The notes: generated by a model from the letters alone, not told the origin. 64,000 nucleotides of DNA from an uncultured delta proteobacterium (GCA_963792965.1 CAWBYW010000007.1:352001-416000); one strand, 5' to 3'; positions 1 to 64,000 are shown, counted from the stretch's first letter. Translations and numbers: made by a program.

Positions 1-2
1 AC

Positions 3-404
3 GGAAAGAGGAATGCAATGCTCGCGTCCTGGGTCTCCCAGGTTTCGTTTGACCCTCCCCGTATCATGGTCGCGGTCAAAAAGACACGGTTGACCCATAG
101 CATGCTTCATGCCGCCGGCACTTTCGGGCTGATGGTGGTTCAGAGGGGGAAGGAGAGAGATCTCTCGGTCTATAAGGGCCCGGACCCGGAGCGGAAATTT
201 GCCGGCCGGACCGTCGATTTCGGCGCTGGCGGCACGCCGCTCCTTACGGAATACCTGTCCGCGTTTGACCTGAAGATCGTTGATACGGTGGATGCCGGCG
301 ACCATACGCTCTTTATCGGCGAGGTCCTCTCGGCCCGAAGCTCCGGGCCCGGCATCCCCGCCACAAACATGGATTACGGCAAGACCTATATCGGAGATCA
401 TTGA
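3..404 (+). CDS. Flavin reductase-like protein (5' end truncated by window)
   Basis: Frame is open from the window start (GKRNAMLASWVSQVSFDPP); contains the GDHTLFIGEV motif typical of flavin reductase-like proteins. Confidence 0.85.
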   Translation, partial: GKRNAMLASWVSQVSFDPPRIMVAVKKTRLTHSMLHAAGTFGLMVVQRGKERDLSVYKGPDPERKFAGRTVDFGAGGTPLLTEYLSAFDLKIVDTVDAGDHTLFIGEVLSARSSGPGIPATNMDYGKTYIGDH

Positions 405-422
405 CCGGCGGAGAAAATCGGG

Positions 423-698
423 ATGAGCGCACACAACTATGGGAAGGGTGATCTTACGGGGCCCACAAAAGAAGAGATCGCCGAGGAGCAAAAGAAGATC
501 AACCGGCTCAGGCTCCTGGCCGACCTGACGGTGAGCGTCATCATGCAGTCGGATATTCCGATTGATGAGGCGCAGAAGCTGGTGGAGGGACTCAAGATGC
601 ACGCCGTCACGCTCTTTCCCGGAAAGGAAGATACCTTCGAGCTGATTTATCGGCCGCGGTTCAACCGGGTGATCATGGAGAAATACCGGCTCCACTGA
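423..698 (+). CDS. Small hypothetical protein (91 aa)
   Basis: GGAG RBS upstream, codon usage like its neighbours, followed by a terminator hairpin. Confidence 0.75.
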   Translation: MSAHNYGKGDLTGPTKEEIAEEQKKINRLRLLADLTVSVIMQSDIPIDEAQKLVEGLKMHAVTLFPGKEDTFELIYRPRFNRVIMEKYRLH

Positions 699-735
699 GT
701 CGCCGCGGTAAGCCGACGCTTTCTTTTGCCGGACG

Positions 736-771
736 AAATAAGGGAGGTCCCTATCGGGAGCTCCCTTATTT
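736..771. terminator. Bidirectional intrinsic terminator
   Basis: Inverted repeat AAATAAGGGAG (736-746) / CTCCCTTATTT (761-771) between convergent genes. Confidence 0.75.
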
Positions 772-795
772 GTTGGCCCGTCTCTGTCTACTCTT

Positions 796-1563
796 TTATT
801 TTACTTTCTTTTTCAGCCACGACAGGATGTCTCCCGCCACCTTGTCCCATCCATTCTCCGTCATGAGGTTGTGTCCCATTCCCTCATAGAGCTTGAAGTC
901 GGCCCGATAGACCTTTGCCGTTCTTTGCTCCACCTTGACGGGGAAAAAGTAGTCGTGCCCGGCCGCCAGCAGCAGCACGGGAGACGTGACAAGCTTCGGC
1001 CTCAGCCACACGAACGGAACGCCGGCCCCCAGCAGCGCCCGGGAAGATTCACGCGACGCTCTTTTGAACCCTTCCTCGGATATCTTTTTCGGCGCGTTGT
1101 ACAGAAAGAGGCGTCGATACATCTTTTCCGACGTTATGGGAAGCGTCATCCAGCTCAGAAACCTCATCGACAGGAGGGGGTACTGAACGCTCATCTTAAG
1201 GAACGTAGAACGAGGGAAATTCCGAAAATTTATGGGTGCGACCAACACCGCAGCGGGAGGCTTGGCCCGTTCGAGGTATTTCATGGCGACAAATCCCCCC
1301 ATGCTGTGGGCGATGACGACGGGATTGCCGATCTCTTTTGCCGCCCGATCGACCTCATCGACGTAATCCATCATGCTCTGTTTCCAGAGCCCCGGCTCGC
1401 TTTCCCGCTCGCCATGGCATGGCAGTTCGAGGGCAAAGCAGGAGAAACCGGCCTTGCTGAAATAGTCCATGAAGTTCTTCCAGCACCATGCGCCGTGCCA
1501 GGCGCCGTGTACAAAAAGAAGTTTCGTCCGGAATTTCGGCTCTTTTGGAATCCTGGAAATCAT
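796..1563 (-). CDS. Alpha/beta hydrolase (esterase/lysophospholipase-like)
   Basis: HGAWHGAW oxyanion region, AHSMGG nucleophile elbow, C-terminal Asp and GH catalytic residues. Confidence 0.9.
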   Translation of the reverse strand: MISRIPKEPKFRTKLLFVHGAWHGAWCWKNFMDYFSKAGFSCFALELPCHGERESEPGLWKQSMMDYVDEVDRAAKEIGNPVVIAHSMGGFVAMKYLERAKPPAAVLVAPINFRNFPRSTFLKMSVQYPLLSMRFLSWMTLPITSEKMYRRLFLYNAPKKISEEGFKRASRESSRALLGAGVPFVWLRPKLVTSPVLLLAAGHDYFFPVKVEQRTAKVYRADFKLYEGMGHNLMTENGWDKVAGDILSWLKKKVK

Positions 1564-1689
1564 GGTGGGCCCCCTAAATAATATTGAATATATTCGTCAC
1601 TACTCGTCCCTCGAAGCGGACGGCGTGTTCTGGCCATGCGGGTTACCCGACTAAGGGACGCTTCGATCTTTCTCGTGATGAGAGAGCCG

Positions 1690-2195
1690 TTATCCCTTGC
1701 CTTCCCTTGTTTCTTTATTGACCGTGGAGATGTTGTCGAGAATACCGTTGATGAATGATGGGCTGTCGGCGCTTCCGTAGCGCTTGGCGATTTCTATTGC
1801 CTCGTTGATGGTAACGCTCGGTGGGATATCGTCAATGTAGAGGATCTCGTATACGGAGAGCCTGAGAATATTGCGGTCGACGATCGCCATGCGGGAAAGC
1901 CTCCAATTATCCGAAGCCCCGTTTATAACGTCGTCGATCTCGTCTTTGTGCGTAAGGACTCCGCGTGCAAGCTGCGTGAAGAAGGACCTGAGCTCTCGTT
2001 CGGTCTTGAAGCTTTCCCAGAAGGAGGCGATCATCCGCTCGACCACGGCATCGTCAGGCTCGGCCTTCCCGTTTCCCTCCGGGCCTTGACGGTCGGGAGT
2101 CTCCCCTTTTCGCTCTTCCACTCTTCCGGGGGGTTCATATCGACCTGGAAGAGGAACTGGAGCACCAGCTCTCGCGCCCTTCGCCTCTTGCCCAC
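1690..2195 (-). CDS. nusB: Transcription antitermination factor NusB; one frameshift, probably at the 5-nt homopolymer near 2128-2132
   Basis: N-terminus (GTG 2195) GKRRRARELVLQFLFQVD in one frame; WRLSRMAIVDRNILRL...INEAIEIAKRYG...FINGILD in another; follows ribH. Confidence 0.9.
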
Positions 2196-2284
2196 GTTGG
2201 ATTCTCCTTGTTGCTCCACAGCAGGACGCCGCAGCATATCCGGCCCGTCCGGCCGACGGGTCACCTGTCAAAGAACTGCGCGCG

Positions 2285-2758
2285 TTACAGCTTCTTCATG
2301 GTCTCGATGAGGTTTGCCATCTCGATGGCGGTGACGGCCGCATCGTAACCCTTGTTCCCGGATTTGGATCCAGCACGCTCGATGGCCTGCTCGATGGTAT
2401 CGGTTGTGATTATCCCGTATGCAACAGGGATCGTACTCTCCAGAGAGAGCCGCGCCACCCCCTTGGCCGATTCGGCCGCGATGTATTCAAAATGAGGGGT
2501 GGCGCCCCGTATCACCGCGCCCAGACAGATAACGGCGTCGTACTTCCCGGCGTCAACGAGCTTCTTTGCCGTTTGCGGCACCTCGAAGGCTCCGGGAACT
2601 CGAAACACATGGATATCGTCATCTTTCCCCCCGTGGCGGACAATTCCGTCGACCGCGCCTTCCAACAGCTTGTCTCCGATAAAGCTGTTGAACCGGGAGA
2701 GGACTATGGCGAACTTCAACCCCTGGGCGGAGATCTTTCCTTCAATATGCCGTGGCAT
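2285..2758 (-). CDS. ribH: 6,7-dimethyl-8-ribityllumazine synthase
   Basis: [38 protein letters not shown] motifs; start at MPRHIEG. Confidence 0.97.
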
Positions 2759-2768
2759 TAATTTCCTC

Positions 2769-3974
2769 CTACACCTTGTTGAGGAGATGGCCCATTTTAT
2801 CGCGCTTCGTCTTGAGGTATTCGATATTATTTTCGTGCGGCTCAATCTCGATAGGAACCTGCTCGATGACTTCGAGGTTGTACCCCTCCAGGCCGATGAT
2901 CTTCTTGGGATTGTTGGTCATAAGGCGGATCTTCTTGACACCGAGGTCGACGAGGATCTGCGCACCGATACCGTAATCGCGCAGGTCGGCCTTAAAGCCG
3001 AGCTTCTCGTTTGCCTCGACCGTATCGTATCCCTGGTCCTGGAGCTGGTATGCCTTGAGCTTGTTGGTGAGCCCGATGCCCCTCCCCTCCTGATTCATGT
3101 ATACCAGGACGCCTTTTTTCTCGGCGATGATCTTCTTAAGGGCCGACTGGAGCTGATCTCCGCAATCACACCGGAGCGACCCGAGGACGTCCCCCGTAAA
3201 GCAGGCGCTGTGAACCCGAACCAGCACCTCGTCCTCGGGCTTTATCTCTCCCATGACGAGGGCCAAGTGTTCGTGATCGTCGACGTCGGTCGTATACGCG
3301 ATCGCCTTGAATACACCGCCGAACTTCGTCGGAATCGCCGTCTCGGCGACCCGGTGTACGAGTGACTCGGTACGCATGCGGTACTCGATGATGTCCTTGA
3401 CGGTGGCGATCTTAATGTTGTGGAGCCTGGAGAATTCCTCAAGCTCCGGCATGCGCGCCATCGTCCCGTCATCCTTCATGACTTCGCAGATCACCCCGAA
3501 GGGATGCAGACCCGACAAACGTGCCAGGTCAACCGAACCCTCGGTCTGGCCGGTCCGCACAAGCACGCCACCCGCACGGGCGATGAGCGGAAAGACATGG
3601 CCGGGGTGTACAAGGTCTCCGGGCTTGGCATCGTCGGCAACCGCCGTCTTGATGGTCGTCGCCCGGTCGTAGGCCGATATGCCCGTCGTGACCCCGTGCC
3701 GCGCCTCCACCGAAACCGTAAACGCGGTTCCGAACTGAGAGGTATTGTCCCGAACCATGAGCGGGAGGTTCAGTGACCTCGCCTTTTCTTCGGTCAGCGA
3801 CAGGCAGATAAGTCCCCTGCCATACTTCGCCATGAAGTTGATCGCCTCGGGCGTCACCTTTTCCGCGGCCATCGTGAGGTCGCCCTCGTTCTCCCGCGAT
3901 TCGTCGTCGGTAAGGATGACGATCTTCCCGTCTCTGATGTCTTTAAGTATCTCCGGAACCGGTGAGATCGGCAT
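2769..3974 (-). CDS. ribBA: Bifunctional DHBP synthase / GTP cyclohydrolase II
   Basis: [46 protein letters not shown] motifs. Confidence 0.97.
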
Positions 3975-3978
3975 AGTG

Positions 3979-4632
3979 CTACTCCTGAGAATAACCCTCA
4001 TCTCTCAGCATTTCGAGGGTGATACCTTCGCCTTCGTTCGCTCTCCCCACCGTGAGGAGCCGCTGGATATACTTTCCGATGACATCGGTCTCGATGTTTA
4101 TATCCGCCCCCGGCTTCTTCGCCGCAAGGGTTGTCGTCTTTTCGGTATGCCCGATGATGTTGACGGTGAATCCTTCCGCCGTTAATGAGTTAATCGTCAG
4201 ACTGATACCGTCGACCGCTACCGATCCCTTGTCGATAAGATATCGCTTGACCACCGGGGGTACGCTGATTTCGATGATGAGGCCGCCGCCCTCCCGCGTC
4301 ACCCGTCTGATCGTCCCTACTCCCTCGACGTGCCCCTGAACGAGGTGGCCGCCGAGCCGGTCGGAAAGCCTCAGGGCCCGCTCGAGGTTGACGCGAGCGC
4401 CCGTCGACAGCCGTGCCAGGCTGCTGCGCGCGAGGGTCTCAGGGGTCGCCTCCACCGAAAACGAGCCTCCGGCCGTTTCCACGACTGTCAGGCATACACC
4501 GTCCATCGAGATGCTGTCACCGATTTTCGTGTCGGAAAGCACCAGCCCCGTCTCGATCGTCAAAATAAAAATGCCCCCCGCCCTTCGGACGGAGCGAATG
4601 GTCCCGATGTCCTCTATGATGCCGGTAAACAC
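3979..4632 (-). CDS. ribE: Riboflavin synthase (alpha chain)
   Basis: MFTGIIE N-terminus, [27 protein letters not shown]. Confidence 0.97.
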
Positions 4633-4677
4633 CGTCTGCTCCTGCTGGCCCGATCACGGACCTCGACGAGCGCGGCC

Positions 4678-5772
4678 TCACCTCGGACCCTCGCGGTAGG
4701 CCTCCACGACGAGATCCTCGCCAAGCCGTCGCACCGTCATGTTATTGAGCATAAAGGCGTCGGAAATCCTTTCCGGTCCCTTGCCGACGGTGAGGCCTAG
4801 GCTGTCCGCGCCCGTCAGGATCTTTGGGGCAAAAAATAATAATATCTTATTAAATATACCATTTTTAATAAAGTAAGTAAAGATATTTGCCCCCCCCTCA
4901 ACCAGGAGACTCATCACGTCTCGTTTGCCCAGCTCCACGAGCAGCTCCTCTATCTTCAGCATACCGTCCTTCCCCTTGGAAACACGAACGATATCGGCCC
5001 CCCGTTCCATCAGACCCGCCGCCCTTCGCGGGTCGGCGCCATCCCACGACACGATCAGGACCTTACCCGTCCCTTCCCTGAGCATCCGGGACGTCGGCGA
5101 CATTTCGAGCCCGGAATCGATCACCACGCGCATCGGGTCTCTGCCATTCACCATCCGGACGTTGAGCAGTGGGTCGTCCTTTTTCACCGTCCCGAGTCCG
5201 ACCATGACCGCATCCGATACCGCGCGGAGATGGTGCACGAGCCTCCGTGATTTCTCCGACGAGATCCATTTGGAGTCGCCCGTGGACGTGGCGAGTTTTC
5301 CGTCAAGCGTCATAGCTGCCTTCAGGGTGACGAACGGGAGCTTTTTCGTAACGAACGTGGTGTAGGCTTCGTAGAACCTCTCGACCCTGTCGCTCATGAC
5401 CCCGACCGTGACATCAAGTCCGGCCTTCCTCAGGATGTCGGCGCCGCCTCCCCGCACGTCGGGGTTCGGGTCCCTCATCCCGATGAAGACCCTCTTTATT
5501 GCCGAGGAGATCACGGCCTCGGTGCACGGGGGGGTGCGCCCGTAATGGCTGCAGGGCTCAAGCGTGACGTAGAGGTCCGCTCCCGTTACCGGCACAGAGC
5601 TGGTCGCAATGGCCCAGGCCTCCGCGTGGGGTTTGCCAGGCCCCTCGTGCGTCCCCTCGGAGATCACCTTTCCGTCGCGCACGATGACCGCGCCGACCGG
5701 AGGATTTGGGGAGGTCATCCCCCGATGCCGAGCGGCCAGGGAAAGCGCCCTCTTCATGAACTGGGAGTCCAC
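4678..5772 (-). CDS. ribD: Riboflavin biosynthesis deaminase/reductase RibD
   Basis: PNPPVGAV, HAE, TLEPCSHYGRTPPC, LDGKLAT, VEGGA motifs. Confidence 0.97.
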   Translation of the reverse strand: MDSQFMKRALSLAARHRGMTSPNPPVGAVIVRDGKVISEGTHEGPGKPHAEAWAIATSSVPVTGADLYVTLEPCSHYGRTPPCTEAVISSAIKRVFIGMRDPNPDVRGGGADILRKAGLDVTVGVMSDRVERFYEAYTTFVTKKLPFVTLKAAMTLDGKLATSTGDSKWISSEKSRRLVHHLRAVSDAVMVGLGTVKKDDPLLNVRMVNGRDPMRVVIDSGLEMSPTSRMLREGTGKVLIVSWDGADPRRAAGLMERGADIVRVSKGKDGMLKIEELLVELGKRDVMSLLVEGGANIFTYFIKNGIFNKILLFFAPKILTGADSLGLTVGKGPERISDAFMLNNMTVRRLGEDLVVEAYREGPR

Positions 5773-6242
5773 TATCGATTCTTCCTGTCCCGTTTATCGA
5801 GGATATCTTTAAGCTCAGCCATGAACTCGTTAATGTCCTTAAACGACCGATAGACCGAGGCAAACCGCACATAGGCCACGTCGTCAAGCTCCCTCAGGCG
5901 TGCCATTACGCGCTCACCGATCTGGGTGCTCTTGATCTCTTTGTCGGCGGCATCGGCAAAGCTCGCCTCGATCTCGTTCACGGTTTTCTCGATGGCCTCC
6001 ATGCTTATGGGCCTTTTCTCGCACGCCTTCTTGATCCCGGCCAGAATCTTGCCACGATCGAACGGCTCGCGCCTCCCATCCTTCTTGACGACCATCGGGA
6101 GCACCTCTTCCACCCGCTCGTAGGTGGTGAAACGCCGCTCGCACTTGAGGCACTCCCTTCTTCTCCGGATGATGTCCCCCTCTTTTCCGAGGCGGGAATC
6201 GATAACCTTATCATCCATGAAACCGCAAAACGGACACTTCAT
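5772..6242 (-). CDS. nrdR: Transcriptional repressor NrdR
   Basis: MKCPFCG...[17 protein letters not shown] zinc ribbon, ATP cone, [10 protein letters not shown]. Confidence 0.98.
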
Positions 6243-6353
6243 TGATTTGGGCTCACCGATTGGGTATGGGACAGACTATCCGAACAAAAGCCTATTTCCC
6301 TGCATACGGGGACGAAGGAACCCAAAAAACCCTCCCGGGCTTCTCTCTCCTTT

Positions 6354-6833
6354 TCACTCCCGTTTCTCGCTCGGCCCGCTCAGTTTCTCAACTTCTATGT
6401 GGGCCTCGGCCAACAGGTCACGAGACAGCCTGTCGTCGTAGGATTCCCGATAGACGACCTTGATGATCCCGGCATTGATGATCATCTTGGCGCAGATGAC
6501 ACAAGGGAAGGTCCTCGTATAGATGACGGCGCCGTTTATGGCCACGCCGTGATACGCGGCCTGGATGATGGCGTTCTGTTCGGCGTGGAGTCCCCGGCAG
6601 AGCTCGTGTTTTTCTCCGGAGGGGACCGAAAGCTCGTCCCTGAGGCACCCCACGTCGATACAATGCTGAAGGCCTCGCGGCGCCCCGTTGTATCCGGTGG
6701 CCAGGATGTTCTTATCTTTCACGATGACGGCCCCCACGCGCCTCCTGACGCAGGTAGACCGTTCGGCGACGAGGTCGACGATGCCCATAAAATATTCGTC
6801 CCATCCTGGGCGCGGGCGTTGGGAGGTAGTCAT
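6354..6833 (-). CDS. dCMP deaminase (ComEB family)
   Basis: [35 protein letters not shown]. Confidence 0.93.
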
Positions 6834-6854
6834 CGTTTGCTTCAAGGGGATGTC

Positions 6855-8117
6855 TTACCCCTCGAGTTTGTAGTGGTAGAGAGGGAAGTCCTTCAGAAAT
6901 TCTTTCACGAAATTTCGTGTCTTTTCTATCTTTTTTTCGTCCGTGACATCTCTGAGGATATCGGCGATGAGGCCCGCCACGATCGTAACGTCCTTTTCCC
7001 TCATCCCCCGTGTTGTTACCGCGGGAGTGCCGAACCGGACACCGCTCGTGATGCGGGGGGGGCGTGTATCGTAGGGAATTCCGTTCTTATTGGCGCAGAT
7101 CCCGGCTCGTTCCAGGGCGTTGGAGGCGACGTCGCCGGTGAGCCCGCTTGCGCCCACGTCGATGAGGAAAAGATGGTTATCCGTTCCGCCTGAGACGATC
7201 CTGAAACCCCCGGCTTTGAGTCGCTCGACCATGGCCTGAGAGTTCTTCACGATCTGTCTCTGATACTCTTTGAACTCATCGGTCATCGCCTCCTTGAGGG
7301 CGACGGCCTTGGCGGCGATAATGTGCATGAGGGGTCCCCCCTGGGTTCCGGGGAACATGGTGGAATCGAGCTTCTTTCCGTACTGCTCCTTGCACATGAT
7401 CATACCGCCGCGGGGACCGCGCATCGTCTTGTGGGTCGTAAAGGTCACGAAATCGCACATCGGCACGGGGCTGTTGTGGATCCCGGCCACTACCAGTCCC
7501 CCTATGTGGGCTATGTCGGCCATAAGCATCGCGCCGTTCTTCTTTGCGATCTCACCGAACTTCGTAAAGTCGATCTCCCGGGGATACGAGCTGGCGCCGC
7601 AGACGATCATCTTCGGCTTTGATTCCTTAGCCAACCGCGCAACCTGATCATAGTCTATCCGCTCCGTCTCTCTATCCACGCTATAAAAGACGATATTAAA
7701 AAGCCTGCCCGATATATTGACGGGATTTCCGTGGGAGAGATGCCCCCCGTGAGAGAGGTTCATGGAGAGGATCGTGTCGCCGGGAGAGAGTACCGAAAGG
7801 TAGGCGGCGATGTTTGCCTGTACGCCCGAGTGCGGCTGGACGTTGGCGTGCTCACAGCCGAAGAGAGCCTTCGTGCGGTCTATCGCCAGCTGCTCGGCGA
7901 TATCGACGAATTCGCACCCATTGTAATACCGCTTTCCCGGATAGCCCTCGGCGTACTTGTTGGTCATGACGGAACCGGCCGCCTGAAGTACCGCCTCGCT
8001 CGTGAAGTTCTCGGATGCTATCAGAACGATCGTATGTTCCTGCCGTTCGATCTCACCCTGGATCGCTCGATATATTTCGGGATCGGTATCCCTGAGTCCC
8101 CTCATGTCTATGGTCAT
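6855..8117 (-). CDS. glyA: Serine hydroxymethyltransferase
   Basis: [39 protein letters not shown]. Confidence 0.98.
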
Positions 8118-8563
8118 CGACGTGGCTCCCTTTCGATTTTCGAGATTTTCTCAATCCTGGCCTCGTGCCTCCCGCCTTCGTACGGCTCCCGGACAAAGGT
8201 CCTGACGATCTCTTTGGCCAGCTCCGGGCCCGTTACCCTCCCACCGATGGTGAGGATATTGGCGTTATTATGCCGTCGTGCCATACGGGCGGTGAAGATA
8301 TCCCACGCCAGCGCCGCCCGTATCCCGGGAAACTTATTGGCCGCGATGCACATACCAATCCCCGTACCGCAGACGAGGATACCGAAGTCGACCTCTTTGG
8401 CGATGACGAGCTTGGCCACCTTTTCGGCATAGTCGGGATAGTCGACCGACGCCGGCGAGTTCGTGCCGACATCGATAACCTCTATTGCGTCTGCCGAGAG
8501 CACCTCGACGATAACCTTCTTTAAATCCAGACCGCCGTGGTCAGCGCCTACGGCTACCTTCAT
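8114..8563 (-). CDS. rpiB: Ribose-5-phosphate isomerase B
   Basis: ADHGG, VDYPDYA, CGTGIGM, HNNANIL, GGRH. Confidence 0.97.
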
Positions 8564-8574
8564 GACACCACCGA

Positions 8575-8808
8575 TTAGAGCTTATCGTTAATATAATTAA
8601 TGGCGTCTTGAACCGTAGTGATCTTCTCGGCATCCTCGTCTGAGATCTCGATATCAAACTCGTCCTCTATGGTCATGATCATTTCGACAATATCAAGAGA
8701 ATCCGCGCCCAGATCGTCAATAAATGAGGCCTCCAGCTGAATCTCATCCTTATCCAGTCCGAGCTGCTCCGCGATAATCTCGACTACCCTTTCCTCAACC
8801 GATGCCAT
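8575..8808 (-). CDS. acpP: Acyl carrier protein
   Basis: DLGADSLD phosphopantetheine attachment site; acidic 77-aa protein. Confidence 0.97.
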
Positions 8809-8846
8809 TTTTTCCTCCTAAAAGATATATTTGAGCGAATCGCATA

Positions 8847-9611
8847 TCACATGTAGAGTCCGCCGTTGACACCGATTACCTGACCGGTAATATAGCCCGC
8901 ATGCTCCGAAACGAGAAAACTCACCACTTCCGCGACTTCCTCGGGGCTCCCCATCCTGCCGACGGGAATCTGCGAAATGATATTCTCGCGCGCCTTCTCG
9001 GGCAGATCCATAGACATGTCCGTCGCGATAAGCCCCGGAGAGACCGCGTTGACGGTAATGCCCCTCTCGGCAAATTCCCGCGCGACCGCCTTCGTAAACC
9101 CAATGACCCCGGCCTTTGAGGCCGAATAGTTTACCTGTCCGGGATTACCGTACTGGCCCGCGAGAGAGGCGATGTTGACGACACGTCCCCATTTGGCCTT
9201 GAACATCGGCTTGATGATCGCCTTGGTCATCAGGTACGTTCCCTTGAGGTTCGTATCGAGCACGTCGTCCCAGTCCGATTCCTTCATGAAGATAAAGAGG
9301 TTGTCCCGCGTCCGCCCGGCGTTGTTCACCAGGATGTCAATCCTTCCCGCGGCGTCAAGGACCTTTTTGGCGGCATCGCCAACCTCTTGGGCGGATGCCA
9401 CGTCGCCGTGAAGGAGATCGGCCTTTCCTCCCGCCTTGATGATCTCGTCCCGTACGCTCGTTGCCCCGTCCTCGCTCTTATTGAAGTTAATGAAGACGTG
9501 GGCACCCTCGGCCGCAAGCCCCTTTGCGATCGCCCGGCCTATTCCCCGGGATGCCCCGGTGACTATCGCCACCCTATCACTCAACATACGCTCAACCGAG
9601 CCGGGCCCCAT
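8847..9611 (-). CDS. fabG: 3-oxoacyl-ACP reductase (alternative start at 9587)
   Basis: TGASRGIG, NNAGRTRD, GNPGQVNYSASKAG, VNGGLYM; lies between fabD and acpP. Confidence 0.95.
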   Translation of the reverse strand: MGPGSVERMLSDRVAIVTGASRGIGRAIAKGLAAEGAHVFINFNKSEDGATSVRDEIIKAGGKADLLHGDVASAQEVGDAAKKVLDAAGRIDILVNNAGRTRDNLFIFMKESDWDDVLDTNLKGTYLMTKAIIKPMFKAKWGRVVNIASLAGQYGNPGQVNYSASKAGVIGFTKAVAREFAERGITVNAVSPGLIATDMSMDLPEKARENIISQIPVGRMGSPEEVAEVVSFLVSEHAGYITGQVIGVNGGLYM

Positions 9612-9732
9612 CTCGCACCTTCGCGCGACACCTCGGGGGCTCCGGGTTATGCCGTCTCCTTACCCCCCTTACCTCGCGCCCGAAAAACCCTATCCATTAT
9701 CTAAACCATATATTATGCGCTTTTGCAAGAGA

Positions 9733-10680
9733 CTATTGATATTTTTTTTCGGCCTCTTTGAGAGACGCGATGTCGCCGACAGAGCACGACGCGGCCTTTC
9801 TATCGATCCGCTTCATGAGGCCCGACAGCACTTTCCCGGGTCCCACCTCGACGAAGTCGCCCGTCTCCTGTGCGATCATGTACCTGACCGACTCTTCCCA
9901 TCTCACCGGCGAGACAAGCTGCCTCGTGAGGAGGTCTGCGATCGCGTCTTTGCCCGGATAGGGAACGGCCGTGACGTTGGAGACCACAGGGGTCCCCGGC
10001 TCGGCAAAAGACACCGAGGACAGTTCCCTATTAAGACCGCGGGCCGCCTCCTCCATCAGCGGAGAATGGGAGGCAACGCTCACCTTGAGGAGGATGACTT
10101 TGGTCGCCCCCCCCTCCTGAGCGCTTTTCTCGAGCCTTTCGACCGCCGTCCGATGCCCGGATACGACGATCTGCCCCGGCGCGTTGTAGTTGGCCGCCAC
10201 CACGATCTCGCGAGGCGTCGAGACCTCTTTGAGCAGCGCGTCGAGCCTTTCGGCGTCCATCCCTAAGACCGCCGCCATTGCGCCGATCCCCTGGCCGGCC
10301 GCGTCCTGCATCAACCGTCCCCGCTTCTGAACCAATCTCGCGGCCTCCCTGAGCGTCAGGGCGCCCGCGGCGGTCAGGGCGGAATACTCACCGAGGCTGT
10401 GGCCCGCAAGAAAAACGGCCGGATTCTCGCTCCCTATGCCGGCTTCTCTCATCGCCGCCAGGATCGCCATCGACACGACCAGGAGCGCCGGCTGCGTGTT
10501 CTCGGTCCTCGAGAGCTCGGCCTCCGGACCTTCAAAGGCAAGCTTCCTGATGTTGACGTGCAGCTCGTCTTCTGCCTCCTCGAAGACGAGGCGGGCCGTG
10601 GCTATGTTGTCACAGATATCTTTTCCCATACCCACGTACTGGGAACCCTGGCCGGGAAATACGAATGCGACAGAAGCCAC
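9733..10680 (-). CDS. fabD: Malonyl-CoA:ACP transacylase
   Basis: FPGQGSQ, TQPA, GHSLGEYSA, SHSPLM, EVGPGKVL. Confidence 0.97.
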   Translation of the reverse strand: MASVAFVFPGQGSQYVGMGKDICDNIATARLVFEEAEDELHVNIRKLAFEGPEAELSRTENTQPALLVVSMAILAAMREAGIGSENPAVFLAGHSLGEYSALTAAGALTLREAARLVQKRGRLMQDAAGQGIGAMAAVLGMDAERLDALLKEVSTPREIVVAANYNAPGQIVVSGHRTAVERLEKSAQEGGATKVILLKVSVASHSPLMEEAARGLNRELSSVSFAEPGTPVVSNVTAVPYPGKDAIADLLTRQLVSPVRWEESVRYMIAQETGDFVEVGPGKVLSGLMKRIDRKAASCSVGDIASLKEAEKKYQ

Positions 10681-10735
10681 CCTATTTCTCCCCGAAAAGT
10701 CGGGCCATACCCACAGAAAACCGGGGCCCGCCCTC

Positions 10736-11680
10736 CTACTGTCTGATCCTTTGGTTCAGGGCCCGGATTGTCTCTTCAGCGTCGGCCATGACCCCTTCAA
10801 CGATCTCTTTGGCGGACCGCTCGCGGTCGACTAACCCCGCGATCTGACCTGCCATCACCGATCCCTCGTCCGTGTCTCCCTCGACGGCCCTTGCGAGCGC
10901 CCCGTCCCCAAGCTTGAAGATTTCCTCCGGGGTCGCACCGGCCTTTTCCATCTTGAGAATCCTGCTGGCAAGGCGGTTTCTGATGATCCTGACGGGGTGT
11001 CCTGTCGATCTCCCCGTTACTACGGTGTCCCGATCTCCGGCACCGATGATTCGTCTTTTGTAGTTATCATGAACGGTGCACTCTTTTGCGACAAGGAAGG
11101 CGGTCCCCATCTGAATTCCCTCGGCGCCCAGGGCAAAGGCCGCCGCGGCCGTCTTCCCGTCGGCGATACCGCCGGCCGCGATGACCGGCACCGAGATCGC
11201 CCTGGTGACCATCGCGACCAGCGCCATGGTCGTCGACTCCCCGACGTGCCCCCCCGATTCGTATCCCTCGGCGATAATCGCGACGGCCCCCGCCCGCACC
11301 TCACGTACCGCCAGGCTCACCGAGGCAACGACCGGAATAACCGAAATCCCGGTCCCGGCCGCCCTCCTGATAATCGGTCCGGCGTTTCCCGCACCTATCG
11401 TGAGGACCGGCACCTTTCGCTCTATGACGGCCTCGATCTTGTCGGCGGCGTCGGGGGCCGTGAGGATTACGTTTACCCCGAAAGGTCGGGACGTTAGCTT
11501 CTTTATCTCGACGATTTCGTCTCTGAGTTCATCACGTTTCATGAGGCCCGCGCCTATGATGCCCAGTCCACCGGCTTCACTAACGGCTGCGGCAAGCCGG
11601 GCCGTCGACACCCGCGCCATGCCTCCCTGAAAAACGGGGTATCTGATATCGAGAAGTGAGGTTAATCTCGAGGTGATCAC
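10736..11680 (-). CDS. fabK: Enoyl-ACP reductase FabK-like (nitronate monooxygenase family)
   Basis: YPVFQGGMA, EGYESGGHVG, AAGGIADG, GIQMGT, MAGQIAG; sits in the fab cluster. Confidence 0.85.
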   Translation of the reverse strand: MITSRLTSLLDIRYPVFQGGMARVSTARLAAAVSEAGGLGIIGAGLMKRDELRDEIVEIKKLTSRPFGVNVILTAPDAADKIEAVIERKVPVLTIGAGNAGPIIRRAAGTGISVIPVVASVSLAVREVRAGAVAIIAEGYESGGHVGESTTMALVAMVTRAISVPVIAAGGIADGKTAAAAFALGAEGIQMGTAFLVAKECTVHDNYKRRIIGAGDRDTVVTGRSTGHPVRIIRNRLASRILKMEKAGATPEEIFKLGDGALARAVEGDTDEGSVMAGQIAGLVDRERSAKEIVEGVMADAEETIRALNQRIRQ

Positions 11681-11863
11681 CTATTCCTCCTCGATCTTGA
11701 TGACCTCCCGGTTGTTGTAGTAGCCGCAGTGAGGGCAGACCTCATGGGGTGCCTTCACCTCGCCGCAGTTGGAACAGGTCGAGCGCGCGGGCATCTCGAT
11801 TGCCTGATGCGCCCGGCGGTTGCCCCTGCGGGCCCTTGAATGTCTTCTCTTTGGAACAGCCAT
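11681..11863 (-). CDS. rpmF: 50S ribosomal protein L32
   Basis: MAVPKRRHS...RRAH, CSNCG...HEVCPHCGYY. Confidence 0.98.
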   Translation of the reverse strand: MAVPKRRHSRARRGNRRAHQAIEMPARSTCSNCGEVKAPHEVCPHCGYYNNREVIKIEEE

Positions 11864-11878
11864 TGATCGTTACCCCTG

Positions 11879-12478
11879 TTACTTAAGTTGAAGATTCTTG
11901 AGTTTCTCAAACCTGACATCGACAGATTCGTCTTTACAGCCGCAGATACCGGTATTCAGGTTTTTCCCACACCGGACGCAAAGCCCGAGACAATCGTCGT
12001 TGCAGAGTGGTTTTAGCGGTAAATTGAGAGAGATCTGCTCGTTGATGACCTGACCGACATCAAACAGGTCACCGTGAAACAGGTTGAAGTCGAGATCCTC
12101 CGCCTTCAGCTCGATATCTTTTTCGGTGATCTTCTTATGGGTGAAGACGCTTCTAAACGAGATGTCCAGCTTCTGCTCGAAGAGCTCCGTGCAGCGACTG
12201 CAGGCCCTTCCGGCGATGGCAAGGAGATGTCCGGTGACGATGATATTCTCGCCCTTCTTGACCAGCTTAATCGTGCCCTCAAAGCCATGGGGAAACGTAA
12301 GATCGGGTTCCTTGATGATGCCGAGCAGCTCGTCCTGCCAAGCGGTCCCTCCGATGACGGTATGGACCTCAAGGATCTCGGACTCTTTTTGCGATTCGGG
12401 GAAAAATCCGCGGCCCGGGATTGCGATGGAAATCCCTCCCTCGGGTATTTCGCCGACCTTAAAGAGTAAAAGCTCCAT
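11879..12478 (-). CDS. yceD: YceD/DUF177 family protein
   Basis: CSRC and PLKPLCNDDCLGLCVRCGKNLN...DVRFEKL; immediately upstream of rpmF. Confidence 0.92.
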   Translation of the reverse strand: MELLLFKVGEIPEGGISIAIPGRGFFPESQKESEILEVHTVIGGTAWQDELLGIIKEPDLTFPHGFEGTIKLVKKGENIIVTGHLLAIAGRACSRCTELFEQKLDISFRSVFTHKKITEKDIELKAEDLDFNLFHGDLFDVGQVINEQISLNLPLKPLCNDDCLGLCVRCGKNLNTGICGCKDESVDVRFEKLKNLQLK

Positions 12479-12599
12479 ACCAAATCCCCACTGTGAGAAT
12501 AAGCATTTTGCACATTTGGATATATATAACCAAAGGTCTTTTCTTTGTCAAGAAAATTTAAATATATCACAGATATGGGCAAACCCCTATGAAATTATG

Positions 12600-12628
12600 T
12601 TGACTTTTCGATGATTTTTTCTTATTAT
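12600..12628 (+). promoter_or_regulatory. Sigma70 promoter of the tup/pterin-cofactor operon
   Basis: TTGACT (12600-05), 17-bp spacer, TATTAT (12623-28), about 10 nt before the riboswitch-like RNA. Confidence 0.75.
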
Positions 12629-12638
12629 ATTGGTTTAA

Positions 12639-12808
12639 TTCTCCGATCCTTTACACCTAAGGGGGTCCACACGAGATCTCGTCGGAAACGACGGGAGCTT
12701 GCCCCGGAGTGCCTCAGGCATGTCGCCGGTGGGCCCGGTGCCCCTACGGTGTAAGGACGATACGGTTCGATTGGAAACGGTCGGGCCCCCCGTGTTCGGA
12801 AAGGAGAG
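12639..12808 (+). ncRNA. Moco/Tuco (molybdenum/tungsten cofactor) riboswitch-like RNA motif
   Basis: Opens with CTCCGA, has CCTAAG...TACGG in P2, a GAAA-tetraloop stem and the CCCGTGTTCGGAAAGGAG 3' end typical of the Moco motif; located in the tupA leader. Confidence 0.8.
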
Positions 12809-12937
12809 TTTTATGGAACAGCGCCTTCATCCTGTCGCACCGCCACCCATTCCATCGAACATTTCCCACAAACCGATCGACTCAGAAGTCGGGGCCGGCC
12901 GCATAGGTAATCTCATTCATTTTATGGAGGTCTTACG

Positions 12938-13756
12938 ATGAGAAAGCTCTACTGCGTTCTCGCTGTGGCGGCCCTTGTCACCTTTGGTCTCGTTCTGAGC
13001 GCCGCCGCTAAGGAAACCATTACTCTTGCCACTACGACGAGCACCGTCGATACCGGGCTCCTTGACGTAATCCTTCCCGTATTTACGGCCAAGACCGGGA
13101 TCGACGTGAAAGTCGTCTACGCCGGCACCGGCAAGGCCCTCGAGATCGCCAAGAACGGCGACGCGGACGTGGTGCTGGTCCACGCGAGATCCTTGGAAGA
13201 TCAGTTCATAGCCGACGGCTACGGAATCGACCGCAAAGACGTCATGTACAATAATTTCATGCTGATCGGCCCGAAGAGTGACCCCGCGAAGGTCATGGGT
13301 ATGAAGGAGGTCGTGGAAGCCTTCAAGAAGATCGCCGACAAGAAGGCGCTCTTCCTCACCCGTGCCGACAAGTCGGGCACCAATGTCAAGGAGCTTGACA
13401 TCTGGAAGGCCGCGGGGATCACCCCCAAGGGTGACTGGTACGTGGAGACCGGCCAGGGGATGGGCCCCACCTTGCTTGTTGCCAATGAGAAGGGGGCCTA
13501 TACCTTGAGCGACGACGCGACCTACTTCGACTTCACGCTCGGCAAAAAGATCGACCTCCCGATCATGGTGAAGGGTGAAAAAATGCTCTTCAACCAGTAC
13601 GGCGTTATCCTCGTTAACCCGAAGAAAGTCTCGACGGTAAAGTATGACGCAGCCAAGAAATTTGCCGACTGGCTGACCGGCCCCGACGGGCAGAAAAACA
13701 TTGCCGATTTCAAGAAGTACGGCAAGCAGCTTTTCTTCCCTGACGCGCCGAAGTAA
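12938..13756 (+). CDS. tupA: Tungstate ABC transporter substrate-binding protein
   Basis: Signal peptide, LATTTSTVDTGLL (TTTS tungstate motif), GDADVVLVHA, RADKSGT. Confidence 0.95.
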   Translation: MRKLYCVLAVAALVTFGLVLSAAAKETITLATTTSTVDTGLLDVILPVFTAKTGIDVKVVYAGTGKALEIAKNGDADVVLVHARSLEDQFIADGYGIDRKDVMYNNFMLIGPKSDPAKVMGMKEVVEAFKKIADKKALFLTRADKSGTNVKELDIWKAAGITPKGDWYVETGQGMGPTLLVANEKGAYTLSDDATYFDFTLGKKIDLPIMVKGEKMLFNQYGVILVNPKKVSTVKYDAAKKFADWLTGPDGQKNIADFKKYGKQLFFPDAPK

Positions 13757-13787
13757 TTATTAACCATACGGAGGGTGACGAGGCTTC

Positions 13788-14504
13788 TTGTTTCGTATCG
13801 AATCATTACGCTATCTTACCGAAGGGGTAAGCCAGGCCTTCGTCCTGATAGTCACCTTCGATCCAGCGGTCTACGAGATCGTAGGGCTTTCCCTCTACTG
13901 CTCTCTGGCCGCCACCCTGATCGGCTCGCTCGTGGGCCTGCCCACGGGATTTCTGATCGGAGCCTTCGACTTCAGGGGGAAGCGCACGCTCGTCACCCTC
14001 TTTAATGCACTCATGGCCCTCCCCACGACCGTCGTGGGGCTCCTGGGGTACATGATCCTCTCCCACAGCGGCCCCCTCGGCTTTCTGGGTCTTCTCTTTA
14101 CCCCGGCCGCGATTATCCTCGGACAGATGGTCCTCTGCTTTCCGATCATCACCGCCTTTACCATTTCCACGACCCAGGGCATTAACCCGCTCATCCGGCA
14201 AACTGCTCTCACCCTTGGGGCGTCTTCCACCCAGGCGTCTCTCGCCGTCTTCCGCGAGGGCCGGGTCGGGTATCTCGTCTGTATCGTCGCGGGGTTCGCG
14301 CGGGTCGTGGCCGAGGTCGGCTCGGCCATGATGCTGGGCGGAAACATCAAGGGACACACCCGCACCATCCCCACCGCCATCGCGCTCGAGACGGGAAAGG
14401 GGGAATTCTCTCTCGGTATAGCGCTCGGTATTATCCTGTTGATCCTCGCGCTTTCGGTTAATATCGTCGTGCAGAGGCTCCGGTTTACAAGGGAAGCGAA
14501 ATGA
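13788..14504 (+). CDS. tupB: Tungstate ABC transporter permease
   Basis: Hydrophobic; LPTTVVGL, AEVGSAMMLGGNIKGHTRT, IALETGKGEF. Confidence 0.93.
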   Translation: MFRIESLRYLTEGVSQAFVLIVTFDPAVYEIVGLSLYCSLAATLIGSLVGLPTGFLIGAFDFRGKRTLVTLFNALMALPTTVVGLLGYMILSHSGPLGFLGLLFTPAAIILGQMVLCFPIITAFTISTTQGINPLIRQTALTLGASSTQASLAVFREGRVGYLVCIVAGFARVVAEVGSAMMLGGNIKGHTRTIPTAIALETGKGEFSLGIALGIILLILALSVNIVVQRLRFTREAK

Positions 14505-15508
14505 GCCCCGACAATATTATAGAAATACACGATCTTAAGCAGGTCTATGACGGAACGACCGTGCTGGATATTGATGCCTTTTCTTTCAAACGGGGGCTTA
14601 TCTACGCCCTCGTCGGTCCGAACGGCTCCGGCAAGAGCACGCTCCTCTCGATTCTCGCCTCCCTTGTCCCCTTTACCTCCGGCAGGGTCATTTTGGATGG
14701 CGCCGACGTGGGCCGTGCCGATCCCTATGAGGCCAGAAAGCGCGTCACCCTCGTTCACCAGGAGCCGGTGATGTTTCATGCATCCGTAAGGAAGAATGTC
14801 GCTCTGGGGCTCATCTATCGTGATCTACCGAGGGGAGAGATTTCGCAAAAGGTCTCGGAGGCTCTCGGTGCCGTGGGGATGATGGGGCTCGAGCATCGGA
14901 ACGCCCGGACTCTCTCAGGGGGGGAAAAGAAGAGGATCGCCATCGCCCGGGCCCTCGCCCTTTCCCCTGATATCCTCCTGCTGGATGAGCCCACCGCGAA
15001 CGTCGATGCGATCAACAGCGCAAACATCGAAGAGATCATCCGAACGATAAATGACCGGAAAAAGACGACCATTATATTCTCCTCCCACAACCTTAATCAG
15101 GCCTATCGACTCGCACACGAAGTCCTCAGCCTCATGTACGGCAGGCCCCAGGAAAAATCACTCCGAAATATTTTCGCCGGCTCCTCCGAGCTGATCGATC
15201 GGGAGCCGGTCTTCAATACCGGCCGTATCCGCATTAAGCTTCCCGACATCAATGACCAGATACGTCAAGTATCCATAGATCCGCACGATATCATTATCTC
15301 TAAGGTGGCTATTCCGACAAGCGCCCGGAACCTCTTTCGGGGCCAGATCATCGAAATAGTAAAGGATTCAAGCCTCATCGGGGTTACGGTGCGCGCCGAA
15401 GAGGATTTCAGGGTAACGATAACCGAGCGCTCCTTTAAGGAAATGGGGCTCTCCATCGGAGAGGACGTGTACATCGCCTTCAAGGCCACCGCCGTCACGA
15501 CCTATTGA
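14501..15508 (+). CDS. tupC: Tungstate ABC transporter ATPase with C-terminal TOBE domain
   Basis: GPNGSGKST, LSGGE, LLLDEPT; TSARNLFRGQI...FKATAV TOBE domain. Confidence 0.92.
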   Translation: MSPDNIIEIHDLKQVYDGTTVLDIDAFSFKRGLIYALVGPNGSGKSTLLSILASLVPFTSGRVILDGADVGRADPYEARKRVTLVHQEPVMFHASVRKNVALGLIYRDLPRGEISQKVSEALGAVGMMGLEHRNARTLSGGEKKRIAIARALALSPDILLLDEPTANVDAINSANIEEIIRTINDRKKTTIIFSSHNLNQAYRLAHEVLSLMYGRPQEKSLRNIFAGSSELIDREPVFNTGRIRIKLPDINDQIRQVSIDPHDIIISKVAIPTSARNLFRGQIIEIVKDSSLIGVTVRAEEDFRVTITERSFKEMGLSIGEDVYIAFKATAVTTY

Positions 15509-15522
15509 CAGAACGTGCGACA

Positions 15523-16773
15523 ATGAGAAAAGGCTTTTTAACACTCACGGACGCCGATGAGTTCAGGCGGATTATTTTCGCGGCGCCCGACACGGTCGAG
15601 GGCGAACCGATCGCAACCTCCGACGCCCTGGGTCGGATTCCCGTCTCGGATATCCGCTCGCCCATCGACCTGCCGGAGTTTCGCCGCTCCACCGTCGACG
15701 GATTTGCGGCGAAGAGTTCGGACACCCACGGCGCGTCCGATTCGATCCCGGTCTACCTTGATCTCGTGGACGATATCCCCATTGGGACGAGTCCCGCACG
15801 CCCGATCGTGGCGGGCCAGGCCGCGCGGGTCGTCACAGGGGGAATGATCCCCGAGGGCGCCGACGCCATTGTGATGCTCGAATACACTCAGGTTGCACAC
15901 GAGACGACGCTGGAAGTCAGGAGGCCGGCGGCACATCTGGAGAATGTGGCACAAATCGGCGAGGATATCGCGCGTAACGCGCTCGTCGTGCCCGCGACCA
16001 TACCACTGAGGCCTTTTGATATCGGGGCCCTCATGGGAGTCGGGATAACGCAAATCACGGTCTTCAAGAAACCGCGCGTTACCGTGTTTTCCACGGGCAA
16101 CGAGGTGGTCTCGCCGACGGAGATCCCCCCCCTCGGCAAGGTCCGCGACATCAATACGTACGCCGTCGCGGCGGGGGTGGCGCAGGCCGGCGGCCGACCT
16201 ATCGTCTTGCCGCCCGTCGGGGACGACCTCGACCTGTTGAAGAAGACGATCGGGAACTCCGTCCGGACCTCCGACATGATAATCCTCTCCGGGGGGAGCT
16301 CCGTGGGTAATATGGACTTTACGGTTGCCGCCATCAACGAGACCGGAAGCCCGGGGGTCATCGTTCACGGCCTTGCCGTTAAGCCGGGGAAACCCACAAT
16401 TTACGGGGTCGTCGATGACGTCCCCGTGTTCGGCCTTCCCGGGCATCCGGCCGGCGCGATGGTCGTCTTTCTGCTCTTCGTCGCTCCTCTCATCAGGAAG
16501 ATCGGGGGAGGCGGCGAGCTGGACCCTTTCGGGAGGACCATGACGGCACAGATTACCAGGAGTATCCACGGATCGCCCGGCCGACACGTGTATGTCCCCG
16601 TCGTAATAGAGCCGACCGACGGCGACGGACTCCCGAAGGCGGCCCCGCTGCTCGGGAAGTCCGGCGCCATCTCGATCCTCACCAAGAGCAATGGAATCGT
16701 CGCCATCCCGCCGATGAAGGAGGGACTCCGGGCGGGAGAGCATGTGGAGGTATACCTCTACAGGGTGTCATGA
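15523..16773 (+). CDS. moeA: Molybdopterin metal insertase MoeA (paralog 1)
   Basis: STVDGFA, TGGMIPEGADA, STGNEV, SGGSSVG, KPGKP, GLPGHP. Confidence 0.93.
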   Translation: MRKGFLTLTDADEFRRIIFAAPDTVEGEPIATSDALGRIPVSDIRSPIDLPEFRRSTVDGFAAKSSDTHGASDSIPVYLDLVDDIPIGTSPARPIVAGQAARVVTGGMIPEGADAIVMLEYTQVAHETTLEVRRPAAHLENVAQIGEDIARNALVVPATIPLRPFDIGALMGVGITQITVFKKPRVTVFSTGNEVVSPTEIPPLGKVRDINTYAVAAGVAQAGGRPIVLPPVGDDLDLLKKTIGNSVRTSDMIILSGGSSVGNMDFTVAAINETGSPGVIVHGLAVKPGKPTIYGVVDDVPVFGLPGHPAGAMVVFLLFVAPLIRKIGGGGELDPFGRTMTAQITRSIHGSPGRHVYVPVVIEPTDGDGLPKAAPLLGKSGAISILTKSNGIVAIPPMKEGLRAGEHVEVYLYRVS

Positions 16774-18689
16774 AACGAAACATCTATCTTGAGACAAAGC
16801 CGCTTGACGAAGCCCTCTCGGTATTTCTGACCGCTTTCGATGACGACTTCACCACGTCCGAAGAAGAGGTCAGGACCGCCGACGCGGCCGGAAGGATCAC
16901 GTCCCGGCCCGTCTTTGCCAAGATCTCGTCTCCCAATTATAATGCGGCCGCTATGGACGGAATCGCGGTGTCCGCGCGTGGCACGGACGGAGCAACCGAA
17001 ACCTCGCCGAAAAGGCTGGTGATTGACCGCGATTTCGTCTTCATCAACACCGGCAATCCCCTCCCCCCCGAACGCGACGCCGTCATCATGATCGAGGATG
17101 TAAACGAGATCGACGAGCTCTCAATCGAGATCATCAAGGCGGCGGTGCCCTACCAGCACGTGCGGGCAATGGGCGAGGACGCCGTGGCGACGGAGCTTAT
17201 ACTCCCCGCGTCCCACACGATCCGCCCGTATGACATCGGTGGTCTCCTCGGCACGGGCAACACGACCGTCCGCGTCAAGAAGCGGCCGCGATTCTTGCTT
17301 ATTCCAACCGGCGACGAGCTCATTCCCGACACCGAGCACGTGCTCCCCGAGGGGAAGGTCTTCGAGTCGAACTCGGCGGTCATTTCGGCGATGATCACCG
17401 AGGACGGCGGTTCGGCTCTACGCCACCCGATCATCGGGGACGACGAGGGCGAGATCAAGAAGGCGCTCGCCCGGAATATCGATAAATTTGACGCGGTCAT
17501 CGTCCTTGCGGGCTCGTCGGCCGGGAGTCGAGATTTTTCCCGCTCGATCATTGAAGAGCTCGGCGAGGTTTTTGTCCACGGCATCGCGATCATGCCCGGA
17601 AAGCCGACCATACTGGGCAGAGTCGCCAAAAAGCCGGTGATCGGGCTTCCCGGCTACCCGGTCTCGGCCGTCATCGCCTACGCGGTGATCGTGCGGCCCC
17701 TGATTGCTCGGCTCCTCGGCCTCCCCGTGTCGGCCGATGAAACCGCCGAGGTCACGGTCCTGCGCGATATCCCGAAACCGACCGGGACCGACCTTTTCCT
17801 GCGGGTGAGGATCGCTGATCTTTCCGGAAGGCTCATCGCCACACCGCTGCCGCGTGGGGCCGGGAACATCACGACGATGATCCGGGCCGACGGGATCATA
17901 AGAATCGATTCGCTCTCCGAGGGACTCAAAGCGCACGACACGGCGACCGCCCACCTCATCAGGAAACGGGAAGACATTCTCGGCACCATCATGGCCGTGG
18001 GAAGCCACGACATCTGCCTCGACCTGTTGGCCGGCAGGCTGCGGGCTGCTTATCCCCGCTTCCGGCTGGCCTCGGTTAACGTCGGGAGTCTCGGCGGTAT
18101 CATGGCGGTCAGAAACGGCGAGTGTCATCTCGCCGGAAGCCACCTCCTGGACCCCGAGACCGGGGCCTACAATATCCCCGCGATACAAAGGTATCTCGCG
18201 GGGGTGCCCGTCTCACTCGTGACGCTCGCCTTTCGCGAGCAGGGGCTGATCGTAGGTGTGGGAAACCCCAAAGGTATTACGGGAATCGCCGACCTCTTCG
18301 AGGACGGCGTAACCTTCGTCAACCGTCAGCGAGGATCCGGGACGCGCATCCTGCTTGACTATCTCCTCAAACAACAAGAGCTGGACCCGCTCCGTATCGA
18401 CGGATACAGGCACGAGGAATTCACCCACCTTATGGTGGCGGCGGCCGTCAAGAGCGGCCGTGCGGATACGGGCCTCGGCATCAGGGCAGCCGCCAACGCC
18501 CTGGGCCTCGGCTTTGTTCCGGTGGAACGCGAGCGCTACGACCTGATTATTCCGCTTAAATTTCGAGACGATGAAAAAATCGTGGCCCTCGTCCAGACGG
18601 TCAGGGATACAATGTTTCATCGGGAGGTCGTATCGCTCGGCGGCTACGACACGACCGAAACAGGAAAGGAAAGGATCATTGAGGCGTAA
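16770..18689 (+). CDS. moeA: MoeA fused to a C-terminal LysR-substrate/PBP-like domain (paralog 2)
   Basis: AAMDGIA, PTGDEL, MPGKP, GLPGYP; then GSHD, GSLGG, AGSHLLD, NRQRGSGTR. Confidence 0.93.
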   Translation: MKRNIYLETKPLDEALSVFLTAFDDDFTTSEEEVRTADAAGRITSRPVFAKISSPNYNAAAMDGIAVSARGTDGATETSPKRLVIDRDFVFINTGNPLPPERDAVIMIEDVNEIDELSIEIIKAAVPYQHVRAMGEDAVATELILPASHTIRPYDIGGLLGTGNTTVRVKKRPRFLLIPTGDELIPDTEHVLPEGKVFESNSAVISAMITEDGGSALRHPIIGDDEGEIKKALARNIDKFDAVIVLAGSSAGSRDFSRSIIEELGEVFVHGIAIMPGKPTILGRVAKKPVIGLPGYPVSAVIAYAVIVRPLIARLLGLPVSADETAEVTVLRDIPKPTGTDLFLRVRIADLSGRLIATPLPRGAGNITTMIRADGIIRIDSLSEGLKAHDTATAHLIRKREDILGTIMAVGSHDICLDLLAGRLRAAYPRFRLASVNVGSLGGIMAVRNGECHLAGSHLLDPETGAYNIPAIQRYLAGVPVSLVTLAFREQGLIVGVGNPKGITGIADLFEDGVTFVNRQRGSGTRILLDYLLKQQELDPLRIDGYRHEEFTHLMVAAAVKSGRADTGLGIRAAANALGLGFVPVERERYDLIIPLKFRDDEKIVALVQTVRDTMFHREVVSLGGYDTTETGKERIIEA

Positions 18690-19698
18690 TCTGGAAAAAG
18701 AGACCGATCCGCACGCAACCACGGATCGTTATAATCGGACGATCGATTACATGAGGATTTCCGTGACGGACCGCTGTAACCTCCGATGCCGCTACTGCAT
18801 GCCGGAACAGGGCGTCACCGCCGTGTCTCACGACCTCATCATGCGCTACGAAGAGATCGAGATGCTCGTGCGTGCCGCTGTCACCATCGGGTTTAAAAAG
18901 ATCCGTCTTACCGGCGGCGAGCCCCTTGTCAGGAAGGGGATCACGCGTCTGATCACCACGCTTAAGAAGATCGAGGGGATCAGTGATCTGTCGCTCACCA
19001 CAAACGGCGTTCTCCTATCCGACATGGCGCACCAACTGAAGGAGGCCGGTATCGGCCGAATCAACATCAGTCTCGACACGCTCAGACCCGATCGGTTTTT
19101 CACGATCACGCGGCGCGATCATTTCAAAGACGTCATCGACGGTATAGACGCCGCCCTCAACGCCGGCATGGACCCGGTGAAGATAAACGTCGTCCTCATG
19201 CGGGGGGTAAACGACGACGAAATCATGGATTTCGTCCTTCTCACCAGGGACCGCCCCCTTTGTGTCCGCTTCATCGAGTTTATGCCGACAACCGGAGAAA
19301 CGGCCTGGGATCGCGCACGCGTGGTCCCCTCCGATCAGGTATTGTCGGAAATCAAAAAAAGGTATACAATAACAGAAGTAGATCAAAAGACGGGCGCCGG
19401 CCCATCCACAGATTTTCGCATCGCCGGCTTCGCCGGCACGGTGGGGTTTATCTCCCCGATATCCCGGCACTTTTGTGATCGGTGTAACCGCCTCAGGGTT
19501 ACCGCCGACGGAAGAGTCCGCGGCTGTCTCTTCTCGGACGATGAGATGTACCTACTGCCGATCCTGCGGGGCACGCGCGATATATCCGAGATCGCCGACT
19601 TCATCAGGAAGGCTATCGCACATAAACCCTCGGCGCACAACATCAACGACGCCCGATTCAAGAACTGTCAGCGGGCGATGACGTCGATAGGAGGATAA
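18679..19698 (+). CDS. moaA: GTP 3',8-cyclase (radical SAM)
   Basis: RISVTDRCNLRCRYCMP, TGGEPL, FCDRCNRLR, C-terminal IGG; probable TTG start at 18679. Confidence 0.96.
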   Translation: MRRNLEKETDPHATTDRYNRTIDYMRISVTDRCNLRCRYCMPEQGVTAVSHDLIMRYEEIEMLVRAAVTIGFKKIRLTGGEPLVRKGITRLITTLKKIEGISDLSLTTNGVLLSDMAHQLKEAGIGRINISLDTLRPDRFFTITRRDHFKDVIDGIDAALNAGMDPVKINVVLMRGVNDDEIMDFVLLTRDRPLCVRFIEFMPTTGETAWDRARVVPSDQVLSEIKKRYTITEVDQKTGAGPSTDFRIAGFAGTVGFISPISRHFCDRCNRLRVTADGRVRGCLFSDDEMYLLPILRGTRDISEIADFIRKAIAHKPSAHNINDARFKNCQRAMTSIGG

Positions 19699-19701
19699 CC
19701 C

Positions 19702-20178
19702 ATGGGCCTCACCCACACCGATGATAGGGGAAAGGCACGAATGGTAGATGTCTCCGAGAAAGAGATTACCGCTCGGGAAGCCACCGCCGCCGGGGTTGTC
19801 TCGGTGAAGCCCGAGACGCTTGAGATGATACGGGAAAATCGTGTCAAAAAGGGGGATGTCATGTCCACGGCGCGTATCGCCGCTTTCATGGCAGTCAAGA
19901 AGACGCCGGACCTGATCCCCCTGTGTCACCCGATCCCCGTCTCCGATATAGCCGTCGACATAGAACTCGACGAAGCCCACAGCGCCGTCTCGATCCGTGT
20001 CACCGTGAAGGCCCTCTGGAGAACCGGCGTGGAGATGGAGGCGATCGTCGGGGTGCTCACGGCCGCCGCGACGATCTACGACATGATCAAAGCCCTTGAC
20101 CGCGGCGCAGTCATCTCCGACGTGAAACTCATAAAGAAATCGGGCGGGAAGAGCGGAACGTTTATCAGGGAGCAATAA
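19702..20178 (+). CDS. moaC: Cyclic pyranopterin monophosphate synthase
   Basis: MVDVSEK, LIPLCHP, TGVEMEA, YDMIKA, KSGGKSG. Confidence 0.97.
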   Translation: MGLTHTDDRGKARMVDVSEKEITAREATAAGVVSVKPETLEMIRENRVKKGDVMSTARIAAFMAVKKTPDLIPLCHPIPVSDIAVDIELDEAHSAVSIRVTVKALWRTGVEMEAIVGVLTAAATIYDMIKALDRGAVISDVKLIKKSGGKSGTFIREQ

Positions 20179-20179
20179 G

Positions 20180-20638
20180 ATGAAAGAGAAAGGGAAGATT
20201 ATCTCCGTCAATATATCGCGGGATACCGGCATGAAGAAAGCCCCCGTTAGTCGGGGAGACCTGAAAAAAGACTTCGGCATCGTTACGGACGCCCACGCGG
20301 GCCCACATCACCGGCAGGTCAGCCTCCTCGCAAATGAGAGCATAGACAAGATGCGGGCGATGGGGGCCGACGTTGTCCCCGGCAGCTTTGCCGAGAACCT
20401 GACCACCGAGGGGATCGAGCTCGTCTCTCTTCCCGTCGGCACGATCATCACCACAAGCGGCGGGGCGACCCTTGAGGTGACCCAGATCGGCAAGGTCTGC
20501 CACGACCGGTGCGCGATATATGAAAGCATCGGCGACTGCGTGATGCCGCGCGAGGGAATCTTCGTGAGGGTCATCGAGGGGGGGACGGTCCGCCCCGGCG
20601 ACACCATTGAGGTGCGCCAGAGGGGGGTGTCACGGTGA
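20180..20638 (+). CDS. MOSC domain protein
   Basis: DAHAGPHHRQVSLL, PGSFAENL, TQIGKVCH, CVMPREGIF. Confidence 0.92.
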   Translation: MKEKGKIISVNISRDTGMKKAPVSRGDLKKDFGIVTDAHAGPHHRQVSLLANESIDKMRAMGADVVPGSFAENLTTEGIELVSLPVGTIITTSGGATLEVTQIGKVCHDRCAIYESIGDCVMPREGIFVRVIEGGTVRPGDTIEVRQRGVSR

Positions 20639-21144
20639 GCGATCAGGACGGATCGATCATCAGGGCCGCCGTCATCACCCTGAGCGACAAAGGCTCGCGG
20701 GGAGAGCGCGTCGATGAAAGCGGCGCTCTGATAACCGATTTCGTCAAGAGAATGGGAGGAACGGTCGTATCGTATGAGGTCATCCCCGACGAGGCCGATA
20801 TCTTGAAGGATCGCCTCATTTCGCTTTCCGACGACGGCTCGGCGAATCTGATACTGACCACCGGAGGCACGGGGCTCACCCCCCGGGACATAACCCCGGA
20901 AGCCACGCTGGCGGTTGCCGAGCGTGACGTCCCCGGCTTTGCCGAGGCGATGCGGCAAAAGAGCCTCGAGAAGACGCCTCACGCCATGCTCTCGCGGGCG
21001 GTCTCAGTGATGAGAAAATGCACGCTGATCATCAACCTGCCGGGAAGCCCCAAGGCTGTCGCTGAGTGCCTCGGCGTGATCGCCCCTGCCCTTGTCCATG
21101 CTGTCGCGAAGGCCGGCGGTGACAACGCGGAGTGCGCCCGATGA
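20635..21144 (+). CDS. mog: Molybdopterin adenylyltransferase (MogA/MoaB family)
   Basis: TLSDKG, TTGGTGLTPRDITPEA, LSRA, NLPGSPKA. Confidence 0.93.
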   Translation: MSDQDGSIIRAAVITLSDKGSRGERVDESGALITDFVKRMGGTVVSYEVIPDEADILKDRLISLSDDGSANLILTTGGTGLTPRDITPEATLAVAERDVPGFAEAMRQKSLEKTPHAMLSRAVSVMRKCTLIINLPGSPKAVAECLGVIAPALVHAVAKAGGDNAECAR

Positions 21145-21202
21145 CGGATCATGTGTTTCCGGTGACTTCGGCGTTGGAAGTCCATAGCATCTGCGCTCCG
21201 TC

Positions 21203-22090
21203 ATGATCGACCTCCACGTACACACGAATGCGTCGTCGGACGGCGTCCATACCCCCGAGGAGATCTTCGAGAGGGCGCGACGGGTAGCGGGGAAAACCAC
21301 ATTTGACGCCATCGCTTTCGCCGACCACAACAGCGTTGACAATATCGAAAGCGGGCTTCTGCTCTCGAAGGCATACGGAATCCCCTTTGTTACTGCTGTC
21401 GAGCTCGGCTCTTACCACGGGGGGCAGGATATCCACATACTCGGCTATTTCATTGACCCCCTATCTGCCGTGTTGACCGATTTCCTGACGCAGTCTATAG
21501 AAGAGACAACCCGCCAGACGGAAGAGCGCGTCCGACTCCTCAACGGGCTCGGATTTGCCCTGGACGTGTCGGACGTCTCCGTAAAATCTGCGGGCAGGGC
21601 CCCCACCGGGCGGACCTTTCTGGAGGCCCTGTCAGAACGGGAGGAGAATCGAGACGACCGCCGCCTGAAAAGGTATAGATCCGGCGATCGGGCCGATTCC
21701 CCTTCCCTCAATTTCTATCTCAATTTCCTTGCCGGGGGGAAACCGGCCTACGTCGCACTTTCCGGCTTCCCGGTCGAAAAGGCGATCGCCGTCGTCGAAA
21801 AATCGGGCGGCGTTCCAATCCTCGCGCACCCCGGGGCATACCCCGACTCGATCGTCGAAGACGTCATCGCGCGCGGGGTTGCCGGCCTCGAGGCGTACTC
21901 GGGGCACCACAACGAACGTACCTCCCGTCGGTTCGTTGAGCTCTGTGAAAAACGGTCGCTCATCTGGACGGCGGGCAGCGACTTCCACGGAAAAGAGGTT
22001 AAGCCGAATATCGAGCTGGGCGTGTCGATCGAAAATGGCCGCCTGCCCTACGATAGACTACGAGAGGAGTACCTGAAAAGAAATGCTTAA
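21203..22090 (+). CDS. PHP-domain phosphoesterase (TrpH/YciV-like)
   Basis: IDLHVHTNASSDG, DHN, HILGY, LAHP, GSDFHG. Confidence 0.92.
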   Translation: MIDLHVHTNASSDGVHTPEEIFERARRVAGKTTFDAIAFADHNSVDNIESGLLLSKAYGIPFVTAVELGSYHGGQDIHILGYFIDPLSAVLTDFLTQSIEETTRQTEERVRLLNGLGFALDVSDVSVKSAGRAPTGRTFLEALSEREENRDDRRLKRYRSGDRADSPSLNFYLNFLAGGKPAYVALSGFPVEKAIAVVEKSGGVPILAHPGAYPDSIVEDVIARGVAGLEAYSGHHNERTSRRFVELCEKRSLIWTAGSDFHGKEVKPNIELGVSIENGRLPYDRLREEYLKRNA

Positions 22091-23390
22091 AGAGATCCTG
22101 AAGAAGAAAAAGCGCCCCATTATCGTCTCGGATTTTGACGGCACCATCAGCACGCGTGATATCAGCTACGAGCTGCTCGAGCACTTCTCCGTCGGTGGAT
22201 GGCAGGGAATTGACGAGGCATACGGAAGGGGCGAGATCGGCTCACAGGAGGCTTTTCGACTCATCCTCGAGAGGATCAAGGCCTCAAAATCCGAACTGGT
22301 CCAGTTCATCGAAAATGTCGCACCCATTGATCCCACCTTTCCGGATTTCTATCGGTACGTGAAAGAAAAAGGGATCGACATGGTCATCCTGAGCGACGGC
22401 TTCGAGTTTTATATTCGGTCTGTCCTCGAGAAGTCGGGAATCACCGATGTCCCCATATACGCCAACGACATCGTGGAGGATGAGTCCGGAAAACTGATTC
22501 CCGTCTTTCCCTATAGCAGCGCAGAGTGCGATCGGTGCGGAAACTGCAAGTCCCGGGTCATCGAGAAACTGAAGGAGGACCACGACTACATCATCTTCAT
22601 CGGAGACGGCTATTCGGACCTCTGCGCCTCTGAGGTCGCCGATGCCCTCTTCGCGAAGAAGCGGCTGATGCGCCATGCCGCCCAGACCAGGCTCCCCTTC
22701 ACCTTTTTCGAGGATTTCGGCGACATCCATGCCGAATTCGAGAAGGAGATCAAGGGCGCGATCTTCGACCTGGACGGCACTCTCGTCGATTCGCTCGAGG
22801 CCATCAGGACCGCGCTGGCCCATACCATCGACACCCTTCACCTTGACCTTGACCTCGAGAAGATTTTCAGGGAAATGATGAGCTGGCCTTTGAACGTCTC
22901 TCTGGAAAAGATATTCCCGGGCGTGGACCTCAACGAGGCGTTAGGAGTCTTTCGCTCGAAATATCTTTCAATTTATAAAGAGATGACGCCCATCAAGCCG
23001 GGGATGGAGGACGTCCTGGCATACCTCACCGATTCGGGGGTAAAGCTGTCGGTCGCCACCAATAAGCACGCCCCCTATGCCCGCGAGCTCATCGAGCACC
23101 TCGGTATCAGCCATTTCTTTGAGGCGATCATCGGCGTCGGGGACGTGGATAACCCCAAGCCGGCTCCCGACATGGTCGATGCGGCCCTCAAGCATATGGG
23201 GACAAAAAAGGATGATACGGTCTTCATCGGCGACTCCCAAGTCGACATCGAGACGGCAAAGAACTCGCAGATCGATGTCTACGTCCTTTCCGATTCGCTG
23301 GACACCCCCGAAGAGCTGGCTAAGAGGAAACCAAAAAAGATGTTCTACACGACAGCGGAGCTCTTGAAGGAGCTCGCCTCGAAGGCGTGA
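22083..23390 (+). CDS. Tandem HAD phosphatase: MtnX-like domain fused to a Gph-like domain
   Basis: DFDGT...SDG...CDRCGNCK...IGDGYSD, then a second DLDGTL...ATNK...KPAPD...IGDS. Confidence 0.88.
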   Translation: MLKEILKKKKRPIIVSDFDGTISTRDISYELLEHFSVGGWQGIDEAYGRGEIGSQEAFRLILERIKASKSELVQFIENVAPIDPTFPDFYRYVKEKGIDMVILSDGFEFYIRSVLEKSGITDVPIYANDIVEDESGKLIPVFPYSSAECDRCGNCKSRVIEKLKEDHDYIIFIGDGYSDLCASEVADALFAKKRLMRHAAQTRLPFTFFEDFGDIHAEFEKEIKGAIFDLDGTLVDSLEAIRTALAHTIDTLHLDLDLEKIFREMMSWPLNVSLEKIFPGVDLNEALGVFRSKYLSIYKEMTPIKPGMEDVLAYLTDSGVKLSVATNKHAPYARELIEHLGISHFFEAIIGVGDVDNPKPAPDMVDAALKHMGTKKDDTVFIGDSQVDIETAKNSQIDVYVLSDSLDTPEELAKRKPKKMFYTTAELLKELASKA

Positions 23391-23394
23391 AACG

Positions 23395-23877
23395 ATGGGC
23401 ATCGCCGAAAGAAAGCAGTCGTTTTGCGTCGGCGCCGTCCGTGGCGAGCACAAGCTTTTCGCCATGTATTTTCCGGGTTTGGTGCGCCCCATTGAAGAAG
23501 ACCTGAAGCGGCTGGTCTCTCAGGATATCGGAGCGATCGTCACGCTGACCGAACAACAGCTGCTGGTTCCCCTTCAGTTCCGTGGGTTCTTCCGGCAGCT
23601 TCACCTTCCGGTGGAGAATTTCGAGCCGCCTACAATCGCGCAGATAGAAACGTTTGTCCGGTTCGTGGATGAAGAGTTCGACCGGGGCGTCAACGTCGCC
23701 GTCCACTGCCTCATGGGCATCGGCCGAACCGGCACGATCATCGCCGCCTACCGCGTGAGCAAGGGCCAAGGCCCCGAAGAAGCAATCGCCGATCTCAGGA
23801 ATATCCGGAATTTTATCGAGACCAAAGAGCAGGAAGATATGGTCTACGCCTACCATCGGTCCCTTGCACGCACCTAA
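23395..23877 (+). CDS. Dual-specificity/tyrosine phosphatase-like protein
   Basis: VHCLMGIGRTG CX5R P-loop. Confidence 0.9.
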   Translation: MGIAERKQSFCVGAVRGEHKLFAMYFPGLVRPIEEDLKRLVSQDIGAIVTLTEQQLLVPLQFRGFFRQLHLPVENFEPPTIAQIETFVRFVDEEFDRGVNVAVHCLMGIGRTGTIIAAYRVSKGQGPEEAIADLRNIRNFIETKEQEDMVYAYHRSLART

Positions 23878-24126
23878 CAGTGAGTCAGCCCCCCGCACCC
23901 CTTCGATAACACCGCCTAACTCGTTATAACGAGCTCGGTACGATCAGAAAAAGCCCAAGAAAAAACGGGAAGGATATCTAATCCCTCCCGCCTACTCATC
24001 GCCGCCCGACCTCAGGTCTTTCGCGTAATAGATCCGGGCTGCCTCCCATCGCGCTCTCGCCGTGCTATGTACACGACCGTACTCTTCCCATTAAAGAGGA
24101 CGTTTCCCCACGCAAGGGCTTTCATG

Positions 24127-24654
24127 TCACTTCTCGGGGGGCGCCTGGTACGTCGTCGCCTTCTCGGGTGTCTTGCCCTTGATCACTTCGTGATAATACT
24201 TGTAGGTCAGCGGAATCCCGGCCTTGAGGACCTGACAATTGACGAGCTCACCCACGAAGAGGGTGTGTGTCCCCGCGTCCATTTTCCCGATGACCTTCAA
24301 TTCCATGAAGGAGAGGGCATTCTCGGTCACGACCGGAGCTCCGGTCACGCCGATCTGGTACTGTACCTTGGCGAACTTATCGACGTCGCGTCCCGACCTG
24401 AAACCGAACATGCCGATGAAGGCAAACGGGGTTTTTTCATCGAGGACCGAGACGGCAAATACTCCGCTCTTGTCGATGTAGCCGTGGGTGAGGTTCTCCT
24501 TGTTGATGCAGACCGCCAGCCGGGGAGGCTCGGCCGTCACCTGGAAGAAGGTATTGGCGATCTGTCCGTTCAGTTTGTCGTCGAGGTGGGATGTCACCAC
24601 ATAGACACCGTAGCTCAGCTGGAAGAGTGCTTTCAGATTCAGATCCTTGTTCAT
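24127..24654 (-). CDS. Flavin reductase domain protein (like the N-terminal domain of high-molecular-weight rubredoxin Hrb)
   Basis: LSYGVYVV, NGQIANT, FGFRSGRDVDKF, GTHTLFVGE, PLTYKYYH...KGKTP; overlaps the fprA stop codon. Confidence 0.9.
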   Translation of the reverse strand: MNKDLNLKALFQLSYGVYVVTSHLDDKLNGQIANTFFQVTAEPPRLAVCINKENLTHGYIDKSGVFAVSVLDEKTPFAFIGMFGFRSGRDVDKFAKVQYQIGVTGAPVVTENALSFMELKVIGKMDAGTHTLFVGELVNCQVLKAGIPLTYKYYHEVIKGKTPEKATTYQAPPEK

Positions 24655-25861
24655 TTGATTCTCACTTTCAAAAGGCCGGATATCTTTTCCCCGAGGGCAA
24701 AACAACGCGCCAGGTCGTCTTTCGTCGGAACGTTCTTCACTCTTATTCCCTCATCGACGGCCTCCACCTTCATCTCTTTCAAGAGCTCACCGAGTTGTGT
24801 CACCGCCTCACCGCTCCAGCCGTGGGAGCCGAAGGTCGCCCCAATAAGATTTTTGGGTCTCAGCCCTTTCAGGTAGACCAACACGTCGGCCATCGTCGGG
24901 AAGATGTTGTTGTTGAGGGTTGGAGAGCCGACGATCAACGCCCCCGCGTTGAGCACTTCGGTGACCACGTCGCTGCGGTGGTGGACGGACATTGGCATGA
25001 CCATCGTCTCGGTGCCGCCGCCCGACAGTCCCTCGGCGATCGCCCTCGCCATCCGGCCCGTGCTATTCCACATCGTGTCGTAGACCACCAGCGCCTTATC
25101 GGTCGGTTTCCCGGACGCCCAGAAAGTGTAGAGATCGAGGATCATCCCGAGCCCTTTCTCCAGACCGGGCCGTGGTCGGGAGCGACGACCTTGATGTCCC
25201 ACCCGGTCTCGGGCACGTGCGCGAGGAGCTTTGTAACGAGGTTCGCATAGGGCATGATGATGTTGGCGTAATATTTCCCCGCCTCGTACTTGAGTATGGA
25301 CTCGTCGATTTGGTCGTCGAACCGCTCGTGCGAGGCCAGGTGCATCCCGAAAGCATCCTGGGAAAAGAGGAGCGACTCCTCGGGAAGATATGCGATCATG
25401 CTGTCGGGCCAGTGGAGCATCCGGGTCTCGGCAAAGATGAGCTTCATGTTGCCCAGCGAGACGGACTCTCCGTCCTTGACGGCCGTGAGCCTGCCCGAGA
25501 TCTTCTCGTGGAAGTGATCGATGAGCGTCTTTTCGCCCATGACCGACACGTAGGTCTTCTCGGGCTTGATGAAATCGATCATTGCGGGAAGGCACCCCGA
25601 GTGGTCCATCTCAGAGTGGTCCGAGACGATGATCTTGATCTTCTGGGGATCCACGACAGAGGCAATACGCGACAGCATCTCATCCTTGAAGGGGGCTTTC
25701 ACCGTATCGATGAGGGTAATCTTATCGGCGAGGACAAGGTACGCATTGTACGTGGTGCCGCGATCGGTGGCGTAGCCGTGGAAATCCCTGATCAGCCAGT
25801 CGATAGCCCCGACCCAATAGACCCTGTCCGTAATCCTAATTGCCTTGAAATGGGTATCCAT
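24651..25861 (-). CDS. fprA: Flavodiiron protein (FprA, O2/NO reductase); frameshift at the homopolymer near 25151-25153
   Basis: HSEMDHSG, HWPDSM, QDAFG, PDHG in one frame; flavodoxin domain YDTMWNST, GSPTLNN, FGSHGWSGE in the next. Confidence 0.92.
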
Positions 25862-25932
25862 CTCCCACCTGCGTAAATAAAAGGCGCGCGAAGTGCCCCG
25901 GGCCCGCGATACGTCCAATCAATAAAGGCTAA

Positions 25933-25961
25933 ATTATATCGGCACTATCACCCAATGTCAA
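25933..25961 (-). promoter_or_regulatory. Consensus sigma70 promoter for fprA
   Basis: Minus strand reads TTGACA (25961-56), 17-bp spacer, TATAAT (25938-33): a perfect consensus. Confidence 0.85.
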
Positions 25962-25992
25962 GAGTCAGCGACAGCCCGTCCCCCTTATTATC

Positions 25993-26022
25993 AAAAAAGA
26001 GAGGGGAACACCTCCCCCTCTC
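25993..26022 (-). terminator. Intrinsic terminator after rubrerythrin
   Basis: GAGAGGGG/CCCCTCTC stem followed by a T6 run on the minus strand. Confidence 0.8.
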
Positions 26023-26051
26023 AGAATTATCTGATTGCCGGTGTCTTCGGC

Positions 26052-26625
26052 CTACCAGTTCTCGCCAAGCAGCTCCATGTACGCCTGGGGATGGGCGCAG
26101 GCCGGGCATGCCTGTGGAGCGTCGGTCCCCTCGTGGATATATCCGCAGTTGCGGCAGCGCCAGACCACCTTCTTGTCCCGCTTGAAGACCTGTTTCTTAT
26201 CGATGTTCTCGGCAAGATCGCGATAGCGCTTCTCGTGCTGCTTTTCCGCCACGGACACGGCCGTCCACAGGCGGGCGATCTCATCGAAGCCTTCTTCCTT
26301 GGCGATCGTGGCAAATCCCGGATACATGGTCGTATGCTCGTGGTTTTCGCCCATGGCCGAGGCCTTCAGGTTGTCGAGGGTGCCCCCGACGAGGCCCGCC
26401 GGAAAGCCCGCCGTTATCTGCGACCTCACCGCCGGACAGGAAGCTGAAAAACCGCTTTGCGTGCTCTTTCTCCTGGTTTGCGGTCTCCTCGAAGATATCG
26501 GCTATCTGCATGTAGCCGTCCTTGCGCGCCTGGCCCGCGAAGTAGGTATAGCGGTTGCGGGCCTGGGATTCGCCCGCAAACGACGCGAGCAGGTTCTTTT
26601 CGGTGCGTGAGCCTTTAAGTTCCAT
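26052..26625 (-). CDS. rbr: Rubrerythrin; one extra base near 26421
   Basis: FAGESQARNRY, EKEHAKRF, then GENHEHTTMYP, EKQHEKRY, WRCRNCGY...CPACAHP. Confidence 0.94.
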
Positions 26626-26699
26626 TCCTATGTCTCCTTTCTTTGTATCAGGTTATCACAACGAGCGCCTTTCGTATCGAGAACAGGCGCGGCGCTTCC

Positions 26700-27541
26700 C
26701 TATATGCCTCCGTAGGTGAGGCCGCCGGAAACGAGAGAGTCGACGCGGCACGACAGGTCTTCGATCCTGAGGCCGCTCTGAATGCCAAACCGTGTCAGGG
26801 CAAAATCGTATTTCACCGGGTCGTCGGGCTCGATCTCGGAAAACCGAGCCGTTATTTCCATCGCCGCCGAAAAATCGGCCGACTTTCTGGCCGTAAACCC
26901 AAGCATCCCCGCGATACGGAACATATGGGTATCCAGCGGGACAACAAGGGACGCACGTGAGAGCCCCGCCCAGCCTCCCGGATCGATCTCATCGCATCGT
27001 GTCATCCACCGCAGGAAGAGGTTGAGCCTTTTCTTGGCGCTCTTTTTTTTATGGGACGGGATGAGGCTGTTGTAGTCATCCTCGAAAAAGGCGTTCAAAC
27101 CTTTCGCGAAACGATCCAGTGCCGGCATCACGGTCTGCCCCCGTCACCCAGGCCCGAGAGAAAGGCCGCGTTGAGGGAGCCGTGTCGCTCGATCAGAGCG
27201 CGTGCTCCCGTAAGCGTGAGGGCAAGCTCTCTGTCCGTCGTGAACCGGTGCTTGAATCCGGAAAATAGTGTGAGGAGGGCGTCGGAATCCGTCTCAATCA
27301 AGAACCGCCCGGGCCGATTCCCCATGGCGGAAAGAACCGCGGAAACGCTCTTCATGACCTGCGCTACCCGTCCATAGGCCAGCGAGGATGCGATCAGTCC
27401 CACGACCTCCCGGTCCCGCGGATCGTCATATCGATGAACGAACTCGATCGGATCGGGATGGATGAATTCCTTCCTGTTAAGGGTCCGATAGAGCTCCTCA
27501 AACAGGCCACGATAGCGCTGTGCTGTGGTATCTTTCACCAT
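26700..27541 (-). CDS. TIGR02757/DUF2400 family protein (HhH DNA-glycosylase-like); frameshift at the homopolymer 27138-27142
   Basis: PDPIEF, DREVVGLIASSLAYG; SAKKRLNLFLRWM, DPGGW, PLDTH, DPVKYDFAL. Confidence 0.88.
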
Positions 27542-27576
27542 CGCTCCGGTTCACGAGAGAGAGTATAACGGTTTCG

Positions 27577-27759
27577 CTATTTGCACGGCTCCCAGTAGCA
27601 TCGTTTGGGCGAGGCCACCTTTCCTTCTTTCTTGAGCGTGTCGATGATTTTTGAGACCTCTTTTTGATCCAGTCCCGTCGCGTCGGCGATCTCGCCTGGC
27701 TTCATAGGCTTATTAGCCTTTTTCATGGCGTCAAGGACGGTGTCGATCTTTTCTACCAT
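27577..27759 (-). CDS. Small winged-helix protein (60 aa)
   Basis: KPMKPGEIADATGLDQKEVSKIIDTLKKEGKVASPKRCYW; GAGG RBS. Confidence 0.8.
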   Translation of the reverse strand: MVEKIDTVLDAMKKANKPMKPGEIADATGLDQKEVSKIIDTLKKEGKVASPKRCYWEPCK

Positions 27760-27841
27760 TGTCCACCTCTCAAGACAAACTGGGTAACTTCATGTAACCA
27801 CGAGGACCCGGACTCGGATCCCCAATGTTAATTTGACTGCG

Positions 27842-28237
27842 TTACGCTTTGCGGCACCCCGGGCAAAATCCGATCAACTCAAGGCGATAATCGACGATCT
27901 GATAGTCGCACGGATGGTTTACGATATCGGCCAGCTCCAGCATCGTCTCCATTTCGACGTCCTTAACGGCTCCGCACGAGATACACCTCACATGATAATG
28001 GTTGTCGGCGTTCCCGTCAAAGCGTTTTTGCGTTCCCGCGATCTCGATTTTCTGGATGGCCCCCGACGCGGAGAGTATCTCGAGATTTCGATATATGGTC
28101 CCAAGGCTGATCTTCGGAAGTCGCTTTTTCACGATTCGATAGAGGTCATCGGCGGTCGGGTGGGTCTTGAGTCTCTTTAGTTCTTCGAGGATGATCTGAC
28201 GCTGGTTTGTCATGCGAATAATCTGATGTGAGGACAC
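27842..28237 (-). CDS. Fur/PerR family transcriptional repressor
   Basis: TNQRQII, HPTADDLY, ISLGTIYRNL, RFD...HYHVRCISCG, GFCPGC. Confidence 0.94.
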   Translation of the reverse strand: MSSHQIIRMTNQRQIILEELKRLKTHPTADDLYRIVKKRLPKISLGTIYRNLEILSASGAIQKIEIAGTQKRFDGNADNHYHVRCISCGAVKDVEMETMLELADIVNHPCDYQIVDYRLELIGFCPGCRKA

Positions 28238-28253
28238 ACTCTCACCTTAATCT

Positions 28254-28300
28254 AAATGATAATTATTATTATTTATACCCCGCATTCTCCTCATTGTCAA
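28254..28300 (-). promoter_or_regulatory. Sigma70 promoter with an adjacent Fur/Per box
   Basis: Minus strand TTGACA (28300-295), 17 bp, TATAAA (28277-72); AATGATAATTATTATT near-palindrome (28255-28270) immediately downstream of the -10. Confidence 0.78.
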
Positions 28301-28672
28301 GACCTTTTTCTGTTGGCTCGAAACAGACTTCGAGCTTTTTCGTCTTAGATCAGACGACCCGAACACGCGGCGAGGCTATAAAGGCGTATATAGAGCACCC
28401 GACCCATCCTTTCGTCGTGGACTTTTCCACCGTCCCACGACCATGACCCCACAACCCTTCGGGGTCTTTTGCCCGGCCTACGGCCACACGAAAATCGTAA
28501 TGTTGGTGTCCCGGCGGACGACGAGACTCCCGGAAACTTCACGATATAGCGGCTCACCTGTGCATTTTAACTGTCGTGCCGTCGCCTGAAATACCGCGCT
28601 ATATCTCATTACACAATACGCATCGCGTCTTGCCTCGCGCACGTTATCTCGGGCAGTCTCCCATTATTTTTC

Positions 28673-28721
28673 TTGACAGCCTTTATGCGACGTGTAAGAA
28701 TGCGAAATGACCGGGCGGTCA
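28673..28721 (+). promoter_or_regulatory. tetR promoter and palindromic operator
   Basis: TTGACA (28673-78), 17 bp, TGn-AAGAAT; TGACCG-GG-CGGTCA palindrome at 28708-28721. Confidence 0.7.
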
Positions 28722-28792
28722 GTCGGGACTCCATGCCGTATCCGACCAGGGCAAGACCGCCGTGTAAACTACCACACTGCCGGCTACGCGCG

Positions 28793-29457
28793 ATGCCTAA
28801 ACCGACTTTCTCCATCATCAGCGACGAAAAACGAAACAGGATCTATGACGCGGCCGCCCAGGAATTCGCTCGAGAAGGTTTTGAAAAGGCAAATATTAAA
28901 AGCATCTCCGACCGGGCCGGTATCTCCAAGGGATCCCTCTACGACTATTTCGAGAACAAGGAAGATCTCTATCTGGCCGTATGTACCCACGGCATCGCTA
29001 AGTCCCGGGAAAATATCGATTCGATCATCGATGACAGAAAGGATTTCTTCACCCAGATACATGATATCTTCAGCCGGGGGATCGACTTCATCATCGCCCA
29101 TCCCCACTACGCCCAACTCTACGTTAATATCGCCGGAAGCGGGATGGAGCACTTTGCCGACAGGCTCTCGCTGGCCGTCGAGAAACATACCGCCGACTAT
29201 TACAAGGACGCCCTCAGGAAAGGGGATCAGTGAGGGGTTTATTCGCCCCGATATCGACATAAACACCGCCGCCTTCTTCATCAACAGCATGTACGTGATG
29301 ATGATGATTTCACTGGTTTCCCGGCATTATCGTATTCGGCTGCGCGAATACCTGAACATGTCCGACGGGGAGGTCGAAGCAGGGTGTCAGAGAAAAGATC
29401 GATCAGCTCATGGCAATCATCCGCTTCTCCCTCGAAGACTCGCGCCGGCTAACGTGA
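28793..29457 (+). CDS. TetR/AcrR family regulator; apparent frameshifts near 29222 and 29382 (G runs)
   Basis: MPKPTF...KRNRIYDAAAQEF...AGISKGSLYDYFENKEDLY; continues as GISEGFIRPDID and VREKIDQLMAIIRFSLE in shifted frames. Confidence 0.88.
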
Positions 29458-29502
29458 CATCGTAAGATAACGGCACGGGGTGTTTTCATTATAGGAAAGA
29501 AA

Positions 29503-29520
29503 TGACCGAACAGTCGGTCA
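29503..29520 (+). promoter_or_regulatory. Second putative TetR operator
   Basis: TGACCGA-ACAG-TCGGTCA palindrome with the same half-site as 28708-28721, 18 nt upstream of the SDR start. Confidence 0.65.
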
Positions 29521-29538
29521 CTCTACTGAGGAAATAAA

Positions 29539-30356
29539 ATGGAACGTCACTTTTCCGGGAAGATCGCCCTCGTCACCGGGGCCGGGAAAAAAAACGGTAT
29601 CGGCTTTACGATCGCTCGGCGTCTCTCGGAAAAAGGGGCCCGGGTCATTATCACGGATGTCTGCAAAGACCCTTGTATATGCCGATTACACCCGCTTCGG
29701 GACGATTGAGGAGCTTCAGACCCTCGCCAAAGAGATCGACGGCGATTCCCTCATGCTGGACGTCACCGATCAGAAGATGATCGACGGCGTTACGAATGCC
29801 GTCAGGGACCGCTTCGGCCGCCTCGACTTCCTCGTCAACAACGCCGGGGCCGCTCCTCAGCCAAACCTCCTTGGAATACACGGACCCCTCCATGTGGCAG
29901 AGGACCCTCGATGTCAACCTGAACGGGACGTTCCTGGTCACCCGCGCGCTGATCCCCCTGATGACGGGCGAGGGAGCCGCCATCGTAAATATCTCTTCCA
30001 AGGCCGGCAAGCGTCCACGCGCATTCGCCGGCGCCTACTGCGTCTCTAAGGCCGCCGTGATCATGCTGACGAAGGTCTTCGCCCTCGAGCTTGCCGCCCG
30101 GGGCATCCGGGTCAACGCGGTTTGTCCCGGGCAAATAGACACCGACCTCGAGCGCTGGTCGTGGGGGCTGGAAGCAAAATACTTCTCCAAGGACGTCAAA
30201 AAGGTCGAGGATGAAAAGAAAAAGAGCATCCCGCTGTGTCGTATCGGCATCCCCGAAGACGTTGCGGATGTGACGGCCTTTCTCCTCTCTCAGGAATCAT
30301 GTTACGTTACCGGCCAGACAGTCAATATCGACGGCGGCCAGCTTATGGAGGCATAG
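29539..30356 (+). CDS. Short-chain dehydrogenase/reductase; frameshifts near 29670 and 29872
   Basis: ATG 29539 MERHFSGKIALVTGAGKKNGIG; LVNNAG; NISS, YCVSKAA, VCPG, spread over three frames. Confidence 0.88.
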
Positions 30357-30368
30357 GAGGAACAGTCC

Positions 30369-32101
30369 ATGGCAACGGCGAATAAAAAGGAACCCGCGCG
30401 CGTCACGACGCCCGCGGCGGATAAAATGGTAACCGGCGGCGAGCTTGTCGTGAGGGCACTCGAGAAAAAGGGGGTTGAGTATATCTTTACGCTGAGCGGA
30501 GGGCACATCGCCCCGATCTACCAGCACCTGTTCGAGTCCGACATCAAGCTCTTTGACACGAGACACGAACAGGCGGCCGTCTTCATGGCCGATGCCTATG
30601 CACGGCTGACCGGCAGGCCCGGCGTGGCGCTGGTTACCGCCGGCCCCGGTTTTACCAACGCCGTCACCGGCGTCGCCAACGCGCGCATGGCGGGCACGCC
30701 CGTGGTCCTCCTCTCGGGGAGGATAGGGCTGAAGATGGACGAGCGGCTCGACCTGCAGGAGATCGAGCAGCGAAACGTCATCGCCCCCATCACAAAGTGG
30801 GCAAAGACCGTCACGAACGCGTCGCGCATCCCGGAATTCATTGACATGGCCTTCAAGATAGCCTCCTCGGGAAATCCCGGGCCCACCTTCCTCGAATTCC
30901 CCGTGGACGTGCTGACGACGAGCGCCGTCGAAGAGCACGTCAAGTTCCTCGACACCCCCTTCCCTCTCCGGTCGATGGGAGACCCAAAGGACATCGCGGC
31001 CGCTGCGGACCTGATCTTGTCCGCGAAACGCCCCATCATCGTCGCCGGGAGCGGCGCCCGCTTTTCGGGGGCCGACAGGTCCGTCAGCCAGCTTGTCGAC
31101 GCGACGGGGATTCCCCTCTTCACCCTCTCCATGGGCAAGGGGACACTGTCGGAGGATCACCCGCTCTGCTTCGGGCCGGCGCTTGTGATCCGTCCCGGCG
31201 CGGCGGGAGCGGCCGTCACGTCGGCCGACGTGATCATCCTGCTGGGCACCCGGATAAACCTCTTCACGATGTTCGGCGATATCTTTCCAAAAGACGCCAG
31301 GATCATCCAGGTCAACATCGACCCGGAGGAGATCGGCAGGAACAAGCATATCGACGCCGCGATAATGGGCGACGTGGGGCTGGTCGCGGGCCAGCTGCGG
31401 GAGGCACTTTCCGGGAAGCTGGAAAAGGACTCTTTTGCCGGCTGGGCCAAGGAGCTGATCAAGCAGCGCGACTTTTCCCTCGATTCGGTCAAGGGAAACC
31501 TCACCTCCGACAAGATCCCCATTCACCCCCAGCGTCTCATGCGGGAGATCGACGAGTTCATCGGAGACGACGGGATTGTCGTCGCCGACGGCGGCGACAC
31601 CTCCATCTGGATGGGGATGACACGGAAGACCTATTGCCACGGCGATTATCTCGAGTCCGGCCTCTTCGGATGCCTCGGGGTGGGAATCCCCTTCGCGCTG
31701 AGCGCAAAGCTCCTGAACCCGAAGAAGCGGTCATCCTCGTCACCGGCGACGGCTCGCTCGGCTTCAACTTCATGGAGCTCTCCACCGCCCTCCGCTTCAA
31801 GCTCCCGATCGTCGTCGTGGTAAGCAACGACCTCGGGTGGGGGATGATCCGCCACAGCCAGGGCCTCAAGTTCGGCCCCGGCAAAAATATCGCGACAGAG
31901 CTGGGGCTGGTCCCCTACCACAAGATGGTCGAGGCGATGGGCGGATACGGACAGCTCGTCGAAAAGCCGGGCGAGATAAAAGGCGCGCTGGCGCGTGCGT
32001 TCGACTCGGGAAAGGTCTCGCTCATCAATGTGCTGACCGACCCCGACGTGATCAGCCCCGGAAGTTATGCCCTGGCAAACATCGCCGCCTCGGCATATTA
32101 G
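30369..32101 (+). CDS. Thiamine-diphosphate-dependent enzyme (acetolactate synthase / 2-hydroxyacyl-CoA lyase-like); frameshift near 31728
   Basis: LSGGHI, RHEQAAVFMA, TAGPGFTN, GCLGVGIPF, then the GDGSLGF...ND ThDP-binding motif. Confidence 0.9.
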
Positions 32102-32194
32102 AGGGGCGCTTTAAAGCATCCTTTTGTGGAGTCCCGTTACGGAACGGACGGAGACGCTGTATACTTTAGTTCTTGCGTATGAGGAGCATTGCCC

Positions 32195-33745
32195 ATGACC
32201 GCGACCCCGAAACCTGCATTTCTTGAAACCGTCAAAAAGAATAGAGACATCCTCTTCTTCTTCCTTGCCGCCGTCATCGCGCTGATCGTCTTTTACGCCC
32301 CGTTGCCCGACGTCATCCACCTTGGAGGCAAGACCGCCGACCTCACCTATCAGGGTCGCATCACCCTGGCTCTCCTTTCCTTCGCCATCGTCATGTGGGT
32401 CACGGAGGCTACCTCCTTTGCGATCACGTCTATCCTGGTGATGATCCTGATGGCGCTGTTGGGGGCCACCGAGGGGATGTCGATTATCACCGACAAGGGC
32501 ACGGCGGTCGTGCACGGCGCAGCGGACGGCCTGGTGGAGCTCATCAAAATGGGCTTCGGCAACAGCCTCCTCTTCTTCTTTCTCGGTGTCTTTCTCTTGA
32601 CGGGCGCCTTCGTGAAATCGGGGCTTGGGGAGCGGATGACGCTCTTGATCCTGAGGGTCCTCGGGACCGGCACCCGGATGGTCGTCCTCGGCTTCCTTAT
32701 CATGGGGACGATAATGTCCATGTGGGTGACCGATATGGCGGTCGCCGCCCTCATGACGCCGCTGGCCGTCGCCCTCCTCAGAAGCGCAGGTATCAAGCCG
32801 GGAGCGAGCAACTTCGGCCGCGCCCTCATGATCTCCTGCTGCTGGGGAGCGGTTTTCGGAGGAATCGGGACACCCGCCGGCTGCGGCCCAAACCCCATTG
32901 CAATCCAGTACCTGAATAACCTTGCGGGGATGCACGTCACGTTCCTCGATTGGATGAAGATCGGCGTGCCGGCGGCGCTGATTCTGGTCCCCTTCGGCTG
33001 GCTCGTGCTGATTCTGATGTTCCCGCCGGAGATCAAGCGCCTTCCCATGGAAAAGCACGAGATTAAGATGCGGCTCAAGGAAAAGGGGCGGCTCACCCGA
33101 CCGGAGATCATCACGCTTTCCGTCTTCCTTTCGGTCATCGTGCTGTGGATGGCCACCGATCTCATCAAGGCGGCCACCGGGGGCGCGGTCGTTCTCTCCA
33201 TGGAGATGGTGGCCATGGTAGGCGGTCTCGTATTCTTTCTGCCGGGCATCCGGATCCTGACGTGGGAGGAGGCCGAGCCCCTGATGAACTGGGACTCTAT
33301 CGTCTTGGTGCTCGCCTCCTTGGCGCTGGGGCTCATGATGTTCAAGACAGGGGCGGCCCGCTGGCTCTCCTGGATCCTCCTGGGCAATATCACCGGGTTT
33401 TCTCCCCTCTTACAGATCGGTATGGTGATCGCGGCGGTGCTGTTCATGAAACTCTTTTTGTCTTCGAATACCGTCAGCGGTATCATCGTCATCCCGCTCC
33501 TCATCACGCTGGCCGGAGACCTCGGCCTCGACCCCTGGTTCCTCGTGGCCCCGGCGGCCTTCACCGCGTCCCTCGGGATCATCCTTTTGACACAGTCCCC
33601 CACGAACATCATCCCCTACACGTCTGGCTATTTCTCGATCAAAGACTTTGCCCTCTCGGGTATCGTGATGACGGTGGTTATGATTGTCCTCTTGTCCCTG
33701 ACGATCTACGTGGTGGGACCGCTTATGGGGGTATACAAGTTCTAA
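32195..33745 (+). CDS. DASS/SLC13 family anion:Na+ symporter
   Basis: WVTEA, LSMW-like MSMWVTD, GGIGTPAGCGPN, FLSSN; many transmembrane helices. Confidence 0.9.
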   Translation: MTATPKPAFLETVKKNRDILFFFLAAVIALIVFYAPLPDVIHLGGKTADLTYQGRITLALLSFAIVMWVTEATSFAITSILVMILMALLGATEGMSIITDKGTAVVHGAADGLVELIKMGFGNSLLFFFLGVFLLTGAFVKSGLGERMTLLILRVLGTGTRMVVLGFLIMGTIMSMWVTDMAVAALMTPLAVALLRSAGIKPGASNFGRALMISCCWGAVFGGIGTPAGCGPNPIAIQYLNNLAGMHVTFLDWMKIGVPAALILVPFGWLVLILMFPPEIKRLPMEKHEIKMRLKEKGRLTRPEIITLSVFLSVIVLWMATDLIKAATGGAVVLSMEMVAMVGGLVFFLPGIRILTWEEAEPLMNWDSIVLVLASLALGLMMFKTGAARWLSWILLGNITGFSPLLQIGMVIAAVLFMKLFLSSNTVSGIIVIPLLITLAGDLGLDPWFLVAPAAFTASLGIILLTQSPTNIIPYTSGYFSIKDFALSGIVMTVVMIVLLSLTIYVVGPLMGVYKF

Positions 33746-33830
33746 GGGAGAGGGTAGATATTTTCTGTTTACTTTTTTTTGCGACCATCTATAATGGCGT
33801 GCATCGTTTCATCACACTGAGGGAGGAACT

Positions 33831-35025
33831 ATGGCTACAGTTGCCTTGATTGCCTTCTATATCCTTTTCCCGGTCTTGGTCATCTACCTTTGCCACAGGT
33901 ACCCCACCGTGGATAAGATCGGCGCGGTAATCTTCTGTTACGCCGCGGGGATTCTTATCGGGAACATCGGGATACTTCCCGCAAACAGCTTCAAGACCAT
34001 CGACCTGGTCATGACGATCGCCATCCCGTTGTCGCTACCCCTGCTCCTCTTTTCCATTGACATACGGAAGTGGTCACGGCTCGCGGGCAAGACCCTCTTT
34101 TCGATGTTCCTGGCGACCATTTCCATCGTGATTATCTCGTTTATCTCCTTTTTGATCTTCAGAAAGTCGCTTCCCGAGGGCTGGAAGATCGCGGGTATGC
34201 TCATGGGCTGTCTACACCGGCGGTACGCCAAACCTCGCGGCCATCGGCACGGCGCTGAAGGTCAATCCCACCACCTTTATCATGGTGCAGACTGCCGATG
34301 TTATCTTCAGCTCACTCTATATCTTCTTTCTTGTCACGATCGCACAGCGGGTATTTCTCCTGGTCCTCCCTCCATTCAAGAAGACCGCTGTCGCGGCGCA
34401 GGAGATCACCGGAGGGGAGTTCACCGACTACACGGGTATATTCTCAAAGGCGAAATTGTTTCCCCTCATCGCCGCATTCTTCCTTTCCATCCTGATATTT
34501 GCCGTGAGCGCCGGGATCATGTACGGCCTGCCGCCGGTCCTCTCGCGGATATCGAGCAATTTTGATCCCGAAAAGTACAAGCTTTTCGAGATCGCGATCA
34601 TCGTCCTCTCGATCACGACCCTCGGTATACTCGCCTCCCTTGTCCCGAAGGTCAGAAACATCGACAAGACCTTTCAGCTTGGGATGTATATCATACTCGT
34701 CTTCTGCACGGCCGTAGGGTCTCTCGCGAATCTCACCAAGCTCTTCACCATGGCCCCCGAGATCATGGTCTTCGTCGCGATCTGCGTTTTTGCGACCCTG
34801 ATTCTGCAGGTGATCCTCTCGATCCCCTTCAAGATCGACGCCGATACCACGATCATCGTCTCCACCTCGGCGATCTGCTCCCCGCCCTTCGTCCCGGTGG
34901 TGGCCGGCGCACTCAAGAACAAAGAGATCGTCTTTTCCGGGGTCACCACGGGCATCATCGGGTACGCCATCGGGAACTACCTCGGCATCACGCTCGGTTA
35001 TCTCTACCACGCGTTCTTCCCATAA
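33831..35025 (+). CDS. DUF819 family membrane protein; frameshift near 34207
   Basis: IPLSLPLLLFSIDIR, restored AVYTGGTPN, ICSPPFVPVVA, GYAIGNYLG. Confidence 0.82.
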
Positions 35026-35089
35026 TCTCACGTGACGCCTTTGTGACGATCGGTTAAATGGCTTCGCGCGCCTCGGATGTGAATAAATC

Positions 35090-35130
35090 AAAAAACCGTC
35101 TTCCTCTCTTCTTTGAGGAAAACGGTTTTT
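35090..35130. terminator. Bidirectional terminator
   Basis: AAAAAACCGTCTTCCTC...GAGGAAAACGGTTTTT between convergent genes. Confidence 0.75.
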
Positions 35131-35157
35131 CATTATAAAGGCCAGGGTGTTGTCCCC

Positions 35158-36222
35158 TTAGCCGTGCGCCTTTTTTTGGAACCTTCCGGGTATCTTTTGT
35201 CCGCATTTCGGGCAGGATGACTCGACAAGTTTCACAATAACCGACTCCTCCTCTCTCCGATCGATGAGGAGTTCGTCGCAGGAGGGGCAGTAGGTGTTCT
35301 CGTACGGATGGCCGAAGACGTTACCGAGATAGGGGTATTTGAGCCCCTCTTCCTTGGCCATCCGGTAGATCTCCTCGAGGGTGTCGATCGGCGTGGCGGG
35401 ATAGCTATCCCATCGATAGTGTGGGGTGAACTTCGTGATATGCCACGGGGTATCCGGGCCGACTTCCTTGACAATCCATCCGACGAGGCGTCTGAGCTCA
35501 TCCCGATCGTCGTTTACGCCGGGGATGACGTTGGTGACCAGCTCCACGTGTATCCCCCAGCGGTGCCTGGCCCTCTTGACCATCTCCAGTATCTCTCTGA
35601 AGTCCACGATTCCCGCGATCTTCCGATAGGTCTTTTCCGAGAACCCTTTGATATCCACCCGAAAGACATCGAGATGCTGGCCGATGAAGTCCAGCGCGTC
35701 GCTGGTGAGGTAGCCGTTGGTCACCCAGCAGGTCCAGAGCCCCGCCTCCCTGGCGAGCGCCATCCCTCGCGCGGCGTACTCCACCCACAGCGTCGGCTCG
35801 TTGTAGGTGAACGACAGGCCGTCCGTCCGTTCCCGATGGGATATCTCTATGAGCACCTCCGGCGCGAGGTATTCCGTGGACCTTTTTCCCGAGCCGTCAT
35901 CGATGCAATAGGACCCATTGGCGTCGGGGGCCGCGTGGGCGATCTCCCAGTTCTGGCAGCCGGGACAGGTGAAATTGCATCCCACTGAGCCGACCGAAAG
36001 CCATTGCGAGCCCGGGAAGAAATGAAAGATCGGTTTTTGCTCGATGGGGGCCACCGCCATCGACGAGACAAAACCGTAGGTGAGTGAGAAGACCTTTCCC
36101 CCCTTGTTGATCCTCGTTTTGCACCATCCCATCGTGCCTATCGGCATGATGCACCTTCTCAGACAGACGCGGCACTGCGTTCTCTTGTCATCGAGCCTGC
36201 TGTAGAGCGACGCGTGGTGCAT
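35158..36222 (-). CDS. AmmeMemoRadiSam-type radical SAM enzyme
   Basis: CRVCLRRC...GWC, PIEQKPIFHFFPG, GCNFTCPGCQNWEI, TYNEPT, C-terminal CPSC/CPKC. Confidence 0.9.
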   Translation of the reverse strand: MHHASLYSRLDDKRTQCRVCLRRCIMPIGTMGWCKTRINKGGKVFSLTYGFVSSMAVAPIEQKPIFHFFPGSQWLSVGSVGCNFTCPGCQNWEIAHAAPDANGSYCIDDGSGKRSTEYLAPEVLIEISHRERTDGLSFTYNEPTLWVEYAARGMALAREAGLWTCWVTNGYLTSDALDFIGQHLDVFRVDIKGFSEKTYRKIAGIVDFREILEMVKRARHRWGIHVELVTNVIPGVNDDRDELRRLVGWIVKEVGPDTPWHITKFTPHYRWDSYPATPIDTLEEIYRMAKEEGLKYPYLGNVFGHPYENTYCPSCDELLIDRREEESVIVKLVESSCPKCGQKIPGRFQKKAHG

Positions 36223-36337
36223 GGTCAGGACTCTCCCCTATTCTTTTGAAATTCCACACTGCCTGTGGTAATCTTATACATCCAGCGCGAAACAACTTAT
36301 TATCATAGTACAGAATACGGGGAAATGCAAAGCAATC

Positions 36338-37324
36338 ATGCCCGATAAAATCCTTATCACTCGACAAATCCCGGGGGAAGGTCTGGCCGTTATAGAGGGC
36401 GACTATGACCTTGTCGTCAACGAACACGACCGCCCGATGACTCCCGATGAGCTCTTGGCCGGTGTCAAAGACGCGGTGGGACTATTGTGTCTCCTGACGG
36501 ACAGGATCGACGGTGTGCTCATGGACGCCGCCCCCCGCCTTTTGGGGATCGCCAACTATGCCGTCGGATACGACAACATCGACATCGCAGACGCGACCGT
36601 ACGGGGAATTCCCGTCTCCAACACCCCCGGCGTCCTCACCGACGCGACCGCGGAGTTGGCCGTGGCCCTTATCTTCGCCTGTGCCCGGAGGATATGCGAG
36701 GCTGAGCGCCACCTCAGGACGGGGCTGTGGAACGGGTGGGCGCCGATGCAATTTCTTGGGACCGATATCAAGGGCGCAACCCTCGGTATCGTCGGCATGG
36801 GAAAGATCGGCCAGGCCGTGGCTGTGCGCGGGCACGGCCTCGGGATGAGGATCGCCTATTGTGACGAAACGCCGATAGGCGAAAGGAGGCTTGGCCTTAC
36901 GGCTGAGCGCGTCGAGCTCGGCGAACTCCTCGCCGGCTCCGACTTCGTATCTCTGCATGTCCCCCTGACGGAAGGGACGCGCCACCTGATCGGGAAAAGG
37001 GAGCTTGCCATGATGAAACCGACGGCCTTCCTCATCAATACCTCCCGGGGGCCGGTGGTGGACGAGGCGGCGCTTGCCGAGGCCCTCGAAAAGGGGGTCA
37101 TCCGCGGCGCGGGGCTTGATGTCTATGAAGGGGAGCCGAAGGTGCATCCCGGGCTGTTGAGTATCGAGAGCTGCGTGCTCCTCCCCCACATCGCAAGCGC
37201 CACGCGGTCGGCTCGCACTAACATGGCGATCATGGCCGGCACGAATCTCGCGGCAATGATCGAGGACAGAGAAATTCCCAATCTCATCAATCCCGACTAC
37301 ACCAATAACAGAAGAAAGAGGTAG
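36338..37324 (+). CDS. D-2-hydroxyacid dehydrogenase (glyoxylate/hydroxypyruvate reductase-like)
   Basis: AVGYDNID, NTPGVLT, GMGKIG, INTSRG, LDVYEGEP, LPHIAS. Confidence 0.93.
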   Translation: MPDKILITRQIPGEGLAVIEGDYDLVVNEHDRPMTPDELLAGVKDAVGLLCLLTDRIDGVLMDAAPRLLGIANYAVGYDNIDIADATVRGIPVSNTPGVLTDATAELAVALIFACARRICEAERHLRTGLWNGWAPMQFLGTDIKGATLGIVGMGKIGQAVAVRGHGLGMRIAYCDETPIGERRLGLTAERVELGELLAGSDFVSLHVPLTEGTRHLIGKRELAMMKPTAFLINTSRGPVVDEAALAEALEKGVIRGAGLDVYEGEPKVHPGLLSIESCVLLPHIASATRSARTNMAIMAGTNLAAMIEDREIPNLINPDYTNNRRKR

Positions 37325-37328
37325 CCCG

Positions 37329-37748
37329 ATGCAGTGGCGAAAGGAAAGAGACGCGTATATCATACGGATTGGCCTCGACGAGGCCGTGGAGGAGTCTTTA
37401 CTCATATTTGGACAAAAGGCGGACGTCCAGTCCGGCCAGTTCTGGGGGATTGGTGCGGTCAAGAAGGTCGTGCTCGGGTATTACGATCTGTCGGATAAGA
37501 CCTATCTCAAAAAAGAGATGCCCGGCTCATGGGAGCTTCTGTCACTCACCGGAACCCTCGCAAGAACCCGGGAAGGTCCGATCATTCACATGCACGGGCT
37601 CTTTTCCGACGCGGAATTCAAGACGGTCGGCGGCCACGTATTTTCCCTCACGACCGCCGCAACGGTGGAGATATACCTCGTCGTTCTCAAGTCCGGCCTC
37701 CTGAGGAGCTACGACGAGCAGACCGGGCTCAATCTCCTGGACCTCTGA
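37329..37748 (+). CDS. PPC/DUF296 domain protein
   Basis: GIGAV, ELLSLTG, HMH, GGH, TVEI. Confidence 0.88.
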   Translation: MQWRKERDAYIIRIGLDEAVEESLLIFGQKADVQSGQFWGIGAVKKVVLGYYDLSDKTYLKKEMPGSWELLSLTGTLARTREGPIIHMHGLFSDAEFKTVGGHVFSLTTAATVEIYLVVLKSGLLRSYDEQTGLNLLDL

Positions 37749-37805
37749 GTTCCCCGACGGTGAGAAGACTGCCGCTTTCCCGTGAGGAAACCGTATATAA
37801 GGAAA

Positions 37806-37825
37806 AAGGGGCCGTTTGGCCCCTT
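37806..37825. terminator. Terminator hairpin between convergent DUF296 gene and tRNA-Met
   Basis: AAGGGGCC-GTTT-GGCCCCTT, with an A run upstream giving a U tract on the minus strand. Confidence 0.7.
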
Positions 37826-37836
37826 ATAGTTAAATA

Positions 37837-37913
37837 TGGTGGCGGTGCAGGGATTTGAACCCCGGACACTGCGGATATGAGCCGCATGCTCTGACCGACT
37901 GAGCTACACCGCC
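37837..37913 (-). tRNA. tRNA-Met(CAT), elongator type
   Basis: GGCGGTGTAGCTCAGTCGGTCAGAGCATGCGGCTCATATCCGCAG...GTTCAAATCC...CCGCCACCA; G1:C72 paired, CCA encoded. Confidence 0.95.
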
Positions 37914-39512
37914 CTAAAAGTTCAGCTCATAGATCAAGATCCCGCTCTTAGCCGGAACCAGGGCCGTCATCTCGGTCGAGTAAACAACGGCAACGACCAG
38001 CTCATCGATCCCATCCGAGTCGATATCTTTGATCTGATAGTCTGCAATATACCCGTCTATGAGACGTGAGCGCCAATTCTCGGAGAGGTTTACGCCGTCC
38101 CATTGGAGGTTGAAGACATTGCTCGTTTTGTAGAGCCGAAACTTCGGCAACAGGTTCAATGTCTCGCTTATGTTCTTCTCGACGAGCACCTCGGGGATGT
38201 TGTCATGATTCAAATCGGTTATAAAGATCCTCGGCTGAATATAGATATCCCCCTCGCCCGGCAGCGTATCCGCCCCTCTGTTGGCCTCTTCCTCTTTTTT
38301 GGCCGTGCTGAAATAGTTAGTCGTGCCGCCCCAGTAATCCTTGCTCTTCCATTTGGCCGTGCCGTCCATCGCGTCGACCTCGAGGTGATTGTCATTGTTC
38401 AGCCTAACCACCTCGGGCTTGCCGTCCTTATCAATATCCACGGGAAGCGCCAGGCCGAAGATTGACGTGCCCGAGGGATAGTCGACGGAGAGCCCCTGGA
38501 CATATTCCCCATCCTTATATTCGACCCTGTAAATGCCGCCGTAGAACCCGCCGGACATCCCCATCTTCTGGCAAAAGAGGACAGGCTCTTCCCCGGGCCG
38601 GCTAAAGGCACGGAAAAAGAGATCGATATTCTTTTGGATCTTCTCAAGCTTCTTCTTGGACGTATTGTATTCGAGCACGAAGGACGAAAGTCTGCCCTTA
38701 TTGACATTGGTGACGAATATCTCCGTCCGGCCGTTTCCGTTTAAATCCAACGCGTCCAGCGACAGGAAATTATCTGCGGCCCCGCCGCTGAATTTATTAA
38801 AGAACTCGAATTCTTCCTTGCCACGTTTATATACCCAGATATCGTTCTTATCCATTACGAGAGTTTCGTTGACGCCGTCACCGTCGATGTCGCCGACATC
38901 GACGCCCTTGATCTGGATATCCCAAAACGGGCTTTTCCTGAAATCGGTCTTACTCATCAGGTCGCGCGTGGCGAATATGAAGTTGGGGTTGTCCACCTGC
39001 TCTCCCATATATCCCGCGATCCCTTCCTTCGGTATGTAGCCAAGAATCTTGAAGTTCATGTTTCGCGCAAATTCGTTGACTTTCGGGATGAGAGAGTCAA
39101 GACCGCTTCCCTGGGCGAATATGGAGGTGGACTGCTCCTTCTTCTTGACGTTGAACATCTTGGCGTCCAATGAAAACGCGTCACCGAGCTTCGTAAGTGC
39201 ACCGAGGATGACGTAATCGGCCCCGAGCCTCTTTCCAAGTGACTCGGCGTTATCGATCGTCATTGACGTTTCATATTCTTTTCCGAGGGACCGAACGACT
39301 GTGTTTCTCTCCATTACCGTGATCCTCTCGTCGACCGAGAGGCGCGAGGCGATCATGTCGTAGAGAGCGCCCTCAAGGTAGTCAAGCTTTTCGGGGCTGT
39401 TAACCTTAAACGGGATGATCGCGACCTTAATTTTATCCGCGCCGAAAGAGGCAGCGGGGAAAATCAGACACAAGATGAAAAAACAAACGATGATGAGTCG
39501 AACGTTCTTCAT
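37914..39512 (-). CDS. Secreted FG-GAP/VCBS-repeat protein with an N-terminal TolB-N/CsgG-like domain
   Basis: Signal peptide (…AASFG/ADKIKVAIIPF); repeated DxDxDG motifs (DIDGDG, DLNGNG, DIDKDG, DLNHDN, DIDSDG). Confidence 0.85.
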   Translation of the reverse strand: MKNVRLIIVCFFILCLIFPAASFGADKIKVAIIPFKVNSPEKLDYLEGALYDMIASRLSVDERITVMERNTVVRSLGKEYETSMTIDNAESLGKRLGADYVILGALTKLGDAFSLDAKMFNVKKKEQSTSIFAQGSGLDSLIPKVNEFARNMNFKILGYIPKEGIAGYMGEQVDNPNFIFATRDLMSKTDFRKSPFWDIQIKGVDVGDIDGDGVNETLVMDKNDIWVYKRGKEEFEFFNKFSGGAADNFLSLDALDLNGNGRTEIFVTNVNKGRLSSFVLEYNTSKKKLEKIQKNIDLFFRAFSRPGEEPVLFCQKMGMSGGFYGGIYRVEYKDGEYVQGLSVDYPSGTSIFGLALPVDIDKDGKPEVVRLNNDNHLEVDAMDGTAKWKSKDYWGGTTNYFSTAKKEEEANRGADTLPGEGDIYIQPRIFITDLNHDNIPEVLVEKNISETLNLLPKFRLYKTSNVFNLQWDGVNLSENWRSRLIDGYIADYQIKDIDSDGIDELVVAVVYSTEMTALVPAKSGILIYELNF

Positions 39513-39774
39513 ATCGCCCCTCAAAAGAGATTGATCAATTTTTCTACTATTACCATCGAATCTTTTCAAAGTCAAGGAAATTATCCTCGGCAGGCGGGGC
39601 AGCGTTTTCCCCCGCCTCGGAAATGCGGGAGAAAACTCGACTGCTTTGTCAAGAACAACTCTCTCGTTACCTTTGCATCACGGAATAAAGCTCGGCGACA
39701 AATGTCGGACTGGTAAACGCGAAGCCGTAAGGGAAAGGAAACCCGAGCGGATTACCCGACGGGTCCGATCTGAC

Positions 39775-42570
39775 TTACGCGGAGTCCTGCGATTTCCCTT
39801 TGCCCTTCAGTATCTCGGAAATCTTCTGGGCGAGGTGCGAGAGCTGGGACGGCTTCTGGATGAAGCCGTCCACGCCCAAGTCGATTAAATCGCCGGCCTG
39901 GCCGTTTTCGCTATAGCCGGAGGTAAGGAGCACCTTTACGTCCGGGACCGCCCCACGAATTCGTCCGAGGGTCTCCTTGCCCGAGAGTTTAGGCATCACT
40001 ACATCGAGGATCACCAGGTCGATCTCCCCCTTCTTTTCGAAGAACAGGCCGGCCCCTTCCTGCCCATCCTTGGCCGTAATGATCCGGTATCCCTGCTCGC
40101 TGAGAAAATCACCCCACATCTCTCTCACTACCGGCTCGTCGTCGATCAGCAGGATCGTTGCTACAGACCTGCTCTGCCTCTTCTTAGTGACCTTGGTCGA
40201 GTCCAACGCTCTTCCCTCCACCGCGGGGAAATAGAGCTTAAAGGTGCTCCCCACCCCCGCCTCGCTGTAGACGGTCACGAGTCCCCCATGGTTCTTTACG
40301 ATTCCATAGACCGTCGAAAGGCCCATTCCCGTCCCCCCGATGTGTTCCTTTGTAGTAAAGAATGGGTCGAATATCCGTTCCTTGACCTCCCGGCTCATCC
40401 CCATACCCGTGTCCGTTACCGAAAGGATCACGTAGTCACCCTCACGGGCGTCAAGATGCGTCCTGACGAATTCCGCGTCGAGCTTCTGCGTGAGCGTCTC
40501 GATGATGAGGCGACCCTTCCCCGGCATCGCGTCCCGCGCGTTTATGCAGAGATTGAGGAGACACTGTTCGATTTGTCCCAAGTCTCCTTTAACAGCGGGG
40601 AGATCTTGCACGAGGTGAAGGTCAACCTTGATCGATTTGTCCAGCGTCCCGGTGATAAGCGGGAGCATATTCTTCACAACCGTATTCACCGAAAGCCTGG
40701 CGGGATGGAAGGAGCCGCCCCGCGTGATATTAAGAAGCTCCTGCGTGAGCCGGCTTGCCCGCACGGTTCCCTCGTGTATGATCCTGAGCGCCTTGAAGTC
40801 GGCGTCGTCATCTTTCTTTTTTCCGAGGAGAAGCTCGGAGTACCCCATGATACCCACGAGGATGTTGTTGAAGTTGTGAGCAATCCCCCCCGCAAGGGTA
40901 CCGACGGCTTCCATCTTTTGAGATTGAATCAGCTGCTGTTCGAGTTTTTTCTTTTCCGTCACATCCCGCAGCGTGCCTTGGAAACCGACGACCCGGCTCT
41001 CTTCCCGAATGACGTTCACGCACCCCTCAACGGTGCGCTCCTCACCGTCCTTTCGAATCATCGTATAGAGAGCGCCGCTCATGGGGTGGCCCGTCTCAAA
41101 GAGGCCGTGATAAGCGTTATAGACCGCCTCGGCCTGATCCGGTTTCATGAATTCACGAAAGTTCTTCCCGACCATCTCGTCCCGACGATAGCCCGAGAGT
41201 ATCTCCGCGGCATGGTTTGCCTCGGTGAAGTTTCCGTTGATATCGACGGTAAAGGCCGATTCGATCGAGTTTTCGAAAAGGCTCCTCCACTTTTCTTCCG
41301 ACTCCCTCAATGCCTCCTCGAATCTCCTGCGGTCGGTCACGTCTCGGGTGAAGGTGAGCAGCGCCTGTTGCCCCGCCCACGTGATGAGGACCCCATTGGA
41401 TTCGGCCCATTTGATGGTGTTGTCCTTCGTAAGAAAACGGAATATGGAAAAGAACGAGTAGGCGTCCCCCGATATCTTACGCTCGTATTCCTTGATGATT
41501 TCGAGCCGGTCATCGGGATAGATCAGCTCGATGAAATATTTACCGATCAACTCCTCCCGTGAGTAGCCGGTGATCTCCGAAAGCTTCGCGTTGGCGAACT
41601 TGATAAGCCCGTCCTGGGCGACCATGATGGCCTCCTGGGAGTTATCCACGAGGATTCGGTACTTTTCTTCCGATTCGCGCAGGGCATCCTCGGCTAATTT
41701 TCTATCCGTTATATCGGTGATGATGCCGGTGAGGTTCGGCCCCTCCCTTTCCTGAGAAGAAAGCTGCACCGATACGCGGACATGTTTCACGATCCCACTT
41801 TTGCCCACTACGCGGAAGTGATGGATCTCTTTTTTCCGCGAAACGGCCTTTTCCAGGCCGTCGACGGTTTTCGAAACGTCTTCGGGGTGCACGAAGTCGA
41901 GAAATTTCTTCCCGATAACTTCGTCGGGCTCGTATTCGAAGAGCCGTCGCACCGCGGAGCTTACGTACGTGATGACGCCGCGCGTATCGGCATTAAACAC
42001 TACGTCGGCGAGGTTCTCGATAAGCAACCGGTACCTCTTTTCGCTTGCCGACAGTTGCTCCTGGGCCAGCCCGAGCTCCTCGATCTTTTCCAACAGCTCG
42101 TCGTTCTTTTCCTTCAGCTGAGCCGTTCGATTCCTTACCCGCTCCTCCAGCTCGATATGGGCGCCCATCAGCTGCTGTTCTATCTCTTTTCTGCCAATGG
42201 CATAATGGATGGAGCGAACCAGGAGGTTTCTGTCCGCCTCGCCCTTGAAGAGGTAATCCTGCGCACCTTCCGCGATGGAGAGCCGCGCCAGTTCCTCGTC
42301 TCCGGTGGCGGAGAAGACTACCACAGGGAGCCTGGGCGCCCGCGCGCGAACGGCGCGCAGCGTTTGGATCCCTTCGCTGTCCGGCAGGCCCAGGTCGAGG
42401 ATGAGGATATCGAACTCCTCGGACTCTATGAGCGATAGTCCTGAGGAGAGGGTTTTGGAGCTGGTGAGGGCAAAGGGACCCGGCTTAGTCCGGCCGAGCA
42501 TATCTCCGACCAGCCGTGTGTCGAGGGAGTTGTCCTCGATCAGGAGGACGCGAATCGGTTCTGTTGTCAT
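39775..42570 (-). CDS. Hybrid sensor histidine kinase (REC-PAS-PAS-PAS-HisKA-HATPase-REC), soluble
   Basis: LLIEDN...DLGLPD; three PAS/PAC units; AHNFNN H-box; NARDA, DTGMG, GTGMGL; C-terminal REC domain. Confidence 0.95.
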   Translation of the reverse strand: MTTEPIRVLLIEDNSLDTRLVGDMLGRTKPGPFALTSSKTLSSGLSLIESEEFDILILDLGLPDSEGIQTLRAVRARAPRLPVVVFSATGDEELARLSIAEGAQDYLFKGEADRNLLVRSIHYAIGRKEIEQQLMGAHIELEERVRNRTAQLKEKNDELLEKIEELGLAQEQLSASEKRYRLLIENLADVVFNADTRGVITYVSSAVRRLFEYEPDEVIGKKFLDFVHPEDVSKTVDGLEKAVSRKKEIHHFRVVGKSGIVKHVRVSVQLSSQEREGPNLTGIITDITDRKLAEDALRESEEKYRILVDNSQEAIMVAQDGLIKFANAKLSEITGYSREELIGKYFIELIYPDDRLEIIKEYERKISGDAYSFFSIFRFLTKDNTIKWAESNGVLITWAGQQALLTFTRDVTDRRRFEEALRESEEKWRSLFENSIESAFTVDINGNFTEANHAAEILSGYRRDEMVGKNFREFMKPDQAEAVYNAYHGLFETGHPMSGALYTMIRKDGEERTVEGCVNVIREESRVVGFQGTLRDVTEKKKLEQQLIQSQKMEAVGTLAGGIAHNFNNILVGIMGYSELLLGKKKDDDADFKALRIIHEGTVRASRLTQELLNITRGGSFHPARLSVNTVVKNMLPLITGTLDKSIKVDLHLVQDLPAVKGDLGQIEQCLLNLCINARDAMPGKGRLIIETLTQKLDAEFVRTHLDAREGDYVILSVTDTGMGMSREVKERIFDPFFTTKEHIGGTGMGLSTVYGIVKNHGGLVTVYSEAGVGSTFKLYFPAVEGRALDSTKVTKKRQSRSVATILLIDDEPVVREMWGDFLSEQGYRIITAKDGQEGAGLFFEKKGEIDLVILDVVMPKLSGKETLGRIRGAVPDVKVLLTSGYSENGQAGDLIDLGVDGFIQKPSQLSHLAQKISEILKGKGKSQDSA

Positions 42571-42964
42571 CGACTAAACCCGTTGTTGACAATGAAGATA
42601 AGCCAATAACCGGTCGATGTATGATACCCCGCCCTTCGGATGTCAGGCTCGGAATCGACAACAAGAGGAAAGGAAGTGGGGGTTCGACGCTATTTTATCA
42701 AAAACAGAGGAATGGACAAGTCTTTTATTGATACCGATGAAATAAAAATAGCCTTTCGGGGAGTGTCGGTTGACGACGGTCGTCCTTCTGAAAGGCTTTT
42801 GTTCCGGATGGCAGGAGGTACTGGATATCTCTAAAAAGAAATACGCCTTAGTCTTGAGCGTCGAAGAATCTTGGTTGATTTACGTTATCGTCAAGAAAGA
42901 ACCTCTATTAACCAAATGATACGGTTTTCATATCACACAACTCGTGAACTACAGCAATTTATCC

Positions 42965-43333
42965 CTAATCCCAGTTACCTATATCTTCAAACACGAGAGT
43001 CATGTTCTTACACTTGGGGCAAAGGAAACTGGTGTCGGGGAGCTTGAAAAACTCATCCTTATCGGCGACTCTCCAAATAAAGAGATAACCGTGTTCCTCA
43101 ATTTTTGCCGAAGGGTCGTAAAGAGAAGGGTCGTCGTAAAAGGTGACTTTTCCGTCGCATCCGGGGCATCGTGCTTCGTTCTTCTTCATATAGTTGCGTA
43201 CGAGGAACTCATTGCAGTTCAGGCAAATGGCTGGTGCATTGCAGGTGTCCATGAAGTTCATAAATCCAGCACCGACGAATATATCGCCTGTATCAAAACC
43301 GCACTTACAGAGGCCCCTTAATTTGATTCCCAT
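42965..43333 (-). CDS. Cys-rich hypothetical protein (putative zinc ribbons)
   Basis: CKCG, CLNC, CPGC and CPKC pairs; AT-richer than flanking genes. Confidence 0.7.
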   Translation of the reverse strand: MGIKLRGLCKCGFDTGDIFVGAGFMNFMDTCNAPAICLNCNEFLVRNYMKKNEARCPGCDGKVTFYDDPSLYDPSAKIEEHGYLFIWRVADKDEFFKLPDTSFLCPKCKNMTLVFEDIGNWD

Positions 43334-43496
43334 GACGACCTGCTCGATTGACTTATGGTGACTTTACGACTCCTGATACGTCGGGAGGGAAAAACATCCA
43401 CACTATATATAATACCAAAAATCAGAGTTTGAGACAAAACGGATTCATAAAGAGAGCGTCAATGGACAGGAACAATGCGTTTGAATGGCAATGGAT

Positions 43497-43763
43497 TAAA
43501 CAGAACTCGCCTCAGATGGAACCTGGCGTTAAGAAACCCTGCTATTGAGGTCGTAAACGGAAACAGACTAGCACTATCTCCCTCGGAATTGAGCGGGTTG
43601 ATAGCGAATATCCAGAGCATTCACTCATGCTTCCGGGCCCGCCTAAAACAAATCATGGGGCGGCTGATAGGTATTATCACGCTCCACCCCATGGCTGATG
43701 AGCCCTGCCTGAAAGCCGACTCACTCAGAAGAGTGATGCCATCTCCGGCATCCTAAACAGGAC
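43497..43763 (-). ncRNA. Candidate structured RNA downstream of tRNA-Val (unassigned)
   Basis: About seven consecutive hairpins; several mismatches become G-U pairs on the minus strand; no convincing ORF. Confidence 0.4.
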
Positions 43764-43774
43764 TTTCTTTTCGT

Positions 43775-43849
43775 TGGTAGGCGGTACTGGATTTGAACCA
43801 GTGACTTCCACCGTGTGAGGATGGCACTCTACCGCTGAGTTAACCGCCC
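43775..43849 (-). tRNA. tRNA-Val(CAC)
   Basis: GGGCGGTTAACTCAGCGGTAGAGTGCCATCCTCACACGGTGGAAGTCACTGGTTCAAATCCAGTACCGCCTACCA. Confidence 0.96.
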
Positions 43850-43863
43850 ATGTTTCTTAATTA

Positions 43864-43892
43864 AAGATACACAAGCGCCTTTTCTTTGTCAA
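43864..43892 (-). promoter_or_regulatory. Sigma70 promoter of tRNA-Val
   Basis: Minus strand TTGACA (43892-87), 17 bp, TATCTT (43869-64). Confidence 0.8.
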
Positions 43893-43919
43893 GATTATTA
43901 TTGTAAAGCCGAGCCGTCC

Positions 43920-44684
43920 TCAAATGAGGTACCCACCATCGGCGGTGAAGACCGACCCCGTGGTATAGCCCGCGAGTCCCGAAACCAGGAAGAGCGCCAA
44001 TCCCGCGATCTCGTACGGCTCTCCCACGCGCTTCATCGGGCAGTGCTCCATAAAGACCGAAAGGGGCGCCTCATTGCTCCAGAGAAACTCGGAAAAATGG
44101 GTCTTGACGAGGCCCGGGGCGATGCAGTTGACCCGGATTTTTTTCGCCGCCCATTCAAGCGCGAGGACCTTCGTCAACATGACGACGGCCGCTTTCGTCA
44201 CGCTGTAGAGCCCCGTTCCGAATGCGGGCTTGAATCCCTCGACCGAGGCGATGTTGACGATCGCTCCCCCGCCCCCCTTTTCCATCAGGGGCATCACGCG
44301 CTGGCTCAGGAAGAGATATGCCTTGACATTGATGTCCATCATCTTGACGAACAACGCCTCGTCGATCTTCTCTATCGGCCCGAAGACCGGGTTGATGGCC
44401 GCGTTGTTGACAAGGATATCGACCGTCCCGAACCGCTCGACGGCGGCATTTACCAGCTTTTCAAGGTCGTCGACCTTCCCGGTGTGGGCGGATACGGCAA
44501 GCCCCTTGCCGCCTGCCGCCTCGATCTCTCGCGAGACCCGCTCGAGGTCGGGGAGCTTCCGGCTTGCAACCACGACGTTTGCCCCCGCTTCCCCGAGCGC
44601 CAGCGCGATATCTCTCCCAATACCCCTGCTCCCACCGGTGACGATCGCGGTTTTCCCGGTAAGCTTCAGCTTGTCGATGTACAT
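43920..44684 (-). CDS. Short-chain dehydrogenase/reductase (DHRS4-like)
   Basis: TGGSRGIG, ASRK, NNAAINPVFG, YSVTKAA, IAPGLVKT. Confidence 0.92.
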   Translation of the reverse strand: MYIDKLKLTGKTAIVTGGSRGIGRDIALALGEAGANVVVASRKLPDLERVSREIEAAGGKGLAVSAHTGKVDDLEKLVNAAVERFGTVDILVNNAAINPVFGPIEKIDEALFVKMMDINVKAYLFLSQRVMPLMEKGGGGAIVNIASVEGFKPAFGTGLYSVTKAAVVMLTKVLALEWAAKKIRVNCIAPGLVKTHFSEFLWSNEAPLSVFMEHCPMKRVGEPYEIAGLALFLVSGLAGYTTGSVFTADGGYLI

Positions 44685-44932
44685 GGGGCCTTCCTCCTTC
44701 CTAATGTGCGTTCATAGAACCAACGGATTTCGTCCAACATCCGTCTCTCTCACTTCGGTCTGCGGACATTTGCGATTCATGCCATTCACCGCGGCACGCC
44801 CGAAGCGTGCCGAGCCTTAGCGCCGCATCCTTCTGTTACCACTTTTTTGACTGATTTGCAACTTTTTCGGGATTTTTTACGGAAATCATGAGATACTGGT
44901 AACAATCAATACAATGTGTATTAGGCAGAGGT

Positions 44933-46090
44933 ATGGCGGGAAAAGACCATTACGACGTTATCGTTATCGGAGCCGGCCCCGGAGGACTCGGCGCGGGACT
45001 GGGCGCGCTTGAGGCCGGTGCCGACGTTCTCGTTGTCGAGAAGCAGCGCACCGTTGGTGATACCATCAAGGGCGAGACGATCCATCGAAACCAGGAGATG
45101 GAGCGGATCCTCGGGCCGGGCTTTTTCGATCGCAACACGATCGCTACCACCACCAGGCGTCGGTATTATTCTCCCACCGATTCCCGCTGGATCGACCGGG
45201 TTATCTCTGACCCGAACCTCATCTTCTTCTGGTCTGATTTCACGGACGATATGACGAGGCTGTCTCGGAAGAAGGGGCTCGACATCGCCTTCCAGACCGA
45301 GGTGATCGACCTCCTGGTGGAAGGAGGGCGCGTCGCCGGGGTGAAGGTGAGGCATGGAAAAGCGATACGCGAGCTGACCTGTCGGGTCGTCATCGGGGCC
45401 GACGGCACGGAGGGGATCACCTCGCGGGCCCTCGGCATCAGGCGGGACGCCATCGACTGCCCGGTCCTCAAGCTCCGCGTCGAGAAGATGGATTATCCCG
45501 ACATCCGCCTCGAATATTTTACCCACATCTACGCCGACGATCCGCCCTCGGTCGGCTACATCTTTCCGAGCGGAGAGGGAAAAGCCGACGTGGGGCTCCT
45601 CATCTTCAAACCCAACGCACGCAAAAACACGCCGATACCCGACGCACATAATGTCGGCGATTTTCTCGACCGTTTCATCGACAGACACCCTGTCTTCAGG
45701 GACCGGATGCGGACGGCAAAAGAGACCTACCGTCTCTTCACGATCATCCCCATGGGCGGCTTCATCGAGCGGTTCGTCCCCGCCCTCGGGGTTGTCATGG
45801 TGGGCGACGCGGCGGGCCAGGTTGAGGCCAAGGGCGGCAGCGGCATTGCCTCGTCGTTTCTCATCGGTCATCACGCGGGAGGGATCGCGGGCAGATTCGC
45901 CAAGGCAGGCCGTGCGTGGGATATGCGTCAGGCAAGGCGTATGGAGGCCGAGATCAAGACCCACCCCGCTTACGTCAAGGTGGCTTCATATTATCGCTAT
46001 ATCCGCCCGGTGCGCTCGCTCATGTTCATGATCCATAACGCCGAGACGGCCGACCGGCGCTTCGGGCTGATATCGAAGGTACTGAGGTAG
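44933..46090 (+). CDS. Geranylgeranyl-reductase-like FAD-dependent oxidoreductase
   Basis: YDVIVIGAGPGG, IGADG, GYIFP, IPMGG, VGDAAGQV...GGSGI. Confidence 0.85.
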   Translation: MAGKDHYDVIVIGAGPGGLGAGLGALEAGADVLVVEKQRTVGDTIKGETIHRNQEMERILGPGFFDRNTIATTTRRRYYSPTDSRWIDRVISDPNLIFFWSDFTDDMTRLSRKKGLDIAFQTEVIDLLVEGGRVAGVKVRHGKAIRELTCRVVIGADGTEGITSRALGIRRDAIDCPVLKLRVEKMDYPDIRLEYFTHIYADDPPSVGYIFPSGEGKADVGLLIFKPNARKNTPIPDAHNVGDFLDRFIDRHPVFRDRMRTAKETYRLFTIIPMGGFIERFVPALGVVMVGDAAGQVEAKGGSGIASSFLIGHHAGGIAGRFAKAGRAWDMRQARRMEAEIKTHPAYVKVASYYRYIRPVRSLMFMIHNAETADRRFGLISKVLR

Positions 46091-46131
46091 AAGAGGCATC
46101 TCCATCATGCCCTATGAATCGACGAAAATGT

Positions 46132-46167
46132 AACGGGCGCCTGTGTGGCGCCCGTTCGTATTTTTTT
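46132..46167 (+). terminator. Intrinsic terminator between convergent genes
   Basis: AACGGGCGCC-TGTGT-GGCGCCCGTT followed by a T run. Confidence 0.75.
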
Positions 46168-46207
46168 CCCCTACCTGGCCCCCAAGAAATCGAAGATTTC
46201 CTTGGGG

Positions 46208-47380
46208 TTAGAATGCCTTCTTCAGGATATCCAGCGCCACATCAAAGGTGATCTCTTCCGGGTTTATCGTGCAGGAGCCGTCGTTGATGGCGGCCCTGGC
46301 GATATCGGGGAGCTGTTCCTTCTTCACACCCGCATCCGAGAGCTTCGTCGGCAGGCTGCTGGCCTTTTCGAGCTCCTTGCCGAGTTTCCTCACCGCGGCG
46401 ACGGTAGCCTTAGCGTCCTCAAGGGCCTTCCCCGTGGCGTGGGCTCCCATGAAAGGAGCGAGCTCTCCGATGATACCCGCCACCTTCTTGAAGTTATTTT
46501 CCATGCCGTACGGCAACAGGATCGCATTTGCCACCCCGTGGGGCACCCGGGCGACACCGCCCGTGGCGTGGGCCAGGCCGTGCACGACGCCGACCAGCGA
46601 GTTGGAGAATGCGGCGCCGGCGATCGTCGCGGCATTCAGCATCGCCAGCCTCGCCTCCTTGTCTTTCGGCTCCTTGACCGATTTGAGCAGGTACTCATGG
46701 ATGAGGCGGATAGCGGCGATGGCAAATCCATCCGAGACCGGGTTCTTGGCCAGGCAATAATAGGCCTCCATGGCGTGGGTCAGCGCGTCCATTCCGGTGG
46801 CGGCCGTGATCTTGGGGGGCATCGTCATGGTCATGCGCGGATCGAGGACGGCCGCCTTCGGGAAGAGCTTGCTTGAGGTGAAGGCCATCTTGGTGTGGCT
46901 CTTTTCATCATAGATGACCGCGGCGCTCGTGACTTCCGACCCGGTGCCCGCGGTCGTCGGGATGGCGATAAAGGGCATCATATCCTTCTCGAGCCGGTCG
47001 ACCCCCTGGAATTTCATGAGGTCGTCGGTCTTTTCCACGACGATCATATTGGCGCACTTGGCCGTGTCGATGACGCTCCCGCCGCCGACGGCGATGAACG
47101 AGTCGCACTTCTTGTCCTTGAACAATTTCGCGACCCGATTGACCACGCCGCTGCCGGAATCGGGTGGGGTCTCGTCGAAGATCACGCCGATCTTGATGTT
47201 GGAATCCGCGAATACCTCAGTCACCAGCTTGATGAGGCCGGCTTTTACGACGCCCTGATCGGTGACGACAAGCGGACGCTTTGCACCGAGGAGCGTCAGC
47301 TCATAGGGGAGGTTCGAGAGGGCCTTGAGGCCGCTCAGGATCTTAACCGGGCAGATGAATTCGTAATATTGGGGCAGCAT
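46208..47380 (-). CDS. Iron-containing alcohol dehydrogenase
   Basis: GGGSVIDTAK, PTTAGTGSE, DALTHAME, HGLAH, PHGVAN. Confidence 0.95.
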   Translation of the reverse strand: MLPQYYEFICPVKILSGLKALSNLPYELTLLGAKRPLVVTDQGVVKAGLIKLVTEVFADSNIKIGVIFDETPPDSGSGVVNRVAKLFKDKKCDSFIAVGGGSVIDTAKCANMIVVEKTDDLMKFQGVDRLEKDMMPFIAIPTTAGTGSEVTSAAVIYDEKSHTKMAFTSSKLFPKAAVLDPRMTMTMPPKITAATGMDALTHAMEAYYCLAKNPVSDGFAIAAIRLIHEYLLKSVKEPKDKEARLAMLNAATIAGAAFSNSLVGVVHGLAHATGGVARVPHGVANAILLPYGMENNFKKVAGIIGELAPFMGAHATGKALEDAKATVAAVRKLGKELEKASSLPTKLSDAGVKKEQLPDIARAAINDGSCTINPEEITFDVALDILKKAF

Positions 47381-47417
47381 TGCTTTTCTCCTATTCTTCT
47401 ATTTTATTTATGACAGC

Positions 47418-47960
47418 CTACTTCGTCGCGCTCAGCGCCATGTCTATTCCCATGGTGAGGTAGACATAGAGCTTGAAAAGCTTCTGCTTGAGCGTGAGCC
47501 TTGGCGGCAGCTTGAATACCTTCTTAAAGACGATCCCCGGCAGGAGATAGGCCTGGACGATCCCCATCGCTCGGTTGGCCCTGATGCCGTCGGTCACGTT
47601 CCCGTGCAGCAGCGCCCGATGCTGGATAAACGCCACGTGAGATCCCATCTGCGCGGTAAACGGCAAAAAGGCGCAGTCCACGTTCTTGAAGAGGATCTTG
47701 ACGTCCGGTTTCTTATACCCCCTGCCGAGGTAACGGATCGCCCCGTTTTCCTCCTTGAGCGATATAGCCGGTCCCTTGGGGAGGACGCCGAGCGAGATGA
47801 CGATCCCCTTTTTCCAGTCTTTGATCTCCTCCTTGAGCTCGGCGCTGTGACGGGAAACCTTCTCGAAGGTGACCCCGAGGGCGAGGAGCGCGATGCTTAC
47901 GACCGTCTTTTTGAGTCGATACGATAAGGAAGGTTTGAGAGTATCCGTTCGTTCTTCCAT
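47418..47960 (-). CDS. Hypothetical protein, possibly SCP2 (lipid-carrier)-like fold
   Basis: 180-aa ORF with RBS, directly upstream of the Fe-ADH; the fold guess comes from the beta-rich PDVKILFK...LLHGN pattern and is inference only. Confidence 0.6.
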   Translation of the reverse strand: MEERTDTLKPSLSYRLKKTVVSIALLALGVTFEKVSRHSAELKEEIKDWKKGIVISLGVLPKGPAISLKEENGAIRYLGRGYKKPDVKILFKNVDCAFLPFTAQMGSHVAFIQHRALLHGNVTDGIRANRAMGIVQAYLLPGIVFKKVFKLPPRLTLKQKLFKLYVYLTMGIDMALSATK

Positions 47961-48120
47961 ATATATCCCCTTATAAAATTAAATAAGTGTCACTCACCTG
48001 GCGGGCATTATATCATTCAAGATACAAGTTTCAATATAAATGTAAACGGATCTCCCCATTATTTCGACCAGCATCTCACCTATTTTTGCACAAAGCCGTC
48101 CATCGTTTTAGAAAAATATC

Positions 48121-48161
48121 TTGACATGCCTCTGCGTTTCCGTTATCTTCAAGTTGAACTT
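48121..48161 (+). promoter_or_regulatory. Sigma70 promoter with a palindrome over the start site
   Basis: TTGACA (48121-26), 17 bp, TATCTT (48144-49); AAGTT-G-AACTT at 48151-48161. Confidence 0.7.
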
Positions 48162-48182
48162 TATGCTTTAAGCTTTCATATT

Positions 48183-48884
48183 ATGCCCATCAAGATCAGT
48201 GAGCTGGGGCGGATCACCGGAGTCCCGCAGTCCACCATTCGATACTACGTCAAGGAAGGGATCCTCCCCAAACCGACCAAGGTCAACAAGTCGATGGCCT
48301 ACTACGATGAATCGTGCATCGAGCGGATCGCCCTCGTGCGCGAACTCCAGGAAAAGAAATACTACCCGCTGTCCGTGATCCGAAACATCATGTCGCGTAT
48401 GGACAGCGGAATTGATATCTCCTCCCTCCTGTCGCTTGAAGACGCCATATTCGGCCCGCGGACCCAGGGCGACCAGCGCCTCCTCACAAGAGAGGAGTTC
48501 CTGGCCGCAACCGGTATCGAGGAACAGCTCCTGACAGCGGCCGAATCGCTCGGGATTATCATCCCCTACAACAGGGGGACCAAGAAGCCGTATAACCAGG
48601 AGGATGTGATTTTTACCAGGAGTATCATCAAGGGAAGCAATGAGCTCGGCATCGACATTCATGAGATAACCTTCTATGTGGAGTTCGGCAAGAAGATCGT
48701 CGAGGAAGAAATACGGCTGAGGAAGAAGATCGTGGCGGGTAAAAACAAGGATGAGAACATCAGGATCACCGCAACTCTCTCCGAGCACGCCGATGAGCTC
48801 AGGGGCTATATCCTGCGCAGGCTCTTCCAGTCCAAGGTCAAGGAGATGATGGAAAAATCGAAAGAGAAAAAATCCTCACCGTAA
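48183..48884 (+). CDS. MerR family transcriptional regulator
   Basis: IKISELGRITGVPQSTIRYYVKEGILP...YYD HTH; a second degenerate HTH (LTREEFLAATGI). Confidence 0.9.
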   Translation: MPIKISELGRITGVPQSTIRYYVKEGILPKPTKVNKSMAYYDESCIERIALVRELQEKKYYPLSVIRNIMSRMDSGIDISSLLSLEDAIFGPRTQGDQRLLTREEFLAATGIEEQLLTAAESLGIIIPYNRGTKKPYNQEDVIFTRSIIKGSNELGIDIHEITFYVEFGKKIVEEEIRLRKKIVAGKNKDENIRITATLSEHADELRGYILRRLFQSKVKEMMEKSKEKKSSP

Positions 48885-48908
48885 TAGTCCTCGTTCCCCT
48901 GGAGGTGA

Positions 48909-50540
48909 ATGATGAAAACTCACGTACTTACTTTCCGTAATCTGATCATACTCATTATCGTCCTGGCGTTGTTCCCCACCAGCGGGTGCTCAGAGAGAAA
49001 ACGTCCTACCTTTAAAGCTCAGTACGACGTCATTATCATCGGCGGCGGTATGGGCGGCCTGTCCGCGGGGGCGCACCTCGCGTCCAAGGGCCTCAAGGTG
49101 CTGCTCCTTGAACAGGACCATAAGGTCGGCGGCTGCACAACGAACTTCAAACGGGGGGACTTCACGTTCGAAGTGGCCCTCCACGTCATGGCCGGGGGAC
49201 TGCCGGAAAGGAACGGCGCCCTCTATCAGCTCATGAAGGCGTGCGGCGTCGACAAGAAGGTCACCATCTACCAGCTTCCCGAATTATACCGATCGATCTA
49301 CCCCGATATCGACATCACGCTCCCCGCGGCGTCCTGGGATGCCTACAAGACGACACTCAAAGAACGATGGCCCAGCGAGTCGGCCGGCATTGATAAATTC
49401 CAGCTCCTTTGCGGACAGGTCATGAGCGAAATCATGTCGATAAAGGACCTCTTCCGGGAAACCGGGTTCAGGGCTTTCCTCACCAAGGCGCAGATCCCCT
49501 TCAAAGAGAGGACCCTTTTTAAGTGGAAGGATAAAACCCTCAAGGACACGATGGACGAGTGTTTCAAGGATGACAAGCTGAAGGCCGTCATGTCCCAGCT
49601 CTGGATGTACTACGGCGGGCCGGCGGACGACCAGACGTCTCTCATGAATTTCGCCGCCACCGAGATGTTCCTGACCGACGGCGTATGCCACGTCAGGGGA
49701 ACCTCTCAGGCCCTCTCCGACGCCTATGCCGACCGGATCAGGGAGCTCGGCGGTGAGGTAAAGACCGGGACACTCGTCACAAAGATTATCATGAAAGACG
49801 GCCTGGCGCGCGGCGTCGAAACGGAATTCGGAGACACGTACACGGCCCGCTATATCGTCTGCAATACCGATCCCTACCAGATGGTATTCAAGCTGATCGG
49901 CGAGGAAAACCTGCCCAAGGATTATGTCAAGAAGATCAAAGGAATGAAGCCGGCAAACTCGTTGTTCGGGGTCTACCTCGGGCTGAACATAGACCTGAAG
50001 AAGCTCGGCTATAAGGACACGGATATCATCTACAACAAGTCTTACAGCTCAAACGTCATATACGATAAGTGGATGAGGGGAGACATCAAGAACAGCGCCT
50101 GTCTCATCGGGATTTACAGCAATTACGGCGATCCGATCTACGCACCGCCGGGAAAATCGCTCGTCTCTCTGCTGGTCTACAGCAACTATGACCTCTGGCC
50201 CAAGGATCACGACGAATATCAGAAAATGAAAGAAGAAAAGGCCGACGAGCTGATCGCCCTGGCCGCAGAGGTCATACCGGAGCTTGCAGATCCCAAGAAT
50301 ATCGAGGTCAAAGAAACCGTTACGCCGGCAACACTGGCCGAGTTCACCAAGAACTACCAGGGCGTCCCCTACGGCTTCTACATGAGCCTTGACCAGTGGC
50401 AGAAGATACCCAACTATACCCCCATCGACAATGTCTTCATCGCCAGCAACTGGACACAGGGATTCCACGGGGTCGGCGCGGGACAGGTTAACGGGTGGCA
50501 GGCAGGGCGCCTCATCCTCGACCGGGAGGGCATCGAGTAG
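48909..50540 (+). CDS. Phytoene desaturase / retinol saturase family FAD oxidoreductase, predicted lipoprotein (paralog 1)
   Basis: Hydrophobic signal ending TSG-C27; YDVIIIGGGMGGL, KVGGCTTNFKRGDFTFE, APPGKS, TPAT, C-terminal HGVG. Confidence 0.88.
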   Translation: MMKTHVLTFRNLIILIIVLALFPTSGCSERKRPTFKAQYDVIIIGGGMGGLSAGAHLASKGLKVLLLEQDHKVGGCTTNFKRGDFTFEVALHVMAGGLPERNGALYQLMKACGVDKKVTIYQLPELYRSIYPDIDITLPAASWDAYKTTLKERWPSESAGIDKFQLLCGQVMSEIMSIKDLFRETGFRAFLTKAQIPFKERTLFKWKDKTLKDTMDECFKDDKLKAVMSQLWMYYGGPADDQTSLMNFAATEMFLTDGVCHVRGTSQALSDAYADRIRELGGEVKTGTLVTKIIMKDGLARGVETEFGDTYTARYIVCNTDPYQMVFKLIGEENLPKDYVKKIKGMKPANSLFGVYLGLNIDLKKLGYKDTDIIYNKSYSSNVIYDKWMRGDIKNSACLIGIYSNYGDPIYAPPGKSLVSLLVYSNYDLWPKDHDEYQKMKEEKADELIALAAEVIPELADPKNIEVKETVTPATLAEFTKNYQGVPYGFYMSLDQWQKIPNYTPIDNVFIASNWTQGFHGVGAGQVNGWQAGRLILDREGIE

Positions 50541-50752
50541 TCAGGACACCTGAGAGGAAAAGAAAGGCGCTGCGTCCGGCCTCGCCAGGCGAGCGCCTGC
50601 CGGCCGGCAATTGATCACTCGTCCTTAGGTAAGGAGCGCATCGACTCCACCTGGCACCGGCGCGCCGGCTGAGTCTTCTCTGCGAGAGATCCGGTTTTTC
50701 TGCTTTCGTTTTGAACGGATTTGTATATACTGCGTCCATCGTGAGGTGTACC

Positions 50753-52368
50753 ATGAACAGACCACGCCACATCGCGACAATCGTCATCATCTTTGTCATC
50801 TCTCTTTCGCTTCTCATCAGCACCCGGGTGCGCGCAAGAAGCGCCCTGATTTCAAGGCCCAGTACGACGTCATCATCGTCGGCGCCGGCATGGCGGGGCT
50901 CTCGGCCGGCGCGCACCTTGCCAGTAACGGCCTCAAGGTCCTGGTCCTCGAACAGCACCACAAGGTCGGAGGCTGCACGACCAATTTCAAGCGGGGCGAC
51001 TTCACCTTCGAGGTGGCGCTGCACGAGCTGGCCGGCGGCGGCCTCTTCCAGCTCATGGACCTCTGCGGCGTAAAACAGAAGGTTAAGCTCTATCCGCTCC
51101 CCGACCTCTACCGCTCGATCTTCCCGGGCGATCCTACCGTCGATATGACGATGCCGGCCAACTGGAAGGGATGGGACGATACCCTCAAAAAGAAATGGCC
51201 CGAGGAGTCCGAGGGAGTCGATAAGCTGCACAGGCTCTCCACGCAGGTCTTTGCCGACATCATGGACGTGAAGGACCTCTTCCGCTATAGCGGCCCGAAG
51301 GCCTTCTTCAAGACGCTCTCCGTCCCCATTAAGCATCCGGCCCTCGTCAAATGGAGCAGGAGGACCTTACAGCAGCTCCTTGACGAGTGCTTCAAGGGTG
51401 AAGACATCAAGGCCGTCGTCTCCCAGTTCTGGGTCTACTACGGCGCCCCGATCCCCGACGAGATCGCCATCTTCTCTCTGGCCGCCAATGAGGTCTTCCT
51501 CACCGAAGGCGCCTGGCACGTCATGGGCACGTCCCAGGCCCTCTCCAACGCCTACGCCGAGCGTATCCGTGAGCTCGGCGGGGATGTCAAGACCGGTACC
51601 CTCGTCACGAAGATTATCATCGAAAACGGCATGGCCACCGGAGTCGAGACCGAGTTCGGCGAAAAATACACGGGCCGCTATGTCCTGGCCGACACCGATC
51701 CCTACCAGCTCATCTACAAGCTCGTGGGAGAAAACAATTTGCCGAAAAGCTACGTGAAAAAGGTCAAATCCCTCAAACCGGCCAACTCCCTGTTCGTCAC
51801 CTACCTCGGCCTGAATATCGATCTCAAGAAATTGGGCTACAAAGACACCGAGATATTCTACAACACGTCAAAAGACTCCGTGGCCGTATACAACAACATG
51901 ATGAAGAATGACTTCAAGGACGGGATGGTCTCCATCACGATCTACTCAAACTACGGCGACCCGATCTACGCCCCGCCCGGCAAATCGGTCGTGGCGCTCC
52001 TTGAATTTTCCGATTACGACAGCTGGCCCAAGGATTATGACAGCTACCAGCAGATGAAAGACGACAAGGCCAAGGAGATCATCGATCTTGCCGCAAAGGT
52101 GATCCCCGAGCTTGCCGATCCTAAAAACATTGAGGTCAAGGAAGTCATGACTCCGCTGACGCTCGAGGAATTCACGATGAACTATCACGGGATCCCGTAC
52201 GGCTTCTACCTCGACACCAAGCAGTGGAAGAAGATCCCGATTAATACCCCGATTGATAATCTCTTCATCGCGTCAAGCTGGACCCAGTCATGGCACGGGG
52301 TGGGATCGGCTCAGATCAACGGCTGGATGGCCGCTCGTCTCATCATGGATCGGGAGGGCATCAAGTAG
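50753..52368 (+). CDS. Phytoene desaturase / retinol saturase family FAD oxidoreductase, probable lipoprotein (paralog 2); frameshift(s) near 50822-50835
   Basis: GAGGT RBS and ATG 50753 MNRPRHIATIVIIFVISLSLLIST; a GGG-TGC (G-C) codon pair lies out of frame; mature frame KKRPDFKAQYDVIIVGAGMAGL. Confidence 0.85.
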
Positions 52369-52485
52369 TTAAGCCCGCGCGTGACCGGGCTAACCGATAT
52401 TTTCAGGTTATGTCCCCTGCGGTTGTCATGGGGGCAAGACAATAGTAACGAGAGACTTCATTCATCCTATTGCAGGAGACAACCG

Positions 52486-54116
52486 ATGAGAAAGAAACAT
52501 ACTATTTCGCAAACGATTTTCGTCCTCTTTCTCGCCCTGACCTTCCTCATCGCCACGGGATGCGCCGAAAAAAAGCCTCCCACCCATAAGGCGCAGTACG
52601 ATGTCATCATCATCGGCGGCGGTATGGGGGGACTCTCCGCCGCGGCTCACCTGGCCACCAAGGGCCTCAAGGTGCTTCTGCTTGAGCAGCACCAAAAAGT
52701 GGGCGGCTCCACGAGCAACTTCACGCGCGGCGCATTCACGTTTGAGACCGCCCTCCACGAGATGGCCGGCGGCGGACCCGGCAAGCAGGACCGCGCCCTC
52801 TTTAAGCTCCTGGCCGCCTGCGGGGTCGACAAGAAAGTCCGGCTCTACGAGCTGCCCGATTTCTACCGCTCCGTCTACCCCGGCGGTGTTGACGTCACGA
52901 TGCCCAACAACTGGGACGGCTGGGACAAGACCCTCAAGGACAAATGGCCCGAGGAAGCATCCGGCATCGACACGTTCCACGCGCTCTGCTCCGGCATGAT
53001 GAATGATTTCCTGTCGATGAAGAACCTCTTCCGGTATTCCGGCCTCAGGGCTTTCCTCACGAAGGCGCAGGTCCCTCTTAGGCAGAAAACATTCTTCCAC
53101 TGGAAAGACAAGACGCTCAAGGAGCTGATGGACACATGCTTCAAGGGCGAGGACATCAAGGCCGTGGTCTCGCAGCTCTGGGTCTACTACGGCGCACCCG
53201 TTCCCGATGAGACCGCCCTGCTGCTCTTGGCCGCCACCGACGGTTACCTCACGGACGGCATCTGGCACATCAAGGGAACCTCCCAGGCCCTCGCCAACGC
53301 CTATGCCGATCGGATTAGAGAGCTCGGAGGCGTCGTGAAGACCGGGGAGCTCGTTACAAAGATCACCATGAAAGACGGCGTGGCCACCGGGGTCGAGACC
53401 GCGCTGGGAAACACCTATACCGGCCGGTATATCGTCGCCAACACGGACCCCTATCAGCTCGTCTTCAAGCTGATCGGACAGGAGAATCTCCCCAAGGACT
53501 ATGTCCAGAAAATCAAGGATATGAAGCCCGCCAACTCTCTGTTCGGCGTCTACCTCGGGCTCAACATCGACTTGAAAGCCAGGGGATATAAGGACACCGA
53601 GATCATCTATAACACCAGCAAGGACAGCACCGTCCTCTACGACAACATGATGAAAGGTGATTTCGCAAACGGCGCCACCACCATCACCATCTACAGCAAC
53701 TATGGCGACCCCATCTACGCGCCTCCCGGTAAGTCGGTCGTGGTGCTCCACTCCTACTCGGACTACAATATCTGGCCGAAAGATCAGGAAGAGTACCTGG
53801 CCATGAAGGAAAAGAAGGCCCAAGAGCTGATTACGCTTGCGGCCAACATGGTGCCGGAGCTTGCCGATCCGAAGAACATCGAGGTAAAGGAGGTCGTCAC
53901 GCCGGTAACTCTTAAGGAGTTCACCATGAACGAGGACGGCATCGTTTACGGCTTCTATATGAATCCCGCGCAGTGGCAAAAGATCCCCAACGACACACCG
54001 ATCGATAACGTCTTTATCGCCAGCAACTGGACCCAGGCTGGCACGGCGTCGGCTCCTGCCAGGTCAACGGATGGAGGGCCGCACGGCTCATACTTGACAG
54101 AGAAGGTATCGAATAA
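52486..54116 (+). CDS. Phytoene desaturase / retinol saturase family FAD oxidoreductase, predicted lipoprotein (paralog 3); frameshift near 54036
   Basis: GGAG RBS, MRKKHTISQTIFVLFLALTFLIATG-C26; same core motifs; adding one G restores WHGVGSCQVNGWRAARLILDREGIE-stop, as in the paralogs. Confidence 0.88.
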
Positions 54117-54130
54117 GAGTGGAGGAAAAT

Positions 54131-54520
54131 ATGAAAAGGAATACAATCATACTGCTTTTGGCCGTGGGCGCCCTCTTCCTGTTTTTCATGGGCGTTGCGG
54201 CGTTCTCAATCGAGAAAACACCGACGACGGTGATGATCGAGGATACTACAAAGGCCACCGACCGGTATCTCGGGGTCGACTTCAAGCACGAATACCACAT
54301 CACAACCCTCGGCATCACCTGCGTCACGTGCCACCATGCCGAGAAGAAGGGTTTCGTTTCCGGAACGCCCGCCCGCTGCGAGGTCTGCCACAAGGCCGAC
54401 GCCGCCATCACCTTCAAGGATGCGATGCACAAGAATTGCGTCATCTGCCACATCAACGAGACCGCCAAAGGGAAAAAGCCCCCGACGGAGTGCCTCGGGT
54501 GCCATACCCAGAGGAAGTAA
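54131..54520 (+). CDS. Tetraheme cytochrome c3 (class III), periplasmic
   Basis: Signal peptide; FKHEYH, CVTCHH, CEVCH, MH, CVICH, CLGCH give 4 heme sites plus 4 distal His; GGAGG RBS. Confidence 0.93.
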   Translation: MKRNTIILLLAVGALFLFFMGVAAFSIEKTPTTVMIEDTTKATDRYLGVDFKHEYHITTLGITCVTCHHAEKKGFVSGTPARCEVCHKADAAITFKDAMHKNCVICHINETAKGKKPPTECLGCHTQRK

Positions 54521-54529
54521 CCGAGCTTT

Positions 54530-54555
54530 CCGACCCCCTCTCAAGAGGGGGTCGG
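54530..54555 (+). terminator. Perfect 11-bp hairpin after cytochrome c3 (terminator or stabiliser; no U tract)
   Basis: CCGACCCCCTC-TCAA-GAGGGGGTCGG. Confidence 0.6.
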
Positions 54556-54692
54556 TCCCCCTCCCCTGTTGTCCGCCCCGTGTGGAGGAAAACCCACGCT
54601 CCCCCGCAATGGATACAAAAGCGTTTCTCTTTTTTGCTTTATCAAGGCCGCGTTTTGTAGTATAAATTGACCATGTCGCTAAAGATTACCGA

Positions 54693-55022
54693 ATGAAGCG
54701 AGCCGATATTATTTTTCTCATCGCGGTGGTTGCCCTGATCGGCTCCGCTTTTCTCCTTTTCGAGATCCTCGCCACGCCCGCGGGAAAGACGGTCGCCATC
54801 GAGGAGGGAAACGAGGTAGTGGGTAACTACCCCCTCTCCGAGGATCGGACGATCAAGGTCCAGGGCCCGCTCGGCATCACCACCGTGGTAATTAAAGGCG
54901 GCCAGGTCTATGTGTCGGACTCGCCCTGTCCGAACAAGATCTGTATTGAAATGGGGCACATTTTTGAAAAGGGAGACACTATTGTCTGTCTCCCTAACCG
55001 TGTTTACATCACCATACGCTGA
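54693..55022 (+). CDS. NusG domain II (DUF1312/Lin0431-like) membrane-anchored protein
   Basis: N-terminal TM helix starting MKRADII; SPCPNKICIEMG...IVCLPNRV signature. Confidence 0.88.
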   Translation: MKRADIIFLIAVVALIGSAFLLFEILATPAGKTVAIEEGNEVVGNYPLSEDRTIKVQGPLGITTVVIKGGQVYVSDSPCPNKICIEMGHIFEKGDTIVCLPNRVYITIR

Positions 55023-55931
55023 TGACAAGCCGCTTGACAAAATCCCGCGCAAAATGCCGATCGGTACCGGGAAGTCGGGCGTACCCCTCCCTACGCATAC
55101 GTGCATCCATACTCCTTCTTCTCTCTTTTGTCTTTCTTCCTCTGTTTGTGGAAGTCGGCTGCGCCCCTACGTCCGCCCTCGCGTGGAACCGCAGGGGCCT
55201 GGACTATTACCGGCACGGTGATCTCGACCGGGCTCTCGCGTCGTATACCGAGGCCATCAGACTCTCCCCCGACCTCGCCGCCGCCTACTATAACCGCGGC
55301 GCCCTCTATCGGAAGTTATCGCGCCCAACAGACGCGAGGGCGGATTTCTCAAAGGCCCTGGAGCTTGGACCCGAACTACGCCGACGCCTATTTCGCCCGT
55401 GGCGGCCTCTTTCTTGAACAGCGGCGCTTTGGGGCCGCATGCGGCGACTTCACACGCGTCATCGAACTACGCCCGGATCGGGCAGATGTGTATCTCCTGC
55501 GGGGAAGCGCGCTCACCGAATTGGAGCGCTATGACGAGGCCGCCGCCGACTTCGAGGCCGCCCTCCGCTTGGGCCCGGAAGACCCTGGCGCGTTCATGAC
55601 ACGAGGCGAGTTCAAATTCAAGAGAGGCCGATACGACGACGCGGTAGCCGACTATACAAAGGCGCTGTCGCTCAGCCCCGGTCTCGTGAAGGCCTATCTT
55701 TTGCGGGGAACCGCATACGAATACGGGCTGTCGCGGCCGGATGCGGCGTTGACCGACTACACCGAGGCCATCTCGATAGATCCGAAAGACCCCACGGCCC
55801 GCAACTTTCGGGGAAATCTCCTCAGAAAGCTCGGGAAGAGTGAGGATGCCCTGGCGGATTTCAAGGCGATTTGCGATATGGGCTATTCATTCGGCTGCTG
55901 GCAATACGAGTGGCTGACGGGCGGGAATTGA
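55022..55931 (+). CDS. TPR-repeat protein, possible lipoprotein; frameshift near 55367
   Basis: Hydrophobic stretch ending VG-C; repeated AYYNRG / ADFSKALEL-type TPR units; ACDMG-like C-terminal cap. Confidence 0.82.
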
Positions 55932-55952
55932 TCACTTTCCTGGATAGCCGAG

Positions 55953-56744
55953 ATGAGGCGAAGGGCCGATACTAAGACAATGATAAGAGACCACGTGACA
56001 CGATGCACCCGGCGGACATTCCTGGCGGGGCTGGTCGGGACCGCCGGCGCCGTGCTTTCGGCACAGGCACAGCCTGCCGAAAGCCCCCGGATCGTTACCG
56101 CCAGCCGTCGCCTCGACGACGAAAACCACGTCTTCATCACAAGCGCGCGACACGGCCGATACCTTGCCAAGATCGTGACCGCCCGCGAGATAACGGGAAA
56201 GACCTTTGCGACGACCACGGAGATACTCGACGCAACCGGGGCGTTTGTCTGCCTTAACGGGAGCTTTTTCGAGGACGACGGCTCGCCGAGTGGGCTGTTC
56301 GTAACCGACCACCGCTGCGCGAACACAGTAATCTACGGCAAGGGGGACGGCATCCTCTACGTCGATAAAGATCGGCAGCTCAAGATGATCTCGAAGTATC
56401 ATTTTTCGGAGCACAGGGATCGGATGGTCGACGCGCTTCAGATCAATATCTTCAGCGAGGAGAATATGAAGCTCTACGAGGACAACGAGCACAAGAGGAG
56501 GGTCCCGAGAAATCTCATCGGACTATCGCCGGACGGAATCGTCGATGTGATCTATAAGGACACCAACTTTACCCTCGGTGATCGATACATGAGGGGAGTC
56601 CACGGATGCACCGTGGTCGGAGCGCTGGACGGCGGCAGCAGCGCGTCGGCGGTCGACCGGCTCGGGAGGTCAAGCTACAGCGAGAGCCAAAAAGACCGCC
56701 CGGAGGCCGCGGTGGCCAATTTCATACTGCTCTACGAGCGGTGA
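55953..56744 (+). CDS. Tat-exported phosphodiester glycosidase (NAGPA/DUF2233-like) protein; true start may be 55980 or later
   Basis: TRRTFL twin-arginine signal ending AQA; NGSFF, PRNLIG, LDGGSS motifs. Confidence 0.75.
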   Translation: MRRRADTKTMIRDHVTRCTRRTFLAGLVGTAGAVLSAQAQPAESPRIVTASRRLDDENHVFITSARHGRYLAKIVTAREITGKTFATTTEILDATGAFVCLNGSFFEDDGSPSGLFVTDHRCANTVIYGKGDGILYVDKDRQLKMISKYHFSEHRDRMVDALQINIFSEENMKLYEDNEHKRRVPRNLIGLSPDGIVDVIYKDTNFTLGDRYMRGVHGCTVVGALDGGSSASAVDRLGRSSYSESQKDRPEAAVANFILLYER

Positions 56745-56758
56745 CCGGGAGCACTCTT

Positions 56759-57079
56759 TCACTCCCTCTCTTTTCCCCGGATATAGGCGTCGATAGTGGA
56801 GAGCACCCACGCGGCAAAGAGACCCAACAGACAGAGGATAATCCCGCCCTCCACGCGTGCAAGCTCATGTCCCCACAGTACCAAAAGCGATCCATAACCC
56901 TCCCACTGTCCCACGGCCCGGAAAAGCGCCACCGTGACCAGACCCACCACACCGATGATCAGGCCGACCGTCACCACGATATAGGCGGCACCTTTGAGCG
57001 GCTCCCGATTAAAGATCTGGCCGGCGCCCGGAAAAACCAGGCCGGAAAGGAGGGACGCAATATATCTTTTTTTTATCAT
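56759..57079 (-). CDS. Small membrane protein with a PGxGQ motif (DUF5683-like)
   Basis: LLSGLVFPGAGQIFN...KG, hydrophobic helices, STIDAY. Confidence 0.75.
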   Translation of the reverse strand: MIKKRYIASLLSGLVFPGAGQIFNREPLKGAAYIVVTVGLIIGVVGLVTVALFRAVGQWEGYGSLLVLWGHELARVEGGIILCLLGLFAAWVLSTIDAYIRGKERE

Positions 57080-57855
57080 CTATTACCCCCGACCGGGTGA
57101 GCCGATTTGGCTTGTTGCCACAGTCGTTCGAGATCGTCGATGCTCATCTGGGCAAGAGTCCGCCCTTCTCTCTTGGCCGCCTCCTCGACCCAGCGGAAGC
57201 GCTGTGAGAACTTCCTATTGGATTTCCTTAACGCCAGCTCCGGGCTTACCTTCAGAAAACGGGCGAGGTTCGACACGGAAAAGAGTATATCGCCGATCTC
57301 CTCCTCCGCCCCGGGGACGTTTTCGTCCCGCAGTGCTTCTTTAAGCTCCGATATCTCCTCCTCGATCTTGCTCAAGACGCCGGATACATCGTCCCAGTCG
57401 AATCCGACACGGGAGGCGCGCTGCCCGTATTTCTGCGCGATCACGAGTGCAGGGAGGTTCTCGGTGACACCGTCGAGGATCGAGGCAGCATGCTTTTTTT
57501 TCGCCTTGATCTTTTCCCAGCTTCCCTCGACCTCCGCCGGAGTGGAAAGGCGCTTGTTTCCGAATACATGCGGGTGGCGCTCTATCATCTTGGCCCCGAT
57601 ATCGCCTATCGCGTTGTCTACCGTAAAGGCGCCCTCTTCTTCCTTTATTCGTGCCACGAAGATGATTTCAAAAAGGAGATCCCCCAGCTCTTCCCTGATC
57701 TTATCGTCGTCCTTGGAGTCGATGGCCTCAATCAGCTCCAGTGCCTCTTCCATCACGTAAGGCCTAAGATCGTAGATCCGCTGCGCCCGATCCCAGGGAC
57801 ACCCCTCGGGGGCCCTCAGGGCGGCCATCAAACGTACAAGGTCATAAAAGTCCAT
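57076..57855 (-). CDS. mazG: Nucleoside triphosphate pyrophosphohydrolase MazG
   Basis: LRAPEGCPWDRAQ, EELGDLL, RHPHVFG, GFDW, EEIGDILF; exact start uncertain. Confidence 0.95.
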   Translation of the reverse strand: MDFYDLVRLMAALRAPEGCPWDRAQRIYDLRPYVMEEALELIEAIDSKDDDKIREELGDLLFEIIFVARIKEEEGAFTVDNAIGDIGAKMIERHPHVFGNKRLSTPAEVEGSWEKIKAKKKHAASILDGVTENLPALVIAQKYGQRASRVGFDWDDVSGVLSKIEEEISELKEALRDENVPGAEEEIGDILFSVSNLARFLKVSPELALRKSNRKFSQRFRWVEEAAKREGRTLAQMSIDDLERLWQQAKSAHPVGGNR

Positions 57856-57935
57856 CTGTTTCTCCGCATAACCCACCTGAAGGATACGGGAGAAAGGATC
57901 AAAAATCAAGTCCAAAGGGTCTTATCAATAAAAAC

Positions 57936-57964
57936 TTGATTCTTTTATAGATACGTGATATCTT
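57936..57964 (+). promoter_or_regulatory. Sigma70 promoter (extended -10)
   Basis: TTGATT, 17 bp, TGn-TATCTT. Confidence 0.6.
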
Positions 57965-57989
57965 TAACCAATTGTGTATAGGGTGAGGA

Positions 57990-59972
57990 ATGGATTTACC
58001 TTCTTGTATCAAGAAAAGCGCCTTTTTGATCTTTGGAATTTTTATCTTTATTTCCCCGTGCCCGGCACAGGACTTCATCCCATCGCCGAGCGCCGACATG
58101 GGCGGGAGCATCGATACCTCGTCCGTGCCTCCGGTCTCGCCCTCGGTCCGAAAGGAATTCTACTATTACGATGAGGCGTGGTTTCCCTTCTCGATTACTC
58201 TGTCGGAGAGAAACAGGATCGAGGCCCTGAAGCTCCTCGATTCGCTCTATGCGGCGAAGCTCGACTATGGGGACAAGAACACCTCTTTCTACTCGTACGC
58301 CCTCCTATCTCTCTCCAGAGGACTGGAAGACGAAGGGGATACGGACACCGCCTCAAAGTTGATCGACGAAGCCCTCAAGCTCTCGCCGGATATTCCCAAA
58401 CTTTACTTCTATAAGGCAGCCTTCACCTGGAGAAACGAGCCGGGACGCCTGTATGACATCGTCAACCTTTACGTCACCGGCATAAGGCTTGCCGCCGACG
58501 ACATCACGATCGTCTCGACGCTTTCAGCGAATCTCGCGCTCTCTATCATCATCACGATCTTGGCGATCTTCGGCCTCTTTTCGCTTTCGCTCGCCATGAA
58601 GTATCTCCTCCTGGCCTCAAACGACATCAAGGAGCGGTTCGAGTGGGATATCCCGCTGCTGCTCTTCTCCGCGTTTATCGCCGTGCTTCTCGTTTTTCTC
58701 TTTTCGCTAGCCATCGGCGTAATCTGGCTCATAATTGTGCTTAATCTCGTCTTTCTCGTCTACTATACAAAGACCGAAAAAAGGATCTTCGGCGCTTTTT
58801 ACGTCCTGATCATTGCCAGTCCCCTTATCCTTAATTACACGGCGACCCTCATGCTCTCAACGCACCAGGACGCCCTGGACGATTTGATCCAGATCAAGGA
58901 GGATACCTACACGCTGGCCACGGAAAAGAACCTCACGAACTGGGTGGCCGTAAACCCCGACGACACTGAAGCCCTCTTCACCCTCGGGCTGCTCAATAAA
59001 CGCACGGGTTATCTCGATTACGCCCGGAAAAATTACGAACGGGTGGTCGAGCTCGATCCTTCGTTCGCCCCCGCCCTTAACAACCTGGGCGCGGTCTATT
59101 TTATCGGCAAGGACTATTCCAGGGCCGAAGAGCTCTTCCATCAGGCCAATTCCGTCGACCCGAGCCTCGTGGCGCCCTATTATAATCTCTACAAGATTAG
59201 CATGACACGCTTTGACCTTAAGAACGCCGAGGACTATTATGACAAGGCGATGAAGCTCTCCCCGGACCGGATCACCGCGTTTCTCGACATCGAGGTCAAG
59301 GAGGAGCAGGGAGAGCCGACGTTTCTTGAGCGGACGAACAGGATGGTTCTCGACGAGGATATACCCGACTCACTGTTATGGAAACGGATGTTCTCCACCA
59401 GCGAGCCGGGGGATCTGGCCGCAGACCTTTTGGGCGGTATGATGAAAGGAATCGGTCTCAGGACCGCGCCCGTCATCGGGGTCGTAGGACTCATCCTCCT
59501 CTTTTTGGCCGGGTCACTATCCCGCAGGAGCGTCCTCTCCAAAGCCTGCAAGTTCTGCGGTCTCCCGTTCCTTCTGAAGTCCCAGCCCCACATGGAGCGC
59601 CGCGATTCATGCAACCGCTGTTTTTCGGTCTTTGTCCGGAAGGAAGGGATCGATCCAAGGACCAAGGCGGACCTCAGGATGAAAGTGGACAGAACCAACT
59701 CGCTCAGAAGGATCGCTCTGATCCTGACAAATATTGTTGTCCCCGGTTTCGGCAGGATATACCGTGGCAAAGTTCTTCGAGGATTCGTCTTTCTTTCCCT
59801 TTTCCTGGTCTTCTTTGTCCAACTGCTGACCCTTCACGGCATAGTCGTCTATCCGGTTAAGTCCGCGGGACTGCCGATCATTCATAATCCCTATCTCTAT
59901 GGGATCGTGTGTATTGTCGTATATGCGCTTGCCCAACAAGACTTCATCAGGTCTGAACGATCCGAGGTATAA
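57990..59972 (+). CDS. Membrane protein with TPR repeats and a CxxC...CxxC motif
   Basis: Signal peptide, TM bundle, TPRs (ALNNLG, PYYNL), CKFCG...CNRC, PGFGRIY. Confidence 0.85.
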   Translation: MDLPSCIKKSAFLIFGIFIFISPCPAQDFIPSPSADMGGSIDTSSVPPVSPSVRKEFYYYDEAWFPFSITLSERNRIEALKLLDSLYAAKLDYGDKNTSFYSYALLSLSRGLEDEGDTDTASKLIDEALKLSPDIPKLYFYKAAFTWRNEPGRLYDIVNLYVTGIRLAADDITIVSTLSANLALSIIITILAIFGLFSLSLAMKYLLLASNDIKERFEWDIPLLLFSAFIAVLLVFLFSLAIGVIWLIIVLNLVFLVYYTKTEKRIFGAFYVLIIASPLILNYTATLMLSTHQDALDDLIQIKEDTYTLATEKNLTNWVAVNPDDTEALFTLGLLNKRTGYLDYARKNYERVVELDPSFAPALNNLGAVYFIGKDYSRAEELFHQANSVDPSLVAPYYNLYKISMTRFDLKNAEDYYDKAMKLSPDRITAFLDIEVKEEQGEPTFLERTNRMVLDEDIPDSLLWKRMFSTSEPGDLAADLLGGMMKGIGLRTAPVIGVVGLILLFLAGSLSRRSVLSKACKFCGLPFLLKSQPHMERRDSCNRCFSVFVRKEGIDPRTKADLRMKVDRTNSLRRIALILTNIVVPGFGRIYRGKVLRGFVFLSLFLVFFVQLLTLHGIVVYPVKSAGLPIIHNPYLYGIVCIVVYALAQQDFIRSERSEV

Positions 59973-59987
59973 GAGGAGACAATAGCG

Positions 59988-61136
59988 GTGGCCCTCCAAG
60001 GTGATATAAAAGATTTCTCCGTTGTGGATATCCTGCAGCTTCTCTACCAACAGCAAAAGAGCGGCATCCTGAGCATTGCCGAGAAAGATAACGAGGTAGA
60101 GGTGCTCTTTGATCGAGGATCGATCGTCACGGCGTCGTTTAAGAAAAAGAGCCCGGACGAGAGCCTCGGCGAGATGCTGGTCAAAGCAAACCTTATCTCG
60201 CGCAAGCAATTGTCGAGCGCGCTGGAGACACAAAAGGAAACCCTCAAGAGACTCGGGGATATCCTCATCGAATCTGGATTTATCTCCATCGTCGATTTAC
60301 GACGCTTCCTGAAACTCCAGACCCATGAGACCATTTTTAAGCTCCTCTCCTGGAAGAAAGGTAACTATAACTTCAACCAGCGGCTGATAACGTACGACAA
60401 GAAGGCGATCGAACCGATAAACACCGAGCACTTCCTCATGGACAGCCTGCGGATGATCGACGAACTGCCCGACCTCAGGACGAAGGTCTACTCGTATAAC
60501 CTTGTCTTTGAGAAAATGCCCGGCGCCGACGAAGAGATGGGCATCTGGACCGTAAAGGACCACAGCGAGCACGCCGACGAGTCCAGTATTTTCGCGGAAG
60601 AGAAGAGCTCCGATAAGGGCCAGAAGGTGCTTTCCGCCGAAGACAAGAAGGTATTCGATCTTGTTGACGGCTCAAGAACCGTCCAGGATCTCTTCAACAT
60701 AGGAAGGCTTGGAGAATTCGAGACCATCAAAGCGCTCGTCTCCCTGATGGAAAAACAGCTCATTGACATCTCATTTGAGATAGAAGAGGAAAAGGCGAAG
60801 AAACCCGCTGTATCTCCTCAGGATGTTATATTTCAGGGGGTATTCTTTGTCATCTTCTTCATAATGATCGTCTTTCTGCTCTTTTCGTATCCCCGCATCG
60901 TCTCCAATTTCACCATATCCAGCGAGAGGAAGGCGACGTTCGATTACGCCCAGAGAATGACCCAGCAACAAAATGTGAGATACGCCCTTTCCACCTTTTA
61001 CCTGATAAACGGGAGATATCCGGACCAACTGGAAGAGTTGTCAAACAGCGGCTATCTGGAAAACATCAAATTCGGCTGGATAGACCTGTTTGACTACACC
61101 CCGTCACCTCAGGGTTACACACTCGAAATTAGGTAA
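59988..61136 (+). CDS. DUF4388 (PatA-N-like) domain protein with a C-terminal TM segment
   Basis: [19 protein letters not shown]...KSGIL, LGEMLV/LGDIL repeats, [17 protein letters not shown]. Confidence 0.87.
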
Positions 61137-61141
61137 TACGA

Positions 61142-62137
61142 TTGGAAAGCACCGCAAAAATCGAATTTGACGATAATAATCTTGCGCGCAGCCTCTTCGG
61201 CGAAAACAATCATCACCTCACCCTAATCGAGAAGGACACCGGCACAAAAATATCCGCCCGTGGTGGGACGGTTGTCATCTCGGGAGGAAAAGATGAGGTT
61301 GAGATCAGCCAAAACCTGCTGACGCAGCTCTACGAGCTTATAAAGAAAGGATATCCGGTCTATTGGCCCGACATAGATTTTGCCCTCCGCATCATCAAGG
61401 CCAACCGAAAAGTGAACCTGAGAGATATCTTCCTGGATACCGTCTATATCTCCGCGAAGAAACGGCATATCACCCCCAAGAGCCTTGCCCAGAAGAAATA
61501 CATCCAGGACATCAGGAAGTATGACATCGTCTTCGGCATCGGACCGGCCGGCACGGGAAAGACCTACCTCGCCATGGCGATGGCCATGGACTGGATCGGC
61601 AAAGGTAAGATCGATCGCATCATCCTGACCCGCCCCGCCGTCGAGGCCGGAGAGAAACTTGGATTTTTGCCCGGCGACCTCTACGAAAAAATCAATCCTT
61701 ATCTGAGGCCCCTCTATGACGCTCTCCACGACATGATGGACTACGAACAGGCGCAGCGTCTCGTTCACAAGGGGGTTATCGAGGTGGCGCCTCTGGCCTT
61801 CATGCGCGGGAGGACCCTCAACGACTCGTTCATCGTCCTGGATGAAGCCCAGAACACGACGAGCGAGCAGATGAAGATGTTCCTGACGCGACTCGGCTAC
61901 AATTCAAAGACGGTAATCACCGGCGACATCACCCAGATCGACCTTCCCGAGGGAAAGAAATCCGGGCTCGTCGAGGCCAATGAGATCCTTTCCTCCATCG
62001 AGGGGATAAAGTTCTGCTATTTCTCCGAGGCCGACGTGGTGCGCCATCGTCTCGTCCGGGAGATCATCAAGGCCTATGACGGTAGAGAGTCCCGAAAAAG
62101 GGAGAGGAATTCCGACACCCATGAACCCGTGGACTAA
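61142..62137 (+). CDS. phoH: PhoH-like ATPase (YbeZ type)
   Basis: [45 protein letters not shown]. Confidence 0.96.
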
Positions 62138-64000
62138 AATCAGCGAGGGGTACTGGCTCCTCATGAAGAAGCTTACTACCAATAAGCTCCTCAGGCCCCT
62201 GGCAAACTTCATCGACCAGGAGACCTACCGAAATCCAACGATTCAGCGGCTGTTGATGTTTGTCATCTTGGTGACCCTGATGGCCCTCATCATCACCCCG
62301 AGCTCCCGAATGCCGAGCCTCAAGTACAAAGTTGGAGATTTTGCGCAGACCGACATCAAGGCCAACAGGGATTATCTAATCACCGACAAGACCGCCACCA
62401 ATGCGTTGATCAAGGAAGCCGTCAACAAGATCCCCGCAGTTTACGATCTTGACGTCGACATCGAGAAAAAGATCTTCGACCATATCGATTCGGCCTTCGG
62501 CCGCATGATGGAAGTCTCCGCTTCCACGCAGGACGATGCAAAGCGTGATCTCCTCTTCGATCAAAACCGGGCGAAGTTCTATGAGCTGCTCGGAGTCAAG
62601 CTGCATGAAGATGCCTTTTCCGAGCTGAAGAAGCTGAGATTCAGACAGCAGATCGAAACCGCACTTAAGCTCCTCATGAAAGGCCTCTACGATCGATACG
62701 TCGTTGATTCTTACGGCGTCATCGTCCCGGAGATTCAGAAAAACGGCGTCGTCCTCGTCAACAGCCAGACCAGGGCGGAGACCCTCCTTCGTACCTCCGA
62801 CAACATTATTGACCTCGTCGACGCGCAAAAGGAGATGGAGAGAAGGGGGAACCGCATCAGATCAGCCTTTTCATCGAGTGTCGTCGCCGTTTCAGTCGAT
62901 CTGGCCGATCACCTAATCACGCCGAACGTCACCTACGATCTCGTCCAAACCGAGCGACGCCGGGATCTGGCGGCCGAGGGCGTTAAGCCCGTCACAATAT
63001 CCATCAAGAAAGGAGAAATGATCATCCGGGACGGGGCGGAAGTCCTCGATTACCATATAACCATCTTCCAGGGCATCATAGAGTCCCAGAAGGATTATAA
63101 CTTCCTTCTCGCGTACATAGGCATTTTTGCGTTCGTCGCTATCACGATCTATAGTACCTATGTCTTTGCAAACAGGAACATCAAGAAATTCAGCCTTTCC
63201 AATAAGGACATACTCTTCCTGGGCATCGCGATCATCTTTTTCTGTGCGTTTACTCGCTTTTTTATCTTCTTGTCCGGCTCCGTCTCGGACACCTTCACGC
63301 TCATCCCCGACGCCTCCTACAAATATGCCATACCGATTGTGGCCGGGGCGATGCTCGTCCGGATCGTCCTCAACTCGGAGGTCGCGGTCATCTATTCCAT
63401 CATCACCAGTATCTTTTACGGCATTATCATCGGCGGGGACATATTCTTTACAATCTATACCTTCATCGGCTCTATAGTGGGGGCCCACCTGGTCGCTCAG
63501 ACCAAACAACGCTCCACCATCGTCACCGCCGGAGTAATTGTCGGGACGATCAACGCCCTCTCAATCCTCTGCATCTATCTTTCGAAGCTCAACCTCCTCT
63601 CGACGGATATCCTGTCGAGCATCGGCTCGGACTACGAGACGGTGCTGTTTAACATGCTCATGGGCGTCCTGGGAGGAATCGCCTCCGCGGTAATTGTCCT
63701 TGGGATCACGCCGCTGGTGGAGCTCCTCTTCGGATACATTACCGATATTAAGCTCGTGGAACTCAGTAACCTTGAGCACCCTCTCCTGAAAGAGATGGTC
63801 ATCAGGGCGCCGGGGACCTATCACCACAGCATCATCGTAGGAACCCTTGCCGAGGCGGGATCGGCCGCGATCGGGGTCAATCCGCTCCTTGCCCGGGTCA
63901 GTGCCTATTATCACGATATCGGAAAGATCAGGAAGCCAAACTACTATATTGAAAATATCAGGAATAATCAAAATCCACACGATAAACTGACACCCCACAT
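62121..64000 (+). CDS. 7TM-HD (HDIG) membrane phosphohydrolase, PgpH-like; runs off the window
   Basis: ATG 62121 is in frame with APGTYHHS and YYHDIGK (about 63906-63926); extracellular domain then a TM bundle; canonical position after phoH. Confidence 0.9.

Follow-up and report, generated by a model that had tools for sequence, protein, structure and literature searches.

Tandem CrtI-like flavoenzymes with conserved, putative export leaders and a linked tetraheme cytochrome c3 in an uncultured delta proteobacterium

Three tandem genes for CrtI-like flavoenzymes, followed by a gene for a small tetraheme cytochrome c3, were found in the genome of an uncultured delta proteobacterium, an anaerobic, sediment-dwelling organism, and they represent a conserved and uncharacterised pairing of such enzymes with a four-heme cytochrome of their own. 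We propose that they encode an exported flavoenzyme-c3 module that would most likely reduce double bonds of hydrophobic substrates in a cytochrome-poor, non-sulfate-reducing host, a reading that, taken as a whole, we give about an even chance of being correct. The window analysed here is a stretch of 64,000 nt (GCA_963792965.1 CAWBYW010000007.1:352001-416000), and positions are counted from its first nucleotide. An earlier note on this DNA had described the cluster as a candidate new periplasmic C=C redox system; its proposals of export, a link to c3 and no part in the cell's own carotenoid synthesis gain comparative support in the following analysis, while that of c3 as a general carrier does not fit the genome and that of a new system goes too far.

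The gene cluster and its flavoenzymes

The reported gene order is real: a MerR gene, three PF01593 paralogs of ~540 aa, the gene of a tetraheme c3 and a hairpin of 11 bp follow one another on the plus strand. The MerR-family regulator (233 aa, 48183..48884, ATG 48183, with an alternative longer frame from 48126) matches MerR_1 with 69.1 bits, shows no B12-binding domain in a profile search, and is separated from paralog 1 by the 24 bp originally given (48884 vs 48909). A MerR gene is also directly upstream of family genes at three related loci (L012, L013 and L017). The sigma-70-like promoter match upstream of MerR (TTGACA-17-TATCTT, 48121..48149, plus strand) is a consensus match only, agreeing at 10 of 12 positions, and seven such sites are present in the region compared with 3.6 expected from shuffles. 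The perfect, G+C-rich hairpin with its 4-nt loop (54530..54555, plus strand) lies 10 bp past the c3 stop and folds at -33.6 kcal/mol (z -3.66), with none of 200 shuffles equally stable; there is no T-run downstream of it and no canonical plus-strand terminator is listed within 47900-54800. A geranylgeranyl-reductase-like gene is found nearby at 44933-46090.

Paralog 1 is an intact flavoenzyme of 543 aa (48909..50540, plus strand), and its translated leader, like that of paralog 3 (52486..54116, plus strand, ATG 52486), ends as claimed, in T-S-G-C and A-T-G-C, respectively, with the motif Y-D-V-I-I-I-G-x-G starting 11 residues past the Cys. The other two enzyme genes are broken as assembled. 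In paralog 2 (50753..52368, plus strand) a frameshift in the leader at ~50822-50835 leaves the leader (ATG 50753) out of frame with the enzyme body (50746-52368). The suggestion that correcting one indel restores S-T-G-C does not hold as worded, since two single-base changes are needed to bring S-T-G-C into frame with the enzyme: removal of one base yields S-T-G-C but also a stop nine codons past the Cys, and addition of one base joins leader and enzyme but the Cys is lost. In the paralog 2 orthologs at L011, L012 and L015 the leader is unbroken and contains a Cys. Paralog 3 has a 1-nt deletion at ~54037, as shown by alignment with its orthologs at L012, L015 and L013, that shifts the last ~26 codons, and the 14-bp distance to c3 is correct only if this frameshift is read through to the TAA at 54114-54116, not for the gene as assembled. 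The original observation is thus confirmed in its layout but not in the repair of paralog 2, the integrity of paralog 3 or the lipobox of paralog 1 (see below).

All three paralogs are members of Pfam Amino_oxidase (PF01593; 87.6, 68.3 and 66.3 bits, cut-off 19.8). Their top NCBIfam matches are crtI_fam TIGR02734 (127.7, 115.6 and 110.9 bits, cut-off 238.1), the CRTISO model TIGR02730 (126.3, 114.6 and 129.2 bits, cut-off 586.9) and the CrtD model TIGR02733 (124.9, 119.6 and 125.1 bits, cut-off 549.7), all of which fall far under the curated cut-offs. Among solved structures, the nearest are CrtI (4dgk, E 1.9e-20) and 4rep (TM 0.77/0.84). The AF2 model of paralog 1 (pLDDT 92.6) has a leader helix at residues 2-23 that is connected by a low-confidence linker to a Rossmann strand at residue 38, and its best fold match is the CrtD-like structure 4rep, with NicA2 at rank 4 (TM 0.53). 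Within the amine-oxidase superfamily, the paralogs belong to the branch that holds CrtI, CrtD and CRTISO. His91, in F-x-x-x-L-H, is invariant across the family, and its spacing, which resembles that of the CtmAB flavinylation motif, is only a lead; that motif itself (G-F-[LR]-x-[NS]-[TL]-H-A), whether strict or relaxed, is absent from every frame of the genome.

Putative export leaders and the linked cytochrome

The leaders were compared across 120 homologs, including the window proteins, of which 115 are full-length and five are truncated or frameshifted, using a lipobox rule of the PROSITE PS51257 type (15-40 residues from a basic N-terminus). Every one of the full-length homologs (115/115) has a basic, hydrophobic leader with basic residues among the first ten. 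Within the set of 120, the strict lipobox is present in 72 and a Cys at the same site in 25 more, and 18 have an AxA-type (signal-peptidase-I-type) site without Cys, followed by an acidic mature N-terminus. The twin-arginine motif ([ST]-R-R-x-[hydrophobic]-[hydrophobic]) is absent from all 120, in agreement with the earlier note, and the same genome does use Tat, as the small subunit of its hydrogenase carries the canonical S-R-R-E-F-I-K. All nine distant paralogs in this genome lack a leader and begin at the Rossmann motif. The conservation of the leader, the interchange of lipobox and signal-peptidase-I-type sites, and the lack of a leader in the distant paralogs support extracytoplasmic targeting, and, with the same even confidence as the proposal of which this is part, most of the homologs would be lipid-anchored at the Cys and some would be soluble. 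As to the window proteins being lipoproteins, paralog 3 passes the strict rule, paralog 1 fails it because of a Pro at -4, and paralog 2 as assembled has no in-frame Cys. The non-canonical lipobox of paralog 1 counts against export, as does a conserved basic cluster (K-K-R-P-like) after the Cys, which in E. coli would disfavour the Sec pathway. Flavin would presumably be loaded after export, and this is no paradox given the precedent for FAD outside the cytoplasm provided by Bfe, the FAD exporter described for Shewanella (PMC3551548).

The c3 (129 aa, 54131..54520, plus strand, ATG 54131) has an N-terminal signal or anchor and four CxxCH motifs, and it matches Cytochrom_CIII (PF02085) with 41.4 bits (cut-off 22.9). 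Across 13 orthologs there is no variation in the eight Cys, in the four His of the motifs or in four further His (H53, H56, H69 and H100), the pattern expected of a class III tetraheme c3 with bis-His ligation. Its score with the model of the acidic tetraheme c3 TmcA (NF045722) is 50.5 bits, under the cut-off of 114. An ortholog of this c3 is directly downstream of a family gene at 11 of 65 related loci, in eight genomes, with three enzyme-c3 pairs at a single locus (L013), and the remaining neighbours vary among these loci. In the family tree the c3-linked rows are in one clade of 20 rows (SH-aLRT 90), and a c3 link is seen as well on the two branches that split off deepest (L054 and L075). 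Across 401 genomes sampled from the phylum, matches to the c3 of at least 99 bits are confined to the taxonomic family of the window, where they are present in eight of nine other genomes in addition to its own, and the enzyme gene is upstream at all nine c3-profile loci, compared with none of 21 generic c3 loci. The c3 neighbour is retained in other genomes only in part: the 54 of 65 loci with no adjacent c3, mainly in Smithellaceae, Desulfobacterales and Spirochaetota, show that the cytochrome is not obligatory for the enzyme family and count against an exported module. A search for a fused enzyme-c3 protein, a weak test, found none. The recurrence of the pair in different neighbourhoods and on deep branches argues for a dedicated functional link, and conserved neighbours with leaders on both proteins are what would be expected of a periplasmic flavoenzyme-cytochrome c pair. 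The c3 may well be dedicated to the enzymes and have co-evolved with them, exchanging electrons with their flavins, to the same even degree of confidence.

Electron flow and rival explanations

Phytoene/squalene synthase (PF00494), which a functional CrtI would call for, is not found in the scanned window ORFs, as had been noted, nor in the whole 88.85%-complete genome, nor in any of the ten genomes examined from the taxonomic family, of which six reach at least 90% completeness; a control search gave hits in 8 of 14 named genomes. This supports the view that the enzymes do not serve carotenoid synthesis by the cell itself. The view of c3 as a general periplasmic carrier is at odds with this genome, since dsrA was not found in the genome and there are only two c3-family genes. 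Only four ORFs in the genome have two or more CxxCH motifs, among them a c3 beside ResB/CcsA and a 196-aa membrane tetraheme protein with a marginal NapC/NirT match. There is also a group-1 NiFe uptake hydrogenase with a cytochrome b subunit. We envisage a scheme in which MerR would regulate the operon, and the three flavoenzymes would leave the cytoplasm by their Sec-type leaders and exchange electrons with the co-encoded c3. The direction would most likely be reductive because c3-type hemes are of low potential and C=C/C-C couples are near 0 mV. Electrons from H2 or quinol would pass through a few membrane or periplasmic cytochromes to c3, possibly via the hydrogenase, the 196-aa tetraheme protein and the c3 beside ResB/CcsA, and from c3 to the flavin for the saturation of C=C bonds in exogenous isoprenoids or polyenes, or in envelope lipids.

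The same exported module could instead run oxidatively, dehydrogenating or hydroxylating a reduced substrate, which might be an amine or the allylic carbon in a sterol or terpenoid, and passing electrons through c3 to hydrogenase or the quinone pool. The characterised anaerobic COG1233 relatives, limonene dehydrogenase CtmAB and a delta-24 sterol desaturase, are described as oxidative (PMC4109377, PMC11061730), which counts against a reductive direction, and the PF01593 enzymes NicA2 and Pnao are reported to give electrons to cytochrome c (PMC9396064). NicA2 is also the rank 4 fold match, but the fold is much nearer to 4rep (TM 0.77 vs 0.53), and the covalent-flavin motif of CtmAB is missing here. 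Moreover, the low potential of c3 hemes makes them ill suited to accept electrons from C-H oxidation couples and, with no dsrA and only four multiheme cytochromes, the genome has no evident high-potential sink, so we regard oxidation as unlikely. A redox-neutral reaction, in which CRTISO-like enzymes carry out cis/trans isomerisation or double-bond shifts of envelope lipids on the periplasmic side and c3 merely keeps the flavin reduced, seems to us improbable. CRTISO does require reduced FAD with no net redox, a heme-containing fatty-acid cis-trans isomerase of the periplasm exists, a lipid anchor would keep the enzyme at the membrane surface, some homologs bear the JGI name prolycopene isomerase, and TIGR02730 is among the top matches at 126-129 bits (114.6 for one paralog). 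However, these scores are far under 586.9, a co-evolving tetraheme partner, present in as many as three pairs at one locus, is a costly means of doing no more than prime a flavin, and soluble signal-peptidase-I-type homologs exist.

Two further possibilities concern whether there is a working exported module at all. The interruptions in two of the three enzyme genes, which count against our proposal, could be real mutations in a decaying cluster where only paralog 1, and perhaps c3, still works, and in keeping with this a c3 gene that follows the paralog 2 ortholog at L011, L012 and L015 is missing from the window, and the two break sites have no coverage in public reads. The assembly is, however, indel-prone: unrelated window genes are split too (a TPR lipoprotein at 55022-55931 and DUF2400 at 26703-27541), as is a fourth paralog on C13. 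Past the break in paralog 3 the shifted frame still aligns with orthologs to the stop, the split-gene loci (L011, L015, L062 and L066) all have 'contig_' names, as does L014, which is whole, and the other loci checked (L012, L013, L017 and L060) are intact. Decay is thus quite improbable in our estimation. We think it highly improbable that the leaders are uncleaved anchors of cytoplasm-facing enzymes in lipid or pigment biosynthesis, which would make the c3 adjacency mechanistically meaningless. Basic residues after the hydrophobic segment and the geranylgeranyl-reductase-like gene would fit, and the characterised CrtI-type enzymes that we know of all act from the side of the cytoplasm, plastid or ER. 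Against this, a classical, cleavable signal of the AxA type, followed by an acidic mature N-terminus, is present in 18 of 120 homologs, enzyme and c3 are strictly paired (9/9 vs 0/21) and stay so across unrelated neighbourhoods, phytoene/squalene synthase was not found in any of the ten family genomes, and c-type cytochromes mature outside the cytoplasm.

Relation to known systems

By analogy, the proposed exported flavoenzyme-c3 module is kindred to the periplasmic flavoenzyme-cytochrome pairs NicA2-CycN and Fcc3. To call it a new system is too strong, since there are known cases of periplasmic PF01593 enzymes that use a cytochrome c neighbour: in Pseudomonas putida S16, NicA2 and Pnao are reported to use CycN rather than O2 as redox partner (PMC9396064). 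The likeness is that of a PF01593-superfamily flavoenzyme beside a c-type cytochrome, here at the level of the genes, although NicA2 is an electron donor that oxidises an amine. NicA2 is exported by Tat and its partner has a single heme, while the enzymes described here are of the CrtI/CrtD branch with a tetraheme class III partner and a Sec or lipoprotein leader. Fcc3 (FccA) of Shewanella, a periplasmic flavin C=C reductase fed by a c3-like tetraheme unit, is similar to what we propose in combining C=C reduction, a tetraheme and a flavin outside the cytoplasm. In Fcc3 the parts are fused into one polypeptide, which belongs to the fumarate-reductase (FAD_binding_2) family and has a soluble dicarboxylate as substrate, in contrast to the separate genes and different fold family here.

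In sequence and fold, the best relatives are CrtI, CrtD and CRTISO, from which the paralogs differ in their low model scores and in a lineage without phytoene synthase. We know of no export leader or cytochrome partner described for the characterised enzymes, and our literature search found no paper on a CrtI-type form with both. RetSat, a polyene C=C saturase of the same superfamily, is an ER enzyme with, to our knowledge, no c3 partner, and it is similar by source names only, several homologs being named all-trans-retinol 13,14-reductase by JGI. CtmAB and the delta-24 desaturase are likewise phytoene-dehydrogenase-like flavoenzymes; they are described as acting oxidatively on isoprenoid skeletons without O2, with acceptors given as ferredoxin or as unknown (PMC4109377, PMC11061730), and as heterodimers with FMN bound covalently to the His of a flavinylation motif (PMC11061730) that is absent here.

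Gene cluster and assembly quality

We consider it quite probable that the three tandem PF01593 flavoenzymes of the window (paralogs 1–3) form an exported redox module with the tetraheme class III cytochrome (c3) encoded downstream. The module itself, with its conserved leader and conserved, co-evolving c3, is well supported. The window corresponds to C7:352001-416000 in a genome of 3.36 Mb (42 contigs, completeness 88.85%), and all genes of the cluster are on the plus strand. It opens with a MerR-family gene (48183-48884; MerR_1, 69.1 bits), followed after a 24-bp gap by the intact paralog 1 (48909-50540, 543 aa), paralog 2 (enzyme frame 50746-52368, with the leader ATG at 50753 in a different frame), paralog 3 (from the ATG at 52486 to the TAA at 54114-54116 after read-through) and, 14 bp beyond that stop, c3 (54131-54520; 129 aa, four CxxCH motifs, Cytochrom_CIII 41.4 bits, cut-off 22.9). 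A hairpin with a perfect 11-bp stem is present at 54530-54555 (−33.6 kcal/mol, z −3.66, with none of 200 shuffles as stable) and has no T-run 3′ of it. One promoter-like site was found upstream of MerR, and no terminator-like sites were seen on the plus strand inside the cluster. The MerR protein lacks a B12-binding domain, which rules out a light/B12 regulator of the CarH type.

Several neighboring genes deserve mention in their own right. A 109-aa membrane-anchored NusG_II-domain (PF07009) protein is encoded after c3 and past the hairpin (54693-55022), as it is 3′ of c3 in the related locus L011 (16211-16537) and the more distant L017 (14189-14515). Divergent from MerR is a gene for a 180-aa protein (47418-47960, minus strand) that matches neither Pfam nor NCBIfam and that occupies the same position in L011, L012, L015, and L066; adjoining it are genes for an Fe-alcohol dehydrogenase (46208-47380) and a geranylgeranyl-reductase-like flavoprotein (44933-46090). 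At ~43 kb from the flavoenzyme cluster, and with no link to it, the window also contains a complete operon for riboflavin biosynthesis (1693-5772, minus strand; ribD, riboflavin synthase, ribBA, lumazine synthase, and nusB).

Of the three enzyme genes, only paralog 1 is whole as assembled; paralogs 2 and 3 are broken. In paralog 2, one added base unites the leader and enzyme frames but without a Cys, one removed base yields S-T-G-C and then a stop nine codons past the Cys, and two removed bases put S-T-G-C in frame with the enzyme, and hence the correction of a single indel from which an earlier note on this DNA had obtained S-T-G-C is insufficient. The leader DNA of paralog 2 aligns too divergently with that of three orthologs to tell which indel is erroneous. 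Compared with three orthologs, paralog 3 lacks 1 nt at ~54037, past which the shifted frame aligns with them up to the TAA. Many other genes are likewise split, such as those for a TPR lipoprotein (55022-55931), a DUF2400 protein (26703-27541, in two ORFs covering profile positions 1-100 and 112-224), and a fourth paralog elsewhere in the genome (G000:C13:3-1476); window positions 29796-31820 are also among the genes split or shortened by frame changes. The only related loci with split genes are L011, L015, L062, and L066, all with ‘contig_’ names; L014 is named in the same way, yet its genes are whole, and genes are intact in L012, L013, L017, and L060, which are named otherwise. The assembly looks indel-prone from these sequences, and the breaks in paralogs 2 and 3 are probably assembly indels. 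A look for public sequencing runs gave two DNA runs from one study (each with 0.06 of the sampled words) and no RNA run, and the DNA runs yielded short contigs outside ~50822-50835 and ~54037.

Enzyme family and probable export leader

All three paralogs are matched by Pfam Amino_oxidase, and their top NCBIfam matches (crtI_fam, carotenoid isomerase, and CrtD) score ~110-130 bits, well under the respective curated thresholds (238, 587, and 550). For a profile of 45 homologs the closest solved sequence is CrtI 4dgk (E 1.9e-20), and the AlphaFold2 model (pLDDT 92.6) has as its best fold match the CrtD-like 4rep (TM 0.77/0.84); CrtI, monoamine oxidases, and NicA2 rank next. The paralogs are a separate subfamily within the CrtI/CrtD/CRTISO branch and lie outside every curated equivalog. 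Two more PF01593 paralogs, close together on opposite strands (G000:C18:145366-149549), have 24-27% identity to paralog 1 and are without leaders.

In the AlphaFold2 model residues 1-23 are helical, with a low-confidence linker between this helix and the Rossmann strand (residue 38). We surveyed the leaders of the best 120 homologs (57-100% identity), of which 115 are full-length, and every one of these 115 has a leader with basic residues within the first ten. The lipobox by which the enzymes had been read as lipoproteins is present in strict PROSITE-type form in 72 of the 120. Another 25 fail the rule in spite of a Cys at the homologous position; paralog 1, with its Pro at −4, is one of them, and four others are better taken as A-x-A sites. 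A further 18 are Cys-less with a signal-peptidase-I-type site and an acidic mature end; five are shortened or frameshifted. Orthologous enzymes alternate between lipobox and A-x-A at one position, a pattern for which it is difficult to account if the segment does not act as a genuine export signal that is cleaved. A Tat-like motif was found in none of the 120, an absence that is meaningful because the hydrogenase small subunit of the same genome carries a textbook S-R-R-E-F-I-K. Nine more distant paralogs of this genome start right at the GxGxxG motif.

Pairing of enzyme and cytochrome

A four-heme c3 is encoded immediately 3′ of a family gene in 11 of 65 related loci from public genomes, representing eight genomes, and is frameshift-split in L011, L062, and L066. 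The surroundings of the pair vary, with MerR preceding the enzymes in the window, L012, L013, and L017, a PAS histidine kinase gene after the pair in L014, L060, and L062, and unrelated genes on its flanks in L054 (a Myxococcota MAG) and L075 (an unclassified bacterium). In L013 (2154-10655, a Thermodesulfobacteriota MAG) MerR is followed by three enzyme-c3 pairs in succession; an acetyl-CoA hydrolase/transferase gene lies between pairs one and two and an aldehyde:ferredoxin oxidoreductase gene upstream. The two most distant pairs (c3 at L054:11548-12075 and L075:11607-12086) have a long low-complexity linker between leader and c3 domain, and the L054 leader terminates in a lipobox-like A-S-L-C; judged by these features, both c3 proteins look like tethered electron shuttles.

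The 13 c3 sequences are orthologs, with eight heme Cys, four motif His, four more His, and a T-x-A-T-x-R-Y before the first heme all invariant. When 401 genomes sampled across the phylum were searched with the c3 profile, matches of at least 99 bits were confined to Zymogenaceae (eight of the nine other genomes plus that of the window), and the remaining matches reached at most 88 bits. An enzyme gene is directly upstream at 9/9 of the high-scoring loci and within 1.5 kb at 0/21 of the generic c3 loci.

In a maximum-likelihood tree of 72 enzyme rows, the c3-linked enzymes of the main group all fall in one 20-row clade (SH-aLRT 90), 18 rows of which are in operons with c3, and the two deepest branches are likewise c3-linked. 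The c3 neighbor pointed out in the window recurs in other genomes, but not in a 48-row clade (Smithellaceae, Syntrophales, Desulfobacterales, and Spirochaetota), where none is c3-linked. This distribution tentatively suggests that the pairing is ancestral, and only tentatively because the tree was built by a quick method and has flagged long branches. Paralogs 1–3 represent three separate orthologous groups, and in L011, L012, and L015 a separate c3 accompanies the paralog-2 type, a c3 that the window lacks. Clustering of all neighbor ORFs in the 65 loci gave no other conserved partner for the c3-less clade, with 9-12-heme cytochromes near the enzyme in only five loci (L018, L035, L052, L053, and L070). 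A search of longer proteins with the c3 query gave no fused enzyme-c3 protein, only one unrelated 537-aa multiheme protein, which is weak evidence.

Proposed electron supply and direction, and known systems

Phytoene/squalene synthase (PF00494) was found in none of the ten Zymogenaceae genomes searched (that of the window and nine others, six of the ten at least 90% complete), with a control search positive in 8/14 named genomes. Carotenoid biosynthesis was thus rejected as the function, and it is very unlikely that the enzymes take part in carotenoid or squalene chemistry of the cell itself. No dsrA was detected in the genome, which has only two c3-family genes, and only four of its ORFs have at least two CxxCH motifs, each having four. 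Besides the window c3 (54131-54520), these are the second c3-family gene (G000:C4:145479-145739; L076:7468-7905), directly upstream of ResB/CcsA, the genes of system II cytochrome c maturation; a 196-aa membrane tetraheme (G000:C32:14097-14699; L078:6110-6700) with a hydrophobic segment at its N-terminus and matches to c554 and, marginally, to NapC/NirT (~24 bits), a candidate quinol dehydrogenase that could feed c3; and a 454-aa protein with a tetraheme part at its C-terminus. A group-1 NiFe uptake hydrogenase operon (G000:C41:751-4376; L110) encodes small and large subunits, a cytochrome b subunit, and a maturation protease, and the small subunit combines its Tat motif with a C-terminal anchor. 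Because a NiFe hydrogenase with cytochrome b, a membrane tetraheme, and c3 are all encoded, a chain can be drawn in which electrons from H2 would pass via the uptake hydrogenase to quinol, from quinol to the membrane tetraheme, then to the dedicated c3, and finally to the flavin of the flavoenzyme.

The reductive direction, that of a saturase, is favored because c3-type hemes are of low potential, the potentials of C=C/C-C couples are close to 0 mV, and the genome shows no evident high-potential sink. That the enzyme is a C=C reductase is possible, at somewhat less than even chances, and we put the combined statement of an exported flavoenzyme-c3 module and a C=C reductase at about even. A conserved basic cluster lies C-terminal to the Cys of the leader, and in E. 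coli such a cluster after the hydrophobic segment would hinder Sec export; an anchor facing the cytoplasm, with c3 adjacent by chance, fits the leader and locus data poorly. The main rival is the same module run oxidatively, which would be akin to limonene dehydrogenase CtmAB (PMC4109377), to sterol delta-24 desaturase (PMC11061730), or to NicA2 and Pnao with CycN (PMC9396064). A CRTISO-like isomerase, with c3 serving only for priming, comes second.

The reductive reading might extend to a new class of respiratory reductase, which we regard as unlikely in its entirety: lipid-anchored periplasmic CrtI-type ene-reductases, supplied by the H2-to-flavin chain, through which cytochrome-poor, fermentative, non-sulfate-reducing Desulfobacterota would dump electrons on sediment isoprenoids or lipids with C=C bonds. 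Separate paralogs would serve different substrates, and flavin would be taken up after Sec export, perhaps covalently on His91, which is invariant across the enzyme family. In its F-x-x-x-L-H spacing this residue is reminiscent of the motif reported to bind flavin covalently in CtmAB and the delta-24 desaturase, a likeness that is only a lead, since a search of the window's genome gave no instance of the CtmAB-type motif.

If true, the module would offer a candidate path by which isoprenoids and unsaturated lipids are converted anaerobically, probably by saturation, in anoxic sediments and digesters, a process evident geochemically for which few enzymes are known. It is small (one enzyme and one 100-residue cytochrome) and present in many MAGs, and is therefore amenable to direct expression and assay. 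Periplasmic flavoenzyme-cytochrome modules in general are already well known, and a full-text literature search turned up no account of a CrtI-family enzyme that is exported or linked to a cytochrome such as c3. All characterized members of the CrtI/CRTISO/RetSat branch that we know of act in the cell or organelle, on its own polyenes, and an exported form with its own tetraheme cytochrome would, if true, carry the CrtI-type fold into extracytoplasmic redox chemistry. It would also be the second natural case, after the Shewanella flavocytochromes, of a flavoprotein acquiring its cofactor after Sec export, for which the Shewanella FAD exporter Bfe (PMC3551548) is a precedent.
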